Positions 1 to 64,000 of a stretch of 64,000 nt of DNA are shown here, in pieces. Numbering within the stretch: position 1 is the stretch's first letter; the number at the start of each line of letters is the position of its first letter. Source of the stretch: a virus (Duplodnaviria > Caudoviricetes); the IMG/VR virus record IMGVR_UViG_3300042282_000085, one strand, 5' to 3'. The notes beneath the pieces are model-generated. The model was not told where the DNA came from, made no database searches, and was given only the letters and a program-made list of their open reading frames with translations. The position numbers were made by a program, and so were the translations under genes.

Positions 1-103
1 GCTGCGCTAACTGCGCCTCTATCAGTGCCTGTTCGCCCGGTTGCATGCTGCTGCATCCTGTAGCCACTAGAACTGCGGCAGATACTGCCAATGTACGGTA
101 CAT
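1..103 (-). CDS. Partial lipoprotein (N-terminus only; runs off window)
   Basis: Hand translation MYRTLAVSAAVLVATGCSSMQPGEQALIEAQLAQ: basic N-terminus, hydrophobic core, lipobox ATG-C; AAGGAG SD upstream of ATG at 103. Confidence 0.7.
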   Translation of the reverse strand, partial: MYRTLAVSAAVLVATGCSSMQPGEQALIEAQLAQ

Positions 104-142
104 AGTGACGCTCCTTTGTTATATACGTCTATACGATCGTCC

Positions 143-703
143 CTACCCTAACAGACGCCGCTGCTCATCGGACAGGCTTATTAATGTAGGAGAGGCGACT
201 CCGTCGGGACTATGTAAGTACACTGTATGGTCATCCGCGCTGCGACACTGATAGTAGGTACCTTCTTCTGTTATCTTCGTACGGTACATCATGAACGGTC
301 GGACACCTACGTCAAGCGTCTTACCAGTAGGGGTAAAGCTAAACCCCACTACGTCCACCATCGGCTTATGCATGTAAGTCGATGTGACCACTAACAGAAT
401 GTTGCACTCGTCCACACGGTGCAATGTAACACCCTGTATTTCAGTTTTATACAGAGCCGTTTCACTGTAACCGGTTACGAGACTTTCCGTTTCGCTACAG
501 AACCACTGTCCGTAGACACCTAGCATATCGCCCTGCTCGACTGAACGCAGTAAAGGGCGAATCACGACCACTCCGGCACTATGGTTCAGCCCCTCCTCAA
601 ACAATACCCGCCCTTCGCAGACCGTGCTGGAATATAACAGGTGACGTTTACGTACCTTTAACCATGCACCGTCTTCTTTATAATCATACTCTAAATAGTC
701 CAT
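143..703 (-). CDS. Hypothetical protein
   Basis: 186-aa ORF in a tightly packed minus-strand run; no motif recognised. Confidence 0.6.
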   Translation of the reverse strand: MDYLEYDYKEDGAWLKVRKRHLLYSSTVCEGRVLFEEGLNHSAGVVVIRPLLRSVEQGDMLGVYGQWFCSETESLVTGYSETALYKTEIQGVTLHRVDECNILLVVTSTYMHKPMVDVVGFSFTPTGKTLDVGVRPFMMYRTKITEEGTYYQCRSADDHTVYLHSPDGVASPTLISLSDEQRRLLG

Positions 704-710
704 ACTACCC

Positions 711-1124
711 TCAATGTCGTATCTGAATGACGCTTAACGTACCCTTCGTCCCCTCACGCCGTACCGTAAAGGCACCGCCGTTCCACGTAAAGGTATGGAG
801 TGTATCGTCCCCTATGGTGTGGATGGGACCTCTTTGGCACCGTGTCACTGCTACGGTTCCTTCTCCTACACTGAGGGCGATTAGCTCCACGTCATCTGTA
901 GAGTCATAGTGACCAACGTATATCCCTAACTCATCATAGACGGTGACAGGCAGCGTCTTTATACCCACTACGCCTAATGGTACCCGTACACTGTAGTTCA
1001 CATCCCCCATCACACCGATAAGACGTAAGTGTCCACTAACCCCATCGACTCGTTCCTTCGACACTCCGACGCAGTACTCTACCCGCCCCATAGGCGTCTC
1101 TACTGCCTTTATTACATAACCCAT
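711..1124 (-). CDS. Hypothetical protein
   Basis: 137-aa ORF, GGAGGG SD upstream. Confidence 0.6.
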   Translation of the reverse strand: MGYVIKAVETPMGRVEYCVGVSKERVDGVSGHLRLIGVMGDVNYSVRVPLGVVGIKTLPVTVYDELGIYVGHYDSTDDVELIALSVGEGTVAVTRCQRGPIHTIGDDTLHTFTWNGGAFTVRREGTKGTLSVIQIRH

Positions 1125-1153
1125 ACATTACCCTCCACGTGTAACATAATCCC

Positions 1154-1780
1154 TTAGACGGCCTCAGCGGCCGTTTCCACCATATTGATTCGCAGGGTAT
1201 ACCGATCCCCTAAACAATTAACCAAAAGGTCACGCGCCTCCTCACCCTCAATGGTAAAATCCACCTCAATTGAACCAATATGGGTAATGTCCGAGACTAC
1301 CCCTTCATGTAACTCCCCTCGATGGGATATCAGGTATATGTCCGGTATAACCTCATCCTCACAAACTATCATTAGATAGGTATCCAGTCCGGGGTTACTA
1401 ATATCTACGATCTGGGGTGGCGACTTTGATTCGATCTCTGTACTGGTAACCGACGGTGGGTAGTTACGCACCGGTGCATCTAAGTCCACCCGCGTAATGC
1501 GTTGACCGTGACGTTTATCGTAGCTGTAGATAGAGAACTGGCCACGGCTATACCAGTAGTGCATATAACGATCGTCCTCACACTCGACCAAGGGTACCTC
1601 TATAGGGGTCATGAAGATACGGCGCAGTGTACGTGTAAACCAGTTGCCCCCTATCATGGCTGGTTCGATTCGAAGTACAAATCGTTGGATTAAATGATCT
1701 TTAGGTCCTTCTACTGTCTCAGAATAGATAATAGCTAGACCCTTCTCTGGAGTACCGATCTCTAAAATGACACTGCGCAT
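1154..1780 (-). CDS. Hypothetical protein
   Basis: 208-aa ORF, AAGGA SD upstream. Confidence 0.6.
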   Translation of the reverse strand: MRSVILEIGTPEKGLAIIYSETVEGPKDHLIQRFVLRIEPAMIGGNWFTRTLRRIFMTPIEVPLVECEDDRYMHYWYSRGQFSIYSYDKRHGQRITRVDLDAPVRNYPPSVTSTEIESKSPPQIVDISNPGLDTYLMIVCEDEVIPDIYLISHRGELHEGVVSDITHIGSIEVDFTIEGEEARDLLVNCLGDRYTLRINMVETAAEAV

Positions 1781-1799
1781 GGTTACATTTCCTTTATTA

Positions 1800-2345
1800 A
1801 AGACTCTATCTGATTCTTACCATGTACACTTTTTAACCAGAATATAGAGCATATACCCCAAACCCCAATGTTTACAGGGGTCTGGTTTCTTAAGTGCTTG
1901 ATTTTAAAGGGATTTTCGAAAATCCAGAGTTGTAAGGCCCCTCTCCCCCTTCCGGTCGTCTCTCCTGGTTCGTGTCTCGCTTTCCAGCTCGCCCCTCCCA
2001 GGGCGAGCCTGGAAGTGGTTGAGGTCTTTTTTTCTCTCTAAAAAATACATACGTCTTGTGAAAATTCACAAGACTTGTAAAATAGTCAATAAAATCAGAG
2101 GTAGGAGGAACGACTACCGATAACAGTAATTAGCCCTACACCCTTTTAGGGGGTGTAGGGTTTTACAGGTTTGAATAGAGGGTACTCTGTAGTAGAGTAC
2201 ACTGTACACTAGAATGCAGTAGACATAAACACCAGTAGCCCAGCGAAGCGTTACACCTAACCCAGCGTAAGCTAAATTGGCCTTACCGGCCTGAGGTCAC
2301 AAAAATGGGTGGCGCGCGCGGCACCGATTATTTTACTATAGTAAG
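1800..2345. other. Long non-coding region dense in palindromes/hairpins (candidate origin or packaging/regulatory locus)
   Basis: No ORF >=60 aa. GGATTTTCGAAAATCC (1910-1925); hairpins at 1978-2017, 2053-2074, 2133-2161 and 2182-2200; TTACTATAGTAA (2333-2344). Confidence 0.5.
1891..1903 (-). promoter_or_regulatory. IHF-consensus site
   Basis: Reverse complement AATCAAGCACTTA matches WATCAANNNNTTR exactly; binding not demonstrated. Confidence 0.4.
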
Positions 2346-2355
2346 AATGTACAAT

Positions 2356-2403
2356 AAAAAAAAAAATAGATAGTCCCTACCCACCCATAAGGGCAGGTAG
2401 GGA
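2356..2403 (-). terminator. Hairpin plus U-tract terminator ending the early operon 6130->2410
   Basis: Stem TCCCTAC...GTAGGGA (2374-2403), then U11 on the minus strand (A11 at 2356-2366). Confidence 0.75.
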
Positions 2404-2409
2404 TAATAG

Positions 2410-3216
2410 TTAGCGCTTACTGAACCACTCTTTAAGGGTCAACTCACCGCCACACTTGATCTTGTGGTACAGGTAGTCTTCCAGTATGATCTCGGTCCAA
2501 CGCTCACAGTCGAACTCATCCAGAATATCCTGAGGATCCATGAAGCCATTGAATACCAACTCATCCTCAGCGGTCGTCCACTCCTCAGTCGTCACCGAGA
2601 TAAGGATAGGACAGCCAAGGTGAACGGCTTCAACACCGCCTTCAGCTGCAATCTTATTGCGCATATGAACGGACTTTACCTTGAAGCCCAGTACCGATGC
2701 AATCTGTCCATGCCAGCCACTATCGGTCTTCTGATAATAGCCAAAGCCACCCTCTACAAACTCACCGGCATTGACCTCAGCCGTCGGTACCAACTCTTCC
2801 ATCAACTCACGCATGATAGCCTGATGGTAAGTGGTGTCCCAATCTAGCCGCTCAGAACGACCATTACTCCAGGCCAAATCGGACATATCAATGTGGCCGC
2901 CCAGACCTACGGAGTGCTTGCCCAGCAGGCGATCTTCCCCAATGCCTTTAGTGCGCTGGTAGGTAAAGAGCTTACCGTTGCACTCTACGAGGACATAGGG
3001 GAGAACCTGACGGTAGTTAGGATTAACCTCTAGTCCAGCCCGCTGGCCGATAAAGATGTCACCCCCCTCTACAGTAAAGGGGACCAGGTTCGTATTGTCC
3101 GCTTTAGGGACGATGTTAGCCGGTACAGCGAAAATATGTTCTTGATGTTTCATGACGTGTCCTTTTATGGAAAATGAAGTTATTTTCAGCTCGTACATTA
3201 GGGCAATGCCTACCAT
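2410..3216 (-). CDS. Nudix-family phosphoesterase-like protein (true start probably MKHQ at 3153)
   Basis: QVLPYVLV...YQR...E.RL.GK.SVGLGGHID...RELMEEL, a Nudix-box-like signature. Confidence 0.75.
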   Translation of the reverse strand: MVGIALMYELKITSFSIKGHVMKHQEHIFAVPANIVPKADNTNLVPFTVEGGDIFIGQRAGLEVNPNYRQVLPYVLVECNGKLFTYQRTKGIGEDRLLGKHSVGLGGHIDMSDLAWSNGRSERLDWDTTYHQAIMRELMEELVPTAEVNAGEFVEGGFGYYQKTDSGWHGQIASVLGFKVKSVHMRNKIAAEGGVEAVHLGCPILISVTTEEWTTAEDELVFNGFMDPQDILDEFDCERWTEIILEDYLYHKIKCGGELTLKEWFSKR

Positions 3217-3253
3217 ACGTTCAGTAGGCGTACAGTGTTTTAGTTACTTGTTT

Positions 3254-4342
3254 TCAATGGCCCATGTAGCCAAACCCTTTGACTCTATGGTTAAGGTCCA
3301 TTGAGGTGGAGGTAGCTTCAGCCAACGTAGCGGTGGTAAGGTCAACCGGCGGAAGACCCATGTGGGTGCGTACACGTGTCACCTCCTCACCCTCCAGTGG
3401 TCTAAATTTCAAAATGCCGTAGCATCGACCCGGCCGCAGTAGGGCCGAGTCTACCTTACTGGTACTCTCCAGGTTGGTGGATATAATGATTTTAGCGCGC
3501 GTACTCACAAGTCCGTCCGCACCATTCAGTAGGGTCGACATAAGGACATTGCCTTCTGTACGGGTGCGCACAAATGCATCAGCATCCTCCATTATCAATA
3601 GTCCCACCTCATCGTCCTGCATGTCCTCTGCAAGTTTAGTGCTCACGCCGGGGTGCTCCAATACCGCGGCGTCCTGATATAGGCTGACATTCTCTACGCC
3701 CTGCCTGGCTGCCGCCATGGTTAACCCTTTGATGTAGCTGGTTTTGCCGGTACCCGGAGGGCCAATGATAAAGAGTACGTTGGAGGTCGACCCCATAAAG
3801 GCGGCCATCAAATCCTCCGGTGACTGGTCCAGATACGGATAATGTTCCGCTTTAAAGGTGGGAACACTATCCTCCGTCAAGGGTAGTGCCTTGCTAGTGA
3901 TGCCACGGGCGCTAACACGGTAGACGTTGACCATTACCTGTGTGGCGAGTGTGAAACAACTATTCATCATCTCCAGGTATTTTTTCTCCCACTCATCGTC
4001 TATGACTCCAACGACGGTTAACGTCCCGTGAGTATTTTCCCGTACGCAAATGCGGCCAACCAGTTCATTAGGGTCGTCCCGATTATAGAGGACGACTGTG
4101 CGAGGTCCATAAATGGCCGCCCCCATCGTCATGCACTGATTATCGATTGCCCGTGCCAATGCCCCCAGCGCACCCGTAAGGGTATCAGGCGACTCACCCG
4201 TAGTAATGCGGTGTCGGTGCAGGATGGGGCAGATCCCCATGTTGTAGAGGCGGGCATCCAAAAAGATCTCGGGATACTGTTTATCGTTTGCCATAGCGGC
4301 CTCTTGTGCGATTTTCTCTACCAGCACGTTGCGTTTTAACAT
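3254..4342 (-). CDS. AAA+ ATPase
   Basis: Walker A GPPGTGKT, Walker B LLIMEDAD, sensor STN, SRH DSALLRPGR. Confidence 0.9.
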   Translation of the reverse strand: MLKRNVLVEKIAQEAAMANDKQYPEIFLDARLYNMGICPILHRHRITTGESPDTLTGALGALARAIDNQCMTMGAAIYGPRTVVLYNRDDPNELVGRICVRENTHGTLTVVGVIDDEWEKKYLEMMNSCFTLATQVMVNVYRVSARGITSKALPLTEDSVPTFKAEHYPYLDQSPEDLMAAFMGSTSNVLFIIGPPGTGKTSYIKGLTMAAARQGVENVSLYQDAAVLEHPGVSTKLAEDMQDDEVGLLIMEDADAFVRTRTEGNVLMSTLLNGADGLVSTRAKIIISTNLESTSKVDSALLRPGRCYGILKFRPLEGEEVTRVRTHMGLPPVDLTTATLAEATSTSMDLNHRVKGFGYMGH

Positions 4343-4387
4343 ATAGACTCCTCACCTATGTATTGGGTATTTTACAGAATGCGCCAT

Positions 4388-5041
4388 TTACTCATCAGCG
4401 ATTGATGAGCAGCTACACATTCCACCACACGCGAAGCATACGGGGGAGAACATGAGTTGCCCACGGTAAGCCTTGAGCTCTCTATACGTTTCACGTATAT
4501 CTGCCAGGGCGGTGTGGGCGTAAACTTTATCGATGGGCTTAAGTAGACCCGGGAAGGCGTACTTGAAGCCCGATACGTCCACCATCTGGTAATGCAGGTA
4601 TGAATCCAACGTGGGCATTTGGTGGCGAATAAAGTCCCGATCAAAGCCGATGCTGTTGCCCGTCAGTACACCGTTATTGTCTGGATTATCCCGATTGAAC
4701 TGGGTAATCCCCTGCTCTTTCAGGAACTGAATGAGTTGCTCCTCTGCGTCCTTCAGAGTAGTATTGGACTGCTGACATTTCTCCAGTAAGCCACTTTTGG
4801 TGTGTTGCTCCAGTGCCCAAGGGTGGAGCTTGGCAATGTCATCACTGGAGGCATGTATCGCTACCTCAAAGACGTTAACCTTTTCGATGTCCTCGGACAT
4901 TTCCAGGTCGGTGACAAAGCAGGCTACCTCCAAGATTGGATAAGTAGCTGCCCCATAGAAGCCTCCCTCCTGATAGCCGCTCAGACCACCCGTTTCCATA
5001 TCCAGCCAAACCAACTTACGTTTATAAAGATTCTCTAACAC
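4388..5041 (-). CDS. orn: Oligoribonuclease (DEDDh)
   Basis: WLDMETGGL, ILEVA, HTKSGL, GNSIGFDRDFI, HYQMVDVS, HTALADIRET. Confidence 0.85.
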   Translation of the reverse strand: MLENLYKRKLVWLDMETGGLSGYQEGGFYGAATYPILEVACFVTDLEMSEDIEKVNVFEVAIHASSDDIAKLHPWALEQHTKSGLLEKCQQSNTTLKDAEEQLIQFLKEQGITQFNRDNPDNNGVLTGNSIGFDRDFIRHQMPTLDSYLHYQMVDVSGFKYAFPGLLKPIDKVYAHTALADIRETYRELKAYRGQLMFSPVCFACGGMCSCSSIADE

Positions 5042-5042
5042 C

Positions 5043-5432
5043 TTAATATCCTCTCACCGTTATTGGTATCTGCTTATCTGTATCCAAGATAACAATCTCA
5101 GGTACCTCTGACTCTGTTAGAATCGCCCTTACACCGTTTGCGTGCCACTCAACCGGATCATCCGGATGCACGTAGTTACAGTCAGCTTTACGACACGCCC
5201 ATCCAATGTACCGTAAAGTTAAAGTTTCTGTTACAGTGTCCCCTATCCACCATGTGCCTTCCGCATCCACCATCCAGTAACTGTCTGTGTAATCTGCGAT
5301 TGGATAACTATACACTGACCGACCTAGTAGTCCAGCAAACAGGTTACGCCGTATACGGTGGTATTCCGCCATAGCGCGGGTAACACCAGTCGATCGTACA
5401 GCGTTAACATAACGACCATCTTTGATATACAT
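5043..5432 (-). CDS. Hypothetical protein
   Basis: 129-aa ORF abutting orn. Confidence 0.6.
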   Translation of the reverse strand: MYIKDGRYVNAVRSTGVTRAMAEYHRIRRNLFAGLLGRSVYSYPIADYTDSYWMVDAEGTWWIGDTVTETLTLRYIGWACRKADCNYVHPDDPVEWHANGVRAILTESEVPEIVILDTDKQIPITVRGY

Positions 5433-5442
5433 GCTAACCCCC

Positions 5443-5559
5443 TTATAATGGAAGGCGATCTACGGCATCTGCCAGGCCGTACATTGCAATTATAAAGAGT
5501 AAGACAAACAGTGCCTTGACAGATTCCGGGACACGTGAAACGAGTCGTTTAACGTTCAT
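5443..5559 (-). CDS. Small single-TM membrane protein (38 aa; not in ORF track)
   Basis: MNVKRLVSRVPESVKALFVLLFIIAMYGLADAVDRLPL; AAGGAG SD. Confidence 0.6.
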   Translation of the reverse strand: MNVKRLVSRVPESVKALFVLLFIIAMYGLADAVDRLPL

Positions 5560-5692
5560 TCGTCTCTCCTTTAACAATCCTGCGCTGCATGCGCTTTAAA
5601 CGAAAGCACAGGTCGGAATGTGACCCCTGTGCCATTAACACCTCACGCGCTTCCCGCAGGAGGGCGATCAGTTCTTTTTGGTCCTTCGGCAT
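5549..5692 (-). CDS. Small protein (47 aa; not in ORF track)
   Basis: MPKDQKELIALLREAREVLMAQGSHSDLCFRLKRMQRRIVKGETNER; GAGGAGG SD; fills the gap between neighbours. Confidence 0.6.
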   Translation of the reverse strand: MPKDQKELIALLREAREVLMAQGSHSDLCFRLKRMQRRIVKGETNER

Positions 5693-5871
5693 TTTGCAGC
5701 CTCCTCTAAATTGTCTAACCACCAGTCATAGCGCAGCTGTAGCAAATCCACCTCATGCTGTACCATTGAGGTGACGTCACCACCTAAATAAATAACTCTG
5801 TCACCGTCCACTCCACAATGTAAGCGGTGGAGGTCTTCTTTTAACGTGACAGGTAGATCTACGTTACGCAC
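5668..5871 (-). CDS. Small hypothetical protein
   Basis: GTG start with AAGGAG SD. Confidence 0.55.
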   Translation of the reverse strand: MRNVDLPVTLKEDLHRLHCGVDGDRVIYLGGDVTSMVQHEVDLLQLRYDWWLDNLEEAAKCRRTKKN

Positions 5872-6129
5872 ACCCTATCTCCTTAATCTGTATCATATGT
5901 TACTCCGTTAGTGACACGCTGACCGTTTAGCCATTACGGTAAGCTCCTTGATCCGTCCGCCCCCGGCCAAGGGGCGGACCCCTATGCCCTTACTCGATAT
6001 CCTATGTAAGTGTCCTGCATCATTTACATTTCCTTTTCGTTTAGAGGACATGTCGTTGAGATGTCCTCTCTTTTTATATACCTCACTGGCGTCCGTTAGG
6101 GACGCACTTTATGCCGCCTATACGTATCG

Positions 6130-6139
6130 GTAATATAGG
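6130..6139 (-). promoter_or_regulatory. Early (vRNAP) promoter CCTATATTAC
   Basis: Contains the phiKZ early-promoter core TATATTAC; the same 10-mer precedes four minus-strand accessory operons. Confidence 0.75.
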
Positions 6140-6208
6140 TTTACGTTAATATTCAAAAGCAGTTACTTAGGCCGATGCTATAGATTCCCTTAAGTACCAA
6201 GGTAGACT

Positions 6209-7996
6209 ATGAACACATTACTTATGCAAAATGACGCTGTCGCCCAGGCGAAGTCTACACTGTCTAGGCTCCACGCGGCAGTAGGTCGTACCAGTACCCT
6301 ATCCCTCAGTGGCGCGTTAGTACCACGCGTGGTACTGGCAAAACTGGTATCCCGTCTCAAAGGGTTAAAACTTTTGCCCTGCCCTGAACTCGAAACCCAT
6401 TTAGTCGCCATCGGTAATGGTATCGATAAAGAAGCCCTTTATACCGTACCCTATATCGGTGCCCGTGTTACAGTAGAGCTCTATGGCATACTGGAAATCA
6501 GTGAGCGCATTGAGACTCTACTGGCTAATAAACAGTCTGCTACCGATAACCGATGGTATTTGCCCATTGGCCGACTCCACCCGCTATCCGTTGAGGTGTG
6601 GATCTACACAGACGTCGAGAACCGTGTACGCGTAGAGTACGTAGACGGGGAGACACGTACGCCGTTTAATGGGACGTTAGGTGACTGGTGTAAGACCATT
6701 TCACCGGCACCACCCACGACATCCAATGTACTGCCGCCTCACCCGACTGGTTCACCTGCGATGGAAGCACGGGGTGAGTCCACCTATGTGAATATAAAAG
6801 CGGTGTACGATGAGTATTGTAAGTCGGTAACCTTCGACCGACGATGGGGTAAGCTCACCCTAACGACGATTCGGGCCTTTGAAGGTCGTGATGAGGAACA
6901 CATTAATTTCCTAGGGGGAAATCTGGTAGGTGTTTATCGGTTACACTGGCGTGCCGATGATGCATCAGAGTGGTATGAGCGACTGCGTATCGATGACGTA
7001 CGTAGCCTGAAACAGGATTTCCACGACCTTCCGACCATTAACCCTGACTTCCATGTCGTGGGGAACCCGATAAACGCAAGTTTCCTATACGCAGTGCACC
7101 GGGTACTGACCGGTGATCTACCCGAACGCGAGCGTACAGAGGTTGCGGTGGCAATCCTTGCACACATGCATTACCAGTTCCTATCCTCCCTACTGTACCA
7201 CCAATTCCCGTACCGGGCACAAGAGGCGATTGCACTGGCACTGTATGACTCTTTGAGTCGTAAATCTATGCTGAAGCAGTACCATACCTGGGGTAACCTT
7301 GTACGGGCGCGGTCGGAAGACATTATCAGTAAGGGTAGCATTCATTACCAGACCCTAATTGACTTTTCAGATGACGAGAAGATCATTTACGCTATCAGTG
7401 ACATCCAGTCTCGTATCCGTGAGGTCGTTAAGAAGTTAAAGTCTGAGTACATGCGTCTACGGGATCAGGATGCACGGGTCATGTCACAGGGCTCTACCTT
7501 AGTGACCCGAGAGGGTGAGACGGTGTTGCGGGAGTTTGAGAATAAAGCCGCCGGGCTGCAACGTGCGCTTAAGGATATCATACTGGATCCCCAGGACCTT
7601 ATTCGCAATGAGGTGCTAGAGAGTACCTTGAAGATGGTCACTACCGCAGATGAACGGTATCTGCGTACCGCACTCCTTTATCTATCCGACGCGATGGGTA
7701 GCAAGGAACGGGCCTCCGTTGAGGCCTTGGTCGATGCGTTAGTAATCTTTATCCAGGGGTATTTGCGTCGTGCACCGGCTAGTGAACGTACCCTTATTCA
7801 TGTGGTCATGAAAGTGCGTAACCTGATGCGCTCCTCACAGCTTGCCGCCTCGGACGCCATTGCCTTACGTAGCCTGACGGCCGATCTTATAGAAAAGGCA
7901 TTGGAAAAACGTAACACTACGGTGCAGGCCTCTACCCGTATTGCAGTCTTAGTTTACCTAACCATTCGCCTACTCACCCTTAATCATTTCAAATAA
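6209..7996 (+). CDS. Conserved phiKZ-like (probable virion) protein with an apparent N-terminal extension
   Basis: C-terminal ~400 aa carry HINFLGGNLVGV, a motif I recall from phiKZ-like phages; Pro-rich linker near aa 165-182. Confidence 0.6.
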   Translation: MNTLLMQNDAVAQAKSTLSRLHAAVGRTSTLSLSGALVPRVVLAKLVSRLKGLKLLPCPELETHLVAIGNGIDKEALYTVPYIGARVTVELYGILEISERIETLLANKQSATDNRWYLPIGRLHPLSVEVWIYTDVENRVRVEYVDGETRTPFNGTLGDWCKTISPAPPTTSNVLPPHPTGSPAMEARGESTYVNIKAVYDEYCKSVTFDRRWGKLTLTTIRAFEGRDEEHINFLGGNLVGVYRLHWRADDASEWYERLRIDDVRSLKQDFHDLPTINPDFHVVGNPINASFLYAVHRVLTGDLPERERTEVAVAILAHMHYQFLSSLLYHQFPYRAQEAIALALYDSLSRKSMLKQYHTWGNLVRARSEDIISKGSIHYQTLIDFSDDEKIIYAISDIQSRIREVVKKLKSEYMRLRDQDARVMSQGSTLVTREGETVLREFENKAAGLQRALKDIILDPQDLIRNEVLESTLKMVTTADERYLRTALLYLSDAMGSKERASVEALVDALVIFIQGYLRRAPASERTLIHVVMKVRNLMRSSQLAASDAIALRSLTADLIEKALEKRNTTVQASTRIAVLVYLTIRLLTLNHFK

Positions 7997-8007
7997 GAGT
8001 ATCCCTC

Positions 8008-8379
8008 ATGAGTTGTTTACCGGATAAATGTCTCTGTAATAAGACCTCCCTTACGGCATTGCTGGATCCCGGCAAAATCGACAGTGAAAACTTCGCCTAT
8101 ACCCTGACCTGTGCCTTAACTGACTTCAATAACACCATCATGGAAGTGAAGCCTCTCCCCCAGTCGGTGAATGAGGCGAATCTTCATACCACAATTGTAG
8201 AGCTGTTGAAACCCACGCTGAATGCCCATAACTGGGACATCAGTGTAGAGGTGGCAGGCCCATATAGCTGGGCTGTAACCACTTGGCCCCTTCAGGCGGT
8301 TACAGAAGAAGGGTGCCTGTGTCAGCTTTCGTGGGACGTTAACCTTATCTGTATTAAACGGGTGAAGAAAAATACATGA
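8008..8379 (+). CDS. Hypothetical protein
   Basis: 123 aa; ATGA overlap with the next gene. Confidence 0.6.
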   Translation: MSCLPDKCLCNKTSLTALLDPGKIDSENFAYTLTCALTDFNNTIMEVKPLPQSVNEANLHTTIVELLKPTLNAHNWDISVEVAGPYSWAVTTWPLQAVTEEGCLCQLSWDVNLICIKRVKKNT

Positions 8380-8846
8380 TCTCGACTAAATGGACAGAGC
8401 GATTTGTGGAGCTAAGTCGTCACGTCGCTACCTGGTCAAAGGACCCCTCAACGCAGGTAGGCGCACTGTTAGTGAACATGGATAAGAATGTACTGGCGTT
8501 GGGGTACAATGGGTTTCCACGGGGGATGGATGATACTCCAGCCTTTTACCATGACCGGGCTTTTAAGTACAAACACATCTTGCATGCAGAAACGAATGCC
8601 TGTTTAAATGCACTCTCCAGTGGCAGCCGGGTAGAGGAAAGCATTCTGTTTGTAACCCACCCGCCGTGTACCCATTGCACAGGGGTAATCAAACAGGCCG
8701 GTGTCGTTGCCTGCATCTTTCCAATGCCCGATGATGACTTCCTCAGTCGCTGGCCGTTAGACGACACGATTGATCACTTCAAGCGCGTGAAGTTAGGGCT
8801 GGCAATGTGGGATGGTTATAACCTGGTATGGCTACACAGCATATAA
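8376..8846 (+). CDS. dCMP deaminase
   Basis: SKDPSTQVGA, GYNGFPRG, HAE and PCTHC zinc motifs. Confidence 0.92.
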   Translation: MISTKWTERFVELSRHVATWSKDPSTQVGALLVNMDKNVLALGYNGFPRGMDDTPAFYHDRAFKYKHILHAETNACLNALSSGSRVEESILFVTHPPCTHCTGVIKQAGVVACIFPMPDDDFLSRWPLDDTIDHFKRVKLGLAMWDGYNLVWLHSI

Positions 8847-8850
8847 CACG

Positions 8851-8884
8851 AATACTCCACTCCCCACCCGGGGAGTGGAGTATT
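8851..8884. terminator. Bidirectional hairpin between convergent genes
   Basis: AATACTCCACTCCCC-ACCC-GGGGAGTGGAGTATT, 15-bp stem. Confidence 0.75.
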
Positions 8885-8888
8885 ATTA

Positions 8889-11027
8889 TTAATAGCCTCT
8901 ATTTCGCAACACCGCCCCTCGTAAGCTGTTTGTCTTGCGCTTGGACTCTTTGACCTGCTCTAAAATACTGTCCATTGACATGGCGCTACCGCCATCCACC
9001 TCCGTACGCGCAACCAACCGTTTAAGGTTTGCTTCAATACGAATACGTTCTGCCGGACTATCTGCGTCTTTAAGCTGTTCCTTAAGGTCTTCAATCTCTA
9101 ATCTAAGTTTAGCCTGCTCACCCCGTTTAACGGCATCCTCTTCTGACAGAGTTGCCCCGTCGTCCGATACCAATGACATTACGTCCCGGGTATCCAAGCC
9201 GTATTCATCCAAGTGGCGTCCGTGGGATAGGAACCAGTGCCCCAATAACCACCCCATGACCAAATCATCGTGGCCCCCTTCTGGATGGTCCACCCGCCCA
9301 TTGCGGGTAACCAATCCCCGTATCTCAGAGGACAGGGTGCGGTCTCGCACTTTATGTGCGGTGGTCTTCGCCGCTTGCTGGAGGACTGTATCGTACAGAA
9401 ACGCCCTGCGGTTACCCGTGGTCATAAAGCCAAACTTACCTTTATGTCGTAAGTAGAACTCCTCCTTACGCTGACTCAAGGGACGACACAGCTCCTTGTA
9501 GTCTTCGGGGTACTCAGCCTTATTGTCAATCAATCGATTGTAAATGCGACGGAAGGGGTCAACACCGTACGTCGGTAGTTTCGCAATCAAATAGTCCAAG
9601 ATGCCCTGTGCTGAGGATTTGTTCTCGATCATCAGGATGGTTTTTGGGAACCGCACCATGAGCTGTAATAACCATTCTGCATAACGGTACAGGTTAGCCT
9701 CTGAAATATCGGAGGCTGCGGTAATCGAAAGGTCACGACTATCGAGTACCGCAAGTCCATTGCTATCGCGCCCTACGGCGTTCGAGCTATCCAGTGATAA
9801 GATGTGCCAATGGCTCTCCATCACCCGTGTAATGTCCGCATGTGGGTGGTACCACCGAAGTATGTAGTTGTTACTACTACGCTCAATATAAAGCGGATCC
9901 ATCTCAGATAAGGCGATGGCTTGGTTTAACTGTATAGAGAGAGGCGAACTCTCCGTACCACTGGTCCAGATATTGAAGAAGTCACGGTTTGCCAAGTCTT
10001 CAGATGCACGGGCGTTATCGATCGCTTCTCGTAACCACTCGTCCGTTTTACCCAACTGACGGTGACTAAAGGTACCGTTAATCATGGGACTGTTTGAGGT
10101 AGAGTTAGCTTTAATAACCCGCACTAGATCCTCAATGTTCACACAGTCGTACAGGCATTCATTCCAGTACATGCCATTATGTACAAGGTTATAAGCAAAA
10201 CGTCCTTCTTTCGTATCCTTACGACCCGCTGTCGTGGTAAAGATGTTCCCATAGAGTCCTCGTGCCATCTTCGCATTCTCACGCGCCGCTGTAGCCGCCG
10301 CCAGTGCAACCGGCAAGGAGATGTGGATGTTCGGGATGTAGGGTAGCTCGTCCGCTTGGAGTATAGCCGCCGTCAAACCACGACCCAGGTTATCCGCCCC
10401 CTCACGCGACTTCTGTCCCACTGCGGTGAGGTATTCATTGGAGCGCTCAACCATGGTAATGATTTCGGTGTTATCCGCATCGTTACGGGTTGTCGGATTA
10501 AGGTAATTCGGCAATTGATCGCGTATGGCCTTTATACGGGCGACGTTCTGTCGACGTAGGGGATGGTCCTTGGTAATAAGCTGTACTTTGGTACTCCACG
10601 CCATCATGGCCAGGATAATGACCATGAGTACATCTGTGGATGCCGATTTACCGGTCTGACGCGGTTGAATGAGTGCATAATCGATGTGGTTGAAGAAGCA
10701 CCACATCATGGAGATATTGCCGCGATTAGCCTTAAAGGGTATAGGGGCAGGACCACCCTGTGGCGGCAAGCGAATTACCTCACGTACAACGTACCAAGGG
10801 TTCCACTGACATTCAGTGGCAATCGCGACCTTCGTTTCAAAATCCAAATTAGGGTCATGGGGATTTATGCCTTGCAGTGCGGGATTTAACAACGATAGGT
10901 GAAACGCATGGTTCTCAACCCCCATCTCACGGTAGACCGCTGCTAGACGTAAGAAGGACTCGTTTGTCGTGCGAGTATCTGCAATGGCGGTACCGTATCG
11001 GTTCCAATCAGATTTGAACAAAATCAT
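8889..11027 (-). CDS. Terminase large subunit (phiKZ gp25-like)
   Basis: PRQTGKS Walker A, ADE Walker B, TTA motif III, nuclease LDSS and HDDLV. Confidence 0.93.
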   Translation of the reverse strand: MILFKSDWNRYGTAIADTRTTNESFLRLAAVYREMGVENHAFHLSLLNPALQGINPHDPNLDFETKVAIATECQWNPWYVVREVIRLPPQGGPAPIPFKANRGNISMMWCFFNHIDYALIQPRQTGKSASTDVLMVIILAMMAWSTKVQLITKDHPLRRQNVARIKAIRDQLPNYLNPTTRNDADNTEIITMVERSNEYLTAVGQKSREGADNLGRGLTAAILQADELPYIPNIHISLPVALAAATAARENAKMARGLYGNIFTTTAGRKDTKEGRFAYNLVHNGMYWNECLYDCVNIEDLVRVIKANSTSNSPMINGTFSHRQLGKTDEWLREAIDNARASEDLANRDFFNIWTSGTESSPLSIQLNQAIALSEMDPLYIERSSNNYILRWYHPHADITRVMESHWHILSLDSSNAVGRDSNGLAVLDSRDLSITAASDISEANLYRYAEWLLQLMVRFPKTILMIENKSSAQGILDYLIAKLPTYGVDPFRRIYNRLIDNKAEYPEDYKELCRPLSQRKEEFYLRHKGKFGFMTTGNRRAFLYDTVLQQAAKTTAHKVRDRTLSSEIRGLVTRNGRVDHPEGGHDDLVMGWLLGHWFLSHGRHLDEYGLDTRDVMSLVSDDGATLSEEDAVKRGEQAKLRLEIEDLKEQLKDADSPAERIRIEANLKRLVARTEVDGGSAMSMDSILEQVKESKRKTNSLRGAVLRNRGY

Positions 11028-11087
11028 ACCGAATATCCTTAAAGGTAAAGTTAACTAATAGATTCAATCGCACGGTACCTTTTAAAG

Positions 11088-11124
11088 ATACTCTCCCTAT
11101 CCCCAGTGGGGATAGGGAGAGTAT
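11088..11124. terminator. Long hairpin between gp26-like gene and terminase
   Basis: ATACTCTCCCTATCCCCA-G-TGGGGATAGGGAGAGTAT. Confidence 0.6.
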
Positions 11125-11128
11125 GGTG

Positions 11129-12796
11129 TTAAATGTCGTTTTCGATAGACAGTGGCGTAATCCCCACTACCTTTTCACGGCCGTTCGCAATAACCAACCA
11201 GACGATGTTCAGTGGCCACGCACGGTCCCATTCGCGGTCCACTCCCAAGCGGAACGTTTGATTCCAGTCGTCTACGGAGTAAGTGCCAATTTCCCAGTCA
11301 CCTTTGTCCCCACCATTCTCTAAACGGAAATGGGTTGGCGTGGGGGCGGCATCCAGTAGCTGTGGGTCGTAAATTGGATCCATACTACTATAGAGCACAG
11401 ATAGCCAATCGTAGACCACCACCTGGTTACAGCTAATGTTGAACGGCTTCTCATCCAGTGAACTGGCCACCGCGTAGACATCATGTCCAAACTGCGTATA
11501 CCCGTCCCCCAGATAGTCAATGATCCAGTTATCCACCTCAGTGGCGTTGGGCGGGTTCAGAGTCAGCGTCACCTGTTGTGTATGGATGTGCCCAGGGTAT
11601 GCGCCCGGCATTACAGCATCCAAGTCCAGTGTAAGGTTAAGGATCTGTGTAATGCCAAATGAGAGTCCGTTAAAATCCCAACCGTTACTTTGTTTGACCG
11701 TAACGTGTTCGGTCACATCTAGGTTCAGTGTATATTCCACGTCCGTTAACCGCACACGCAGTTCGTATTGGGTTCCAGTCCAATACGGAATAACGTACAG
11801 TTTAAACGCAAAACTCTGGCTGGTAGGTACGTTCGCCAGTTTATAGGTTTTACTGATCGAGGGCGTAGGTGTGCCCGACAGGTTAATCGATTGTTCCTGT
11901 GCACTCGGATAGTAGGTTAACACTACGTGGGTTGTAGGCCCTAACAAACTGGTGTTAAAGTTACTTAACCCATGGAGCTTTACCCGCACCCCGTCAATCG
12001 CATGGTCCTGGTAGTTCCCATCGCTATAGTGAACACGACAGGTCAACATGGACGTGTTAAAGGGTACGTTAAGTTGATTCTCAATCAGTAGCGGGTCATG
12101 GTCAGAGAGCAGGTGGGAAATAAGCTCTACGTCCTCTACATAGACGTTAGAGGCAGTAGGACCTGCAATCATGTTTGCATTGCGTACAATGAAACTATGC
12201 TCCCCACAGGCTCGACCTGCGGCATTGTAGATAATCGCGGTGACAATCTCACCGTCCTGTAGATCCTGGCTGGTATGGCAACGGGCTGGGCGTTTGAGCG
12301 TAGCGTTACCCTGAAACAAAGGTACAAGGTCTACAGACTCTGAAATAACCGCACCCCGACTGTCAACGGATTGAGAGATAACCGTGCCCTCTGGCGAGGT
12401 ATCGGTACCCAGATAGAGTTTCATCTGAGTCGCTTCACTACCGTATACCCGATACCGACTATCAATGGACAGGGTAAAGGGTTTGGTCATCTTATCAATA
12501 AAGATGCGGGTTGCAATATGGGGCTGGTAAAGTTTAAGCCCTTCGTGCAGGTTATCGGGATCTTTGATTTCATTCTCAAACCGAGCGGCCGGGTTAAAGG
12601 GTACCAGGGTAGGAATTGCGGTTACCGCATCCACCGCATCCACTCGATAGAAAAGGTCAAACCCGTCAAATACAATGTCCCCTACGTTAGGGACATATAG
12701 CGTATCGGACGTGTCAATGTTTTCACCCGTATACACCTCTCGCAAGGTCCATACGCGAAACCCTCGTTCAGGGTCCCGTCTGTATACAACTGACAT
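11129..12796 (-). CDS. Virion structural protein (phiKZ gp26-like)
   Basis: Position between terminase and sheath; N-terminal RDP...W...EVYTG...YVPNVGD. Confidence 0.75.
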   Translation of the reverse strand: MSVVYRRDPERGFRVWTLREVYTGENIDTSDTLYVPNVGDIVFDGFDLFYRVDAVDAVTAIPTLVPFNPAARFENEIKDPDNLHEGLKLYQPHIATRIFIDKMTKPFTLSIDSRYRVYGSEATQMKLYLGTDTSPEGTVISQSVDSRGAVISESVDLVPLFQGNATLKRPARCHTSQDLQDGEIVTAIIYNAAGRACGEHSFIVRNANMIAGPTASNVYVEDVELISHLLSDHDPLLIENQLNVPFNTSMLTCRVHYSDGNYQDHAIDGVRVKLHGLSNFNTSLLGPTTHVVLTYYPSAQEQSINLSGTPTPSISKTYKLANVPTSQSFAFKLYVIPYWTGTQYELRVRLTDVEYTLNLDVTEHVTVKQSNGWDFNGLSFGITQILNLTLDLDAVMPGAYPGHIHTQQVTLTLNPPNATEVDNWIIDYLGDGYTQFGHDVYAVASSLDEKPFNISCNQVVVYDWLSVLYSSMDPIYDPQLLDAAPTPTHFRLENGGDKGDWEIGTYSVDDWNQTFRLGVDREWDRAWPLNIVWLVIANGREKVVGITPLSIENDI

Positions 12797-12805
12797 ACTG
12801 TCACC

Positions 12806-15376
12806 TTATGCTTTTACTACATTGAAGTAGGTATTAAAGACCAGCCGCTTGTGGAAATATAGTTCATTCAGTATCCGTAAGAACATGAACTCATCTTCCG
12901 TTACCTGTATCTGCTCATTCGCAGGACAGGGATGGACGTCGATCATGTTCCATTCCAGGTCTTCTGATAGAACATCACTCTCAAGCTCACCTAAGTACTC
13001 ATGCATGGCCACAACGGCGCCCCCACGACTCAGTCCGATGCGCGCTACGTCGATTACTTTATCACGAATACGCTGTACCGTACGGTATACGAAAGGACTG
13101 TGGATCGCGTGGGCATGTGTAATAAAGACCGGCACCTCTGTGTAGGGTCGCTCCAAGATGGGATAAAGCAAACGACTGGCGTCTGACTCTGACGTTTGGT
13201 CTAGCCCGTAGCGTACCAGTGCCCACTCTGACAGGGTCCGTACCGGTGTCTCTCGGTAGTAGAGTCCTCCTTCACGGATTGAAGGGGCAATGACCTGATC
13301 TGGACGCTCCGCTAAATCCCACTCATCCACTGACGAGAGTGTACCGTCCACCACGAGGGTATGGAAACGAAGATCACTGAAGCGAGTCGACTGCCCGTCC
13401 ACCATTCTACGGTTACGGACAAACCCTGACTCGGACCAATAATCGGTTTGATCGGGTAGACCGTAATGAAAGACCTGTACCCGTACACGATCGTTTAAAT
13501 GTCCTAGGTGGTATTCCTTAGCGTAGAGCTGAATGTTGGGGTAGTCTACTTTAAAGTCAATGCCCTCTACTAAACGCCGTCCATCCAGATAGATTTCTAG
13601 ATGTGAAAGACGTAACAGTGTGGCTGGACCTTCATCGACATAGATCGAGAATGGGTGGTAAAGGAGTTCAGGGTCTACCGACAGGTCACGGTAAATACTG
13701 TCACGGATTGAGCGACGCATCCGCTCATCGTTCTTATGATGATCCAGCCACGTTAAGGTACCTGTGGACTGATCCACGCTATAGTCGGTATCCAGGTAGG
13801 CCGGGTGCCATTCCTCACTCGGTACTGAACGCCAATAATACTGATCCCCAAACCAATCCGCCTGAGTAATGTAATCAGTATCCCGATCCATCCCATCGCC
13901 GGTTTCACGTCCATCCCCAGGAATACACCGTACCCGTTTAACCACTTCGCTTAACTGAACGCTACTACCGTAATTACCTTCGGGTACCTGCACGACTTCA
14001 ATCAGAACACCGTTTACATCATATCCCAAGACCATACAGCCGATGGTGGCTATCCAGGGCAAGCGGTAATTCCATTTATTTGAGCTTGCATTCCATACAA
14101 AGTGAGACTCGGGATAATGTCCCTCCAATACACGGCGGTTCACCTCATCGTAGCTATAGAGGCCTGCAAGCGTATCCAGTGAAAGGGATCCAGCAATGCC
14201 GTTCTGCCACTGCATGTAGGCAGACTGTTCCAACTGGGTGGGCTGCCAGCCTGTAAAGGTACTCGTCGTCCCCACCATTAGACTGCGACGGTATGTCTCA
14301 TCCACCCGATAGAGGTCCAGTGTATGCTGGCCATCGACCTGAGGGAACCGCTTTACCGCATCGGTGGTCTTACGGAAGAAGATTCTGAAGAAAGGCTCTA
14401 CCAACGGCAACGTGTCCCAATGCTCCTGAATCAAGGCCTCGACCCGACGACTATCTACCCCAAAATCTTGATGGGTAAGCTGTCGGATATCAGCATCTTG
14501 AATGCGACTAAAGAAGATACCCTTATAACGAGGATAACTCCCTACATTCGCCTGGCGCCCTACGAGATAAATATCGAGCTCATCGGCCGGTACCGCTTGC
14601 TCAGGGTCATCCAAGTTTAAAGACACCAGCCACTTATTGACCTGATCGAGTTCAGAATAGTAATGCATTAGGTCGTTGATGGGTAAATCCAGATACCCCA
14701 TCCCAGACTTATCCACATGCACGGCTAACGTATCGCCCGCCTGCAGTTCACTGACACTGATGTCGTTAACATAGTAGCCATTATGGAATAAGAGCTTATG
14801 ACCTTCTTCCTCTAGCCGCCATCGCGTAATAATGGGACCTGCGTCATCCACCACGTTTAGCTGTCCGCCCACATAGTTAATGGGCGTATCTAGATGCTGT
14901 CCCTGTTCCTGTAGCCAGTCATTTGAAAAGACTCGCAGATAAAGAGGCTGCTCCGTTTCCAGCAGTATCTCATTTATCTGCGCGTTAACCGCTAGGGTTA
15001 GCTGCATGCGTTCATTACGACGAATATAGATGCTGGACAAGGGGAGTTGTCGCTGTGCGATATGGACGTTGACCACCATTTCATTATCCCGGGCCACCTC
15101 GTCCAGACGAATCCAGCGTAGCATTTCCAAGCGACTGTACTCTAGCCCCAGAAAGGCACTGCTTTGTTGTCCAAAGCCATAGACCACGTAGCGGTTTGTA
15201 CTATCCGGTAAATAGTGGTCGGTATAGCCTAGATTAATGCGTACACGATCGCCCCGCAGGCGGTTAAACCGTGCGGGTACGATGGTGAAGTGTCGGTCAT
15301 CGTGTGGGTCAAACCACATTTCTTCTGCAGCGGCCTTAATAAGGTCCTGCTCAAACTGATTCGTCGGCATCTTCAA
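12806..15376 (-). CDS. Virion structural protein (phiKZ gp27-like)
   Basis: 856 aa; synteny; YLDGRRLVEGIDF motif. Confidence 0.75.
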   Translation of the reverse strand: MKMPTNQFEQDLIKAAAEEMWFDPHDDRHFTIVPARFNRLRGDRVRINLGYTDHYLPDSTNRYVVYGFGQQSSAFLGLEYSRLEMLRWIRLDEVARDNEMVVNVHIAQRQLPLSSIYIRRNERMQLTLAVNAQINEILLETEQPLYLRVFSNDWLQEQGQHLDTPINYVGGQLNVVDDAGPIITRWRLEEEGHKLLFHNGYYVNDISVSELQAGDTLAVHVDKSGMGYLDLPINDLMHYYSELDQVNKWLVSLNLDDPEQAVPADELDIYLVGRQANVGSYPRYKGIFFSRIQDADIRQLTHQDFGVDSRRVEALIQEHWDTLPLVEPFFRIFFRKTTDAVKRFPQVDGQHTLDLYRVDETYRRSLMVGTTSTFTGWQPTQLEQSAYMQWQNGIAGSLSLDTLAGLYSYDEVNRRVLEGHYPESHFVWNASSNKWNYRLPWIATIGCMVLGYDVNGVLIEVVQVPEGNYGSSVQLSEVVKRVRCIPGDGRETGDGMDRDTDYITQADWFGDQYYWRSVPSEEWHPAYLDTDYSVDQSTGTLTWLDHHKNDERMRRSIRDSIYRDLSVDPELLYHPFSIYVDEGPATLLRLSHLEIYLDGRRLVEGIDFKVDYPNIQLYAKEYHLGHLNDRVRVQVFHYGLPDQTDYWSESGFVRNRRMVDGQSTRFSDLRFHTLVVDGTLSSVDEWDLAERPDQVIAPSIREGGLYYRETPVRTLSEWALVRYGLDQTSESDASRLLYPILERPYTEVPVFITHAHAIHSPFVYRTVQRIRDKVIDVARIGLSRGGAVVAMHEYLGELESDVLSEDLEWNMIDVHPCPANEQIQVTEDEFMFLRILNELYFHKRLVFNTYFNVVKA

Positions 15377-16280
15377 TATCCCCTAAAAAGGACACGACTG
15401 CCTTCAAGTTAGCGGTGCGCTGCATTGAAGCACAGGTACGCCCGATGCGAGTTTTAGATTTGTACATGTTCGTGGTTTCCGCCAGGGCTACCATCTGTGA
15501 GAATACCGGTGGGTACTCCAGTGCCATAACGGATAGACCTACGGCCTCATGACCAATCCAGCTCCCACTGCCCATTAACTGAATAAGGGTATTGGAGTTA
15601 AACTGACCCATGTGGGTGGTAACGCTCTGTCGGATAGCTAAACACAAACCCTCTAGGTTAGCAGGCCGTTCTTTCAACCACTCCTGTACCTCTGCATTCT
15701 CTAAGGTATCCATGACCATCTGTGGCGGTACCCAGCCACCGCGTGCACCCAACAGTCGAATTGCCATCGCGGTGAGTTCTTCAGGGTCGACACGGTAATC
15801 TTTACGCGCCTTATGACCACTGGCCTCTAGGTAGAGTGCCAGATAGTAAACCGCTGCAAGAATGCGGATGGTGGCGCCGTCGGTCGCTGGCATGGCAAAG
15901 CGGCTGGCTAAGCCATTAGAGATCCACTGGCTGAATACTAACGCTGTAGGACGCATCACGGCGTCATAGGCATCGGGATTTGACTGCCAGAGGTACTCAA
16001 GGTATCCCCGCTGCACGAGGTTACGGTACTCTGGCATGTTGCGAATGCCACCGGCTTTGTTATAGAAAGGACGACCATCCAGGAACACCTTACCATCGTG
16101 AAAGATCGGATGGCTCCAGTGGTCCAATTTTTCGTTCTCAGCCGTGGTGATATAAATGTGTTTCGATACAGGCTTGAGTTGCCCCTCTCCCCCCAAGGCC
16201 AACTGCTCATCAATGCCTTGTTTAATCTGCTGGATGCGCCCTGCAAACTGACGTCCAATTGTAGTGCCGTATGGTCCCAT
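15351..16280 (-). CDS. Virion structural protein (phiKZ gp28-like)
   Basis: Divergent from sheath; HPIF and ALEYPP motifs. Confidence 0.7.
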   Translation of the reverse strand: MGPYGTTIGRQFAGRIQQIKQGIDEQLALGGEGQLKPVSKHIYITTAENEKLDHWSHPIFHDGKVFLDGRPFYNKAGGIRNMPEYRNLVQRGYLEYLWQSNPDAYDAVMRPTALVFSQWISNGLASRFAMPATDGATIRILAAVYYLALYLEASGHKARKDYRVDPEELTAMAIRLLGARGGWVPPQMVMDTLENAEVQEWLKERPANLEGLCLAIRQSVTTHMGQFNSNTLIQLMGSGSWIGHEAVGLSVMALEYPPVFSQMVALAETTNMYKSKTRIGRTCASMQRTANLKAVVSFLGDIEDADESV

Positions 16281-16623
16281 GGCGGGTACTCCTGTTATCG
16301 GTTAAATCGTATAGGCCTGTTAAAAATTATCGTAGCAGTATATAGAGCCAATTCTTACTATTCGCCTTTGGCTTTATTGAACATACGATTCCACTGGCTT
16401 GCCTGTGGTTAATGGGCATCCCGCTCGCATTACGTATCTCACTTATGTCGGTGAATTGATCACTCGCCGCAGGGTGTCGTTGGGACTGGATTCTATGTGT
16501 ACTCTGCCTTGTATTTAGGTATATGGCGTGTCATGTGGAGTCCATGCCACTCATAACTTTGCAAAGTTAAAAGGTTAAAAATATGCGCATACATAAACCT
16601 AGCATTTTGGGAGGTAACCTCCA

Positions 16624-18663
16624 ATGGCTACAATGATTAAGAACGCATCCCCTCGTCCGATTCTCACAGGTATTCGGGACGAATCGGGTCGCGCCTTACC
16701 CGTTATCCGGGAACAGATTCCCCAGCACCTCCCTCTCTTCTATATCCAGACCCAGCGTGGACCTATTGATCCTCAGTTGGTATCTGGCGGTGACATGCTG
16801 GAAATGTACGGCCGTAAGTCGTTTGAAGAGCGGTCTAAGTACTTCTCTCACCAGACTATGGGTGTCACCACCTGTAATGGTGCGGGTAATGCGGTCTTCA
16901 TTAAGCGTGTACTGGCAGACAATGCTGCCCGTGCAGGTATGGTGTTCTTCCTGGAACTGGTCGCCGATGACGTTCCTCAGTACCAGCGTGATCCGGATGG
17001 TGAAGTGATCCGTGATCCGTCTGGCGTTAAGCTGATTGACGGTAGTGTCACCGTAGACGGTTACAAGATGCGTTGGGTGGTTGAGCCGGTATCGGACATC
17101 AACAACCTGCGCGGTGAATTTAAAACCAACGGTACTTTGGCGGGTCGTGCAGGTGAAACCGCACAGCGTTTCCCGATCTTCGCCTTTGGCATGTACTACG
17201 GTGAATACGGTAACAACATCGGTATCCGTTTCTCCTTCCCGGGCCCGGCTACCAGCGATCCGGCTGACCTGTCTTTGGTTGAGTCTGAGCGTGCCATGAT
17301 TTACCGCGCCCAGTGGGTCGAGCGTGACGATGCGTTCTCTCTGCCGCGTACCACCTACAGCATGAACGCTGAACCCTTCGTTGACTTTACGTTGAAAGAA
17401 GGCGTGGTAAACCCGAAGACGGATCAAGAACTGGCAATCGGTCGCATTAAGTCCGACTACGAGAACATTGAGCCGACCTCTGGTTTTATTCCCAAACACG
17501 GTCCGGTTCAGGACATGCACATCTACCAGGAGAACATCGAAGAGATCCTGGAGATGCTGTTTGAGAAAGAAGTTGCTGCCGGTGGCCCTGTCGTTGACAA
17601 GCATCAGCTGAACATCTTCAACTGCCTGGATTACAACGGTAACGACCATTACAGCTTTGTACTGGATGCATCGTCCGCTACCATGTCCTCCTCCACTGTT
17701 CATTATGGACAGGGCGGTTCTGACGGTGATGTAAATGAAGCGGTACTGGATGAGCTGGTACGGGAAGAATGTTTGAACAACTGGGAAAACATTGATTACC
17801 CGCTGCTGGACTCTGCCCGTTACCCGTTGAGCGTGGTCTATGATACTGGCTTTACGCTGGAAACCAAGAAAGCCATTATCAACGTACTGGCGTACCGTAA
17901 AGACATTTCTGTCGGTATCTGTACTCAGGACGTTCTAAACCGTCCGAACAGTATCTCGGAAGAGACGTCTGTTATGACAGCACTGCGCGCCTATGCACGC
18001 CTCATCCCGGAATCCACCATCCACGGTACTCCGGTATGTCGCATGGTTTGTATTGGCCATGTAGGTCGCAAACAGTACAGCAACTACAAGTACAAGGTAC
18101 CGTTGATTCACGATCTGATCGAGAAGCGTGCCAAGTACATGGGTGCAGGTGAAGGTCGTTATAAGACCCGTTTCGCGTATGACGTTGCTCCGGCAAACCG
18201 CGTAGAAACCATGTCTGAAATCAACCATCCGTGGAAGCCTGAGATCGTACGCTCGCGCGATTGGGAACTGGGCCTGAACTGGGTACAGTTTGCCGACCGT
18301 CAGAGCCTCTTCTATCCGGCTCTGCAGACTATCTACGACGACGATACCTCTGTACTGAACTCTGACATCAACATGCTCATCGCAGTCGATGTTGTGAAGC
18401 AGTCCGAAGAAGTCTGGCGCCGTATGACCGGTAACACCACCTATACCAATGAGCAGTTCATCGAACGCTGTAACCGTGAACTTCTGACCCTGGTAGAAGG
18501 TCGCTACGACAACCGTGTTACCATTGTACCGAACACCTACTTCACTGAAGCGGATGAGGCACGCGGATACTCGTGGACCATGGACGTAGCGGTTTACGCT
18601 AACAACATGCGTACTGTGGGTATTATTAACGTCATCACTCGCCGCAGCAGCGATTTGGACTAA
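16624..18663 (+). CDS. Tail sheath protein (phiKZ gp29-like)
   Basis: NASP..GIRDES..PQHLPLF, YDTGF, C-terminal NMRTV; strongly biased codon usage. Confidence 0.9.
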   Translation: MATMIKNASPRPILTGIRDESGRALPVIREQIPQHLPLFYIQTQRGPIDPQLVSGGDMLEMYGRKSFEERSKYFSHQTMGVTTCNGAGNAVFIKRVLADNAARAGMVFFLELVADDVPQYQRDPDGEVIRDPSGVKLIDGSVTVDGYKMRWVVEPVSDINNLRGEFKTNGTLAGRAGETAQRFPIFAFGMYYGEYGNNIGIRFSFPGPATSDPADLSLVESERAMIYRAQWVERDDAFSLPRTTYSMNAEPFVDFTLKEGVVNPKTDQELAIGRIKSDYENIEPTSGFIPKHGPVQDMHIYQENIEEILEMLFEKEVAAGGPVVDKHQLNIFNCLDYNGNDHYSFVLDASSATMSSSTVHYGQGGSDGDVNEAVLDELVREECLNNWENIDYPLLDSARYPLSVVYDTGFTLETKKAIINVLAYRKDISVGICTQDVLNRPNSISEETSVMTALRAYARLIPESTIHGTPVCRMVCIGHVGRKQYSNYKYKVPLIHDLIEKRAKYMGAGEGRYKTRFAYDVAPANRVETMSEINHPWKPEIVRSRDWELGLNWVQFADRQSLFYPALQTIYDDDTSVLNSDINMLIAVDVVKQSEEVWRRMTGNTTYTNEQFIERCNRELLTLVEGRYDNRVTIVPNTYFTEADEARGYSWTMDVAVYANNMRTVGIINVITRRSSDLD

Positions 18664-18675
18664 AGGGGATAAACA

Positions 18676-19542
18676 ATGAGTAACATTCTTGTAGCCGAAG
18701 ACCATTCCCTGTCGGCTGGTCGCACACGTGCCTTGAACGGCGCCGTCGGCGGCCAACAGGGCGCCATGTCGGATCCCCGTAACTGGATGTCCAGTGCCAC
18801 CTACGTTAAACAGAAGCTGATCCCGGTACTGATTGAGGCCCCTGGTCACATGACGTACATGGATAATGGTGCTGACCGCATCAAGATCCTGAAGGCTCTG
18901 GTTGAACTGATGGCCACCTCCATTACGGGTCTGACCAGTACACTGGAAGTGGAATATGGTGAGCACCGCGTCTCTAATGCCGGTGAGTTCCATGAGACCA
19001 TGACCAACGTAAACCGTGCTCGTTCAGTGCCGTCCTTTGTATGGCCTGAGAAAGAGGGTATGGCGGTTTACAACTTCTTCAATGATTGGATTGTCGAGTT
19101 GTTGGCGGATCCTGAAACCATGCATCCGGGTCTGGTAAATAAAACAGCCTATCAGGAAGCGGGTTATCCGGAGTTCTTGCCGGATGCGATCTCAATGACC
19201 GTGCTGTTCATTGAACCGTCTCGTGACCTGAAGCGCATCACCAATGCGTGGCTGTGCACCAACATGATGCCGAAGTCTTCTGGTACCAACGAAGGTTCTC
19301 GTGTCATTGGTGAAGCGAACGAAACGGTTGAACAGACCATCGAGTTCACTGCAACCACTCAGATCGGTAAAGAAGTTATCCGTCTGGCTCAGACCTACCT
19401 GGATGAGCTGAACAAGACTGGCTTCCAGCCGGCGGCACTGCCTGCTGCGTATGAAGAGATTTCAGCCGACGTTAATGTCGACTCTGAAAGCTACAAAACC
19501 AAGGTTGAGCAAGTTGCCGACGCCGCTGCGTCTCAGGGATAA
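18676..19542 (+). CDS. Tail tube protein (phiKZ gp30-like)
   Basis: Follows sheath; VLFIEP...AWLCTNMMP. Confidence 0.88.
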   Translation: MSNILVAEDHSLSAGRTRALNGAVGGQQGAMSDPRNWMSSATYVKQKLIPVLIEAPGHMTYMDNGADRIKILKALVELMATSITGLTSTLEVEYGEHRVSNAGEFHETMTNVNRARSVPSFVWPEKEGMAVYNFFNDWIVELLADPETMHPGLVNKTAYQEAGYPEFLPDAISMTVLFIEPSRDLKRITNAWLCTNMMPKSSGTNEGSRVIGEANETVEQTIEFTATTQIGKEVIRLAQTYLDELNKTGFQPAALPAAYEEISADVNVDSESYKTKVEQVADAAASQG

Positions 19543-19551
19543 GCATAGTAC

Positions 19552-19581
19552 AATCCCCATGGGCTTCGGCCCATGGGGATT
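19552..19581. terminator. Bidirectional hairpin (UUCG loop) flanked by GCATA / TATGC
   Basis: AATCCCCATGGGC-TTCG-GCCCATGGGGATT between convergent genes. Confidence 0.8.
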
Positions 19582-19588
19582 TATGCTG

Positions 19589-19972
19589 TCATCCAGTTAT
19601 AGTGTCACCCTCACTGTCAAGGGGGTATTCCTTTAATTTCTCCAGTCCATTTTGAATAAGTAGGTCAGCCAGTGAATCTTCACGGGTACCCTCTGGCGTC
19701 ATGAGGTAAAGATCCGCTACATACCGACCGTAGACCCCTAGCTTATGGGTTACTAAGATAACCTCCTTACCTTCAATTAAACTGCGTACGAAATCGGTCG
19801 CTTCTTTCCCATGTACCCGCTCAGCCTCACACGAAGGGCGATAGGTTTCAGGGGTGTCTACCCCATTCAATCTGAAACTGTGGGTAATGGTAATGGAGAA
19901 GCCACAATCTACTTCAGCCCAAAAGCTATCTCCATCCACCACTCGGGTGACTCGTGCCCTATACTCATACAT
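19589..19972 (-). CDS. Thermonuclease (SNase-like) nuclease
   Basis: RVVDGDS, RLNGVDTPE, YGRYVA. Confidence 0.9.
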   Translation of the reverse strand: MYEYRARVTRVVDGDSFWAEVDCGFSITITHSFRLNGVDTPETYRPSCEAERVHGKEATDFVRSLIEGKEVILVTHKLGVYGRYVADLYLMTPEGTREDSLADLLIQNGLEKLKEYPLDSEGDTITG

Positions 19973-20020
19973 AGTGAATCCTCTTTACAAACCCTGTGGT
20001 TAGGTACAGAGGATCTAAAG

Positions 20021-20060
20021 AAAAAAAAGAATCATATCCACCCGCCCGAAGGCGGGTGGG
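20021..20060 (-). terminator. Hairpin plus U-tract terminator
   Basis: CCACCCGCC-CGAA-GGCGGGTGG, with A8 at 20021-20028. Confidence 0.75.
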
Positions 20061-20065
20061 TTAAA

Positions 20066-20218
20066 TCAATCGTCATCGGGCCCATTGTTGTAATAGGCTA
20101 TGTCTTCGTCTTGAGCTTCGACATCGAGCTCATCTTCGTCTTCCATTTCATCCTCCGCATCAAATAGGAAACACCCCTTACGCAGGGTAAAAATATCCTC
20201 ATCATCGCTACACATCAT
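20066..20218 (-). CDS. Small very acidic protein (50 aa; not in ORF track)
   Basis: MMCSDDEDIFTLRKGCFLFDAEDEMEDEDELDVEAQDEDIAYYNNGPDDD; ATGA overlap with upstream stop; ends just before a terminator. Confidence 0.7.
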   Translation of the reverse strand: MMCSDDEDIFTLRKGCFLFDAEDEMEDEDELDVEAQDEDIAYYNNGPDDD

Positions 20219-20610
20219 GCCCAGCCTGCCCCATTAGAGCTCCCAATAATGCGGGTCAGTGCCTGGTTAAGGTCGCCATAGGGCGGCATATGGTAGTGGG
20301 CTTGGTTAGGCTGTAGGGCAGCGTTATTAATCTCTATAGATACAAATACATTGGCCTTGGCCCATACAAAACCAATGGATGTGATAATGCCCCCCATAGT
20401 TGCTTGTGGATAAGGGGCATTGGGCCATTGGCTAACATGGCCCATGGGGTTTCTGATCACCAAATCGGGGGGAGTATCGAATACATTTCCCTCTACCGGA
20501 ACGTTATCGCAAAACCAATTCTTCAGAAGATCGTAGGGTACTGTTATGGTACCCCGATCTTCGACAATCCCGTTTACTAAATCACTGATGTTGCCTACAA
20601 AAATAGTCAT
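20215..20610 (-). CDS. Hypothetical protein
   Basis: 131 aa, GGAG SD. Confidence 0.65.
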   Translation of the reverse strand: MTIFVGNISDLVNGIVEDRGTITVPYDLLKNWFCDNVPVEGNVFDTPPDLVIRNPMGHVSQWPNAPYPQATMGGIITSIGFVWAKANVFVSIEINNAALQPNQAHYHMPPYGDLNQALTRIIGSSNGAGWA

Positions 20611-20661
20611 AGTGTATCTCCAAAAATATAAAAGGTTACTAAGTCTAAATCAAGCATAGAT

Positions 20662-20689
20662 ACCCTGGCTCCCAGAAGGAAGCCAGGGC
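20662..20689 (-). terminator. Hairpin followed by TATGC
   Basis: CCCTGGCT...AGCCAGGG stem; AAGCATA at 20652. Confidence 0.55.
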
Positions 20690-20696
20690 ATTCTAA

Positions 20697-21098
20697 TTAG
20701 CCTACCAACATACGGCTTATTTCGGCCTGGGCTCCAGAGAGGAGCTCCTCACCGGTCAGGGTACGTTCGACGCCAGAGACCATACTCCACTCGCCGTCTT
20801 CGGCGTTCTTATGGATGGAGTGGTTGACCTCCACTCCAGGGCCCATATGGAAGGTACCGGAGATCAGATCCGCATCCGGATTATCTTTCAGGTACGTCTC
20901 CGTTGCTGTACCCAGTGCCTTGGCACTGGAGACAATATAGTCCGATTCGTACTGCCGTACGGCAGTCACCGTTTCAGGGGTAACTGCTTCAGGGGCGTTT
21001 GACCAAAATGCCCCTTCATCGAGTTCAACACTACCGTCAGTAACGGTAGTCAGTTCTGTCAATGCTGCGGTCAGGTTCTTGATGGTATCGTTAGACAT
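20697..21098 (-). CDS. Acidic early protein
   Basis: 133 aa, GGAG SD, first gene after the early promoter at 21158. Confidence 0.7.
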   Translation of the reverse strand: MSNDTIKNLTAALTELTTVTDGSVELDEGAFWSNAPEAVTPETVTAVRQYESDYIVSSAKALGTATETYLKDNPDADLISGTFHMGPGVEVNHSIHKNAEDGEWSMVSGVERTLTGEELLSGAQAEISRMLVG

Positions 21099-21157
21099 CG
21101 TTAATCTCCATTAAATGTCATGTGATGTAAAGAGTATAGTGCACTGTACTCCCCTAA

Positions 21158-21167
21158 GTAATATAGG
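21158..21167 (-). promoter_or_regulatory. Early promoter CCTATATTAC
   Basis: Exact repeat of the motif in an intergenic gap. Confidence 0.75.
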
Positions 21168-21184
21168 GGTGAACTATTATTGAA

Positions 21185-21652
21185 TTACGATAGGCAACCG
21201 GCACGGCGCACTTGAGCAAGGGTCAGGTGCTCCAGTAGTAGCAGTACCAACAGATACGGGGCGGCCTTTAACTCTTCCAGGATTTGGCGACTGAGGGTAG
21301 GCCCTGGATTGGTGTAGTGGACTACGGAAGCCTCTGCAAATTGCTCTGTGATCGCCTGTAAACCTTTACTACCAACCCTGACAGTCAGTCGCCCATAAAG
21401 CAATCTAAGGTCTTGGATAGTCTCGTCGGTTAGTCCCGATAAGAAACGGCCATAGAGTACCTCATCCCCTAGGATCGCGAGGAGGGAGGGTGTACCGGCC
21501 GCCAGGGCGTAGAGGTTACGGACATGTGTCTGTAGGGGTGTGGCATTGAGTTTACGAAGTGTGGTCCGGGCTGCAAACGCAGCCTCTAATATCTCCGTCA
21601 GTACCTCGGTCACCTGGTTGAGGTCAACGTCGACGTCATTGCGTTTAATCAT
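21185..21652 (-). CDS. Hypothetical protein
   Basis: 155 aa; overlaps the upstream gene. Confidence 0.65.
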   Translation of the reverse strand: MIKRNDVDVDLNQVTEVLTEILEAAFAARTTLRKLNATPLQTHVRNLYALAAGTPSLLAILGDEVLYGRFLSGLTDETIQDLRLLYGRLTVRVGSKGLQAITEQFAEASVVHYTNPGPTLSRQILEELKAAPYLLVLLLLEHLTLAQVRRAGCLS

Positions 21653-22160
21653 GGTGGGCTCCCGGTGATTTACGGTGCCGTAAAAGGAAGCGCTGCTGCT
21701 GGTGTATTAAAGCAGGGGCACCTGTTACAACAATTGATGCTAAACATCCAAGCTGCAAAATCATGAGCGGCCAATAGTAGCTGAAGTCCTTTGCTAGAAA
21801 GGAAAGGGTGGGTAACATCGTGATTGTAAAGAGGCTTACAATCAAATACTCATATAGTCGACCCTTTACCGTATCTTTAATAGGCTCACGCTCCCCAATG
21901 GACAATACAAAATACGGGTTGACCACTACCAGTACTGACATTGCAATGACGTAGACGGGATGGGTAATGCCGGGTATAAAGAGCATGGCCATTGATAGGA
22001 AAAAGGAATTAACCAATACGTTGGTTAACAATAGTCCCATGTGGGGCTTTATACCAGGATGACTTACATCTTTAGGGGCGTAGATATACGCAAGGCCCCA
22101 ACCAATAACATTAAAGTAGACAAGCAGCTGCATAGCAGCTGTGGTTTCGATTGCGTTCAT
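21645..22160 (-). CDS. Multi-pass membrane protein
   Basis: About five hydrophobic segments in 171 aa. Confidence 0.7.
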   Translation of the reverse strand: MNAIETTAAMQLLVYFNVIGWGLAYIYAPKDVSHPGIKPHMGLLLTNVLVNSFFLSMAMLFIPGITHPVYVIAMSVLVVVNPYFVLSIGEREPIKDTVKGRLYEYLIVSLFTITMLPTLSFLAKDFSYYWPLMILQLGCLASIVVTGAPALIHQQQRFLLRHRKSPGAHHD

Positions 22161-22167
22161 ATGAACC

Positions 22168-24624
22168 TCAATAATAACGAAGGGTGGCGTGGTTGTTATA
22201 GTCTCTAGGTACTACGATGTTTTGGGGCGATAGAACCAAGGTATCGGCATTGGCCAATCCACCGTATTCGGAGGAGAAGTGATTCACCATGAAGAGTTGC
22301 TCACATTGACGGGTATCTAGCATATGCTTAACATACTGCATAAACCGACCTCGGTGGGTGTGGTCAAACGCTGCACCGACCTCATCCAGAAATAAAGGAT
22401 ATTGGTTCAACCCTTTATAAGCCAGTAGAACGACTGTAAAGGCAAAGTTAATTACCTCTTGTTGTCCCTTTGAGGTTAACCCTATATCCGGCACAACTTC
22501 GTCCTCGACACGGACAGGAAACTTATAGTCCAGTTTCCCCTTTTCTATGCCACAGGGCAAGACCGACAGATCATACTCCCAGATTGCACCGATCACTCGA
22601 TTCATTTGGGAGACAAAGTCATTGATGAAGCCTTGCATCTGCTCGGCAATAAAGCCATCCTTAGGTGAAAGTTCGTTCAGTAGTAGACTATAGGCTTCTC
22701 GTTTACCCCTGAGTTCCTTTACATCCCCCTCGAGACGACCGATATGGTCCTCTAAATGTTTGGCTTTATTTACCCGTTCCGATATGCCATACAGTTCAGC
22801 CTCTAGTGTTTTAAGTTGCTCCTCCACACCCTGGTAACCAATGGCATTGCCATAATCCGCAAAGGCTTCTCCCGCCTCTCCGACTGCGGCTTCAATCTCC
22901 GTGTGTAACGCTGTGAGGGTTTCGAATACCGTAATCAGGGATTTAGTGTCATTGAGCTCTACCTGTAAGGTGCGTTGTAATTTGAGGATATCCTCATACC
23001 GCGCTTCTAGAGCAGTGGCTTGTCCCTGTACATCCATTCGACCCGCATCCTCAATCGTTTTAAGGGTCCCCTCAATATCGAGCTTACGTTTAATCAGTGT
23101 CTGATAATTAGCTTGTACCTCTAGCGTACGACGATCACGGTCCAAGCGATCTACCACGGTACGTAGGTCAGCCTCAATATCCACCAATGACACGTACCCC
23201 AGTGTTTGGAGATATTCCATTACTGCAGGCTCTGCATCCAGTACCCGTTTAATACGGTTAACGACCTGCACGTAGTTACGGTAACCGGTCAATATGGATT
23301 CCTGCTCAGTAAGCTGCATAGAGAGGGTCTCCGCACGCCTACCCAAGGCTTCTACGGCATCGACCAATACACTGAACCCAGCATCATCTAATGCCCGTGC
23401 CGGATACACCTTTGTACTGCAATTTGGACAGGTCAGTGCGCCTGAACGATGGTGCTCTGCGTGTATCAAACGTTCCTGTTCTACCTTAAGCTGCTCATTC
23501 GCTTTTAAGTGGTCGGTCGCCAGTGCACGACAGGTATCCTGTTGCGTAAGTAAGGTAGCGCGATCGCATGGCTGATATTGGTCGGGATAGTCGATCGCAA
23601 TTTCATAGAGTGCCTTAGAGACGTAGTGCATTGGTCGGATAAGCTCTACACTTACGTCTAAGGCTTTGGGTGTTCCCATTTTCTCTAGTGAGGCTTCAAT
23701 CTCATTAAGCTCACGCCGAAGACGGTCGGTACCCGCATCGGTATTCTCCACCATCGCCTTGTGCTTGTTTAGCTCATCCAGCTGCACCAGTACAGAACGT
23801 GCTTCACCCTCTAACTGATGGTACTGTTCGGTAAGTCCGGCCCGTCTTTCCAGTGCAGCGCCATAGCTACGAAGTCCATTCGTGGATACGGATTTAACAT
23901 CCTTCGCCTGTTGAATATACGCCAACAGCTCATCCCGTACCCTCAATACACGCTCACTGTACCGGGACATATCCACTTTCTCATTTAAAGAATGAGGACG
24001 CAGGGCGAAGATCGCTTGCTCTAACACGTTATAGCGCTGCGCGGCCAATTCGCGATCCTCAATCAGTCCGAGCTCCCGATGGAGCGACTCGATTTTGGTC
24101 TCTAGATGTTTAATGGCGCCAGTGGTGTCTCTCTGCCCCGTACGCAGGCGATCGTACAGACCTAGGGCATACGTCAGGTCTAGATGAGAAATCGACATGA
24201 GGACGTCCTGGCGCTGTGCAGGGCCCATCTGTGTAAAGTGGGTTTCCTGAAGAAGCAGTTTCTGTAGTTCAGCCGTGTAATTCAGTTCCCGTTCCATGTG
24301 TTCCTTATAGACAGGAGCCACTGCATCTTCACACAGGGACTGACCGTCACAGATAAAAGTATGCTTCGCACTGCGACCGTGTATTTTGGAGATACCGATA
24401 TACTGCTTACCCTGGTGCTCGATATGGATCTCTTTATAGCCCTCTTTGGTAAAGTCACCCGGTGAAATTGGCATCGGGTTAAGCTGCCTAAGAAGACTAC
24501 TTTTACCTGACCCATTCGTACCGAGTATAAGCTGCAAGAGTGAGTCAAGCTGTACATCAATTTCCTTAATCATGGATAGGGCTAAGTTACGGTATCCATG
24601 TAAGACCAGCCGTGTAATGCGCAT
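22168..24624 (-). CDS. sbcC: SbcC/Rad50-like SMC ATPase
   Basis: GTNGSGKS, coiled coils, CPNC zinc hook, SKGQ signature, LFLDE. Confidence 0.92.
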   Translation of the reverse strand: MRITRLVLHGYRNLALSMIKEIDVQLDSLLQLILGTNGSGKSSLLRQLNPMPISPGDFTKEGYKEIHIEHQGKQYIGISKIHGRSAKHTFICDGQSLCEDAVAPVYKEHMERELNYTAELQKLLLQETHFTQMGPAQRQDVLMSISHLDLTYALGLYDRLRTGQRDTTGAIKHLETKIESLHRELGLIEDRELAAQRYNVLEQAIFALRPHSLNEKVDMSRYSERVLRVRDELLAYIQQAKDVKSVSTNGLRSYGAALERRAGLTEQYHQLEGEARSVLVQLDELNKHKAMVENTDAGTDRLRRELNEIEASLEKMGTPKALDVSVELIRPMHYVSKALYEIAIDYPDQYQPCDRATLLTQQDTCRALATDHLKANEQLKVEQERLIHAEHHRSGALTCPNCSTKVYPARALDDAGFSVLVDAVEALGRRAETLSMQLTEQESILTGYRNYVQVVNRIKRVLDAEPAVMEYLQTLGYVSLVDIEADLRTVVDRLDRDRRTLEVQANYQTLIKRKLDIEGTLKTIEDAGRMDVQGQATALEARYEDILKLQRTLQVELNDTKSLITVFETLTALHTEIEAAVGEAGEAFADYGNAIGYQGVEEQLKTLEAELYGISERVNKAKHLEDHIGRLEGDVKELRGKREAYSLLLNELSPKDGFIAEQMQGFINDFVSQMNRVIGAIWEYDLSVLPCGIEKGKLDYKFPVRVEDEVVPDIGLTSKGQQEVINFAFTVVLLAYKGLNQYPLFLDEVGAAFDHTHRGRFMQYVKHMLDTRQCEQLFMVNHFSSEYGGLANADTLVLSPQNIVVPRDYNNHATLRYY

Positions 24625-24654
24625 TCCTGCTTCCTATTATGGTAGATATATGGT

Positions 24655-25026
24655 TTAGTCGACCTGCTCAAGAATATGCCAGCGACCCTGTTTATAGTAG
24701 AGAGTAACCCAATTATGCGTAAACGTATCGCCTTCTACAGGAGACTCTTTCTTGGCATACGCCATACAGAGAGCTTCCTCTCGATCCTTCATCATGGACC
24801 TCAGACCCGCGGCTGAGCCTTTCGTATCACCTTCAAGCTTCTTACGGATCAAACGGTCCAATACCGGGTTACCCGATTCAGGTATCAAAAGCTCCAAACA
24901 AAAATATTCCTGTTTAGTGAGTCCCTGTGAGTGCCCATTGGGGTAAACGGGTCGATTGTCAGTCTGTGTCTCATCGGTACGCCCGACCGGACGACCTTGG
25001 GAGATAATAAGTGTATCGTCGTGCAT
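24655..25026 (-). CDS. Hypothetical phage protein
   Basis: 123 aa, GLTKQEYF motif, AAGGA SD. Confidence 0.6.
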   Translation of the reverse strand: MHDDTLIISQGRPVGRTDETQTDNRPVYPNGHSQGLTKQEYFCLELLIPESGNPVLDRLIRKKLEGDTKGSAAGLRSMMKDREEALCMAYAKKESPVEGDTFTHNWVTLYYKQGRWHILEQVD

Positions 25027-25091
25027 GGTTAGTGTCCTTTACTATAGTTAGATCATTGAAGGGGGCAATATAATTAAATTCGAGCATAGGG

Positions 25092-25118
25092 TCCCCACTC
25101 CCCGAAGGGAGTGGGGGG
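25092..25118 (-). terminator. Hairpin followed by TATGC
   Basis: CCCCACTCC-CCGAAG-GGAGTGGGG; AGCATA at 25083. Confidence 0.65.
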
Positions 25119-25136
25119 CGTTGCTAGTGCTAGCGG

Positions 25137-25427
25137 TTAAAGGTGAATACAGAGACCCACAATGACCGGCAGGACTGAGACAACAGGGATGGCCAAATAG
25201 TGTACAACCTTGTGTACAGTTTCTTCAGCCCGGTGTACCTCGTCTTTAGACACAAACGAATTGCGCCGAATCGACAGATACGTGTTGCGACGGGATAATG
25301 GTCGTAACCCATAAAGGCGATATGTCAACTCAATGAGCAGGGGGTGGTTATCGTTTACCCATGCCCGCAGTGCAAACCATACGACCAGACTCGCCACGAT
25401 TGAAATCGCAAGAACCATCGATTCCAT
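25137..25427 (-). CDS. Small two-TM membrane protein
   Basis: Hydrophobic N- and C-termini, GAGG SD. Confidence 0.6.
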   Translation of the reverse strand: MESMVLAISIVASLVVWFALRAWVNDNHPLLIELTYRLYGLRPLSRRNTYLSIRRNSFVSKDEVHRAEETVHKVVHYLAIPVVSVLPVIVGLCIHL

Positions 25428-25478
25428 GTTGGCCTCCTCGCGTCTGAGTTGCCTAGAACGGCATAGGATAGGCGCGTA

Positions 25479-26231
25479 TTACCACTTAAACCAGTTGCTA
25501 TCGGCGTTGACGGTCTGTACGGTTTCCCACCCCAATTCCGTCAGGACCCGGCTGATGCCCTCACGACAATCTTCCATACCGACTCCGGCCATATCACGCG
25601 CCTTAACCATCTCGGTTCGAGGAATGAGAATGTCTGTATCAATGGATTCCAAGGTCGGGGTCTGGTACTTATTCGCCAAACTGATGCCCGGTTCATTGAC
25701 GTAGTCCCAGGTCACAATGTTCGTGACATGGAGTTCCCGTCGACCCGGCCCCATGCGCTCATTCGTCAACGAGCGAATCGAGAAGGCGACATTCTCTTCT
25801 GGATTGGTCAGGGATTCGTTCAGTACATTCCCGTAGGGACCAGAAGGCTTTACACGGCCAATACAGAGTACCACTGGGCGCCCCTGTTCATCCTTAGATT
25901 CTTCCAGTCGTACTGAAGCGATATGATGTGACACCCGATCGGCTTTAATGGTCACGACTCGTTGAATGAAATCAGTAAGGGATTGACCCGGTTGAGGGGC
26001 AGGATGTTCAAACTCCCCTCGACATTGTCCGTTGTCCAAACGACGGCGCAGGGTACCGCCTACGTCGAACATCTTTTTAACGCTATCCAGTAGCGGATAA
26101 TACTTACCCGCACTGTTGTACACATTAAATGCGCCCAGGGTATGTTCGAAGTACCCATGGTCGTCACGCTTTAGCTGTCGCTTCTTATCCCCTGCGATAA
26201 TCGCACAGCTGTACTTTACACTATCACCCAT
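25479..26231 (-). CDS. Prohead protease (phiKZ gp175-like)
   Basis: GEFEHP (His), AFSIRS (Ser), TWDYVNEPGI; putative self-cleavage TLE. Confidence 0.88.
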   Translation of the reverse strand: MGDSVKYSCAIIAGDKKRQLKRDDHGYFEHTLGAFNVYNSAGKYYPLLDSVKKMFDVGGTLRRRLDNGQCRGEFEHPAPQPGQSLTDFIQRVVTIKADRVSHHIASVRLEESKDEQGRPVVLCIGRVKPSGPYGNVLNESLTNPEENVAFSIRSLTNERMGPGRRELHVTNIVTWDYVNEPGISLANKYQTPTLESIDTDILIPRTEMVKARDMAGVGMEDCREGISRVLTELGWETVQTVNADSNWFKW

Positions 26232-26244
26232 GAGAGTGACTCCT

Positions 26245-26964
26245 TTAACTCAGCAACAGTTCTTCCACTTTCTCTAACCGTTCAGTGGGGTTCACCAGGG
26301 CACTGGTGAGGCCTTCATTCAGGTAAGAGCCCAATAGCTTTGAGGTGGTCGAGGTGGCACCAAAGGCTACGGAGCGCAGTGGAATCATGTCAGGTTTATA
26401 GGTCCCAAGATCTGAGTCCTTTTGAATGATGTTACGGTAATACTTGGTGCGATCGTCCGGATTACGGGCCCGTGCGGCTGCGATCATCTCTAAGATGGCA
26501 CGGTCGGCGTTCAGGTTCATGTTGGCATGGTGCTGGGCAGTATCAAAGAGCGATCCCAAATCCACATAGTCCAAGTACCAGGGCGTTTTACCCTTTGCAA
26601 CAATCTCATCGTAGATGTTGAAGACCAAAGGTGCGGTGCGCACTAAGTCTAATGACGGCATTATTGTATCGCCTACATTAAACTTTAAGATCAAGTAATC
26701 CTCTTCCTCGATCTTAACCACATTGATTTCACTGGGCACTAAGGTCACAATCGCACAGACGTTTGAAACCGCATAGTACCCGTCCACGACCACCGCAAAG
26801 AACCCCACACAGCGAACGGCTGTCTCAATTGACCCTAGCTGACCACTGGCATAGGTACGTGGGATATGGATGGATAGCGCCTGCTTAGCCACAAGGCGCC
26901 CCCCTACCTCATCCAGAGCACTATGGACACGCGCAGCATCTCGTTTTAGTTGCGAGACATTCAT
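26245..26964 (-). CDS. vRNAP beta'-C fragment (phiKZ gp176 / SPN3US gp244-like); start revised to 26964
   Basis: AAAGGAG SD before MNVSQLKRD; TSKLLGSY...GLTSALV...E..E; synteny. Confidence 0.7.
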   Translation of the reverse strand: MNVSQLKRDAARVHSALDEVGGRLVAKQALSIHIPRTYASGQLGSIETAVRCVGFFAVVVDGYYAVSNVCAIVTLVPSEINVVKIEEEDYLILKFNVGDTIMPSLDLVRTAPLVFNIYDEIVAKGKTPWYLDYVDLGSLFDTAQHHANMNLNADRAILEMIAAARARNPDDRTKYYRNIIQKDSDLGTYKPDMIPLRSVAFGATSTTSKLLGSYLNEGLTSALVNPTERLEKVEELLLS

Positions 26965-26977
26965 AGCGACTCCTTTT

Positions 26978-28456
26978 TTATACGGTGGCCTTCGCCATCT
27001 GCTGGACAATCCAGCGTGCAACCAGACGGGTTGCGGCACAGAGTGCAGCCGCCTTAGGGGTAAGCTGATCGTCATCCGCCATCAAACTGCGCATGGTGGT
27101 TAGAATCAGGTACGCATCGGAGTTCTCACGGCCCAGTCCACAGCACACCGCCTTCAGTACATACATGTCCAGTTGCATGGTGTGGGTGTACTCACCCTTA
27201 TCCAGCATTGACATGGTGCGCTCAATCGCAGCACGGCGGGTCTGTTCATCATCCGCAAAGGTCTCACGAATCAATGCGGTGACCTGACTGCGGACCGTAC
27301 GGTTAATAGCGGCTGTGGCCTTAATGCGACCGGTTGCCATATCGGTGCGACGGCTGCGCATGTAGTACTGCTCAAACTGCTGAGGTGCGTTGTAGAGCGA
27401 CTGGTTTGCACCGGTAGAGGCGTAGTTATTGCGGTTTACATACGCCCAGCCTAGGAAGGCTTCCGGTGTACCGCCCTGCTCTTCCAACCAACGGCGGTAG
27501 GTTACTGCGTTCACCAGGTACCGTGTGGCCTCCGTCGGGTTACGGCCTGCATCGGGTGCCTGTACCAGCAGTACGTTATCGGCGATCATACCGGCAACCG
27601 TTGTCAGCTGAAGGTTCAATACGTACCCGAAGTAATTGATTGCGTAGGCAACCTGATTACGCTCATCCGCAGTCAGTGTACCTTCACCGTTTGAACCCGA
27701 ACGGCCCGACTTCACACCGACCAAGAACAGGTAGGCGAACAGTGCATTGGTGTAGGTAAAGGGACAATCACCATTTACCCGGTTAAAGGACACCATGTCA
27801 GTCAGGCATGTGCCATCCATCAGCTCAGCGGGCATACCCTGAGCTTCAATGTGGGCCGCAACCAGATCGTCAAAGGCACCGGAACCGGTCTTGATCGTTG
27901 CTTCGGCTTCTTCCAATGTCAGGTCTTTGGTTAGCTTCTCTGCCAAACGGTACGTCAAAGGTACGTCATCATTTACCTTTGTACGGTGGCGGGATACCAT
28001 GCTTTCCAGAAAGCCTGTTGTAAAGACATCCGGCAACTCAACCATCTCAATGGCTGGGTCCCCTACCTGACCTTCCAGGGCATCACGGGCAGCCGCTTCT
28101 GCTTTTTCAATGATCTCTGCCACAGCCGGGTTAATGGTGTTGCGGGCAAAGTTCAGGCTGGCCGATACACGATCGGATACATACTTAGCGGTCTCAACCA
28201 TGAAGCCTGTGTGTACCTCAACCCCATTGGCATCTGGGGCTTGACTCTGTGCAATCAAACGGCTTTCCAGTGGCTGCAGCTCGGTAACGTCACCATCAGT
28301 AGAAACCTCTACGTCAGACTCAGTAATAAAGTGCAGGCGAGCGGCATTGTTCATTTCCGCCAAGGGGGTACCCGGAATCGCTGTCAGCGGACAGCCTCGG
28401 TACATCTGACCATCAACCAGAGGACGAACGTGTAATACATCTTTAGTACGCAGCAT
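26978..28456 (-). CDS. Head/virion protein (phiKZ gp177-like)
   Basis: GTPLAEM and NFARNTINP; synteny. Confidence 0.7.
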   Translation of the reverse strand: MLRTKDVLHVRPLVDGQMYRGCPLTAIPGTPLAEMNNAARLHFITESDVEVSTDGDVTELQPLESRLIAQSQAPDANGVEVHTGFMVETAKYVSDRVSASLNFARNTINPAVAEIIEKAEAAARDALEGQVGDPAIEMVELPDVFTTGFLESMVSRHRTKVNDDVPLTYRLAEKLTKDLTLEEAEATIKTGSGAFDDLVAAHIEAQGMPAELMDGTCLTDMVSFNRVNGDCPFTYTNALFAYLFLVGVKSGRSGSNGEGTLTADERNQVAYAINYFGYVLNLQLTTVAGMIADNVLLVQAPDAGRNPTEATRYLVNAVTYRRWLEEQGGTPEAFLGWAYVNRNNYASTGANQSLYNAPQQFEQYYMRSRRTDMATGRIKATAAINRTVRSQVTALIRETFADDEQTRRAAIERTMSMLDKGEYTHTMQLDMYVLKAVCCGLGRENSDAYLILTTMRSLMADDDQLTPKAAALCAATRLVARWIVQQMAKATV

Positions 28457-28458
28457 GA

Positions 28459-28671
28459 TTAGGCTCCTTTTTGCAGAGCTGATTTTTCCAACTCATCCGC
28501 CAGCGCTGCGAGCAGGTAAGTATCCACATCCACCTCAGGGACACGCGCAAGCTCATCCCCGATCAGGTTTTCAATTGCACGACTACCCAGGGCCTGCGCA
28601 TTGGCCAAGGTGAGTCGCGTCTCTTCACGCTGCGCCGTTGAAGGCGCTTGCATGGTATCAATAATCTTCAT
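28459..28671 (-). CDS. Small hypothetical protein (start revised to 28671)
   Basis: GAGGAG SD before MKIIDT. Confidence 0.6.
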   Translation of the reverse strand: MKIIDTMQAPSTAQREETRLTLANAQALGSRAIENLIGDELARVPEVDVDTYLLAALADELEKSALQKGA

Positions 28672-28775
28672 CGATGTATCTCCTCGATACGTTTTAGAAT
28701 CCGGATTCTCCAGCGGGAGAAGGAGCAATAGGCCTCAAACGATTCATTCCAGTTATCCCCTACTGCCCCTCTACC

Positions 28776-29883
28776 TTATTTACGATACACGTCCACTACA
28801 TGTCGGTTCAGTGCCCGTAACGCTTTGTTCGTGGTCCCTACAATGGTGCAGCTATAGAGTATGCGGTTTGCTACGCTCTGATACCCAAAGATTGCGTCTA
28901 ACGGCTCACCCGAGGCGGTCTCATTACGTCCCTCCATGACACGACCTACGATGGTTTTCAGCGCGTTATCGAATACCGCTTTATCCCCTACCGCTGCGGT
29001 AATGTCATGGTCCATGTAGAACGTAATGGCCAAGGTATTAGGCGTTAGCTTCTGACCCCCGACAAAGGTAGGCTCGTTTACTTCACCGGTTGCAGCCGGT
29101 AAGCTCCCTTTATAGCTAACCTCTCGCTTACGCTGACGTGTATCCGCCTTCACAATCTCAGCTAAACTCGGATGCATGTCGTCAGGGTTTCCAAAATACA
29201 CCACCTCACGACGCGTCACCTTACCAACAAACCCGGCCTTAGGTGTTTGGTTTGCAAGTTTAGACAGTCCTAGCAGTGCATCGTCCCCTTGACTGAGTGT
29301 GGCTAACTCAGCCTCCTCGATCACACACAGCGGTACGTCTAGGTCAACCTCTTCTCCGACACCCACAATGTTAGAGACAGCCTGATCGAAACGCACCAAT
29401 ACCGTCTTCATTTTACTGATAGGTGTGGACAGACGTTGTGAAAGTGCAGGGGAAATTGCACACCCATCCTCCAAGGTATCCGCATTCTCCATAAAGGCTA
29501 CCTTCGCCATTACCCCACCCTTCATCGAGACTCCGTTTGGATTTAACCGGTCCCGTTGGAAGTAATGTGTATTCCACGTAACCGCGTACCCTTCTGCTAC
29601 ACTATCCCCTTCCTGTAAGTCCGTTACAATATCATGAGGTAGGACAGCACCCGCGGCTTTACCGTGTCGGATACCCAAGGGCAGGGTAACCGTCTCGCCG
29701 TCCTCATATTGAACCGTTATAGAGTCACGACTCACCTTACTGACCTTACCAGGTTTACTGGCAATATACGCAAAGTTATCCCCACAACGATCAGCAATGA
29801 CCTGCTCATACCCGGTGCGCACAGGCGTAAGCGTGGCATCTTTCGCCGATACCATAGACGATTGCTGTACTGATCCCAAGTTT
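28776..29883 (-). CDS. vRNAP beta subunit (gp178-like), exon 2
   Basis: Beta motifs VRTGYE, EDGCAIS, VGDK, LDAIF; joins exon 1 in frame as DPKRV|NLGSVQQS (1330 aa spliced). Confidence 0.88.
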
Positions 29884-31496
29884 CCTTCTGTCCACTACAG
29901 TCGCGACTCTGTAGCCGGTGTGCTCAGACACCCGCCCTGGGCTTTCCCCAGGGAGCAGACTATATCTTCGCCCTTACTCTTAAGGACGGACGCCGTTTGG
30001 AGCCACCACTGACTTGTGGCCCTACACCGAAGCAACTCGGTTAGTCGTTGAACTCATCCCTTAGCCATAGCCTTAGGGACTTCGCTGCGTCGGTTACCCC
30101 ACACGTTAACCTTTTTACCGTATCGAAGTGGTTAGCTTCGCCCCCATGGGGTGTAATATACACCGGTCACTGTTTCCAGCATGGGTTGGTAGTTAACGCT
30201 CAAAGGGCTTTCCCGCAATTAGACGTCGTACCCAGTACCTTCTGTTACTGGGGCGCACTAAAGTTCTTTAAAGTAATATCCGTAATATTCCACATTTGGA
30301 TGCTTAAGCCCACGACGTACATCATTGTAACTGATGCCTAGCTCCCTAACACAGTCACCCATACACGCAAAGTATCTCTGCTTCCCAGTATCCACGGCAG
30401 TCACCAGAAATGGTCGACCTCGCATCCGCTTAGCCCAATCTACGAAGGGGTCGTCTACAGTGCGCCATGGGTTAGGGTCAGACTTTCGTTTAACCAGAGC
30501 GTAGCGGTCACCAAGTTTAAAAACTGGCTGCTTGTCACCTTTGGATAAGTGTGTTGTCATCGTACCAGAAGTCACCTCTAACGCCTCAGCGGCGGCATTC
30601 TGACTCGAGTACTCCACTACTTCACCCGTGCATAGCCATTTTACTAGCACTTCATTGCCATGGTATACCGGATGTTCGCCTCTACTCACTGCAAGCTTAA
30701 CCTCACCGACTTTAGCTTTCCGCCAACTCTCCCTCTCATAAATGCCGAGGTGTGCAGAGACGTCTACCCATCCAACAAATTCACGCTCTCGCCTGAACTG
30801 AAGGCCATCTTTAAATAAAAGCTCTAGTGGCGCAGCTAAGCGTTGCTGGATGGTGAAAACAGAAAGACCTGTTGCAGCGGCAGCGTCAACGACTTTATTG
30901 AACCGCCCCTCTTCACCTGTTCTTAGGTTTCTCCAGAGTACAGCCGTTGTAGGCTTCTTACCTAAGTCGGCAACCTCAACAAGGGTACCGTTGTGGTTCC
31001 AAGGGTTCGTTTTTCTGACACCTCTAGCCATTGTACTGGGGTGAATGCCAATCGCTTTGGACGCTGAGACTCTAGTGGGGTATATCTTTACAGTGCCGTC
31101 GGGGAACGTTACCTTTGTTTCCTGGCCATGGGGAGTTAAACCGGTGTCAATGGCATGTTGTCGGTTCTCAGATCCACTACACCATTCTAAATTTGTGTAG
31201 TGGTTATTTGACTTCACGCCATCAATGTGGTTAACTTGTGTCTTGGTAGTAGGATCAGGATTGTCCACAAATGCCAGCGCGACTAATTTGTGAACTTTAA
31301 TCCCCGAAACTGACTCGTATCCACGTGACGTTACTGGGGTTCTAAACTTTCCCCTAGCCACGTCGTAGACCCTGCCATCCGGATAAATGCGGAAATTTGG
31401 ATATTCTTTTAAGACTTTAAATTCGGTTTCCATTGTCCATGACTCATGTTGTTAATACATACCATACACAGTCATAGTGACAATTTAACCTATCGT
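29884..31496 (-). mobile_element. Group I intron (1613 nt) in vRNAP beta, HNH gene in L1
   Basis: P AATTGCGGGAAAG, Q CCGACGCAGCG, R GTTCAACGACTA, S AAGATATAGTC; P7.1/P7.2 and P9 hairpins; IGS GUGCGC (30258-30253) pairs exon GCGCGU with U.G; terminal G. Confidence 0.92.
30258..31433 (-). CDS. Intron-encoded HNH homing endonuclease with NUMOD1-like repeats
   Basis: HKLVALAF...VNHIDGVKSNNHYTNLEW; four F/Y-x-S-x-x-x-A-A-type repeats. Confidence 0.9.
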   Translation of the reverse strand: METEFKVLKEYPNFRIYPDGRVYDVARGKFRTPVTSRGYESVSGIKVHKLVALAFVDNPDPTTKTQVNHIDGVKSNNHYTNLEWCSGSENRQHAIDTGLTPHGQETKVTFPDGTVKIYPTRVSASKAIGIHPSTMARGVRKTNPWNHNGTLVEVADLGKKPTTAVLWRNLRTGEEGRFNKVVDAAAATGLSVFTIQQRLAAPLELLFKDGLQFRREREFVGWVDVSAHLGIYERESWRKAKVGEVKLAVSRGEHPVYHGNEVLVKWLCTGEVVEYSSQNAAAEALEVTSGTMTTHLSKGDKQPVFKLGDRYALVKRKSDPNPWRTVDDPFVDWAKRMRGRPFLVTAVDTGKQRYFACMGDCVRELGISYNDVRRGLKHPNVEYYGYYFKEL

Positions 31497-34381
31497 ACGC
31501 GCTTTGGGTCCATTAGGTCCGAACCTGGACCTAGTAAACCAGTTGTAGAGATCAGACTACTGGTACCATCTTTATCAAAATCAAAGCGATCGGTTGTTCC
31601 CCTTAGTGAGTTAACCTTCGCATTGGGGGTCATGTAGGTACGGATTGCAACCTTCGCACTGTCTGGTGTTGTTTCAGAGATAGTTCCCATGTCGTTCGGA
31701 TGGAAGATACGGGTACGCTTCACCATGGTCTTTGCAGATCGACCACCCTGGCCAGTGTAGGTGACACTCTCCTTTTCCTTTAGGTTATGGATCGGGTTAG
31801 ACTCTTCAACCAACATGGTTGCTGGGTCTTTGAGAATATCGTCCCACACGGCATTCGGACGTAAGGAGACCTGTGCGCTGCCAGGGTGACCGGCAGCGCG
31901 CTGTTCCCGTACCGCTTGTACGAGTTGGTTATATACAAAACCTGAGAAACGCTCATACCCACGAATGCGCATTTGAGAACTGTCCATTTCCTCGGTATGT
32001 TCATCGGTGGTTAGCAGCTCAGCGGCCCGTAGAATAAGGGGGATGAATTCGGTTGGCTCCCCCATCTCAGTAAGCAACTCTAAGGTAATGGGGTCAATGA
32101 ACATATCCAACATGAGGTCAAGCTCACGTAGAATGTGACGACCAATCCCCATAGACGCTAGGACCTCGCCGTAGACACCCTTGCGGTTAAAGTCCGACGC
32201 AGGTAGGGTACTGGTGATCCCTTTTACCGCCCGTAGACCACTGAGTACCATGGCACCCTGAGCATGACGGGTATCGATAATCAGCGACTCATCTTGGAAT
32301 CGAATACGTTCTTCGTAGGGCTCCATCGCAGGACGGGTAGTTTTATCAATCCAACGATGGGGGATCTTCAGTGCAGCGATTACCTTATCCAGCCCCATGA
32401 GGTAGCCTAAGGCCAAAGCAACAGGTACCGCTTTACCGTAGACATTAATATCCGCAAACTCGATAGGTCCGTCTCCCCATGCAGGATTAACGACAGCGAC
32501 AAGCGAGCCTATAGACTCTATAGCGGTATCGGTAACGAGATGGAGAATTCCATCCATGGACATGGCGAGCATGGCCTTTCTACGGTTTGTAGGTTGACCA
32601 CAGGGGGTTAGGTTAGCCTGTACCGCTTTAACCGTAAGGGTCTCCCCATAGACCTCAACCCAATCACCCACCGTAAATCGAAAACGGTAGTCTCCACTGG
32701 TAAACTCGGCGACTTCGCGGGCGACGGCTGTAAAGGGGCGTGGAAGGCGTTCTTGTGGAAGGGGCTTAGTGGTATAAACGATGTCGGTTACGGTTGTGTC
32801 GTTTACATCCATGGCCGCTTTGGTAATCTTACTGAGCAGCCAGCGACTGTAGTTGTTAACCGCTTTGGGATTACGGGTTACGAAGATTTTACCGAAGTAC
32901 GAGGCCAGGGATACTTTATCTGGGGCGACCTTTCGAATGGGTAGGTCAAACTTCTGGTGGTCCAGTTTGTACTGTACACCCGCAACCGTATAAATACCCT
33001 CTTCATTTACAACTGGCAATTTAAAGGTAAGCTTAGATGGCTTACCGGCGATCGGTACTAAATCTACGGTATAGACCTTATAGTGGTTAAGGGCATCGCT
33101 GCGCTCCTCAATCGCATAGTCTTTAACCAGAACGCCGGCGTTCTGAATCGAGACCACGGCAGCTGCGACATCTGCCTCTAATAGCTCTTGGACATAGCGG
33201 CGATCAAAGTCCTTTAGCGTAGAACGCAACATGGACTTATCCAGGACAGCGGGGCGTTCAGGTAAGTTCTCTTTACGGGAATCTATTTTAACAGCTTCGG
33301 GTTTAGAGGTAATCAGGTTTTCCAATGTACCCTCACCCACTGGATTGGGCAATGACTTGTATCGAACAGCCAGTTCACTTAAACGACGCTGCTCAGCGGC
33401 ACTGAGCATGCCATTACTACCCAGCCCTTCAACCTGACGGTTAACGTGGTCTTCCCCGATAACCTCAACACTACCTGGATACAGTCCTGAGGTCACCTCT
33501 AGAATGGATTCAGCAGGCGACTCATCCGCTTCCAGTACCTCTTCTTCAGACAGTTCCCGCTCGGGTACACTCTCTGCGGTATCCGTAACCGTACGGGTTT
33601 CCAATATACGGGCTAATGAAGAAAGCAGGTATTTGCGAACTTCTTTAGGTGACTCCAATCCCCAAGTTAGAAAGTCATTGATGTGTAAGAAAGAGACCTT
33701 ACCCGATTCAATCCAGGCAACCATAACGTCATGGTTAAGGGCATGTAGTGGATGTTCAGGGTCCTCTACGGCCAACCAGAGTTCACGGATGAAGAGACGA
33801 CTCAGGTCCATCCATCTTTCGTGTCGGGAGATCGGAATAGGGTTCGGCAACTGATTGAGTTCGGACAGAGTAGGTACCATCTCAGGCAGCGCCAGGGGTA
33901 CAATGTGTACGGTTTCTTCAGTACCGACTGACAGCTGTGCATAGAGGGTCGAGAGTCGGTTGCTGAGCTTATCCATCTCAACCGTACGGCTGACGGGGTA
34001 AAGGTATTGACCCTCAACCAGTGAATAATCAAAGGCGACTGCGGCTTTCATGTAACTTAGACTGCGATCTAAATCCCGACTGCGTGTAATCGGCGCCTGT
34101 GCCTGTTTAAAATATTGCCGTTTACTGGCTTCCAGCGGCACTGCCTTCTTACGGGGATTACCCGCTGTGGCTACCAGGTCCTCTACGTGATGTACAAAGA
34201 CCCGTCCAGTACCTACAATCAATGGATGGGTAGATGGAATCCCCGTCTCAGGCCCATCGATAAAGTGTAGAACACTGTGATAGGGCAGTGCGATGGTATT
34301 TGTATCGGCGATGGTGGGCGACATGAGCTGGGTGACTGTACGGGCACATAGGCTCCGTTTAAACTCGATATACCGAACCAT
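31497..34381 (-). CDS. vRNAP beta subunit (gp178-like), exon 1
   Basis: RIRGYER, NPIHNLKEKE, GQGGRS, GTISETTPDSAKV; ends DPKRV. Confidence 0.9.
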
Positions 34382-34390
34382 AGTAACTCC

Positions 34391-34552
34391 TTACTTAAAT
34401 CCAGTGAAGCTACGCAATACGCGTTCAATGGTTTCTATGTTTGATCCGTTCGCTAAAGACCCAGAGGCATCGACGTAGTTCTCAACTGAGTTAAGCTTAG
34501 CGTCAATTTCAGCCACCGCATCCTCTGCAAACACAAAATGTGTGGAAACTCT
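34391..34552 (-). CDS. vRNAP beta' (gp180-like), exon 2 (53 aa; not in ORF track)
   Basis: RVSTHFVFAEDAVAEIDAKLNSVENYVDASGSLANGSNIETIERVLRSFTGFK*, in frame after GADYDGD (542 aa spliced). Confidence 0.85.
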   Translation of the reverse strand, partial: RVSTHFVFAEDAVAEIDAKLNSVENYVDASGSLANGSNIETIERVLRSFTGFK

Positions 34553-36252
34553 CGTTTCATTCAGTTTGGACGCTACGCCAAACCCGCACCCTTACGTGCC
34601 GCCCTAGGCTTTCCCTAGGATACTAGACCATATCTTCACCCTCCGTTGTCTAGAGGGGTCACCTATTTCGATTTAAGGGATATACCCGCCCGCTTGGGCC
34701 CTACTCCGCGCTACCGGATGGTCGTTGAACGTTCTTCCTAGCTTGCTTCACAGCAATCCGTAGAAGCTTCGCTGCTGATTGCCCATTCTTTATCGGGTTA
34801 GGCTTACGATCACCATACCGAATCCTGTCTATTTTCTCTAGCTTTCGCTCGCACTCACATTTGACCTTTCGGTCTATGTTGTTGCTAGACAGGCTTTAGG
34901 GGTTCCCAGCAATTAAGGTGAGATCAGACTGAGCGTTACCGCCCAGCTGGACAATAGTTATAGTTTATATGTTACAGTATAAGGACCAAATTCTACACGA
35001 CCCAACTCGTTTAGCTCTTTGGTTATCCTAGCCCTAGCCGTGGTATTTAGATAATTACACGCCGCGCGCATAGAGCCTTTAAATACAACCGACTCATCAT
35101 TACGATTTGAAACCACAACCTGTTTAACAGATGGGCATTTTTCGACATTTAGATCGGTTATTGGGACTAGGCTAAAAATAAAGCCATTTATAGGTTTTGG
35201 CTTGGATCTTCTGGTTGCCCGCATTATTGACTTTGTTGGTGCGGCGGTGTCCGCACTAGCGTCCGCGACTGTAGGCCACTTATACGGAACGTTTGACTCC
35301 AAATGCACGCCGTACACGGATCCGTCGCCTTGGTCAACCCCATCAATCCAAAATCTATAACCGTCATACACCTTACCCTTGCCCTGGTTTATCCGCCAAC
35401 GGACAGTCTCGCCACTGTATAGACCTAGGTACTCTGCACACCGGTGCATGCTAGGAAATCTCAATTGCTCTCCAGTGACTACGTTCTCTATGACTATCTG
35501 CTTAGCTTGCACCCTTAGACCTTTATCTGTAGCATGTCTACAGTTTTCTGACCTGGTACAGAATTCTAAGTTCGAAAGGTTGTCGTTACCGGGTACGCCG
35601 TCTATGTGGTTTACGTCTAACTTGTCCACGTTATCGGGGTAATTAAGAAAGGTATACGCTAGTGCTCGATGGCGTTTAACCCTAGTACTGCCACCGTCAC
35701 CTGCTAGGACGCAGCACCAATAGCCGCCAGTGGTATTTCGCCATTTATTAGCCAGCTGCATGTCCTGGACCCATTTAATGGGTCGTCCGGTAATACTGTT
35801 TAACAGGTCACCGTCCTTATTTATAACGTATCGGGTAACCATAGGTACGTGGTAAAATCCTGGAAACCTTTTAGACTCGATAGGTCCATCTTTAAACCTA
35901 TATCCTAGGTTACTCGGGTGTAGATTGCCGTTATCACCAATTGTGCTAAAGGGCACAATTGCAGGTATAACGTCATCTACTGGACGTTTAAAAGCCAGAA
36001 TAACGAGTTTTGCCACAAGTGTCTCTGATGTCCCGTAACCTAAATCAATATCGACAATAGAGTTACCCGAGCCATCTAGTCGTTTATCTAGCTTAGTCCC
36101 GTTCGCATCTAGAACCAAACCTTCTTTATTCACATATACACGGTTATTGTTGGGCCCGCGTACTTCTACAAAACCTTCTATGTCCTTATACTTGTAAAAC
36201 ATATTACACCATATTGTAGTTTACTTATACAATATGATGGTTATAACTTTTT
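34553..36252 (-). mobile_element. Group I intron (1700 nt) inserted directly after the catalytic DYDGD motif, HNH gene in L1
   Basis: P AATTGCTGGGAA, Q AATCAGCAG, R GTTCAACGACCA, S AAGATATGGTC; P7 GACCA/TGGTC versus GACTA/TAGTC in the other intron; terminal G. Confidence 0.92.
34958..36202 (-). CDS. Intron-encoded HNH homing endonuclease (degenerate plus intact HNH, NUMOD1-like repeats)
   Basis: HRALAYTF...VNHIDGVPGNDNLSNLEFCT; FPSMHRCAEYLG. Confidence 0.9.
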   Translation of the reverse strand: MFYKYKDIEGFVEVRGPNNNRVYVNKEGLVLDANGTKLDKRLDGSGNSIVDIDLGYGTSETLVAKLVILAFKRPVDDVIPAIVPFSTIGDNGNLHPSNLGYRFKDGPIESKRFPGFYHVPMVTRYVINKDGDLLNSITGRPIKWVQDMQLANKWRNTTGGYWCCVLAGDGGSTRVKRHRALAYTFLNYPDNVDKLDVNHIDGVPGNDNLSNLEFCTRSENCRHATDKGLRVQAKQIVIENVVTGEQLRFPSMHRCAEYLGLYSGETVRWRINQGKGKVYDGYRFWIDGVDQGDGSVYGVHLESNVPYKWPTVADASADTAAPTKSIMRATRRSKPKPINGFIFSLVPITDLNVEKCPSVKQVVVSNRNDESVVFKGSMRAACNYLNTTARARITKELNELGRVEFGPYTVTYKL

Positions 36253-37719
36253 ATCGCCATCGTAGTCAGCCCCAAGGCCGACTAACGCAAATGGACTTAC
36301 GATCGTAGTTGAGATAAACTCGCTTTTACCGACAGTGTTTGGAAACTCAGGGTACACCTGTCCTTCTGATTCCAACTCCCAACTTTCATTATAAGTGTGT
36401 AGAATGTGTGAGGTTACGGTAGAGCGCAAGTACACCGTAGAGGGATACGTAGAACCCTGACCTGTAACTGGGTATCGGGTAATGTAGCAGCGCACGCGAT
36501 GTACGTACTGCTGGGCCTCAATGTAGAAATACTCCGCCCAGGTTAGAGGACGTACTGTAGAGGCATCCTTATCCTCGGGTAACTCAGCGATTGAGTCCAA
36601 TAGCTTGAAGCCTTTCTCATCCTGATAGACGAGTTTAAGGTAATGGTCGCTTACCATAATGGGTCGATGACGGCGTTCGACCTCACTGAAGGCTTTAATT
36701 AGCTTAGCTCGACCGGCCTCTGTAGCCCAACTCACACGCTCCGACTCATCTAACTTCACCCGGTGAGAGGTAAGGGTTTTAGGGTCAATGAGGTAGGGCT
36801 CATAATCGGCCTCTGCAATCAGGTTCCGTGCAATGCCATTAGGCATTTGAAAGCCGGTCATAACCGGTTCGGTGCCTTTAATGAACTGATAGATTCCCAC
36901 CTGTGTCGTCGTCAGGTCAAAGCTACGCGGTCCGTCCAAATCTGAACCCGCTGGATCCATAGCCGAAATTACGTTGGCTGTAGCAAAGGCAACTCGACGA
37001 GATCCCCATTTAGACTGTAGGAAGCCCTGTTTACCACCTAACATCCCCATGATAATCGTCCAAATCTGCTGAACGGAGGATTGGATAGACCAGCGCGTCG
37101 CATTGAGCACGGGGTCGTTCTTAAAGGCGAGGGCTTCTGAAATTCCGTTGGTAGCGGCAATCACCTTACGGTAGAGTTTATTGATCTCCTGCTCAACCGG
37201 ACGATCTTGCTCATCAATGTCCAGATCCCGAAGGCCTGCAGGCATGACGATTAAAAAGTTAAGGACAGACCTGTCTCTGTACTTATTAATGAGGTCAATG
37301 ACGATATCACGACGATAGGACTTCGTGCGGGGAATCTCGATCTCTTTAAAGTGCTTCATGAAGAAGGCATAGCCAGTTTCACCTTCGAGTACGTCTGACC
37401 GTACGAAGTCTTTTAGCTCAGCGTCCCAGATCGCATAGGCACGGCCTTGCATAATGTCTTTATACAGGCTCTTTAACCGGGTGATGTCTTCAAAGACCTT
37501 AGGGTGGAGAACTTGAGTCCGTAAGTTAATATACCCATGGCGGGTCATACGGCTATCACTACCGACAGGGCCAAAGATTAGATCAGAGTAGAGTCCTGTA
37601 GGATGGAACTCTCGACCCTGCACAAACATCTCTAATGACTTAACGGGTAAGAGACCCGCAATGCGTTGGAGACGATTTTCTAGCAGGGCAATGTTGAAAG
37701 GTTTACTTCTATTGGACAT
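36253..37719 (-). CDS. vRNAP beta' subunit (gp180-like), exon 1
   Basis: GLYSDLIFG, MPAGLRD, GKQGF, TRYP, GADYDGD. Confidence 0.92.
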
Positions 37720-37832
37720 ACGGAGGTCCCTATGTGAGGTGAATCAAATCATTCCCTAAGTCAATAAACCACTATAGTGGACAGCGGTTGAATCATCTGA
37801 CAAGTGGTCAGTGACCTAAAAGGAGGTACTCT

Positions 37833-40800
37833 ATGGCCAAGTATGACGATGATGTTGATTTTGACATCGATGCCTTGGACGATCTCGATGTACCTGACAT
37901 CGACATAATGCCAGACGACAGTGCGGCAGCAGATAACCGCACGCCCGCCACGCGTGTGGCGGACGGGGCACTCAAATCAGTATTACGTACCAGTACAGCC
38001 CGTACCGCAGCCCGTGCAATTAAAGAGAATGCACTGCCGGAAGGCTATAGCATGGCCATTGATGCCGCGGATGACGCGCTGTCCTTAGGCCAGGATCTAT
38101 ATGATGCGGCAGCCAAAGAACTTGAGCCTGCGGTCAAAGCGGCTCAGAAAATGCTCCGTAAAAGCCAGGAAAAGGCGGATAAATATCTACCTAAATGGCT
38201 GGCGGATACGGTTAAGAAGCTGGGTGGTGAGGCCGAAGAGGCGAGGCAGTACGTAGACCCCAATGAGTCTGCGATAGCCGGTAGCCTGGGCTCTATCTTT
38301 GATAAGTACCGTGAAGCGACTGCCCAGACAGCCGCAACAGAGGCTAACCTGACACTGGAAGATAAGCAGCGTTCTGTTGACCGTAAAATTGCGATTGAGC
38401 AGGGCGACCGTCAGTACAATCAGCTTACCTCTATCAGTGAAGGTATCAGTAAACTGGTAGGGTATCAAGAATCGGTACTCTTTGACTACCAACGTAAGAG
38501 TCTGGAACTGCAGCACCGTCAGTATTTCGCAGCCCGTGACCTGTTAACGGTTACAAAAGCGATGGCGGATCAGAACTTACACGAACTCAAAGCGGTGGTT
38601 AAGAACACCGGTCTACCCGAGGCGGTTAAGTTACGGCTCTCCGAGCAATACGGTCAGGTTGCGACCAATCAGCTCATTGGTCGGGTGCAAGGCAGTGTGC
38701 ATGACTTTGTTGCGAACTACACCTCTGAGTTTCGAGAACGTGCCTTCAAGAAGATTACAGGCGCAGCCCGTGATCTTAAAGATGGTGTCCTCATGGGTGC
38801 CGACATGTACGAACAGATGTCGGAGATGGGTGAGACCATGGATGAGGCAGGTATTGACCGTGCCCGGATGGCTGGCGAGCAGTTAGGTGCCATGGGTACG
38901 TCCGCAGCCTTTAAATATGGTGCTAGGTTAGCGGGTGACCGTCTCGTTACACGCAATAAGTACCAGGAGCGTAGTCGTCTAATAAAACTACTGGATCCCG
39001 ATAACCGACTCTCTTCTCGTGCGGCTAAAGCACTAGAGGCCCGCATTCAGCAATATGAGGCTTCCGGTGAGCCTTTGGATCTACAGGCTTTGACGGATAA
39101 AGAGAGTTATGAGGATAAGCGGGTCGGTGAAGAGATTGCGGAAACGATCAGCACCAGTTCAGGTCTCTTCGGTGGACGCAAACGTAAAATCAATGCGCAG
39201 TTTAAACGCGTACTGAATGCCAGTGAAACGGTAGAGCGTGGTCGCTTCCTACGGGGCGCTGACACCATGCAGTACTTGATAGAGAATGCCCCTAAGGTGG
39301 CAAACGACTGGGCCCGTTCGGGGCGCAGTGTATTCGATAACGTGGAGGTAGAGAATGAAACCCTACAGCGATTACTGGAATCTGGCGGCGTACAAGCCGT
39401 GGAAGACTTCATACGAGAACTGGCGCCTACGTTCAAGGAGTCCTTCAGCGTTAATTCAAACCTGCATGCTGATGCAGCTAATGCCGTTGGCTTTGATCTG
39501 CTTACCCGTCGTTCAATCATTGAGATTATACCAGGCTATCTCTCCCGTATCCTCCAACAAGTAACAACAGTTGCCACAGGGGAATCAGCGGAGCGGATTA
39601 CCTACTCAACTGAACGGGAACAGTTTGTCAGTCAATCGACTCAGGATAACATTGTTGCCAGCCGACTATTTGATCAGCGCAATGTAGATAACCGGTTAAA
39701 TGATGCAGATGCTGTTACGAAGTTGTTAGGGGGTGAAAACCTTGACGATGACGTTAAGGCCGCGCTGAATAGAAGAATCCTCCAGTTAAGGGATGATGGT
39801 AGTACACTCTCACTGAACAATTTGCGTAAAACTTCAGTGGCCGGTGAGGATGAAGGACTAACCGCAGCATTGGAAACGTTCTTAGACTCGGAGGATATTA
39901 ACTTCGACTCTGAGAATAAGATCAAGCTCTCCAGACTTTATGACCGTATTACCGCGATGACACGGGACGTTAACCAAGGACTGGCGGATACAAACAAGGT
40001 TGCGGATAAGGAGACGCTGTACCGCTTGGGTATAGTAGATCCCAAAACCGGTAAGGTTAATGCGGAGAAGGTTAGAGCCTACATCGACGGAAGACTTAGA
40101 CCAGGGGAAGGGGGAGAGGGGCCTGCACCGTCAGCCGACCCCAGTCCATTACCTGCACCAGGTCCAGATACAGCGCCTATAGTGGGTGACACGCTCACGC
40201 ACGAGTATTTGGATCTTATCCTAGACGCTATTACTAGCGGTAATAGTGGCACGCTAACGGCGATAGAGGGCATTCAGTTTGATGCAGCCGACATCGGTAC
40301 CCACGAGCGGTTAGATACAATAGCCAGTACACTCTCAGAGGGCTTTGAGGGTACCTATGGTAGGTTAGACGCTATTACTAATAAGGCGGGCGAGACCGGT
40401 ACCTTTAGTAACACGGTTAACTACAACACCACTAGTACAGTGAATTGGGATGACTTCACGCCACAGCGTAAATTGTTGGTGGAAGAATTGTTCAGTCAGT
40501 TCACCACGCTGACCTCAACCTATGACGGTATACCTATCGCTGTAGATTTGCGCTCTGAGGCACCCCAGGGTACATTGGACGCCTCACCTACTCATGAGCG
40601 TTTAGACGCCATCTTAGACGCCATCAATGGCAATTTTGAAACCAACCATGTACTCTTACAGGCCGTTGCTGAAAATGCAGGTCGTGGGGGTGAGGGTGGC
40701 GACACTGTATCGGTGGAAGAGATGGGGTCTGGGTTACTGGGCAAACTGCGCTCTGGTGCAGGTAGCTTAGTAGGGATGCTGGGTAGCTACTACAGTTGGT

Positions 40801-43800
40801 TAGGTCGTACGTCTTTGAAGACCGTCCAGACGGCTAAAGATGTTGCTTTGGACGTGGGGAATCGGGTACTGAAGCGTACAGGTGCAACCGGTGTACGGGA
40901 TATCTACGTTAAAGGGAAGCCGGGCGTTGTTATCTCCGCAAAAGGACTGCGTAACGGCTGGTACTTCGATGCTGAAACCAAAGCCCCCATCGCTACTATG
41001 GAGGACATTCAGGGCCCCGTGGTAGATCTGGATGGCAATTTTGTACTCACCCAGGAAGACTATGACTTAGGGATTGAGGACCGCTTCGGCAATACCTTAA
41101 TAGAAGCCGGTAAGGGATTGATGCGGGGACTGGGTAGCATTTACGGCGCACAGTTTGCACTTATGGGCGCTGTACTAAAGGCACCCATGGCTGTAGTGCA
41201 GAAGGTGAAGGATCGCTTCGACGGGGTTAAAGATGTCTATGTAAAGGGTGAAGGCACACCGCGTATGCGTGCACTGCTCATGCGCAATGGCGGCTACATC
41301 TCCAGTCGGAGTCAGAAAGTCATCACACACCAAGGGCAAATTGACGGCGAAGTCTTAGACTCTAAGGGGAACATCGTTATTTCCTTGGACGATATTGAGA
41401 CGGGACTCGTTGACCGGTGGGGCATTAGCATTGAGGCTAAGGGACTCAGTGGGTTACTGGGTGGCCTGGCGGGGCGTGGCCTTGAACTAGGCGGTAAATT
41501 GCTAGGGAAAGGCGCTAAGCTGTACGGTCAATACCTGAAGGGTGTCGGCAAAGCTACCGCCGGTATAGCGGGTGGTATCTGGGGTGTTGCTAAGGAAGGC
41601 GGTCGACGCCTAGCCGGTGGCGGTGGCATGTCGCGTGAAGAGATGATGGCGATGTTTCGGGAGATGCAAGGGGGCGGTGCCCCTGAGCTGGACCCCAGTG
41701 AACGTGAAACCTTGTCACTCTGGCAGAAGCTGAAGGATCAGAACCTTACCCCTGATATGTTAAAGTCCATGGATTTGGATGAACTTAAAGCCCGCATACC
41801 CGATCTAAACATGGATGCGTTAAACGTAGGATCCATGGAAGAGCTCACGGCTAAACTCTCTGAGGTAGGGGAGTCTGTCCGACAGGCACTGACCGGTAAC
41901 CAGATGGACATTGGTAGTCGTAAACTACTGCCGGTGTTGATTGAACAGTTAAACGTTCAACAGGGTATCTACCGCCATCTGACGGGCGAGAGTTGGTCTA
42001 GTTCCGGTACTGACATTATCCGAGACAGCTATGACGACATTCTCGCTAACGATGATAATGTTAGTGGTTTGAAGGATACAGTTGCTAAAGTCACCGATAA
42101 CTTCGCCCGTGAAGTCGGTAAGGAAGACGACGAAGAAGGTCACCGTGCAGGGAGCTGGCGAGATCAGCGATCTCAGTTAACCCCTGAAGAAGTCAAGGTT
42201 AAGGAAGAGGAAAAGAAAGAAGAGAAGGAAGAAAAGAACTCTTGGCTTATGGACATCATTGGTTCGCTCGGTGGACTGTTCATGAGCGGCATTGGTGCGC
42301 TGGGTGATAAACTCATGATAGCGATGGGCATTAAGTCCGCCGCCAGTACAGCCGGTGACGTACTGGACGGTGTAGATGCCTTAGGTAACGCCAGAGGTAC
42401 GCCTCCGGGGGGTAGGAAACCAGGTTTACTTGGTAAGTCTTGGAACCTACTAAAACGAGGGGCTAAGGGTGCAGGTGGGCTGCTTAAACGCGGTGCACTT
42501 GCGGCTGCGCCATTACTAGCGTCGTCTAAGGTGGGTGCTGCCGTACTCGCAGGTGGAGCTAAGCTTGCATCTGGTGCCGCTGCGATTGGCGGTGCCATTG
42601 CGGCAGCGCCTGTAGGATTGATTATTGGAGGTGCAGTCGCGGTAGGCGCTGCAGCCTATGGTGGGTATAAACTCTGGAGCCATTTCAGGGACAATGCCTC
42701 ACTAGAACCATTGGAAGCCTTGCGCTTCATGCAGTACGGCATTGACACAACTGATCAAGAGTTCATCGCACATGTCCGTCGTATTGAGCGTGAGTTCATT
42801 GACGACATCAGCTGGGAAGGGATGCGGGCTACCTTTAAAGGTGACCAAGTTGAATATTTCCATGAGTTCGGTGAAGACATGGGGATGGACCTCAACAACA
42901 TGAATGATGCTACGGAGTGGCAGACTTGGTTTGTGAAACGCTTTGGTCCTATACTCTTAACACACCTGACCGTCTTGAAAAAGATTGATGAGGATGTGGA
43001 TGTCACGGATGTAGACGATGAGTTGGACCCTAAGTACCATGCGGACTATATTAAGCGTGTTCAGATTACCGCTGACGATGTCGCCAATGGCTTCAATCCG
43101 TACGAGTGGGTAGCCTCACCCTTTAAAGGCCATGAAGTACGCAACATGGTTGAGGAGATCTCAGAGTACACCGAGGTGCTACTGAAGGCGGCTGAAGCGG
43201 GTAACGTGGAAGACGTGGAGGTTGACTCTAAAGGTACCTTCAGTACCTTAGTTGAAGGAGCTAAGAAAGTCTACGGTGCCGTTGCTAAGGTAGTACCTGG
43301 TGTTGCGTTGATGGGTAGGGTCGCCAGCGGTGTCCATAGTGCGGTCAGTACGGTTGCTGATACGGTACGTGAGAAAGGCGTACTCGGTGCCGCTAAGGCA
43401 GGTATTACTGCGGTGGCGGGATCCATACCGTTCATTGGGGGTTTCTTTAAAAAGGATGAAGAAGAGGAAACTCAAACTAGCGGTAAACTGGCACCAAATG
43501 CTAAGTGGACATTGTTGCGGATGATGATGTACGGTCTGGGTAAGGATGCCAACCCGGAGGCGATTAAAGCCGTTATGGCGTTGGAGCGTAAGTTAGGGAA
43601 AGACACTGCGTCTATACGCAGCAGTGGCGAGTTGAAGGTTGATCGGTTTAAGCTCTATAAGGAAGTCGCAGCGAGCTTTAACCGTGACCCGAAGGACCGG
43701 AATAGTCAGCTAGTATGGATACAGTGGTTAACCGATCGATTTGCCCCCGCCTTCACCCGTTATATCCATTCTCTACATGCCGCCACAGGTGATGATCGTC

Positions 43801-46034
43801 TACTGGACTCGGATGCACGTCTGGATGAGATGGACGGTGAAACCCGTGCGCTCTTCTTGAAGCGCGTGAAGATGGAACAGATACCACCAGGGCTCCATAC
43901 CCATCCCTATGAGGTCATGAATAGTCCCTATGGGGGCGAGAAATCCATCGCTAGCAAAGAAGACATCTACGCGTACATTGAGTTACTCGCCAAAGCTGAA
44001 GAGGTGGAAACCCCTGAGGTGGCTGGTGCCAGTGGTGAGATGAAGCGTGGTCTTCTGGCCAGTATCTGGGGCAAGGTAGCGGAAAAGGCTGAGGGAATAA
44101 AGGCAGGCGTCAGTGCCGCGATTGAGACTGTCCGTGAGAAGGGGGTTGTGGGTGCACTGGGAGATGCACTAACCAAAGCAGCGCCTGCAATCGCGAAGGC
44201 GATACCGGGTGCCGGTGCGGTTATGTACTTAGGTGGCAAAGCAGTAGAAGCCTTGCGTAAGGATACGGAGGTGGAGCCTATTGAGGGACTGAGGCTCTTG
44301 CAGTACGGTGTAAACCTCAAGGACCGTACCTTTGTAAAACGGGTGCGTGAGTTGGAGTTACTTGCACTGGATGCGGTCACCTGGGTAGGCAAGCGTGCAG
44401 AGATAACGGAAGATCCCGAGTATTTCTTTAAGCAGATGGCCGAGTCGATGGGACTGTCCTTTACCAATGAGGCGAATGCCAAAGCCTGGACCACGTGGTT
44501 TGCTAAACGCTTTACTCCGGTACTCCTTACACACCTCCAAACCCTTAAACTGCTGGATGAGATTCTGGAGCTTGAGGAGATCGATAAGCGCATGTCCGTA
44601 GAGATGAAAATTGAATATGTAAACCGTGTTCAATTCACTGCGAATGACATTGCGTCTGGGAAGGACCCCTATGCGATCACGGATAGCCCCATGTACGGTG
44701 TAGTCGTAGAGTCGCTCAGGGAAGTGATTGCCGTGTATACGAAACGTCTGCTGGATACATTAGCGACGGGTCGGATCAACAACAATCAGTCCTTCATGCC
44801 ACCTGAGGTGAAGGCGAACGATAAAGCTACAGAGGCCATTTCGCAGGCGAAGGAAACGCAACAGGCTATTAGCAAACAGCGCAGTGAGGAGGCTAAGTCC
44901 AAGGCGGGTAACAACAGTCCAGTGGAAACCGCCAATGGCATGGGCCGCTCAGAGATGGGTAGTGCCTCTAATGGCGATGCACCGGATGCGGATGGCAATA
45001 TGCCTGCAGGTGTACCGGATGCACCCAGTAACATGAAACCATCTGGAGATGGCAGCATGCTCATGCCTGCACAGGGACGTATTAGCTCTGCGTACGGTCG
45101 CCGCATGCATCCAACTCGAAAGGAGATGCACGGTCATGGGGGGATCGACATTGCTGCACCTACTGGTACGCCGGTGTACGCGGCAATGGATGGCACTATC
45201 TCTCGTCAGTACCGCAGCAGTAGTTACGGCAACGTTATCTACATTAACCACCCTGATGGTCGCGCTACGCGCTACGCTCACTTGAGTCGGTTTGCGGCAG
45301 GGACAGGGGCTGGCGCTGTTGTGAAGCAGGGCCAGATAATTGGGTATGTAGGGTCAACGGGTGTCTCTACCGGTCCTCACTTGCACTTTGAGGTGAGAGA
45401 AGGCCATGCACAGCGCTCACCCACGGCGGATCCAATGAAGTTTATTGGTCCGGCACGGGAAATGCTGGCTCAGCAAGAGAAGGAGGTCAAGGAAGCTGAG
45501 AAGGGTGATGATATTGGGGATCAAGACTTCTCCTTGGAGGGCGTTGATACCATCGCATCGACTACCCTGAAGAAGCCTGTATTGGCGGACGCAGGTATCT
45601 CCGACGATGACCCCAGTGTTAATGCAACGGCTAACAACGACCCTGTAGCGAGCGCATTGCCTGTTAGTCCTAAGGTAGGGCCCAGTGGAGTAGACGGTAC
45701 CCTAACGGCTCAGACAGGCGGTACGGCTAACCTGCCGGATGTAGGGGCAGGCGCTGCCGGTGTGGACGTGGAGCGTTTAGTTGGCGAGCAAACGAAGCAT
45801 GCCTCTGAAGCACAACGTCTACGTGAACGTCAGGTCATGACCCAAGAAGAAACCAATGCGAAGATGGACCGACTCATTGCCGCTATTGAAAACCAGCAAC
45901 CTCCTCAGGTGAACGTATCTGCAGGAGAACCCAGTCAGCCTAAAGGCACTAAACCTAATACGCCTGTTGGACGGCGTAAAGGGGATTCCCAAGGATCGGG
46001 ATATAACGGTGTCGTTGGATTTGACTATTCATAA
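37833..46034 (+). CDS. Tape-measure-like tail protein (phiKZ gp181 position) with C-terminal M23 peptidase
   Basis: 2733 aa; YQRKSLELQ, NTGLPE, IIPGYL, DIYVKG repeats; HGGID...YAHL...GPHLHFE at ~45060-45440. Confidence 0.88.
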   Translation: MAKYDDDVDFDIDALDDLDVPDIDIMPDDSAAADNRTPATRVADGALKSVLRTSTARTAARAIKENALPEGYSMAIDAADDALSLGQDLYDAAAKELEPAVKAAQKMLRKSQEKADKYLPKWLADTVKKLGGEAEEARQYVDPNESAIAGSLGSIFDKYREATAQTAATEANLTLEDKQRSVDRKIAIEQGDRQYNQLTSISEGISKLVGYQESVLFDYQRKSLELQHRQYFAARDLLTVTKAMADQNLHELKAVVKNTGLPEAVKLRLSEQYGQVATNQLIGRVQGSVHDFVANYTSEFRERAFKKITGAARDLKDGVLMGADMYEQMSEMGETMDEAGIDRARMAGEQLGAMGTSAAFKYGARLAGDRLVTRNKYQERSRLIKLLDPDNRLSSRAAKALEARIQQYEASGEPLDLQALTDKESYEDKRVGEEIAETISTSSGLFGGRKRKINAQFKRVLNASETVERGRFLRGADTMQYLIENAPKVANDWARSGRSVFDNVEVENETLQRLLESGGVQAVEDFIRELAPTFKESFSVNSNLHADAANAVGFDLLTRRSIIEIIPGYLSRILQQVTTVATGESAERITYSTEREQFVSQSTQDNIVASRLFDQRNVDNRLNDADAVTKLLGGENLDDDVKAALNRRILQLRDDGSTLSLNNLRKTSVAGEDEGLTAALETFLDSEDINFDSENKIKLSRLYDRITAMTRDVNQGLADTNKVADKETLYRLGIVDPKTGKVNAEKVRAYIDGRLRPGEGGEGPAPSADPSPLPAPGPDTAPIVGDTLTHEYLDLILDAITSGNSGTLTAIEGIQFDAADIGTHERLDTIASTLSEGFEGTYGRLDAITNKAGETGTFSNTVNYNTTSTVNWDDFTPQRKLLVEELFSQFTTLTSTYDGIPIAVDLRSEAPQGTLDASPTHERLDAILDAINGNFETNHVLLQAVAENAGRGGEGGDTVSVEEMGSGLLGKLRSGAGSLVGMLGSYYSWLGRTSLKTVQTAKDVALDVGNRVLKRTGATGVRDIYVKGKPGVVISAKGLRNGWYFDAETKAPIATMEDIQGPVVDLDGNFVLTQEDYDLGIEDRFGNTLIEAGKGLMRGLGSIYGAQFALMGAVLKAPMAVVQKVKDRFDGVKDVYVKGEGTPRMRALLMRNGGYISSRSQKVITHQGQIDGEVLDSKGNIVISLDDIETGLVDRWGISIEAKGLSGLLGGLAGRGLELGGKLLGKGAKLYGQYLKGVGKATAGIAGGIWGVAKEGGRRLAGGGGMSREEMMAMFREMQGGGAPELDPSERETLSLWQKLKDQNLTPDMLKSMDLDELKARIPDLNMDALNVGSMEELTAKLSEVGESVRQALTGNQMDIGSRKLLPVLIEQLNVQQGIYRHLTGESWSSSGTDIIRDSYDDILANDDNVSGLKDTVAKVTDNFAREVGKEDDEEGHRAGSWRDQRSQLTPEEVKVKEEEKKEEKEEKNSWLMDIIGSLGGLFMSGIGALGDKLMIAMGIKSAASTAGDVLDGVDALGNARGTPPGGRKPGLLGKSWNLLKRGAKGAGGLLKRGALAAAPLLASSKVGAAVLAGGAKLASGAAAIGGAIAAAPVGLIIGGAVAVGAAAYGGYKLWSHFRDNASLEPLEALRFMQYGIDTTDQEFIAHVRRIEREFIDDISWEGMRATFKGDQVEYFHEFGEDMGMDLNNMNDATEWQTWFVKRFGPILLTHLTVLKKIDEDVDVTDVDDELDPKYHADYIKRVQITADDVANGFNPYEWVASPFKGHEVRNMVEEISEYTEVLLKAAEAGNVEDVEVDSKGTFSTLVEGAKKVYGAVAKVVPGVALMGRVASGVHSAVSTVADTVREKGVLGAAKAGITAVAGSIPFIGGFFKKDEEEETQTSGKLAPNAKWTLLRMMMYGLGKDANPEAIKAVMALERKLGKDTASIRSSGELKVDRFKLYKEVAASFNRDPKDRNSQLVWIQWLTDRFAPAFTRYIHSLHAATGDDRLLDSDARLDEMDGETRALFLKRVKMEQIPPGLHTHPYEVMNSPYGGEKSIASKEDIYAYIELLAKAEEVETPEVAGASGEMKRGLLASIWGKVAEKAEGIKAGVSAAIETVREKGVVGALGDALTKAAPAIAKAIPGAGAVMYLGGKAVEALRKDTEVEPIEGLRLLQYGVNLKDRTFVKRVRELELLALDAVTWVGKRAEITEDPEYFFKQMAESMGLSFTNEANAKAWTTWFAKRFTPVLLTHLQTLKLLDEILELEEIDKRMSVEMKIEYVNRVQFTANDIASGKDPYAITDSPMYGVVVESLREVIAVYTKRLLDTLATGRINNNQSFMPPEVKANDKATEAISQAKETQQAISKQRSEEAKSKAGNNSPVETANGMGRSEMGSASNGDAPDADGNMPAGVPDAPSNMKPSGDGSMLMPAQGRISSAYGRRMHPTRKEMHGHGGIDIAAPTGTPVYAAMDGTISRQYRSSSYGNVIYINHPDGRATRYAHLSRFAAGTGAGAVVKQGQIIGYVGSTGVSTGPHLHFEVREGHAQRSPTADPMKFIGPAREMLAQQEKEVKEAEKGDDIGDQDFSLEGVDTIASTTLKKPVLADAGISDDDPSVNATANNDPVASALPVSPKVGPSGVDGTLTAQTGGTANLPDVGAGAAGVDVERLVGEQTKHASEAQRLRERQVMTQEETNAKMDRLIAAIENQQPPQVNVSAGEPSQPKGTKPNTPVGRRKGDSQGSGYNGVVGFDYS

Positions 46035-46062
46035 GTAAGGGGGCCTAGCCCCCTTCTTTCTT

Positions 46063-48144
46063 TTGACATACTGTAGGAGTCTAGCTATGGCTACCCCCAT
46101 CCCAGAGAGTGGAATACGGTCAGATGCCGACTGGATTCGACAAGCTTTCTTTGTACCCGGGTTAACCACCAAGAATGGCATTGGCGGTGCAAAGATACGG
46201 GATAGCGAATCTCGAGGGCAGCGGTTTTCATCTGCTGAACTCAAATACACAGATACCACACCGGGTGGTAACTTTGCGATTAACCCCCGTCCACAATTTA
46301 CCCGCTATTGTGACCCTAAGGTACCGGGAATCAATCCAGATAGCCGGGGTATGGGTGAATATTACTCTGAGGCTATTGATGACAATGCACAAATCATCCA
46401 TATGCAGTTTGGGGTACCCGAATATAACTCCCTCACCAACTTCTTTGGTCGATTTTACGATACGGCGGTAGGTCGCTTAGCCAATACCGGGGATGCCTCT
46501 GACTTTACATTCTTTGCAGGACAAGTGGTGGGGTATGTACTAACGGCCCCCTTCCAGGTCGTCAACAGCGTCATTAACTTTGTAAAACGTATCTGGAACT
46601 TTGTAAACGCGACACCCTATAGTCGGTTTTACTACATGAAGCCTGTGATGCCGATGTACTGGTCTACTGTCAGCCATCTGTTAAACCGTATTGGTGTGAA
46701 TATGGGGATTATAAATGGCCCCACACCTGATGACGTTACTCTGGATAGTGAGGGTAGCGCTACCAAGATTACGTATAACAATGGGTTAAGTGCCTCTGAG
46801 TTTGAAGTACTGAACCGGTTGTTACCCGACGTCATGACCTCCGATGGCGGTATAGACGTCTTTGCAATTTCGACTCGCGCCCAGCGCCTTGCGAATGCGC
46901 ATTATAAAACCTTAAATACCTTGGAAAAGAGTTTTCGAGGTCAACCTAAAGAGCTCTTCGATAACGCCGTGTTAAGTTATGTTGAGGGGAACTTTGACCC
47001 TAATCCCCCCAGTAAACATCGTAGCTTACCGGAGTATCTGAATACCTTCTATAAAGGGGGTACCATTGGTCAAGGGGTCGGGGCGGATGACCCTCAGGCA
47101 GCTGTAGATGCACATGCGACCGAAGGCAGCGCCGCAGATAGTGTACCCGACAAGCAAAATGGGAAGTCTATGTCCGATGGCGGTGTTGAGGTTGCCCGTG
47201 CATGGAACGACCCGTCCATGAAGGACTACTTCGATGGGGAGCTAGCCGATGGGGCTGCCTTTGTAAGTTTTGCGGTGGACCATGAAGGTTCAGTGTCGGA
47301 GTCATTTTCGAATAGCTTTAAATCCTCCGATATTGCGGATAAGCTTAACTCGATTAGCTCCTCTGGTCGATCTGCCTACTTCAACATGGCCGGTGGTAAC
47401 ATAGGGGACAATACCATTGTCAATGGCATTGAAAGTATGTTAGGGGGGATAAAGTCGTTCGTACAAGGGGCTTTAAATTCAGTCGGTCTTGGGGGACTCT
47501 CTGCCCTAGGGGGGGCGGCGTACGTCGATATCCCTGAGTTTTGGGACAGCGCCAGTGCGGATCTGCCCAAATCCAACTACACCATTAAACTGTCCTCGCC
47601 CTATGGGAACAAGCTTTCGATTCTACTGAACATTTATCTGCCGCTGTGTATGCTACTGGCAGGTGCGTTGCCGCGTACTACCGGTAAGAACTCTTACACC
47701 AGTCCGTTCCTGTGTAGCTTGTACGCACCGGGTCGTAACGTCATTAAACTGGGTATGATAGACAGTCTTTCCATTACCCGTGGTGATGATAGCATGGGGT
47801 GGTCAGCCGATGGGTTACCGACGTCGGTTGAAGTGAGTTTCTCAGTAGTGAACCTGTCTAAGATTCTACATGTACCGGTGTCAGAATTGGCAGGGCCTAC
47901 GGACGCACTGAAGCTATCCATGATCGATGAGGATACGCCCTTCACGGACTACATGGCGGTGCTAGGTGGACTCTCACTCTATGACCAGTATTACATTGAA
48001 CCCCGTTTGAAGTTAGCGTGGCGAAACCAAATAGCCGACTTTGAGCGTTGGTTCTCCATGTCACACTTTGCCTCGCACTTTGCTGGTACAGAGACTATGG
48101 CGAACCGCGTCATAGGTCCTTTATATCGTGCTGGCGATCGATAA
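46063..48144 (+). CDS. Tail/baseplate hub protein (phiKZ gp182-like); start probably 46087
   Basis: DTTPGGNFAINP.PQFTRY, GMGEYYSEAIDD, SPYGN, YTSPF. Confidence 0.8.
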   Translation: MTYCRSLAMATPIPESGIRSDADWIRQAFFVPGLTTKNGIGGAKIRDSESRGQRFSSAELKYTDTTPGGNFAINPRPQFTRYCDPKVPGINPDSRGMGEYYSEAIDDNAQIIHMQFGVPEYNSLTNFFGRFYDTAVGRLANTGDASDFTFFAGQVVGYVLTAPFQVVNSVINFVKRIWNFVNATPYSRFYYMKPVMPMYWSTVSHLLNRIGVNMGIINGPTPDDVTLDSEGSATKITYNNGLSASEFEVLNRLLPDVMTSDGGIDVFAISTRAQRLANAHYKTLNTLEKSFRGQPKELFDNAVLSYVEGNFDPNPPSKHRSLPEYLNTFYKGGTIGQGVGADDPQAAVDAHATEGSAADSVPDKQNGKSMSDGGVEVARAWNDPSMKDYFDGELADGAAFVSFAVDHEGSVSESFSNSFKSSDIADKLNSISSSGRSAYFNMAGGNIGDNTIVNGIESMLGGIKSFVQGALNSVGLGGLSALGGAAYVDIPEFWDSASADLPKSNYTIKLSSPYGNKLSILLNIYLPLCMLLAGALPRTTGKNSYTSPFLCSLYAPGRNVIKLGMIDSLSITRGDDSMGWSADGLPTSVEVSFSVVNLSKILHVPVSELAGPTDALKLSMIDEDTPFTDYMAVLGGLSLYDQYYIEPRLKLAWRNQIADFERWFSMSHFASHFAGTETMANRVIGPLYRAGDR

Positions 48145-48146
48145 AG

Positions 48147-48186
48147 AAAAAAAGGACACAGCCACCGGGGGTAATCCCCGGTGGCT
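48147..48186. terminator. Bidirectional hairpin with minus-strand U-tract
   Basis: GCCACCGGGG-GTAAT-CCCCGGTGGC; A7 at 48147-48153. Confidence 0.75.
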
Positions 48187-48550
48187 AGTCTTCTATTTCA
48201 CCTTTATACGTAAACGCAATGCCTTCCGCACTACACGCTTTCTCGATCATCTCCTTTAACAGTAATCGATGACAGAACGCACCTGCTTTACAGTAGCAGG
48301 CGATAGCTACCTTAGGTTGACGCAATAGCTTGTCCCATTGTGTAGCGTTGACCCGATAACTCGTACGCATGAGTCGGTAATACTCGGTGCGGTACTCTTC
48401 GGCTGAGATCCGCCCGGCCTTATAATCGCCGAGTAACTTAGGGGTAGGGGCAAAACAACGGTTGCCGCTGCGCAGAGTAATGTCCAATAAAGGAATATCT
48501 TTCGCTTTAACTAACCGCCATTTTGCCAACTGTACTGTATAAAGCTCCAT
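48185..48550 (-). CDS. DUF488-like protein
   Basis: FAPT..LL..YK...Y...Y and CYC....CHR motifs. Confidence 0.7.
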   Translation of the reverse strand: MELYTVQLAKWRLVKAKDIPLLDITLRSGNRCFAPTPKLLGDYKAGRISAEEYRTEYYRLMRTSYRVNATQWDKLLRQPKVAIACYCKAGAFCHRLLLKEMIEKACSAEGIAFTYKGEIED

Positions 48551-49683
48551 TATACCGCCAGAGATGGATATTGGGATTGGATGAGATACCCTAAGGACTT
48601 AGGATCGGTATTTAGCCCCTTCGCCATAATAGCGGTTGACTTAAGTGGGTCAAAGGAAGTAAAGACCCTGATCGCATCGTCAGAGGCATATCGAAAGAGG
48701 GTATAGTCGATAATCAACTCCCCATCTCGATCATAGGTTAAGCACCCTTCATCAATTAGATTAAGGTTATCGTAAAAGGCTTCTGCCATGCCACTATGGG
48801 CCGACTTAGGCTCAGCACGATCTAATCGATAGCTATTAAGTAAGCGGCGAACTGTGTCCCGACGCAAAGACGGTGTAGCACGGGAACCCATTGCTTCAAT
48901 GATTGCCGCGACCTGCGCATGGTTACCTGAGTTGGCCGCCGCTAAGGCGACCTGGGTCTGAATAAAGAGTTGCTCTTCAGGGGTTAACTCCGCTGCTTCA
49001 ATCTCAGCAACAATTTCCTCAGGCGTTAGGTAGGGGGTCTTAAGGATCGTTTCACTGTTCAGTGTTGCGAGAGTGCGCACCTTTGTCGGCAGAGGGTGGC
49101 GAGTCCCTAAGTCACTCAGCGTCTCCAGTACCTCTAGACGACTATCTCCCCGGGTAATACCGGCATCTAAATACAGGTCGTCACCGTTTAATTGTCCGCG
49201 ATCCATGGCCCCTAAAATCTGATTAACCGACTCGACGTGTACCGGTAACGTCTTGTTATTCAGTGACCGGTAATCGTCCGGTGACATGGTAGTCTGGATG
49301 AAAGTCAATAGGGCATTGATCTCATTAACACCCAAGCCCCGGAAGCGGTTAAAGAACTCAATGACATCTACCGCCAATGGGAATAGACTCTTGAGGAAGC
49401 TGCGGAGCTGTCCCACCGACAGGCCCAAGGAGAGTAGCTTCTCGAGCAAGAGTTCAAACCCACCCTGAGAGAGGGCAGCTTTCAATGCCTGTAAGTTTTG
49501 ACTCAGTGCCCTTTCAGCTTCTTCTGGGGACTGACCCTCTGCAGCAGCTTCCTGTGCAGCAGCGGCAGCAGCAGCGGCCCCTTCAAACGCACTTAAGATT
49601 TCCCCCTCACCGTATACGTCAACAACCCGCAAACTGTCGTCTGGACCTGTTTTAAAGACCGACTCTTTAGGTGCTACCGGCAT
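48550..49683 (-). CDS. Probable virion structural protein
   Basis: N-terminal F.TGP.D.L..VDVY, a motif I recall from phiKZ-like virion proteins. Confidence 0.55.
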   Translation of the reverse strand: MPVAPKESVFKTGPDDSLRVVDVYGEGEILSAFEGAAAAAAAAQEAAAEGQSPEEAERALSQNLQALKAALSQGGFELLLEKLLSLGLSVGQLRSFLKSLFPLAVDVIEFFNRFRGLGVNEINALLTFIQTTMSPDDYRSLNNKTLPVHVESVNQILGAMDRGQLNGDDLYLDAGITRGDSRLEVLETLSDLGTRHPLPTKVRTLATLNSETILKTPYLTPEEIVAEIEAAELTPEEQLFIQTQVALAAANSGNHAQVAAIIEAMGSRATPSLRRDTVRRLLNSYRLDRAEPKSAHSGMAEAFYDNLNLIDEGCLTYDRDGELIIDYTLFRYASDDAIRVFTSFDPLKSTAIMAKGLNTDPKSLGYLIQSQYPSLAV

Positions 49684-49703
49684 GGTTAAACCCTCATCCA
49701 GTT

Positions 49704-49735
49704 AAAAAAAAAAAGAGGACCTGACTGATCCTCTT
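49704..49735 (-). terminator. Hairpin plus U11 terminator
   Basis: AAGAGGA...TCCTCTT with A11 at 49704-49714. Confidence 0.65.
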
Positions 49736-49759
49736 GATTTGCTATATTATCGCCTAGCC

Positions 49760-50251
49760 TTAGGTGGCATTGGGCGATAGCTTAACCAACGTCATTGGGA
49801 AGTCCTTAAGTACCTCCAACAACGTATCCCGTATCCGTGCCCAACGTCCACCTGCATGACCGGTCCCGATTAAAGGGAAGACGAAACGAACGTTCATTCC
49901 CTTATAATACTCAGCCAATCGATGACAGACTGTGGTAAATGCCTCGTAATCGAAGTGCTGCTCATAGGCCGGACCATACCGATACTGGCAATAGAGATTA
50001 TGTACAGATATGATGTAGTAGTCATCAATCTCCACACTGGCCATTGACCAGTGGCCAAGTTTCTCACGATCTCCTCGCCCGGTCATCTGATCGGCAATTT
50101 CCACTTCAGGCCACGCCATGGCTATGGCTTTCGCTGCGCCTGCCCCCATGCGGCACTGACAGTTTGCATTGTGTATAACGACAATGTGTTCAGTCCAGTT
50201 CTGTGGGTTTGTTTCAACAACGTCGACAAGGTTGCCGTACAACACATCCAT
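49760..50251 (-). CDS. Macrodomain (ADP-ribose) protein
   Basis: GNL, HNANC..RMGAGAAKAI, NLYCQ, FPLIGTGHAGGRW. Confidence 0.85.
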   Translation of the reverse strand: MDVLYGNLVDVVETNPQNWTEHIVVIHNANCQCRMGAGAAKAIAMAWPEVEIADQMTGRGDREKLGHWSMASVEIDDYYIISVHNLYCQYRYGPAYEQHFDYEAFTTVCHRLAEYYKGMNVRFVFPLIGTGHAGGRWARIRDTLLEVLKDFPMTLVKLSPNAT

Positions 50252-50260
50252 AATGTCTCC

Positions 50261-50554
50261 TTAGTGTACCTTAGGGTCGGCTTCAGGTGCGTAACTGCAG
50301 AATAGACACGGCATGCTCCAGCCAATGAACCCATGTTGATCCACATCGCTTGTATAGTAGAGTTCCCCACCTACACTGGGGAGGGCCAGAATGCGATTCA
50401 ACGGCATATCCAGTGTACGACCCTGTGCCTCTATGTGTACGCTGTGCATTTCCTCATCCACAATAACGTTCAATATGGGATCTCGAATGACCCGACTGCC
50501 CTCTGACAATTTAGGGGCGAGCCGGGTATACAGGGTGTAAAATCCATCATCCAT
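50261..50554 (-). CDS. Hypothetical protein
   Basis: Packed in operon. Confidence 0.55.
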   Translation of the reverse strand: MDDGFYTLYTRLAPKLSEGSRVIRDPILNVIVDEEMHSVHIEAQGRTLDMPLNRILALPSVGGELYYTSDVDQHGFIGWSMPCLFCSYAPEADPKVH

Positions 50555-50555
50555 A

Positions 50556-51257
50556 TCACTGCCTCACCATCAGTCTCTGCCACCGCGTATCGATCATGCC
50601 ATCCTTGTCCTGAACCAGCGTATTGCTAAACGACATTCCATTGAAGTAATCCGCCGGAACTGTCATAGGCTCCCATCCAGTATACCGCATGCCAACACAT
50701 TGGAAGCGAGGATCCTCGAACCCCTCTACAATGTAGAGTGTGTCAGGAATAGCGGTTTCACCCGGTTTAAGGGTAGGGGTATTCCCTTCACGCAAGGAGG
50801 CAATCAGTGGATCTTCAACGGCACCGGTCTCGCGGTTAATCACATCGATCGCTACGATGCGGGTTTCATCTGATTCCCGCGTGGGAATAAGGTGTACCTC
50901 AAAGCGTATGGCCTTAAAGCGGCGGCCTGCCGTCAGAATTTGAAGTCCCTGATAAAAGTTAGACCATGTCAAGCTGTCACGGGACAGTGCCTTAACCAGG
51001 TTCCCTTTAAGGGAGATGATATCTGACTTTGCATCCGGTCCCCGAGTCTTGAGTTGTTCCTCATACCAGTCCTTGACACAGCGGTCCCAATCTTCAGCAC
51101 CGATTGGCTTTATCCCATGGGGTCCAGAGCCCGCCACCATTAGGGTCTTGGCCCAGAGTTTTGCCAGAATGTCATTCGCCCTGGCAAAAGCGGCTCTAAG
51201 GTCATTGAGCTTAGGGCGCATAGGGGATGAGCGCGTTTTCTTCATAAAGGTCTCCAC
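50556..51257 (-). CDS. Hypothetical phiKZ-like protein
   Basis: LAKLW...GNL.K.L...LTW..F..GL. Confidence 0.6.
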   Translation of the reverse strand: METFMKKTRSSPMRPKLNDLRAAFARANDILAKLWAKTLMVAGSGPHGIKPIGAEDWDRCVKDWYEEQLKTRGPDAKSDIISLKGNLVKALSRDSLTWSNFYQGLQILTAGRRFKAIRFEVHLIPTRESDETRIVAIDVINRETGAVEDPLIASLREGNTPTLKPGETAIPDTLYIVEGFEDPRFQCVGMRYTGWEPMTVPADYFNGMSFSNTLVQDKDGMIDTRWQRLMVRQ

Positions 51258-51260
51258 TGA

Positions 51261-51788
51261 CTAAAGTGACAATAGCAAGTCCACCAGTGAACGGGTACCA
51301 CTTTCTAAGGGCGATAGCTTACGTTCTACATAGTGAGGCTGTATGTCCACTAAAGTCTTCAGCTCTAAAAGAAGGGCCTCCAACGAAGCCGTATATTTAC
51401 TAAAAAAGTCGTCCACTGACATACCCCGGCGGTGAGTAGACTCCACCAGCCACTGGTGTGCCGAGGCAACCCCTACTTTAGGGGCGATGCCAGTTTGAAC
51501 ATAATTAAGTACACCGTCCTCTTCGAGTGACCTGCGCATAGACGCTACTAGATCCAACATTACCGTGACATCGGCTATGGTAGATTCAACCTGTAGGGTT
51601 CTTAATATTGCACGGTCTGAGGCACGGTGGCGTAAGCTATATAAAAGTGTAACGTAGGTTGCCAGCCTGTCGTAGTGTGTGGCGTTACGATCCTCCAATT
51701 TAAATAAGGTAAATTCCATGCACAGGCGTCGTAACCCATGCAGTAACTGTTTGACCATTCTGCCTCCTATGGCGCCTATAAGGGTCAC
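51261..51788 (-). CDS. Hypothetical protein (start probably MVKQ at 51758)
   Basis: GGAGG SD upstream of 51758. Confidence 0.6.
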   Translation of the reverse strand: MTLIGAIGGRMVKQLLHGLRRLCMEFTLFKLEDRNATHYDRLATYVTLLYSLRHRASDRAILRTLQVESTIADVTVMLDLVASMRRSLEEDGVLNYVQTGIAPKVGVASAHQWLVESTHRRGMSVDDFFSKYTASLEALLLELKTLVDIQPHYVERKLSPLESGTRSLVDLLLSL

Positions 51789-51808
51789 AGTACACTCAAT
51801 ACATCAAG

Positions 51809-51818
51809 GTAATATAGG
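51809..51818 (-). promoter_or_regulatory. Early promoter CCTATATTAC
   Basis: Exact motif, intergenic. Confidence 0.75.
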
Positions 51819-51889
51819 TTTTGCATTCACACGATTGGACTGCACGGTATGATTGTATGACTTTCACCTGCCTTTATTAGGGGTATACC

Positions 51890-52273
51890 ATGAGCAGTCC
51901 ATTAGACACCACCCCTGCATCAGTGTTAAGGCTTGTGCAGGAAAGACGTTTAGCGTTAATCAACGGCAAAGCAGAAGAGATTGATAAAAACCAGGTACAG
52001 GTTTTACGGGACTTGGCTAAAACCAGTATCGATGAGCTGCGGGTTAATGTCGAAGCAGAAGGGCTAGAGTTGGAACGTGAGATGGCGCAAGCCTTTACCC
52101 GTATTGCGGCTAAGGTTACGACCAACCCCTACTTACAAGGGGAAGTGGTTGACCGTCCTGACGTTACGCTCACGCACGATGACATTCCACCCGTTACACT
52201 TGTAGAGGGGGAAACGGCTACTGATCCATCTGATCTGGATTTCAAAACCTTTACTGATACAACCCGCATGTAG
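51890..52273 (+). CDS. Hypothetical protein
   Basis: 127 aa, followed by hairpin CCCACTGACCC..GGGTCAGTGGG. Confidence 0.65.
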   Translation: MSSPLDTTPASVLRLVQERRLALINGKAEEIDKNQVQVLRDLAKTSIDELRVNVEAEGLELEREMAQAFTRIAAKVTTNPYLQGEVVDRPDVTLTHDDIPPVTLVEGETATDPSDLDFKTFTDTTRM

Positions 52274-52289
52274 TGAGTCCCACTGACCC

Positions 52290-53006
52290 TCAGGGGTCAG
52301 TGGGCTCTATATCGTCAGGCAACATAAGGCTAAAGTAACGCAGGGGCATCAACTCAAATACCGCCAACTCGGCAAAGAGCATTCTAAAGGCATTGCCGAT
52401 AAAGGTTTGAGGCGGTACCTCACCGCTACACTGTAAGATCTCCGGTGCGTAGAAGTCCAACTTCGGCATAGGGTTTTCGGTTAAAGCTTCACCGTGTAGC
52501 GTGAACCATTCATCCAGGTCATGCCAGATGAAGGTGTTGTACTGTGCAAGCGTGGTTGGAGTGAGCCAGTCGACTGACGTACTGGTTAGGCGAACATCGT
52601 CGATCTGTGTGACGGAGCGTAAGATATCACAATAAAGCGATTGCTCTTCGTCCGTAAGGCGATACGGGTGCGTATTAACAATCAATCTAAGGGTTACGAT
52701 ATCCGGCTTAATGGCATCCTTGCTCCGATACCGCTGCTGGATGTCGTACAGTAGAGGTACGACAAGGGTAGCCATGGAGAGCTTAAGGGTCTCAATGTCA
52801 CGGTCTTTCCACAGCCGTTTAAAGGCATCCGGATTGATCCGATCATCGAGCAGCCAAAGCTCATTCGTACGTCGACTATGGTACCGGTCGTCTTTCAGGA
52901 TATCCGCGGCTACCGATTGATCTATGCGAGCCACCGTACCCATGCGGGTATCGAGAAGGCTATCCATAGACGCATAGACGGTGTGATACTCCTTGTCTGA
53001 AACCAT
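52290..53006 (-). CDS. Conserved phiKZ-like protein (HAD-like N-terminus)
   Basis: VYASMDSLLDTRMGT, VNTHPY.L; adjacent to vRNAP beta-C. Confidence 0.6.
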   Translation of the reverse strand: MVSDKEYHTVYASMDSLLDTRMGTVARIDQSVAADILKDDRYHSRRTNELWLLDDRINPDAFKRLWKDRDIETLKLSMATLVVPLLYDIQQRYRSKDAIKPDIVTLRLIVNTHPYRLTDEEQSLYCDILRSVTQIDDVRLTSTSVDWLTPTTLAQYNTFIWHDLDEWFTLHGEALTENPMPKLDFYAPEILQCSGEVPPQTFIGNAFRMLFAELAVFELMPLRYFSLMLPDDIEPTDP

Positions 53007-53680
53007 TACTGCTCCCCAATCGTGTTATCCAGGTGTACTGACAATAGTAATGCGCGTAGCGTTTTAATTGCAGTAGGTTTGCTGCCTAAGGCTTCGATCG
53101 CTTTAACGTTAAAGGTACCGGATTCCCGAATAGCTTCCTTCATAGCGGCTAAGGCTACATCATCACCGCCTCGTACTTTAATCAGCTCCAGTAGACTGGT
53201 TTCCAAGCCTTTAGACTCGATCACCAATAACTCAGGCAGTGAGATCTTCCCGCCCTTAGAGTCGCCGGTTACCTGGCCAGAGAGATGGTCAACAACCCGG
53301 TCATCCTCAGGAATCGACTGCTTCTTAATCAGGTGCTGTGACTGACGGCGCATGGCCACATCCAGCACCATGTACGATAATGGCGTGGTGTATTCCTCAC
53401 CCGTCTCGGGGTCAGTTAAGACGAGTTGTTCAAAGAACTTTGCGCCTAACTCTTCGCCAACTTTAACGGTGCGGTTAATGTCAAGTTTGATGTCATTGGC
53501 ATTGGGGATAATGAGGTGGATGGTTTCACGTCCACTATCCAGCGCATCAATCCAGCGTTCAAACTCAGCGTCTGACATGGATTTAAATAATGCGGTGTAC
53601 AGGGCTGCGTTTACGTCACCGCCCTCTAATTCCTTTAGATATTTAATTACAGCGGCTTCTGCTGCTTTACGGTTAGCCAT
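53006..53680 (-). CDS. vRNAP beta C-terminal subunit (phiKZ gp149-like)
   Basis: RRQSQ...KK, GQVTGDSKGGKISLPE, RGGD. Confidence 0.85.
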   Translation of the reverse strand: MANRKAAEAAVIKYLKELEGGDVNAALYTALFKSMSDAEFERWIDALDSGRETIHLIIPNANDIKLDINRTVKVGEELGAKFFEQLVLTDPETGEEYTTPLSYMVLDVAMRRQSQHLIKKQSIPEDDRVVDHLSGQVTGDSKGGKISLPELLVIESKGLETSLLELIKVRGGDDVALAAMKEAIRESGTFNVKAIEALGSKPTAIKTLRALLLSVHLDNTIGEQ

Positions 53681-53725
53681 ACTAGACCTCTAGATAGGTG
53701 GGTTCTATAGAATCCAGTCACCCCA

Positions 53726-54061
53726 CTACCCATACTGGTACCGCTCCATCGGGTACACGGTCTGTGTGGTATCCGGTAGGTTATAGTCCACGATCAGGGG
53801 TATGATCAAATGCTTGAACTGAGCCATGAATTCAGGTAACGTATTGCACCGTAACAGGGCCAAGGCAGTGAGATCTACCGGGTAGCCTCGGCTGGCCAGT
53901 TGGTCCAGCCAATAGTTGGTTGCCCATCGAATTTGGTTAGCTGCAGGTACTCGGTTTAGATTGGGGAGGTTAGCCGAGACGTGTTCTAAGAACCGCTCGG
54001 CATTATCACCATCGACCTCAATCATAATCTCGTAGTGCATGCCGTTGATGATATTTGACAT
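53726..54061 (-). CDS. Hypothetical protein
   Basis: 111 aa, AAGGTG SD. Confidence 0.6.
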   Translation of the reverse strand: MSNIINGMHYEIMIEVDGDNAERFLEHVSANLPNLNRVPAANQIRWATNYWLDQLASRGYPVDLTALALLRCNTLPEFMAQFKHLIIPLIVDYNLPDTTQTVYPMERYQYG

Positions 54062-54071
54062 GTGTCACCTT

Positions 54072-55484
54072 TTATGTCTTTTTAGGGTACCACCAGGGTA
54101 CATACTGACCTGCCCGCATACGGAGTAGGTCCATTGTTGAGAGGAAAGGTTTCTCTTTTGATTCATCGCATTCAAAGACCCAGTAGTCGCGGGTATCTAG
54201 CAGAATATCCCAATCATACCCGAGCTCTTTAATGTCCTTATAGAGGACGTCTGGTGTGACATGGAGTGCAGGGTCAATGTCGGACCAATAGAGCTCCATC
54301 TGACGCAGCTGTGTAACAATCTCCAATGCCCGACACAGTTTCGGATCTTCATCGATCTTGCTACGGATTGTAGTGCGGGACAATGTCACCTCAGGATAGA
54401 TATCCAGTACGTACGTGGTATTGTTGCCGCTGAAGCCGTAATTCTGACCCTTCAGGAAATGGAAGTTAGTCAGATGGGGGAGTAAGCCTTCAGACTGTGA
54501 AATGACCAGCTCGAACTTAATGCCCGAGGGGCCATTTTTGTTACGGGTGTTGACCATGTGTACCACAGTCAGATCCGAGGTACCGGCGATACGGTCAGAG
54601 TCTGACTTCGGATATCGAGCAGACTTATCTGCACTCGAGTTGTACAATACCTTCGCATCGAAGATCTCGAACAGGTTATTGTTAATGAACGAGAACTTCT
54701 CCGGTACACCTTTGGTCTTAGTGCCACTGCGAGAGTGGGTCAGTTTAGGGGCCTTAGGGGCATAGGGGTCCATCTCTATACCCATGCCAATGTGAGCCAC
54801 CAGGAAGAAGTAAAGACCACCTTGTACCCCCATGTTAGGGAGCTGTGTGATAAGCTGTGTCTTAGCGGCACCGTCCTTCATGAACTGAGTGTTTGCCCCA
54901 GACTCACCGACTGCATTCTTGTCGACTAACTTATCCTGTACCGCTGACACCTTAAACTCAGTCAGACTGTCAATATTAACCAGCATCGGTGGTAGAATAG
55001 CAATCTGTTTACCCGAATCGTCATAAAAGGGTGTACCGATCTCCAGCTTCTTACTGGCCTTAGCGCGCTCACGAGACCCTTCTTTGATTAACTCAAAGTA
55101 GTCGTCACCCAGAATATCAGCGGACTGGGTAAGGCGCAGCTTGTTAGCCCCCTCAGCACTGGAGAAGTCCATGTCTTTAAGCTGCCAGTGTCGATTGGCG
55201 GCGCGGTTCAACCGCTTGTAGGTCATGGAGTTTTCAGTATCGTACGCGGCCCCTTGAGAGGGGCTGTAACGGGCCATGACCGTAAAGAAAAGGTAATTAA
55301 GTATCTCAGACTTAAAGGTATTACCTGGTCCTGCAATGGAGTTAACCGTGGAAACCCCTGCATTGAGGATGGACTCGCCATGTTGACCCAATACGTAGTT
55401 TCCAGTCGGTATATCAAACACAGACCCTACGTTTAGATGGGGGCGTAATTTAGGAGCCTGTGGCAATGAATCAAAAAATCCCAT
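54072..55484 (-). CDS. uvsX: RecA/UvsX-like recombinase (phiKZ gp152-like)
   Basis: GPGNTFKS, YDTE, IDSLT, RNKNGPSG. Confidence 0.85.
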   Translation of the reverse strand: MGFFDSLPQAPKLRPHLNVGSVFDIPTGNYVLGQHGESILNAGVSTVNSIAGPGNTFKSEILNYLFFTVMARYSPSQGAAYDTENSMTYKRLNRAANRHWQLKDMDFSSAEGANKLRLTQSADILGDDYFELIKEGSRERAKASKKLEIGTPFYDDSGKQIAILPPMLVNIDSLTEFKVSAVQDKLVDKNAVGESGANTQFMKDGAAKTQLITQLPNMGVQGGLYFFLVAHIGMGIEMDPYAPKAPKLTHSRSGTKTKGVPEKFSFINNNLFEIFDAKVLYNSSADKSARYPKSDSDRIAGTSDLTVVHMVNTRNKNGPSGIKFELVISQSEGLLPHLTNFHFLKGQNYGFSGNNTTYVLDIYPEVTLSRTTIRSKIDEDPKLCRALEIVTQLRQMELYWSDIDPALHVTPDVLYKDIKELGYDWDILLDTRDYWVFECDESKEKPFLSTMDLLRMRAGQYVPWWYPKKT

Positions 55485-55544
55485 TATCGTAATCCTTTCA
55501 GAGTGTCCTGTAGTAAACTATACCATCAAGAGGGACGGTTAGTT

Positions 55545-55937
55545 TTAACTGCAGTATTTCTTTGCGCGGTTAAACTCCATAAACGTCTGATTGGGAATCG
55601 CCGTAACAAATGTAACACCCTTGTGAAAACTAACCACGATAGCGACACCTTCATACATGTAAGTACCGTTACGACCACCAATTAGAACATCAATCCCCCC
55701 GCCCATCGCCAATTCCCCTTCTTCAAGCTTCACGTGCGGCATGGGTGTTCCTGGAACAATAATAGCTCCATCCGGATGTCCCACTGACACTATGTGTAGC
55801 GTGTTACGTTCTAGGTCTAACACGCAGTTTGTCTTCACTGGTGGCCCGAGTGTAATCTTTTCACCTGCTGGATGTTCCAAGAAACGCTTGACTTGGTCAC
55901 TGGTACCACGGCGTAGTTTAATTTTAAAGTCAGCCAT
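55545..55937 (-). CDS. Hypothetical protein with IKLRRGT...GELA motif
   Basis: Motif resembles Mtd/hyaluronidase-type fibre N-terminal domain. Confidence 0.5.
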   Translation of the reverse strand: MADFKIKLRRGTSDQVKRFLEHPAGEKITLGPPVKTNCVLDLERNTLHIVSVGHPDGAIIVPGTPMPHVKLEEGELAMGGGIDVLIGGRNGTYMYEGVAIVVSFHKGVTFVTAIPNQTFMEFNRAKKYCS

Positions 55938-56181
55938 GCTCGGATTCCTCTAATTCATTGTCGTCCCAACCTACGTTAACAACTGGCACATCAACCCACA
56001 TTATGCCGTCGTGAACACCATCATTATACCGCTGTGCAACTTGGAGCGTCTCACGTCCATCTGGTTTACGTGCAAGTCGTAATGCTTTTGGGACAATACC
56101 CACACTACGCGCAGATTTGCACTCTCCAACCGTATTTGCCTGGAGACTGTCGCGCATTTCATCTACTCGGTTAATTCCCAT
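55930..56181 (-). CDS. Hypothetical protein
   Basis: 83 aa, AGGAG SD. Confidence 0.55.
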   Translation of the reverse strand: MGINRVDEMRDSLQANTVGECKSARSVGIVPKALRLARKPDGRETLQVAQRYNDGVHDGIMWVDVPVVNVGWDDNELEESEHG

Positions 56182-56320
56182 TGCTTTCTCCTGTTGTAAT
56201 ACAGGATCGCAGTGTCATGTTATTGTAAATTTACACACATAGTACGGTTACTGCCTAAATCGTATGTCCATTGATTATTAGGGCATTCGCCCCTAACCCT
56301 CTGCCGAGATCGGAGTTTTT

Positions 56321-57157
56321 ATGAGCAACTTACTATTAGTATCCCTTCTAGAAGACCAACAGGCTGAGGCTGAACTCCAGTCAGTTGGTATTGAAGGGTT
56401 CACCCATTTGTTTGATTACCTGTCTGAGGTAGGCAATTTACTCTCGGGTCACTTTGGTGACATACTGAAGAAATTGGAACCGATCAATGCAGGCAGTGCC
56501 TTTAGTCGTAACCTGGTGAAGTTGATGGGTGAGATTCCCTACGACGTCGTCAGTAAGATTACCGTCTACCATCCCGTGGGTCTGTCGGAGTACATGGTGC
56601 CGTTTATCGTACACATGAACCGTTCACTGGAGATGTTGGATAAAATCGATGAGCGCCTGTATACGCCGCTCTCAACCTACATGGGTGAGCTATTGAGTCA
56701 GCCCGACAGTGCGGATAAGCTGTGGGTCGCCCGGGATCTGAAGCCAGTGGACATTGAATCAACGAAGGCAACCTTCGAGTCGTTCTTTGACCCACGCATT
56801 AAAGCACGTAGTACAACACTGACGGCTCCCTTTGAGAAACTATACCGCACCAATAGTGATTTTCTGGAAGCCGGCAAGCAGTTGAAACTGCTGATCGAAC
56901 GCATTAACGGCATTGACTTTAACCGTATCCGTAAAGCGGAAAAGACGCTGTCTGATCGCATTAAAGCCTACGCCGATTACGTACAGAAAAACGAAGACGC
57001 TGCGATTCGTAACAAACAGTCTCTGCGTAAGCTGGCGGATACGGTTCGCTCTATTGCAAATGAAACTGAATATTTCGCTTTGATGGTCTACACGGCTAAA
57101 ACGGTGCAGGTTGCCGTTTCAGATTCTGCTGAACGCCTTGAGAAGGCCTTAAAATAA
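56321..57157 (+). CDS. Virion head protein
   Basis: Acidic propeptide with a G-I-E protease-type site; biased codons. Confidence 0.65.
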   Translation: MSNLLLVSLLEDQQAEAELQSVGIEGFTHLFDYLSEVGNLLSGHFGDILKKLEPINAGSAFSRNLVKLMGEIPYDVVSKITVYHPVGLSEYMVPFIVHMNRSLEMLDKIDERLYTPLSTYMGELLSQPDSADKLWVARDLKPVDIESTKATFESFFDPRIKARSTTLTAPFEKLYRTNSDFLEAGKQLKLLIERINGIDFNRIRKAEKTLSDRIKAYADYVQKNEDAAIRNKQSLRKLADTVRSIANETEYFALMVYTAKTVQVAVSDSAERLEKALK

Positions 57158-57168
57158 AGGAAAGAGAT

Positions 57169-58326
57169 ATGTACCCTACTGTATCTGGAAATACACTCGA
57201 TAGTGTAGCCGTGGAACAATTGTTCAATCTGGCTAATGGGTTAAGTAATATCATAGTCACATACGGTGACGAGTCCAAAGCACTACCGGTTGCTTGCGCC
57301 TGTGCCAGCGGCATCATTAAGGGCGTTGGGCTGGAAAGCGGTGAAATTGTTTCCATGGAAGGCATTGTGGATTGGTTGAAGAAGACCTACAATGCGATTA
57401 AAAACAAAATCAGTGACGCAATGGATGCCGTATCGGCTAAACTGTCAAAACTGTCCAGCGACGTTAAGATGCATAGTAAGGAATTTGACCTTGCGGTTAA
57501 GCAGTTTGATCGGGTGAAGGATAAAAAGGACGGACCGAAAACTGTAACCGTGGGCCCTACAATCTGGACACTTCTGATTGGTGAGAAGCTGCCTTCCGAT
57601 CTTGCGCGTGAGTTTAAACGCCTGTACGATGAGGCGCCCGACACCGGTGCCGCCAGTAAACTTATCGAGACACTGGTGGACGGAAGCACTGCGAAGAAAC
57701 TGCACGATGGATACAGGAAGGGCGGACTCGGCGACGCCGTGGGTGAACTGCAGGAGCTGAGTGACTCGACGCAAGAGGCGGTTGAGAAAACCACTCTGAA
57801 AAATACTAAACCCGTCAAACAATCGGACACAAATTTCAAAGGTAAGATCGAGGGTAAGCTCGTTGCAACGGACTATTACCTGGGTAATTGGCGTGCTATA
57901 TTTGAATTGCCTGCCGATAAAAAGGACATTGGTAGTACCCAGTGGGGCACGCAAAACATGCCAGGCACGGCCGGCAAGGATCGCTCTGAGTTAGAAACAC
58001 CGACTCTAACCGCTGGGGAAGTGGCTAACGCCGTTGGTGCACTGAAACCTATCTTTACCCAGTTGGCCGATAGCGAGAAAACCATCCGGGCACTTACAAA
58101 GGGATACAATACTCTTGTTAGTGCTGCAAATGAGATTGGCAGTTTTGCATCCTGGAGGGGGGAAAGCAAAGAGTGGTTTGACGCCTATAATAACCTTATC
58201 CGATACCAGCTAGACGTACTTAACATGATCGGTAGTCTGTATGCCGTCTATGGTAACCGAACATTGAATTCTGTCGCTACTTATACCCGGTACGTTAAAG
58301 CCTCTACCAAGGCTTTAGAAGGGTAA
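57169..58326 (+). CDS. Internal head protein (phiKZ inner-body-type paralog family)
   Basis: GLES and SMEG S/A/G-x-E sites followed by IVDWLKK amphipathic helix. Confidence 0.75.
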   Translation: MYPTVSGNTLDSVAVEQLFNLANGLSNIIVTYGDESKALPVACACASGIIKGVGLESGEIVSMEGIVDWLKKTYNAIKNKISDAMDAVSAKLSKLSSDVKMHSKEFDLAVKQFDRVKDKKDGPKTVTVGPTIWTLLIGEKLPSDLAREFKRLYDEAPDTGAASKLIETLVDGSTAKKLHDGYRKGGLGDAVGELQELSDSTQEAVEKTTLKNTKPVKQSDTNFKGKIEGKLVATDYYLGNWRAIFELPADKKDIGSTQWGTQNMPGTAGKDRSELETPTLTAGEVANAVGALKPIFTQLADSEKTIRALTKGYNTLVSAANEIGSFASWRGESKEWFDAYNNLIRYQLDVLNMIGSLYAVYGNRTLNSVATYTRYVKASTKALEG

Positions 58327-58328
58327 AG

Positions 58329-58377
58329 AAAAAAAAGAATACTACACTCCACCGGGTAATCCCGGTGGAGTGTATGC
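58329..58377. terminator. Bidirectional hairpin: U-tract on minus strand, TATGC on plus strand
   Basis: TACACTCCACCGGG-TAAT-CCCGGTGGAGTGTA; A8 at 58329-58336. Confidence 0.8.
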
Positions 58378-58659
58378 TTATTTTGGCAACGATCCAAGTC
58401 TTAGGGTGTAAGGGTTGACAGTGTAGCCTTGGCGTTTTAGATACCCTAAAATACACATCTTAAGGTTATACTCCTCATTACGAGGATGGTAGGTCAGACG
58501 GTACTTACCCGTATACTGTTCTGTACCTACACAATAGTCATCAAATCTCTGGACGATTGTGTGGGTTCTAGAATGGGGTGCCTCGTAGAAGAATACGATC
58601 GTAGTGCCTGGTACCATATGCTCTTCTAGCTCAAAGTGATATACAGTAGTCATGCACAC
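58378..58659 (-). CDS. Hypothetical protein
   Basis: Coupled to the upstream kinase-like gene. Confidence 0.55.
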   Translation of the reverse strand: MCMTTVYHFELEEHMVPGTTIVFFYEAPHSRTHTIVQRFDDYCVGTEQYTGKYRLTYHPRNEEYNLKMCILGYLKRQGYTVNPYTLRLGSLPK

Positions 58660-59099
58660 ACCTGCTCCGCTAAGGCCACTACCCCATCTACGACATCTGG
58701 CGTAATCTCCCGACCCACCAGGATTCCATTAGGGTAATCCTCCCAGCGTTCGCGCATGTGGGCTATAGCGTCTTCCGGAACCCCATGTACGTTATCGTAA
58801 TCGCCCGTGCACTGTACCACCGCATAGGGGTGACCCATTGCCATGTACGCTTCCATCTCCCACAGACGGGTAAAGGTATTAGACACCACTACCGACTTAC
58901 CTTCCTCCAAGGCAGACTGCACGGCTTCTTGACACCACGCGTGGGCATCCTTAATGCGGGTACCGTCATACTCGTATTCACCCGACTCCGTTATAAAGTA
59001 CTGGTCGGCCTCTACATGTTTAAAGCCAAAGCGCTGCTTTAATGCGGTGGCCAGGGTACTCTTACCCGAACCCGGTAATCCACGTACAATAATGAGCAT
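58650..59099 (-). CDS. AAA_33 / polynucleotide-kinase-like P-loop protein
   Basis: RGLPGSGKST, EADQYF, AHAWCQ, VVSNT, NVHGVP. Confidence 0.85.
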   Translation of the reverse strand: MLIIVRGLPGSGKSTLATALKQRFGFKHVEADQYFITESGEYEYDGTRIKDAHAWCQEAVQSALEEGKSVVVSNTFTRLWEMEAYMAMGHPYAVVQCTGDYDNVHGVPEDAIAHMRERWEDYPNGILVGREITPDVVDGVVALAEQVCA

Positions 59100-59134
59100 C
59101 TGTAATCTCCATCATAGGGTATATATCTACAACT

Positions 59135-59144
59135 GTAATATAGG
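59135..59144 (-). promoter_or_regulatory. Early promoter CCTATATTAC
   Basis: Exact motif, intergenic. Confidence 0.75.
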
Positions 59145-59145
59145 T

Positions 59146-59493
59146 CTACATCTCAAGTAAACGGGCTACCTTGTTACGCATCTTACGACGCCATACAATC
59201 GGCATCCCCTTACCGTATCCTTCAAATACCTCTATTAGTTTAAAGAACTTGCCTCGGTGTGGCTCACCATAACAAACATAAATATAATCGACCCACCCAG
59301 GGCCCTGCCGAAGACTAAGCCGTTCTCTTATTATTTTAACCGCATCCTCATCTAACTCTACTACGGACATTCCATCAAAGGTACGGTAGTCTGGCTCATA
59401 TAGCTTAACCATCTCTGTAGCCCTACAACTCAATGACATACAAACCGGCTGTCTCCAGGGAATCCCCCTGGAGACACGGGTCAGCAGACCCAC
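59146..59493 (-). CDS. Hypothetical protein
   Basis: Fills gap after RNase H; start uncertain. Confidence 0.5.
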   Translation of the reverse strand: MGLLTRVSRGIPWRQPVCMSLSCRATEMVKLYEPDYRTFDGMSVVELDEDAVKIIRERLSLRQGPGWVDYIYVCYGEPHRGKFFKLIEVFEGYGKGMPIVWRRKMRNKVARLLEM

Positions 59494-59504
59494 CGGTAGT
59501 GTGA

Positions 59505-60977
59505 TTAAAGCGTAGGCTTTAGGTTACTAAAAGGACTTGCGTAGATGGCACGGTCGTCGTCTGCTTCGATGATTACCGCGTATCGGAACCCGGCGTTCTG
59601 TTGACCGTATTTAACCAGCACAACTTTCATATGATCGACTGTTTTACCCACGGCATTCAAATGGTTGCGGGTAGGGAGGTCGATATTGAAGGTGAGGGTT
59701 AAACTGATCGTCTTATTGCCGTGTAAAACAGGGATCGTGACGGCGGCGTCGCTGCCTTTAATCTCCTTTAACAACTTCCACTCTTTCTTACCTTTGGTTA
59801 CTAAGTGTTCAGTAATGTCCAGGTATTCAGTGCGGGTACAGCTGTGGTTAGTGGTATAGCGTTCTAATTGATCCAGTAGCTGCATTAAGGTGTCCACACC
59901 TTCATATGCGCGTCTGGGTGGTCTGACGTAAATCGTTAGCGGTTCTCCTTCCACCGTAACAATGTTCAGTCGCTTATGGTCCAAATGGGCCTTACCGTGG
60001 ACGGTCAACTGCTCCCAAATCGCGGGCTTAGTGACACGGTCCATCATCATAATGACCGGCTGGACAAAGTCATCCGGGGTTACTGCATTTTGATGCTCAA
60101 TGATTGCTTCAAACTGCTCAACCGGATTCGGGGTTACTAACACCGACATTAGGCTGTCGGGTGCTTCCGTTCCAAAGTGCTTACCGTTAAACCCACCGCG
60201 GTCGTCAAAGTTCGCTGACAAATAAATGTGGCGGTTATCGACTGTACGCATGGGGGTATTCGTGGTGAACACCAACCGCTTACCCGAGATGAGTTTATTA
60301 TAGGACGCGGGCTTGGGCCTACTGGACTTAGCAGCGCCCTCTGTACTGTCAGGGGTTTCCTCGGTGCCCTTCACCTGAATAACGAGGTCTTCTATTTTCT
60401 TTTCAGCCGCTAAACGGCCTCGGTTCGCATTCTGATCAGCACGCTCATTGCCAGGGTCATCGGAGTGACCCTTTACCCAGTGGTAGATGAGTTTGATCTT
60501 ACGCTGCTTTACATCCTGTTGAAGGCCGTCGATGGTTTGCCACATATCCATGTTGGAGATGGCATTACCTTCTTTCGTCTTCCAGCCATTCTTGCGCCAT
60601 CCTTTTATATGGCGCTCTGCCCCATCCAGTACATATCGACTATCAAAGTAGACATGTGCTTCTGCCCAGTGACCGGCTAACAGCAGCTCGAGTACCCGAA
60701 TGTAGGCCAGTAGTTCGGCGCGGTTATTCGTGACGACGTCACCAACATGACCAAAAATATCGAACTCGTTACCTGCATCGTCTTTACCGTAAATACCCAA
60801 ACCCCCCATGCCAGGGTTAGGGCGCGCTGAGCCATCACAGTAAAGGGTTAATACCTTACCTCCTTCCATTGCCTTAATCGCACTATAGCTATCGTCTTTA
60901 GCCAATAATGCATTACTCTCTTCTGCGCCTGCAGGTTCGTGTGTAACGTCCTGCTTATTCTTCTTCGCACGTCCCAT
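59505..60977 (-). CDS. rnhA: RNase H1 with C-terminal extension (phiKZ gp155-like)
   Basis: YCDGS, TNNRAEL, DSRY, WVKGH, GNERAD. Confidence 0.9.
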   Translation of the reverse strand: MGRAKKNKQDVTHEPAGAEESNALLAKDDSYSAIKAMEGGKVLTLYCDGSARPNPGMGGLGIYGKDDAGNEFDIFGHVGDVVTNNRAELLAYIRVLELLLAGHWAEAHVYFDSRYVLDGAERHIKGWRKNGWKTKEGNAISNMDMWQTIDGLQQDVKQRKIKLIYHWVKGHSDDPGNERADQNANRGRLAAEKKIEDLVIQVKGTEETPDSTEGAAKSSRPKPASYNKLISGKRLVFTTNTPMRTVDNRHIYLSANFDDRGGFNGKHFGTEAPDSLMSVLVTPNPVEQFEAIIEHQNAVTPDDFVQPVIMMMDRVTKPAIWEQLTVHGKAHLDHKRLNIVTVEGEPLTIYVRPPRRAYEGVDTLMQLLDQLERYTTNHSCTRTEYLDITEHLVTKGKKEWKLLKEIKGSDAAVTIPVLHGNKTISLTLTFNIDLPTRNHLNAVGKTVDHMKVVLVKYGQQNAGFRYAVIIEADDDRAIYASPFSNLKPTL

Positions 60978-61350
60978 CTGTTCTTACTCCCTCGAGCCAG
61001 GTGTCAATTTGCCGTGTCCGTTTGAGCAATGCCTCTACCAGCTCTAACATACTGTCACGAGTCTGATAGGGAGTGATGTCAAATGCATCTTGCTCAATTA
61101 CCTTAACCAATCGCGTACAGAGCGTCTTCTGTGGCGAGGCATCGGCAGAAGGTGGACCGGAATCAGTGAATACCTGGGTGGTGATGGAGGGATAAGTGGT
61201 GGTTTGTGCGTACCCTGATCGGTGGTCAATCAGGGTGAGTTTAAGCTCCAGCGGTGGAGGCGGTGCGGGTGGTTGAGGGGAGGGTAGTATAACCATGCAT
61301 CCCGATAACACACTGCACCCTACCAATACCGCAGCACGTACATACTGCAT
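60955..61350 (-). CDS. Lipoprotein, candidate o-spanin (start revised to 61350)
   Basis: MQYVRAAVLVGCSVLSGC lipobox then Pro-rich PSPQPPAPPPP; TAATG overlap with upstream gene. Confidence 0.55.
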   Translation of the reverse strand: MQYVRAAVLVGCSVLSGCMVILPSPQPPAPPPPLELKLTLIDHRSGYAQTTTYPSITTQVFTDSGPPSADASPQKTLCTRLVKVIEQDAFDITPYQTRDSMLELVEALLKRTRQIDTWLEGVRTDGTCEEE

Positions 61351-61619
61351 TAAAGTTCTCCAGACTGATATTGCTGTAAGAGTGCTCGATAACGGTCCTG
61401 TTCTGAGGGCATCGTCCTGATAGGCTCTTCGGGTGGGGCAACGACTGTACATTCTTCACTGTTAATGGGTGTAGGAGGGGTAGCTACAGTGTCAAAGTAC
61501 CAGGTGGTACCTGAACCCGTGACTACCCCTATACACCCGTATACGAAGTACAGTAGTCGGTGTTTCAGCATAGGAGACTGTCTAACTTTCGTTAGGCAAA
61601 ATCGCAAGAACGCTTTCAT
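61350..61619 (-). CDS. Single-TM membrane protein, candidate i-spanin
   Basis: Basic N-terminus, one TM, short C-terminal domain with Cys. Confidence 0.5.
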   Translation of the reverse strand: MKAFLRFCLTKVRQSPMLKHRLLYFVYGCIGVVTGSGTTWYFDTVATPPTPINSEECTVVAPPEEPIRTMPSEQDRYRALLQQYQSGEL

Positions 61620-61688
61620 TAGACCATCCTTATATGGCGTTCTAATATGGATGTGAACCAGATGATTCGCTCTGCGATTATTTTTAAC

Positions 61689-62249
61689 TTACAGGCATGT
61701 CCAGCTCACATCACTAACCTTAGCGACGTGTTGGTTAGCCTTCAGTATACCGCAACTACGGATGCGGGTACACTCGTGCACGGTACATATTTCCTTACCG
61801 TCCTCTACAATTCCCCAAAGATCGATACACTCCCACTCCATGGCATCCAGCACAGGGAAATAGGCATCTGCCAACTCTACTTCAGTATTCACTCTCGTTA
61901 GGTAGATACGGTTTGTATACGGAAGTGCATCCGCGTATACCTGAGCGCCCCCTACTACTATGGGCTGTAAACCAAGATCCAAAATACGGATGATGGCCTC
62001 TGGTAGGGACCTGACAATGATTAACCCTTCTTTAACCGGATAGTCTTCTTGTGACGTAATCATCACCGTCGTACGGCCAGGCAGAGGCTTACCGATAGAC
62101 TCGTATGTTTTACGACCCATAATCATTGCCTTACCCATGGTCGTGTCTTTAAACCACTGAAGGTCTTGAGGAATGTGCCAGGGAAGACCACCACCTACAC
62201 CGATCGCCCGATTGAGATCATGGGCTACAATCATTTCCAGTTCAATCAT
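61689..62249 (-). CDS. folA: Dihydrofolate reductase
   Basis: [41 protein letters not shown]. Confidence 0.95.
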
Positions 62250-63187
62250 ACGGACACCTTCGCTTTAATAGCCGGATGCGGATTGTAATCTTCCAGAATA
62301 AAGTCTTCGTATTTATAATCGAAGATTGAATCGGGCTTACGGGCAAACCGCATCTTGGGTAAAGGTCTAGGGTCCCGACTAAGTTGCTCCTGTACAATGG
62401 TGGGGTCCTGGAGGTGGTCCTGGTACAGGTGTGTGTCACCGGTTACATGGATGTACTCGCCCAGCTCTAGGTCACACTGCTGTGCAATCATCATCGTCAA
62501 TAGTGCGTAGGAGGCGATATTAAACGGCGCGCCGAGTTGGCTATCACAGCTACGCTGCAGCATCATGCAGCTTAGTTTGCCATTCTGTACGTAGAACTGA
62601 AAAAACGTATGGCACGCCGGTAGGGCAGCCTTGCCATTACGGACATTGTCCTGAGGGGATATAGATTCATCAGGAAGGTCAGCCGGATTCCAAGCACTGA
62701 CAATAATGCGTCTGGAGTTAGGGTTCGTCTTCAACGTATCGATAACATTTTGAATCTGATTAATGGTACGTCTAACTACCGCTATCGGATGTCCAGTGAC
62801 CTCATCCAACACTAGGCCGTGGTACGTGTATCCCTGCTCAAGGTACCTGGCAATCCCCTCAGGGCGAATCATTTTGGTATCGTCCCAGCTCACCCACTGC
62901 TTGGAGTAGATTGGTCCTAGGCGACCATCCTCCAGTGCCCATTCATCCCAAATGCGTACACCGTTCTCTTTCAGGGTATTGTTGTTGGTATCGCCGGAGA
63001 GGAACCATAAGAGTTCATGGATAATGGATTTAAGGTGAACCTTTTTGGTGGTAAGCAGTGGGAAACCTGCGCTCAGGTCAAAGCGTAGCATGCGACCAAA
63101 GACCGAGCGCGTACCTGTACCTGTACGGTCGCCCTTATCAATGCCGTTGTCCAAGATATCTTGGAGCAGATTTAGATATTGCTGCAT
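62246..63187 (-). CDS. thyA: Thymidylate synthase
   Basis: DRTGTGT, ELLWFL, SRR, ALPACH, QRSCD, PFNIASY. Confidence 0.96.
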
Positions 63188-63219
63188 GTGTAGCCCTCAA
63201 TAGCTTTACTGAATTACGA

Positions 63220-63321
63220 TTACGGATGGCAAGGTGTTAACGCGTGGGTCGGGTCCAATTCATCGAGGGTCCGTTGCAGGTCCCCAACAGTTATTATTTC
63301 CATTGCCTCAGTGTCACTCAT
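63220..63321 (-). CDS. Small hypothetical protein (33 aa; not in ORF track)
   Basis: MSDTEAMEIITVGDLQRTLDELDPTHALTPCHP; GAGGGG SD. Confidence 0.4.
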   Translation of the reverse strand: MSDTEAMEIITVGDLQRTLDELDPTHALTPCHP

Positions 63322-63330
63322 GGCAACCCC

Positions 63331-63813
63331 TCACAGCTCAAAGGCAATGGCAGGGCTGTGTTCTCCCAACCAACGGGTGAAAGACTTCCTTACTAGGGCA
63401 TGTGCGGATGGAAGATACTCAGCGTCGTCAAAAATCACCACACTCACGCCATCGAACAGACGATGAAGTTCGTCCAAGTCGTTCCGATATAGTTTGCCGA
63501 TCTGTCGCCAAGTAAAGATTAGGTGGCCCTCGTCCAATGCGTCAACTCGGCTCAGAAGGGTTTGAACCTGGGTGGCATCTCGACAAATCAAGGCCACGTC
63601 GCTGCGGCGACCGATGACGTCCATGGCCCACGTGGACTTACCGGACTGACGGGGCAAACGGCTGCCGTAGGTGCGGAGCTCTTGAAAGAACCGACCGGGG
63701 TCGCCCATGGCGTGGCGAAGATCGAGTTCGCGATCGGTACCTATCAACTTTAGGGCGTGCTGTTCAGCGTGCGCCAGCGTTTGATTCAGCATCTCTTTGG
63801 TGGCTTCGTACAT
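63331..63813 (-). CDS. Stand-alone terminase-like P-loop domain protein
   Basis: LPRQSGKST Walker A, VIFDDAE Walker B; 160 aa. Confidence 0.6.
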   Translation of the reverse strand: MYEATKEMLNQTLAHAEQHALKLIGTDRELDLRHAMGDPGRFFQELRTYGSRLPRQSGKSTWAMDVIGRRSDVALICRDATQVQTLLSRVDALDEGHLIFTWRQIGKLYRNDLDELHRLFDGVSVVIFDDAEYLPSAHALVRKSFTRWLGEHSPAIAFEL

Positions 63814-63834
63814 AGCTGCTTCCTTTTCATTGTT

Positions 63835-64000
63835 TTAAACTGGCTGTCCGTCGAGTACTTCCTGCTCATTGTAGACAGGTAGGCAATATCGACATTTCTT
63901 GGTTAGGCTATATGCCCAGGTTTTACCGCCATCTATTGTACATTTGTATCCGTAAACGGAGCGGGTACCTGTGCCTGTACGGTCACCCTTATCGGTGCCA
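63835..64000 (-). CDS. Partial ORF containing a ThyA N-terminal motif
   Basis: [54 protein letters not shown]. Confidence 0.55.
   Translation of the reverse strand, partial: GTDKGDRTGTGTRSVYGYKCTIDGGKTWAYSLTKKCRYCLPVYNEQEVLDGQPV

Follow-up and report, generated by a model that had tools for sequence, protein, structure and literature searches.

Group I introns with HNH nuclease genes at two conserved motifs of the virion RNA polymerase genes of a probable new phiKZ-like jumbo phage

Both large virion RNA polymerase (RNAP) genes in the window, as we call the whole 64,000-nt stretch of DNA analysed, are interrupted by group I introns whose exact junctions are given below. The best explanation, which we consider very probable, is that the window derives from a new phiKZ-like (chimallivirus-type) jumbo phage with a minus-strand virion RNAP beta'-beta operon carrying two mobile group I introns, both of the phage IA-like type. 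When the whole region was compared by megablast with a collection of 50,697 phage records, the only match was 58 nt long, and the phage of the window is absent from that collection. The best matches of the polymerase genes are annotated gp178 and gp180 homologues, and the genes are orthologous and syntenic with phiKZ gp180-gp178. Divergent from the operon lies an ORF of 2733 aa (37833-46034); in related records this position is taken by a large gene with the annotation hydrolase, chitinase or tail fibre. The assignment to the virion class of RNAP follows from these best matches together with the synteny next to a giant lysin/tail gene. Another ORF (6209-7996), considered as a possible nuclear-shell protein, had no match when compared with solved structures, so nucleus formation is not claimed from the window.

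The beta gene is organised as follows:

31497..34381, minus strand: virion RNAP beta (phiKZ gp178-like) exon 1; 961 codons + 2 nt, ending ...AAG CGC GU
29884..31496, minus strand: group I intron in beta; 1613 nt, ending ...GAAGG, inserted after DPKRV in the conserved DD-x-KR...Q-Q block
28776..29883, minus strand: beta exon 2; 1 nt + 368 codons + stop, starting AAACUUGGG
29935..30285, minus strand: ribozyme core of the beta intron (RF00028); P9.1 and P9.2 run on to 29884
30253..30258, minus strand: internal guide GUGCGC of the beta intron; overlaps the nuclease stop UAG, lies directly 5' of P2 and is conserved in the metagenomic relative L011

The beta' gene has the corresponding parts:

36253..37719, minus strand: virion RNAP beta' (phiKZ gp180-like) exon 1; 489 codons, ending ...GGC GAU, catalytic motif GADYDGD
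34553..36252, minus strand: group I intron in beta'; 1700 nt, ending ...GAAACG, insertion point immediately 3' of the codon for the third Asp in DYDGD
34391..34552, minus strand: beta' exon 2; 53 codons + stop, RVSTHFVFAEDAV...
34603..35022, minus strand: ribozyme core of the beta' intron; P2-P9 per Rfam alignment, with P9.1 and P9.2 extending to 34553
34950..34955, minus strand: best-placed internal guide (P1) of the beta' intron, AUUGUC, with A, not G, opposite the splice-site U

A sequence-only reading had proposed inserts at 29884-31496 and 34553-36252, and these coordinates hold on the minus strand. Removal of the inserts leaves an open joined beta frame of 1330 aa (...MDPKRV/NLGSVQQ..., the slash marking the insertion point) and an open joined beta' frame of 542 aa (...GADYDGD/RVSTHF...). 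U31497 precedes the beta intron, whose last base is G29884 (omega-G), and U36253 precedes the beta' intron, whose last base is G34553 (omega-G). Spliced beta aligned with the intronless beta of Vibrio phage sm033 as one HSP (7-1327), as did spliced beta' with the intronless beta' of the same phage (4-542); beta' exon 1 showed 36-44% identity to chimallivirus beta' genes in tblastn. Neither insertion site is interrupted in L012, a relative that is 49% identical.

Searches with the group I model RF00028 of Rfam, whose gathering score is 50, bore out the proposed class of both inserts, with 67.2 bits for the beta intron (E 7e-15, match at 30285-29935) and 61.6 bits for the beta' intron (E 3e-13, match at 35022-34603). 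Both matches span the full model (positions 1-253) and are far beyond chance. The cores are complete, as had been proposed, and their P7 helices (R and S) differ by a compensatory change from U-A to C-G, with GACUA/UAGUC in the beta intron and GACCA/UGGUC in the beta' intron. Comparison with the same-site introns of L011 and a second metagenomic relative, L010, revealed double-sided changes that preserve pairing in 30 of the 109 predicted pairs of the beta' intron; such changes were found in 23 of 110 predicted pairs of the beta intron, and with three sequences in each alignment these counts are supportive, not statistical. Inteins were considered and rejected: stop codons come within 2-3 codons of both exon-1 ends, and the HNH ORFs have starts of their own.

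We infer that the window introns self-splice. Each ribozyme would excise itself after transcription, with guanosine attacking behind the terminal U of the exon and the terminal G of the intron setting the 3' site. Splicing would thereby rejoin codons within two of the most conserved segments of the polymerase, namely, in beta, the block that corresponds to E. coli RpoB from D675 onward and, in beta', the Mg-binding DxDGD motif, and full-length beta and the N-terminal subunit of beta' would then be made and packaged. Because both inserts are group I introns with predicted junctions, each large subunit should need one splicing event to reach full length, in line with the sequence-only reading. 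That reading had also reported the last exon of beta' as missing from the ORF list; the full 53 aa are indeed absent, but a 47-aa fragment with a GTG start (34391-34534) is listed. For annotation, both polymerase genes need joining across their introns, as otherwise the C-terminal 53 residues are lost from beta' and beta is counted as two genes. The same annotation error occurs in the GenBank records of BONAISHI, Kodama, HHBS8_1 and OMKO1.

RNAP subunits of chimalliviruses are naturally divided into several polypeptides, which would favour a reading in which the genes are truly split, the pieces act as separate polypeptides and the ribozymes are relics. One codon past the junction, after an SD-like GAAGGA, beta exon 2 has a TTG start from which this piece may be translated separately; this points the same way, as does the listing of such pieces as separate CDSs in GenBank records. 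We nevertheless regard this as very improbable: the cores cover the full Rfam model and their pairs are kept by compensatory changes, the breaks lie within a catalytic motif, beta' exon 2 lacks a start codon where it is joined, and intronless relatives encode the segments contiguously. In 201phi2-1, proteomics pointed to an intron in the vRNAP gene gp273/274, and two spliced reads fit its position. The ability of the beta' intron to splice by itself is a separate matter. In beta, P1 is formed by the exon end GCGCGU and the guide GUGCGC (6 bp), with U.G at the splice site. In beta', the guide at 34955-34950 sets A against the splice-site U, and in mutagenesis of the Tetrahymena ribozyme U-A in place of U.G at the 5' splice site is reported to lower activity. 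The beta' intron might thus be weak or unable in self-splicing, so that a helper would be needed or slow splicing would throttle beta'. In favour of this, the same AUUGUC is kept at intron positions 6-11 of the L011 intron, with one change (AUUGUU) in L010 intron B, and a P1 search demanding U.G in beta' returned weak 5-bp candidates and no convincing alternative, the U.G guide at 35001 falling inside the ORF. However, the gene is essential, the rest of the core is complete and shows covariation, and retention of U-A in three sequences at the site, two of them independent, argues that it works. Prediction of P1 from sequence alone is, moreover, uncertain. The AUUGUC duplex with its 7-bp extension reaches -9.3 kcal/mol; RNAduplex energies did not separate the candidate guides. 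On balance we judge a defective beta' intron unlikely.

Each intron also carries an intact, I-HmuI-like nuclease gene located past the 5' splice site and ahead of the ribozyme core:

30258..31433, minus strand: HNH homing-endonuclease gene of the beta intron; 391 aa, Pfam HNH_3 27.0 bits, above the cut-off of 24.8
34958..36202, minus strand: HNH homing-endonuclease gene of the beta' intron; 414 aa, Pfam HNH_3 24.5 bits, 0.3 bits below the same cut-off
31432..31484, minus strand: hairpin over the start region of the beta intron nuclease gene; z-score -2.32
36207..36239, minus strand: 12-bp hairpin just upstream of the beta' nuclease start codon; z-score -2.45

The two introns share one layout, in which about 50-60 nt with a hairpin are followed by a gene for an HNH protein of about 400 aa, the guide, which lies at or just past the nuclease stop codon, and P2-P9.2. 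The hairpin at 36207..36239 covers GGUG, a possible ribosome-binding site of the beta' nuclease. The beta nuclease aligns to I-HmuI (PDB 1u3e) over residues 4-133, keeping VNHIDG...NLEW...EN, and the two window nucleases align with each other over the HNH core. As in the I-HmuI/I-BasI/I-TwoI class, the HNH domain is N-terminal and the catalytic His and Asn are kept; unlike that class, the window nucleases are about twice as long as I-HmuI and reside in an RNA polymerase rather than a DNA polymerase gene. Of the two, only the beta nuclease showed, in its C-terminal part, a weak match to the NUMOD-like DNA-binding module of I-HmuI. BLASTP confirmed the proposed kinship with PhiPA3 gp210 (E 2.5e-14 for the beta nuclease, 3e-21 for the beta' nuclease), and gave for the beta' nuclease E 4e-23 to Goslar_00230 and 3e-28 to the nuclease of L010 intron A. 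The window nucleases thus belong with PhiPA3 gp210, Goslar_00230 and the Kodama HNH protein in one broad family, with identity to any other protein found not exceeding about 40%; the closest database proteins to the beta' nuclease, P0001 and P0002, are about 40% identical to it. Identity of the beta' nuclease with the L010 element was rejected, the two proteins being 34% identical and lying in different introns at different sites.

The two metagenomic relatives, L010 and L011 (96-97% at the amino-acid level), allowed intron turnover to be followed; one metagenome scan yielded the L010 contig only. At the same site in beta, the introns of the window and L011 are 94.4% identical, and their nucleases are 97.7% identical, with a dS of 0.046 and a dN/dS of 0.22 that shows the signature of purifying selection on this gene. 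In contrast, dS in the flanking exons is 0.39-0.45, a difference which shows that the two lineages shared the beta nuclease gene when their polymerase genes had long since diverged. The sequences thus show that the beta intron has recently spread laterally. The dS contrast demonstrates mobility, not interference, and as evidence for lateral mobility it pertains to the beta intron only. At the beta' site, the three close relatives carry different introns: that of L011 has no ORF, L010 has two group I introns flanking a 12-nt micro-exon that encodes YDGD, and the L011 intron and L010 intron B are 96% identical. Beta' exon 2 of the window is 98% identical in nucleotides to that of L011.

Introns of this kind are already known in related phages (phiKZ, PhiPA3, Goslar and EL-like phages), and phiKZ gp179/gp180, 201phi2-1 gp273/274, Goslar Intron_gpI and HHBS8_1 are clear precedents that the sequence-only reading had missed. 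The phiKZ and 201phi2-1 introns are described in the literature; long-read transcriptomics of phiKZ detected no splicing for the predicted gp56, gp72 and gp179 introns. PhiPA3 gp211/gp210/gp209 resembles the window beta gene, being the phiKZ gp178 orthologue interrupted in the same conserved block with the same order of exon 1, nuclease ORF, ribozyme core and exon 2 (RF00028, 67.8 bits), but its nuclease is only about 22% identical to those of the window and its beta' is uninterrupted. Goslar (Goslar_00231/00230, with Intron_gpI annotated in beta' in GenBank) shares with the window the beta' gene, the DxDGD motif and the ORF-first layout, and its HNH protein is 33% identical to the beta' nuclease over 176 aa. 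The beta' intron of the phiKZ-like phage OMKO1 (RF00028, 88 bits) differs in having no ORF, and Kodama and BONAISHI are further precedents of the same architecture. The EL-like Pseudomonas phage HHBS8_1 (PQ287644.1) matches the window in having both vRNAP genes interrupted in one genome and an HNH gene in the beta' intron, whereas its beta intron is without an ORF and lies at DD/; its introns score 46.2 and 39.3 bits (E 4e-9 and 4e-7), both under the RF00028 gathering threshold. In Aeromonas phage PS1, short inserts occur at both sites, but they had no Rfam match at E<=0.01.

New, besides the divergent nucleases and the turnover among the relatives, is the position of the introns, since both predicted insertion points of the window lie 12 nt downstream of the known ones. 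In beta, the window is interrupted after DPKRV/ and PhiPA3 after DD/; in beta', the window is interrupted after DYDGD/, and Goslar and OMKO1 at GAD/FDGD. The insertion positions seen are 0, +3 and +12 in beta and 0, +9 and +12 in beta', where the ambiguous EL-like junction (HHBS8_1, 0-2 codons from the window's site) falls between +6 and +12. One tentative reading, to which we give clearly less than an even chance, is that the DxDGD and DD-x-KR stretches of about 15 nt are contested hot spots, where staggered intron/nuclease lineages displace one another or stack and the +12 nucleases have new specificities.

As to function, the HNH proteins most likely act by nicking intron-free copies of the same genes in co-infecting relatives, and during repair of the nick by recombination the intron would be copied in (homing); in relatives too diverged for repair, the nick could harm the competitor, as shown for PhiPA3 gp210. 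Both the nicking specificity and any competitive effect are predictions. The chances are about even that the introns are real and their nucleases are ordinary selfish homing enzymes without measurable competitive benefit. Plain homing fits the insertion at conserved codons, the intact nuclease genes, a nuclease dS below that of the exons and the ORF-less derivatives, and the harm of PhiPA3 to phiKZ required the nuclease to be inside the competitor's nucleus, which normally excludes it (PMC11620839). On the other hand, a gain in fitness was measured for PhiPA3 gp210, an intron HNH nicking endonuclease that belongs to the same family and sits in the same gene (Birkholz et al., Science 2024, PMC11620839), and L010 and L011 differ from the window at the beta' site, so that there are alleles which may be susceptible to the beta' nuclease of the window. 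The role of competition weapons that the sequence-only reading suggested for the window nucleases is plausible.

The two window nucleases are predicted to be new site-specific nicking enzymes for universally conserved RNAP codons. If the two stretches are indeed contested hot spots, alleles could remain open to attack by the +12 nucleases whether their 0 site is vacant or already taken, stacking would yield doubled introns like those of L010, and the U-A splice pair would be an exception to the U.G rule that is tolerated in this lineage. Taken together with L010 and L011, the window gives a small natural series of nuclease-containing, ORF-less and doubled introns, with a nuclease gene much younger than its host gene, and after the work on PhiPA3 gp210 this series may serve for the study of how intron nucleases spread and compete in phiKZ-like phages.

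The polymerase operon of the window, on the minus strand, reads from 5′ to 3′:

37719-36241, minus strand: beta' 5′ ORF, ending ...GADYDGD-KKL-stop
36202-34958, minus strand: beta' intron ORF of 414 aa, next after the beta' 5′ ORF
34552-34391, minus strand: last frame of beta', RVSTHFVFAEDAV...FK-stop, ~400 nt past the 414-aa ORF
34381-31490, minus strand: beta 5′ ORF of 963 aa, ending ...MDPKRV-R-stop
31433-30258, minus strand: beta intron ORF of 391 aa, after the 963-aa ORF
reaching 28776, minus strand: last frame of beta, 367 aa, ~375 nt past the 391-aa ORF

The GGAG and ATG of the 963-aa beta ORF lie directly 3′ of the last beta' frame. The top phage matches of beta and beta' were the orthologues of phiKZ gp178 and gp180 (30-44% aa identity) in jumbo phages of Vibrio, Xanthomonas, Burkholderia, Pseudomonas, Erwinia and Serratia. 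A 2733-aa ORF (37833-46034) diverges from the operon, and at the equivalent place related records carry a large gene labelled hydrolase, chitinase or tail fibre. Judged by these matches and the shared synteny, the two window genes are virion RNAP genes. The phage was absent from the INPHARED collection at the DNA level, and no nuclear-shell gene was confirmed in the window (ORF 6209-7996 gave no match to solved structures). Elsewhere, terminase large-subunit profiles matched only the first ~180-215 residues of a 712-aa terminase-like ORF (8889-11027).

The sequence-only reading had proposed that removing one intron from each gene restores a continuous polymerase subunit, and this proved correct. 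With U31497 as the last exon-1 base and G29884 as the last intron base in beta, and U36253 and G34553 in beta', the joined exons stay open over 1330 and 542 codons, respectively. Each spliced product aligned in one HSP to the uninterrupted gene of Vibrio phage vB_VpaM_sm033 (beta, 7-1327 to 7-1308, 33% identity; beta', 4-542 to 9-549, 44% identity). In addition, an intronless IMG/VR relative (L012, 49% identical) has no insert at either site and reads GADFDGDRGSTT and NNDPKRINMSSIQ. Moving both splice sites by one base would yield an identical mRNA but would break the U and G rule, and the junctions originally proposed are therefore preferred. The proposed splicing of both introns is well supported on sequence grounds. 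At 29879-29892 an SD-like GAAGGA is present together with a TTG start, one codon past the beta 3′ splice site; in principle, unspliced RNA could allow independent translation of beta exon 2.

Searches of the whole 64-kb window against Rfam gave only two matches, both to RF00028 and both above its gathering score of 50: 30285-29935 in the beta intron (67.2 bits, E 7e-15) and 35022-34603 in the beta' intron (61.6 bits, E 3e-13), each covering model positions 1-253. These covariance-model matches identify both inserts as group I introns. The conserved P4, P6, P7, P3′ and P9 segments were visible in both alignments. The R and S elements, GUUCAACGACUA and AAGAUAUAGUC in beta and GUUCAACGACCA and AAGAUAUGGUC in beta', display the compensatory P7 change noted earlier, from U-A in beta to C-G in beta'. 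In both introns, inserts between P7 and P3′ form extra hairpins, and P9.1 and P9.2 hairpins precede the 3′ end, a layout typical of phage subgroup IA, to which both introns probably belong.

In both introns the ORF follows the 5′ splice site and precedes the ribozyme core. In beta, the guide GUGCGC (30258-30253), which overlaps the nuclease stop codon and adjoins a 7-bp P2 hairpin, pairs with the exon end GCGCGU and places a U.G at the 5′ splice site; the UUU just 5′ of this guide can pair with the AAA opening exon 2 to form P10. A beta' search limited to U.G gave only weak candidates. The candidate guide AUUGUC (34955-34950), beside the nuclease stop codon and 3 bases 5′ of P2, forms 6 pairs plus a 7-bp extension (-9.3 kcal/mol), with A, not G, opposite the splice-site U. 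The same AUUGUC occupies intron positions 6-11 of the ORF-less beta' intron of L011 (IMGVR_UViG_3300042255_000023), and AUUGUU those of intron B of L010 (IMGVR_UViG_3300031933_000228), so the beta' register looks real and the U-A pair would be a conserved oddity. A hairpin over the likely ribosome-binding site precedes the nuclease start in beta, beta' and L010 intron A (z-scores -2.3, -2.45 and -3.3).

Both intron ORFs contain an HNH_3 domain (27.0 and 24.5 bits; cut-off 24.8 bits). Residues 4-133 of the beta nuclease align to I-HmuI (1u3e) and retain the His...Asn...Asn motif. The two nucleases have only the HNH core in common (33% identity over 94 aa) and belong to the same family as PhiPA3 gp210, Goslar_00230, the Kodama HNH protein and an unannotated PhiPA3 helicase-intron HNH (22-35% identity). 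No relative of the beta' nuclease above ~40% identity was found among 5.8 billion proteins. PhiPA3 gp210, located in the intron of gp211/209, nicks phiKZ gp178 (PMC11620839); a possible role as competition nucleases, raised in the sequence-only reading, could be suggested for the window enzymes by reasonable analogy. The PhiPA3 helicase gene (gp134/gp131) also contains a group I intron (83 bits; L003:5980-7371; HQ630627.1, ~116.5-118.0 kb), whose HNH ORF of ~377 aa, without annotation in HQ630627.1, was the best full-length match of the beta nuclease.

Introns in such genes have precedents. A 2002 prediction placed phiKZ introns at gp56, gp72 and gp179, the phiKZ RNAP subunits gp55 and gp180 were reported as interrupted, and proteomics indicated an intron in the 201phi2-1 vRNAP beta gene gp273/274. 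In Goslar, an ORF179-like gene and an annotated Intron_gpI (67.7 bits) accompany beta' exon 1; an ORF-less beta' intron (88.4 bits) occurs in the phiKZ-like OMKO1, and KEN51 has no such intron. Beta introns occur in PhiPA3 (67.8 bits), Kodama (46.4 bits) and BONAISHI (37.9 bits, ORF-less), and the EL-like HHBS8_1 carries introns in both genes. The window is therefore not the first case of a double-intron state or of an ORF-first layout. In GenBank, the exons of split vRNAP genes are annotated as separate or hypothetical proteins in HHBS8_1, BONAISHI, Kodama and OMKO1; in OMKO1 the short last beta' exon carries no annotation, and in HHBS8_1 it is labelled a "hypothetical protein".

The insertion points, however, differ. 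Beta is interrupted at DD| in PhiPA3, Kodama and HHBS8_1 and at DDG| in BONAISHI, whereas the window and L011 have the intron 12 nt downstream of DD|, at DPKRV|. Likewise, beta' is interrupted at GAD|FDGD in OMKO1 and Goslar and apparently at DFDG|D in Aeromonas phage PS1, whereas the window and L011 site, D(Y/F)DGD|, lies 12 nt downstream of GAD|. Both polymerase sites hold a short insert in Aeromonas phage PS1 (L009), one of ~235 nt (1745-1978) and one of ~390 nt (5404-5794). Neither matched Rfam at E<=0.01, and very small or degenerate introns would be one possible explanation.

Two IMG/VR contigs encode beta' proteins 96% (L011) and 97% (L010) identical to that of the window. L010 has two beta' group I introns (11456-13366), each over the Rfam threshold: intron A at GAD|, with a 357-aa HNH gene (60.5 bits), and intron B at YDGD|, without an ORF (68.9 bits), separated by a 12-nt micro-exon, TACGACGGCGAT, that encodes YDGD of the catalytic motif. 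L011 carries, exactly at the window's beta' site, a 416-nt intron without an ORF (11468-11883). Its core is only 69% identical to the window's and the exons 91-98%, so different intron lineages occupy one site. L011 shares the window's beta intron (L011:14940-16541; 94.4% nt identity overall, nuclease 97.7% aa). The nuclease gene (30258-31433) showed a dS of 0.046, ~nine times below that of the flanking exons (0.39-0.45). The polymerase genes had therefore been diverging for a long time before the intron and its nuclease were shared, a pattern that marks recent lateral transfer; the nuclease dN/dS of 0.22 shows that it is under constraint. Within this otherwise 96-100% identical intron, a peripheral P5 extension (30181-30032) is only 67% identical. 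Here L011 is similar to L010 intron A; this points to recombination between introns and a mosaic origin of this stretch. New in the window are the insertion sites, its nucleases are divergent, and the natural series of intron states formed by the window, L010 and L011 adds some extra value.

Follow-up and report, generated by a model that had tools for sequence, protein, structure and literature searches.

Putative homing endonuclease genes in the loop of an extended P1 helix of two predicted group I introns in RNA polymerase genes of a jumbo phage

Two adjacent genes for virion-type RNA polymerase (RNAP) subunits on the minus strand of IMGVR_UViG_3300042282_000085 (the 64,000-nt stretch analysed here, in the following the window) are each interrupted by a group I intron with a predicted HNH endonuclease gene (HEG) directly 5' of the catalytic core (Table 1). 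The layout, junctions and helices are shown below, and splicing and the P1 register of both introns are predicted from sequence. Both elements are probably mobile group I introns with an IA-type core, in which an I-HmuI-like HNH HEG occupies the terminal loop of an extended P1 composed of P1 and a stacked extension, P1a. Along the RNA, the 5' splice site would be followed by the short 5' strands of P1 and P1a, which would hold the stop codon ending translation from the upstream exon, then by a hairpin over the HEG ribosome-binding region and the HEG ORF, and after the ORF by the 3' strands of P1a and P1 (the internal guide), before P2 and the catalytic core. As the ORF fills the loop completely, it ends, with its last codons or its stop, on or next to the guide strand. 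This layout probably goes back to a single composite ancestor, an intron already carrying its HEG, which has since reached several sites in jumbo (phiKZ-like) phages. Where exactly the stop falls would then be incidental, a product of the ORF having been lengthened or shortened ('core creep', PMC3073962). A first-pass annotation had noted the HEG in loop L1 with its stop codon on the P1 guide strand and taken this to suggest selection. The observation is partly confirmed, being real in part and ordinary in kind, and its interpretation is partly supported.

Table 1. Positions of the two introns, their elements and the interrupted RNAP genes in the window.
Feature	Position	Strand	Basis or remark
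Gene A (RNAP beta'-like subunit) exon 1	36253..37719	-	ends GADYDGD, catalytic Asp motif
Intron 2, group I, 1700 nt	34553..36252	-	Rfam core, gapless alignment, HEG-less allele
Intron 2 P1 5' strand GAU↓AA	36251..36255	-	exon -3 to intron +2; pairs with UUGUC
Intron 2 P1a (P1 extension) 5' strand AGUUAUA	36242..36248	-	7 Watson-Crick pairs
12-bp hairpin just 5' of HEG 2 start codon	36207..36239	-	local MFE fold; sequence
HEG 2, 414-aa HNH endonuclease ORF	34958..36202	-	stop UAA 34960-34958
Intron 2 P1a 3' strand UAUAACU	34956..34962	-	contains HEG 2 stop codon
Intron 2 internal guide UUGUC	34950..34954	-	G34952 is wobble partner of splice-site U
Intron 2 P2 hairpin CUGGGCG-GUAA-CGCUCAG	34929..34946	-	compensatory changes relative to L004 CUGGGCA-GUAA-UGUUCAG
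Intron 2 catalytic core P3-P9	34603..34928	-	RF00028, 61.6 bits
Gene A exon 2	34391..34552	-	RVSTHFVFAED...FK, then stop
Gene B (RNAP beta-like subunit) exon 1	31497..34381	-	ends ...MDPKR + GU; tblastn to sm033, spliced model
Intron 1, group I, 1613 nt	29884..31496	-	Rfam and gapless spliced-protein alignment
Intron 1 P1 5' strand	31495..31502	-	exon -6 to intron +2; spans both possible registers
Intron 1 P1a 5' strand AGGUU	31487..31491	-	overlaps exon-frame stop UAG, intron +5 to +7
Hairpin over HEG 1 start region	31432..31484	-	MFE fold
HEG 1, 391-aa HNH endonuclease ORF	30258..31433	-	stop UAG 30260-30258
Intron 1 P1a 3' strand AACUU	30261..30265	-	final two sense codons of HEG 1
Intron 1 internal guide GUGCGC	30253..30258	-	first G is third base of HEG 1 stop codon
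Intron 1 P2 hairpin CCCAGUA-ACAGAAGG-UACUGGG	30231..30252	-	sequence, Rfam alignment, fold
Intron 1 catalytic core P3-P9	29935..30230	-	RF00028, 67.2 bits
Gene B exon 2	28776..29883	-	tblastn to sm033, spliced model

Both insertion sites are conserved catalytic sites, after DYDGD in the beta'-like gene and at PKR/V/NLG in the beta-like gene. Gene A exon 1 is 44% identical to an RNAP subunit of Vibrio phage sm033 (tblastn). Removal of intron 1 (splice sites 5' GCGCGU↓ACGAUAGG and 3' GAAGG↓AAACUU) restores the frame to PKR-V-NLGSVQQS, gapless against sm033, L005 and Goslar, while removal of intron 2 (5' GAU↓AAAAAG and 3' GAAACG↓AGAGUU) restores DGD-RV-STH in a spliced model that is gapless against the three intron-less homologues L005, sm033 and L006. 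The terminal omega G is present in both. The predicted exon joins are GAU↓AGAGUU for intron 2 and GCGCGU↓AAACUU for intron 1 (in longer form across both junctions ...GAUGGCGAU↓AGAGUUUCC... and ...AAGCGCGU↓AAACUUGGG...), with predicted full-length spliced polypeptides of 542 aa and 1330 aa. Alternatively, the elements might no longer splice, leaving the RNAP genes permanently split into separate polypeptides and the cores as relics. Jumbo-phage RNAP subunits are indeed naturally divided among several genes, and ONT-cappable-seq of phiKZ, under the conditions used there, gave no spliced reads for the related introns of gp56, gp72 and gp179 (PMC10914365). Loss of splicing is nevertheless very improbable for the window: both cores exceed the RF00028 gathering score of 50 (intron 1, 30285..29935, 67.2 bits; intron 2, 35022..34603, 61.6 bits) with intact P7/J8-7, and helices differ by compensatory changes between the window and L004, a relative with 91% nucleotide identity. 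In addition, exon 2 of gene A encodes 53 aa without a start codon of its own, its junction precisely restores the conserved motif, and a functional split would hardly be expected immediately behind the catalytic DxDGD motif.

The start of intron 2 is placed at 36252, directly after the GAU of DYDGD, because of the gapless alignment to L005, sm033 and L006 and because of a HEG-less allele in the relatives L004 and L003. This is 8 nt upstream of the site given in the first-pass annotation, which had let the intron begin with AGUUAUA. A junction AAAAAGUU↓AUAACC with ACGAG↓AGUU was rejected, as it entails a 2-aa insertion directly after the catalytic motif relative to all three homologues and a U-A splice-site pair. 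In L004, intron 2 is present without endonuclease, the window segment 36249..34953 (1.3 kb) being replaced by 18 nt that close P1 (GAU↓G with CGUC), an AA/A internal loop and a 6-bp P1a with a 4-nt UCAC loop; the L003 allele differs solely inside this loop (UUAC). The same helices enclose ~1.28 kb with the HEG ORF in the window, which bears out the proposed position of the HEG in L1. For L004, P1 can be drawn in two or three registers, and the Rfam alignment uses another one. The register given here is preferred because it agrees in position with the HEG-containing alleles and is the minimum-energy fold; GAUGA with UUGUC and an AUGA loop, as well as the Rfam register, were considered and not preferred. 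P1a occupies one structural position with three different sequences, i.e. AGUUAUA/UAUAACU in the window, UGAUUG/CAAUCA in L004 and UACAUUA/UAAUGUA in FishSpeaker, whose intron occupies the identical site. All four introns at this site (window, L004, L003 and FishSpeaker) keep GUC(C) immediately 5' of P2.

All sequence strings named in the first-pass annotation were found at their coordinates, and UAUAACU (34962-34956), which includes the HEG 2 stop, pairs perfectly with AGUUAUA (36248-36242), which overlaps the exon-frame stop UAA at 36243-36241. This pairing had been taken for P1 itself with a U-A pair at the splice site. It is instead the stacked extension P1a, and P1 proper consists of GAU↓AA with UUGUC, which provides a canonical U.G pair; the additional suggestion that exon-2 AGUU may pair with AACU as P10 is possible. 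The P1 core of intron 2 comprises only 5 bp, the minimum-energy dimer favours a register in which the splice-site pair is U-A, and in a mini-construct a local helix between exon GAUGG and intron CCAUC is favoured. In an alternative reading, P1 would form locally, close to the 5' splice site, with the HEG between P1 and P2 or in L2 and with fortuitous long-range pairings. A UUGU 25 nt into intron 2 might serve it as well, and Rfam forces local P1-like hairpins within the ORF 3' ends. This UUGU, however, is buried in the 12-bp hairpin at the HEG start, local helices are not conserved between the introns, and in intron 1 no local candidate was found that gives a U.G splice-site pair with flanking pairs. 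The HEG-less allele, moreover, closes exactly the helix that involves the retained GUC(C), and a local P1 appears highly unlikely.

In intron 1, GUGCGC (30258-30253) pairs with exon GCGCGU as proposed, is the second-best partner of the 5' splice site among 1599 positions and abuts P2, and a mini-construct folds as P1 + P1a + P2. The earlier assignment of the stop-codon G30258 as wobble partner of the splice-site U holds only as a possible register (-6.7 kcal/mol), the register GCGU↓AC with GUGCGC, in which this U pairs with G30256, being more stable (-9.9 kcal/mol); the P1 register of intron 1 is thus ambiguous. The P9.2 helix shows a compensatory change relative to L004; around P1, intron 1 of L004 does not differ from that of the window and hence offers no covariation test there. 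The evidence for a HEG in L1 of intron 1 is the guide abutting P2, the HEG-less allele being known for intron 2 only. As claimed before, the pairings extend over more than a kilobase (1.24-1.3 kb in both introns), and the last codons or the stop of each HEG are located on or beside the guide (3') strand. In wider windows, the long-range pairing of the two introns is unexceptional when taken alone (0.26 and 0.16); it is exceptional in relatives with the same layout (0/157, 0/166, 0.010 and 0.012), and in several introns of the family the complementarity between the 5' end and the segment 5' of P2 is far above the ORF-internal background.

HEG 1 matches Pfam HNH_3 with 27.0 bits (cut-off 24.8) and an I-HmuI NUMOD-like domain with 22.3 bits, below the 27-bit cut-off, while HEG 2 stays just below the HNH_3 cut-off of 24.8 with 24.5 bits; both have homologues among unambiguous HNH_3/NUMOD1 HEGs, that of phiKZ gp56 being one. 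For comparison, nine introns were considered, comprising the two of the window, L003-X, L095 and L097 of G001, as well as those of FishSpeaker, PDCC-1, phiKp_32 and phiKZ gp56. P1 could not be assigned with confidence for phiKp_32, PDCC-1 and phiKZ. Among IMG/VR loci with HEG 1 relatives, none of the 20 most promising of 80 gave a group I intron in the Rfam test, and a motif pre-screen of these loci yielded noise. Close relatives of HEG 2 are almost absent from IMG/VR.

These introns allow an assessment of the idea that the stop codon on the P1 guide is a selected switch, by which each transcript gives either nuclease or spliced RNAP mRNA and on which two divergent introns have converged. All nine introns have the stop within 17 nt of P2, so that a terminating or elongating ribosome would always cover the guide, and in intron 1 and L003-X the G of the stop codon forms part of P1. 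Across the nine introns, however, this position is not conserved: the HNH_3 ORF may end as early as 17 nt ahead of P2 or as late as 12 nt into it (+17 to -12), and in phiKZ gp56, L095 and L097 it runs through the guide into P2 or L2. Nor are the two introns independent, since the nine HEGs are homologous (23-41% identity in the core, with unalignable C-termini) and the cores are related, which argues for an inherited rather than convergent arrangement. The supposed U-A pair of intron 2 is furthermore not the splice-site pair. In favour of the switch, hairpins over the HEG starts suggest restrained translation, and splicing of T4 td is impaired when ribosomes occupy core sequences (PMC3073962). 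Relatives of the source phage, on the other hand, uncouple transcription from translation (PMC12908238). On balance, a selected switch is unlikely. Because the nine nucleases are homologous, shared ancestry together with core creep is a simpler and better account of the layout than selection for stop/guide overlap.

A conflict between translation and splicing is nonetheless physically plausible. The ORF 3' ends overlap helices needed for splicing, with the stops in or next to the P1/P1a 3' strands, and given the size of its footprint, a ribosome finishing the HEG ORF would cover the guide strand. HEG translation and P1 formation are probably unable to coexist on one RNA. A ribosome coming from the upstream exon stops 5-12 nt into each intron and would be equally able to block P1, irrespective of the HEG stop. 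The conflict could be handled as in T4 td/I-TevI, with the start hairpin keeping HEG translation low: hairpins are predicted at both HEG starts, and GGUG inside that of HEG 2 may be a Shine-Dalgarno candidate. Should the phage build a nucleus as its relatives do, the RNA would also be spliced before it meets ribosomes. A phage nucleus can be suggested for the source phage by analogy to these relatives only. Split RNAP genes and one conserved structural gene are common to ~290-313 phiKZ-like phage records; a search with phiKZ gp54, an insensitive test, gave no chimallin match in either the 64-kb window or the relative G001 (71% complete), and ORF 6209-7996 was rejected as chimallin, being a conserved structural protein. 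Conceivably, the helix enclosing the HEG could even act as a compartment-dependent toggle in nucleus-forming jumbo phages. In the nucleus, free of ribosomes, the long-range P1 would form and the RNAP mRNA would be spliced, the excised intron would be exported and serve as HEG mRNA, and any unspliced precursor reaching the cytoplasm would be barred from splicing by ribosomes at the two stops on opposite P1a strands, selection keeping the ORF end at the guide strand across the intron family. Such a toggle is distinctly unlikely.

That translation and splicing can exclude each other is an idea already established from I-TevI/td (reviewed in PMC3073962, citing Gibb & Edgell 2010). Equally known are ORFs located in P1, overlaps between ORF and core, core creep and the splicing defect associated with I-TevI (PMC3073962). 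As a regulatory idea, the present layout thus adds little beyond T4 td/I-TevI, unless a role of the phage nucleus were demonstrated. Its value lies rather in exact predicted splice junctions and in a model of the structure of two introns that interrupt essential polymerase genes in a jumbo phage not described before, in the removal of an apparent non-canonical U-A splice site, and in a P1-P1a-HEG layout with a long-range helix that is common to jumbo-phage RNAP introns, phiKZ gp56 included. This layout is useful for annotating genes often deposited as fragments or 'hypothetical' proteins, and guides the choice of constructs for splicing or homing experiments as done for PhiPA3 gp210.

T4 td/I-TevI shares with the window a phage IA-type intron and a HEG 3' end overlapping ribozyme helices, and the ribosome-binding site of its HEG is sequestered by a hairpin, with ribosome occupancy impairing splicing (PMC3073962). 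I-TevI, however, is a GIY-YIG enzyme encoded in the P6a loop and overlaps P6a/P7, whereas the HNH HEGs of the window lie in the P1/P1a loop and overlap or abut the guide strand and P2. ORFs in P1 are found for I-SspI in Synechocystis PCC 6803 tRNA-fMet and for I-PpoI in Physarum PpLSU3, of which I-SspI overlaps P1/P2 by 61 nt (PMC3073962, Table 1), matching the read-through in phiKZ gp56, L095 and L097. Unlike the HNH enzymes in phage protein-coding genes, these are PD-(D/E)XK (I-SspI) and His-Cys box (I-PpoI) enzymes in non-phage tRNA and rRNA hosts. I-HmuI from the DNA polymerase intron of Bacillus phage SPO1 belongs to the same HNH/NUMOD-type nicking family, as judged from the weak, sub-cut-off Pfam match, but is located in P8 with a 9-nt overlap (PMC3073962, Table 1). 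HEG introns are known in jumbo-phage RNAP genes (PMC11620839): group I introns with HNH HEGs lie at conserved catalytic residues of multisubunit RNAP genes in PhiPA3 gp210 (RNAP beta subunit) and, as predicted, in phiKZ gp56, gp72 and gp179. The sections on these introns in the PhiPA3 and phiKZ papers address phage competition and do not describe placement in the P1 loop (PMC11620839, PMC10914365). The same HEG-before-core layout with a strong long-range helix is present in phiKZ gp56, and the PhiPA3 gene 065 locus harbors a HEG-less intron.

The open reading frames (ORFs) flanking the two introns are homologues of two adjacent phiKZ-like jumbo-phage RNA polymerase (RNAP) subunit genes, with intron 1 residing in gene B (β-like) and intron 2 in gene A (β'-like). 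All features lie on the minus strand, and an ORF with an HNH_3 signature directly precedes each group I core (2/2). Approximately 313 phage records match the RNAP ORFs, but even the closest, Vibrio phage sm033, shares just 44% protein identity, and megablast of the window returned no match except one 58-nt intron fragment; the phage is undescribed.

Group I cores and homing endonuclease genes (HEGs) in the window
Feature	Coordinates	Strand	Assignment
Group I core, intron 1	30285..29935	minus	Rfam group I model, 67 bits
Group I core, intron 2	35022..34603	minus	Rfam group I model, 62 bits
HEG 1 ORF	31433..30258	minus	391 aa, HNH_3 signature; weaker I-HmuI NUMOD-like match under its cut-off
HEG 2 ORF	36202..34958	minus	414 aa, HNH_3 signature just under its cut-off

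In gene B, exon 1 ends at 31497 (...CGC GU) and exon 2 begins at 29883 (A AAC UUG...). The predicted spliced product ...MDPKR-V-NLGSVQQS... aligns without gap to sm033 (DGKR-Q-NLGSVQQS), the homologue L005 (DPKR-I-NMSS) and phage Goslar. Hence, intron 1 spans 31496..29884, preceded by U (exon −1) and ending in G, as the first-pass annotation had assumed. For gene A, two candidate junctions combine U(−1) with a terminal G. Joining GAU|AAAAAG with AAACG|AGAGUU yields DGD-RV-STH, which aligns gaplessly to L005 (DGD-RG-ST), sm033 (DGD-ML-SC) and a further homologue, L006 (DGD-TS-SA). The junction chosen initially, AAAAAGUU|AUAACC with ACGAG|AGUU, yields DGD-KKLV-STH, a two-residue insertion relative to all three intron-less homologues, and was rejected. 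Intron 2 is thus 36252..34553, placed exactly after the catalytic DYDGD codons; AGUUAUA, formerly read as its start, is intron +5 to +11, and the proposed non-canonical U-A splice site gives way to a U.G pair.

Two IMG/VR contigs, L003 and L004, are 91–93% identical to the window. In L004, 18 nt (11471-11488) stand in place of window 36249..34953 (~1.3 kb, the whole HEG), with both flanks aligning, a presence/absence polymorphism inside an otherwise 91%-identical intron and thus a natural before-and-after case of a HEG invading a P1a loop (P1a denoting the extension of the splice-site helix P1). The L004 junction reads GAU|GAAUGAUUGUCACCAAUCAACGUCCCACUGGGCAGUAAUGUUCAG. Its minimum-energy fold pairs GAU|G with CGUC, including U.G at the splice site, and exon UGG with CCA over a bulged C, followed by an AA/A internal loop, the 6-bp helix UGAUUG/CAAUCA with a UCAC closing loop, and P2. 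The HEG-less intron of L003 differs from it solely inside the P1a loop (UUAC). The window intron has the same geometry: GAU|AA (36255-36251) pairs with UUGUC (34954-34950), U.G included, and after an AA/A internal loop the 7-bp helix AGUUAUA/UAUAACU (36248-36242 with 34962-34956) closes a loop of ~1.28 kb containing HEG 2. Shewanella phage FishSpeaker, whose intron interrupts the corresponding codon (DNDGD|QLN), combines GAU/GUC with a third P1a sequence, UACAUUA/UAAUGUA, and all four introns retain GUC(C) immediately 5' of P2. HEG 2 therefore lies in the loop of P1, more exactly of P1a, in agreement with the original placement; the 7-bp helix described there is real, but it is P1a rather than the splice-site helix. 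The HEG 2 stop UAA (34960-34958) is part of the P1a 3' strand, 6 nt 5' of the wobble G, and the exon-1-frame stop (36243-36241) lies on the opposite strand. A P10 is possible, but in corrected form: exon 2 AGAGUU with AACUAUU (34959-34953), displacing intron AAAAAGUU.

The guide (3' strand of P1) of intron 1, GUGCGC (30258-30253), immediately adjoins P2 (CCCAGUA...UACUGGG) and ranks second of 1599 intron positions as a partner of the 5' splice-site region; no local P1 appeared in a fold of the first 100 nt, where the HEG-start hairpin dominates. In both introns P1 is predicted to be long-range, and the HEG stop falls on the guide strand or beside it. The exon sequence GCGCGU allows the intron 1 helix two registers. 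The one first proposed, GCGCGU/GUGCGC, has tandem wobbles, takes the stop-codon G as wobble partner and scores −6.7 kcal/mol. The alternative, GCGU|AC/GUGCGC, with U.G at G30256 and the stop G paired with intron +2, scores −9.9 kcal/mol. A 5-bp extension (AGGUU/AACUU) brings these to −7.9 and −13.0 kcal/mol, respectively. The register is uncertain, the former being still conceivable by homology with intron X of L003 (see below), and the stop codon contributes to P1 in both. A double compensatory change in P9.2 (ACAG...CUGU at window 29905-29925, GUAG...CUAC at L004:16512-16535) supports the view that structural selection still acts on intron 1 RNA.

The architecture common to the two introns holds up and extends further than at first thought. 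L003 carries an additional HEG-bearing intron X at GCUGAU|UAC, 12 nt 5' of the HEG-less intron, with a core ~75% identical to intron 1 a P1 formed by GAU|UA/UAGUC, in which the wobble G is the stop-codon G, and a P1a of 9-10 bp. These tandem introns (L003:11457-13370) interrupt the catalytic motif, the first with a 357-aa HNH HEG and the second being the HEG-less form of intron 2; the 12-nt mini-exon UACGACGGCGAU (YDGD) between them must be shared between 3'-exon pairing in the first intron and guide pairing in the second. G001, the contig of L004, has four Rfam group I matches and at least four group I introns, three with an HNH HEG at the same P1-loop position and the fourth being HEG-less intron 2. 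Of the two additional loci, L097 interrupts a paralogous RNAP β' gene at NAD|FDGD, and L095 lies in another gene, one that ends ...REDYDGDT.... Both show the order exon, HNH ORF, core, as do phiKZ gp56, PDCC-1, phiKp_32 and FishSpeaker. In L097 (400-440), the 5' splice site (GCUGAU|AAU) sits in the loop of a perfect 9-bp exon-intron hairpin, CUCCUAACG...CGUUAGGAG, a possible competitor of P1 comparable to P(−1) of Tetrahymena pre-rRNA.

Stop position and long-range pairing in nine introns (gap, nt from stop codon to first base of P2; fraction, background windows inside the ORF pairing at least as well as the 36 nt 5' of P2 with the first 30 nt of the intron)
Intron	Gap	Fraction
Window intron 1	+5	0.26
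Window intron 2	+11	0.16
L003-X	+2	0.057
FishSpeaker	+17	0.59
phiKZ gp56	−12	0/157
L095	−12	0.32
L097	−7	0.012
phiKp_32	+17	0/166
PDCC-1	+11	0.010

Taken across all nine introns, these fractions make the long-range closing helix a property of the intron family, weak as it is in the two window introns alone. The phiKp_32 value includes a perfect 14-bp helix, AAGAAGUGAGAGUU / AACUCUCACUUCUU (L092:1658-1671/2712-2725), between the intron 5' end and bases beginning inside the HEG stop codon. The stop is not fixed at the guide but spread over ~30 nt; in phiKZ gp56 and L095 the ORF runs across the guide and ends in the P2 tetraloop GUAA, whose last three bases form the stop codon. Selection for stop/guide overlap, which had been suggested from its recurrence in two divergent introns, is therefore unsupported, as is convergence. 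All nine intron ORFs are HNH_3 proteins with 23-41% mutual identity in the core and C-termini without alignment, and the layout is probably shared by descent, because the HEGs are homologous and the intron cores related. A wandering stop with shared descent is the 'core creep' of Edgell, Chalamcharla and Belfort (PMC3073962), whose Table 1 already lists P1-inserted ORFs (I-SspI, 61 nt overlap with P1/P2; I-PpoI, none). The window introns are further examples of this known type of element.

Given the dimensions of a ribosome, one terminating on the HEG would cover the guide, and so would one ending exon 1, so that the coincidence of stop and guide would add no specific control. Of the suggested mutual exclusion of nuclease translation and splicing, the physical conflict remains plausible and is known in principle: splicing of td is impaired when I-TevI translation extends into the intron core, hairpins sequestering the ribosome-binding site limit that translation, and most group I introns have an in-frame stop just past the 5' junction (PMC3073962). 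Both window introns have predicted HEG-start hairpins and exon-frame stops (+5 to +7 in intron 1, +10 to +12 in intron 2). Relatives of the phage form a nucleus and uncouple transcription from translation (PMC12908238); if it does likewise, splicing would normally precede ribosome contact. A chimallin gene was not confirmed with a phiKZ gp54 query against the window and G001, an insensitive search. For phiKZ gp56, gp72 and gp179, no splicing was seen in ONT transcriptomics (PMC10914365).

In Klebsiella phage phiKp_32, a second interruption may follow downstream, since exon 2 as read is very short (DFDGKRIAA, then stop). The intron of Photobacterium phage PDCC-1 at the site equivalent to intron 2 (L091:1360-1370) apparently follows GAC, not GAU, in which case a C-G pair would replace U.G at the 5' splice site. 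Other nucleus-forming phages, Goslar (L002:9020-9448) and PhiPA3 (gene 065, L089:2741-3034), also have HEG-less group I introns in homologous or neighbouring RNAP genes; these introns start where the upstream ORF ends and therefore have a local P1.
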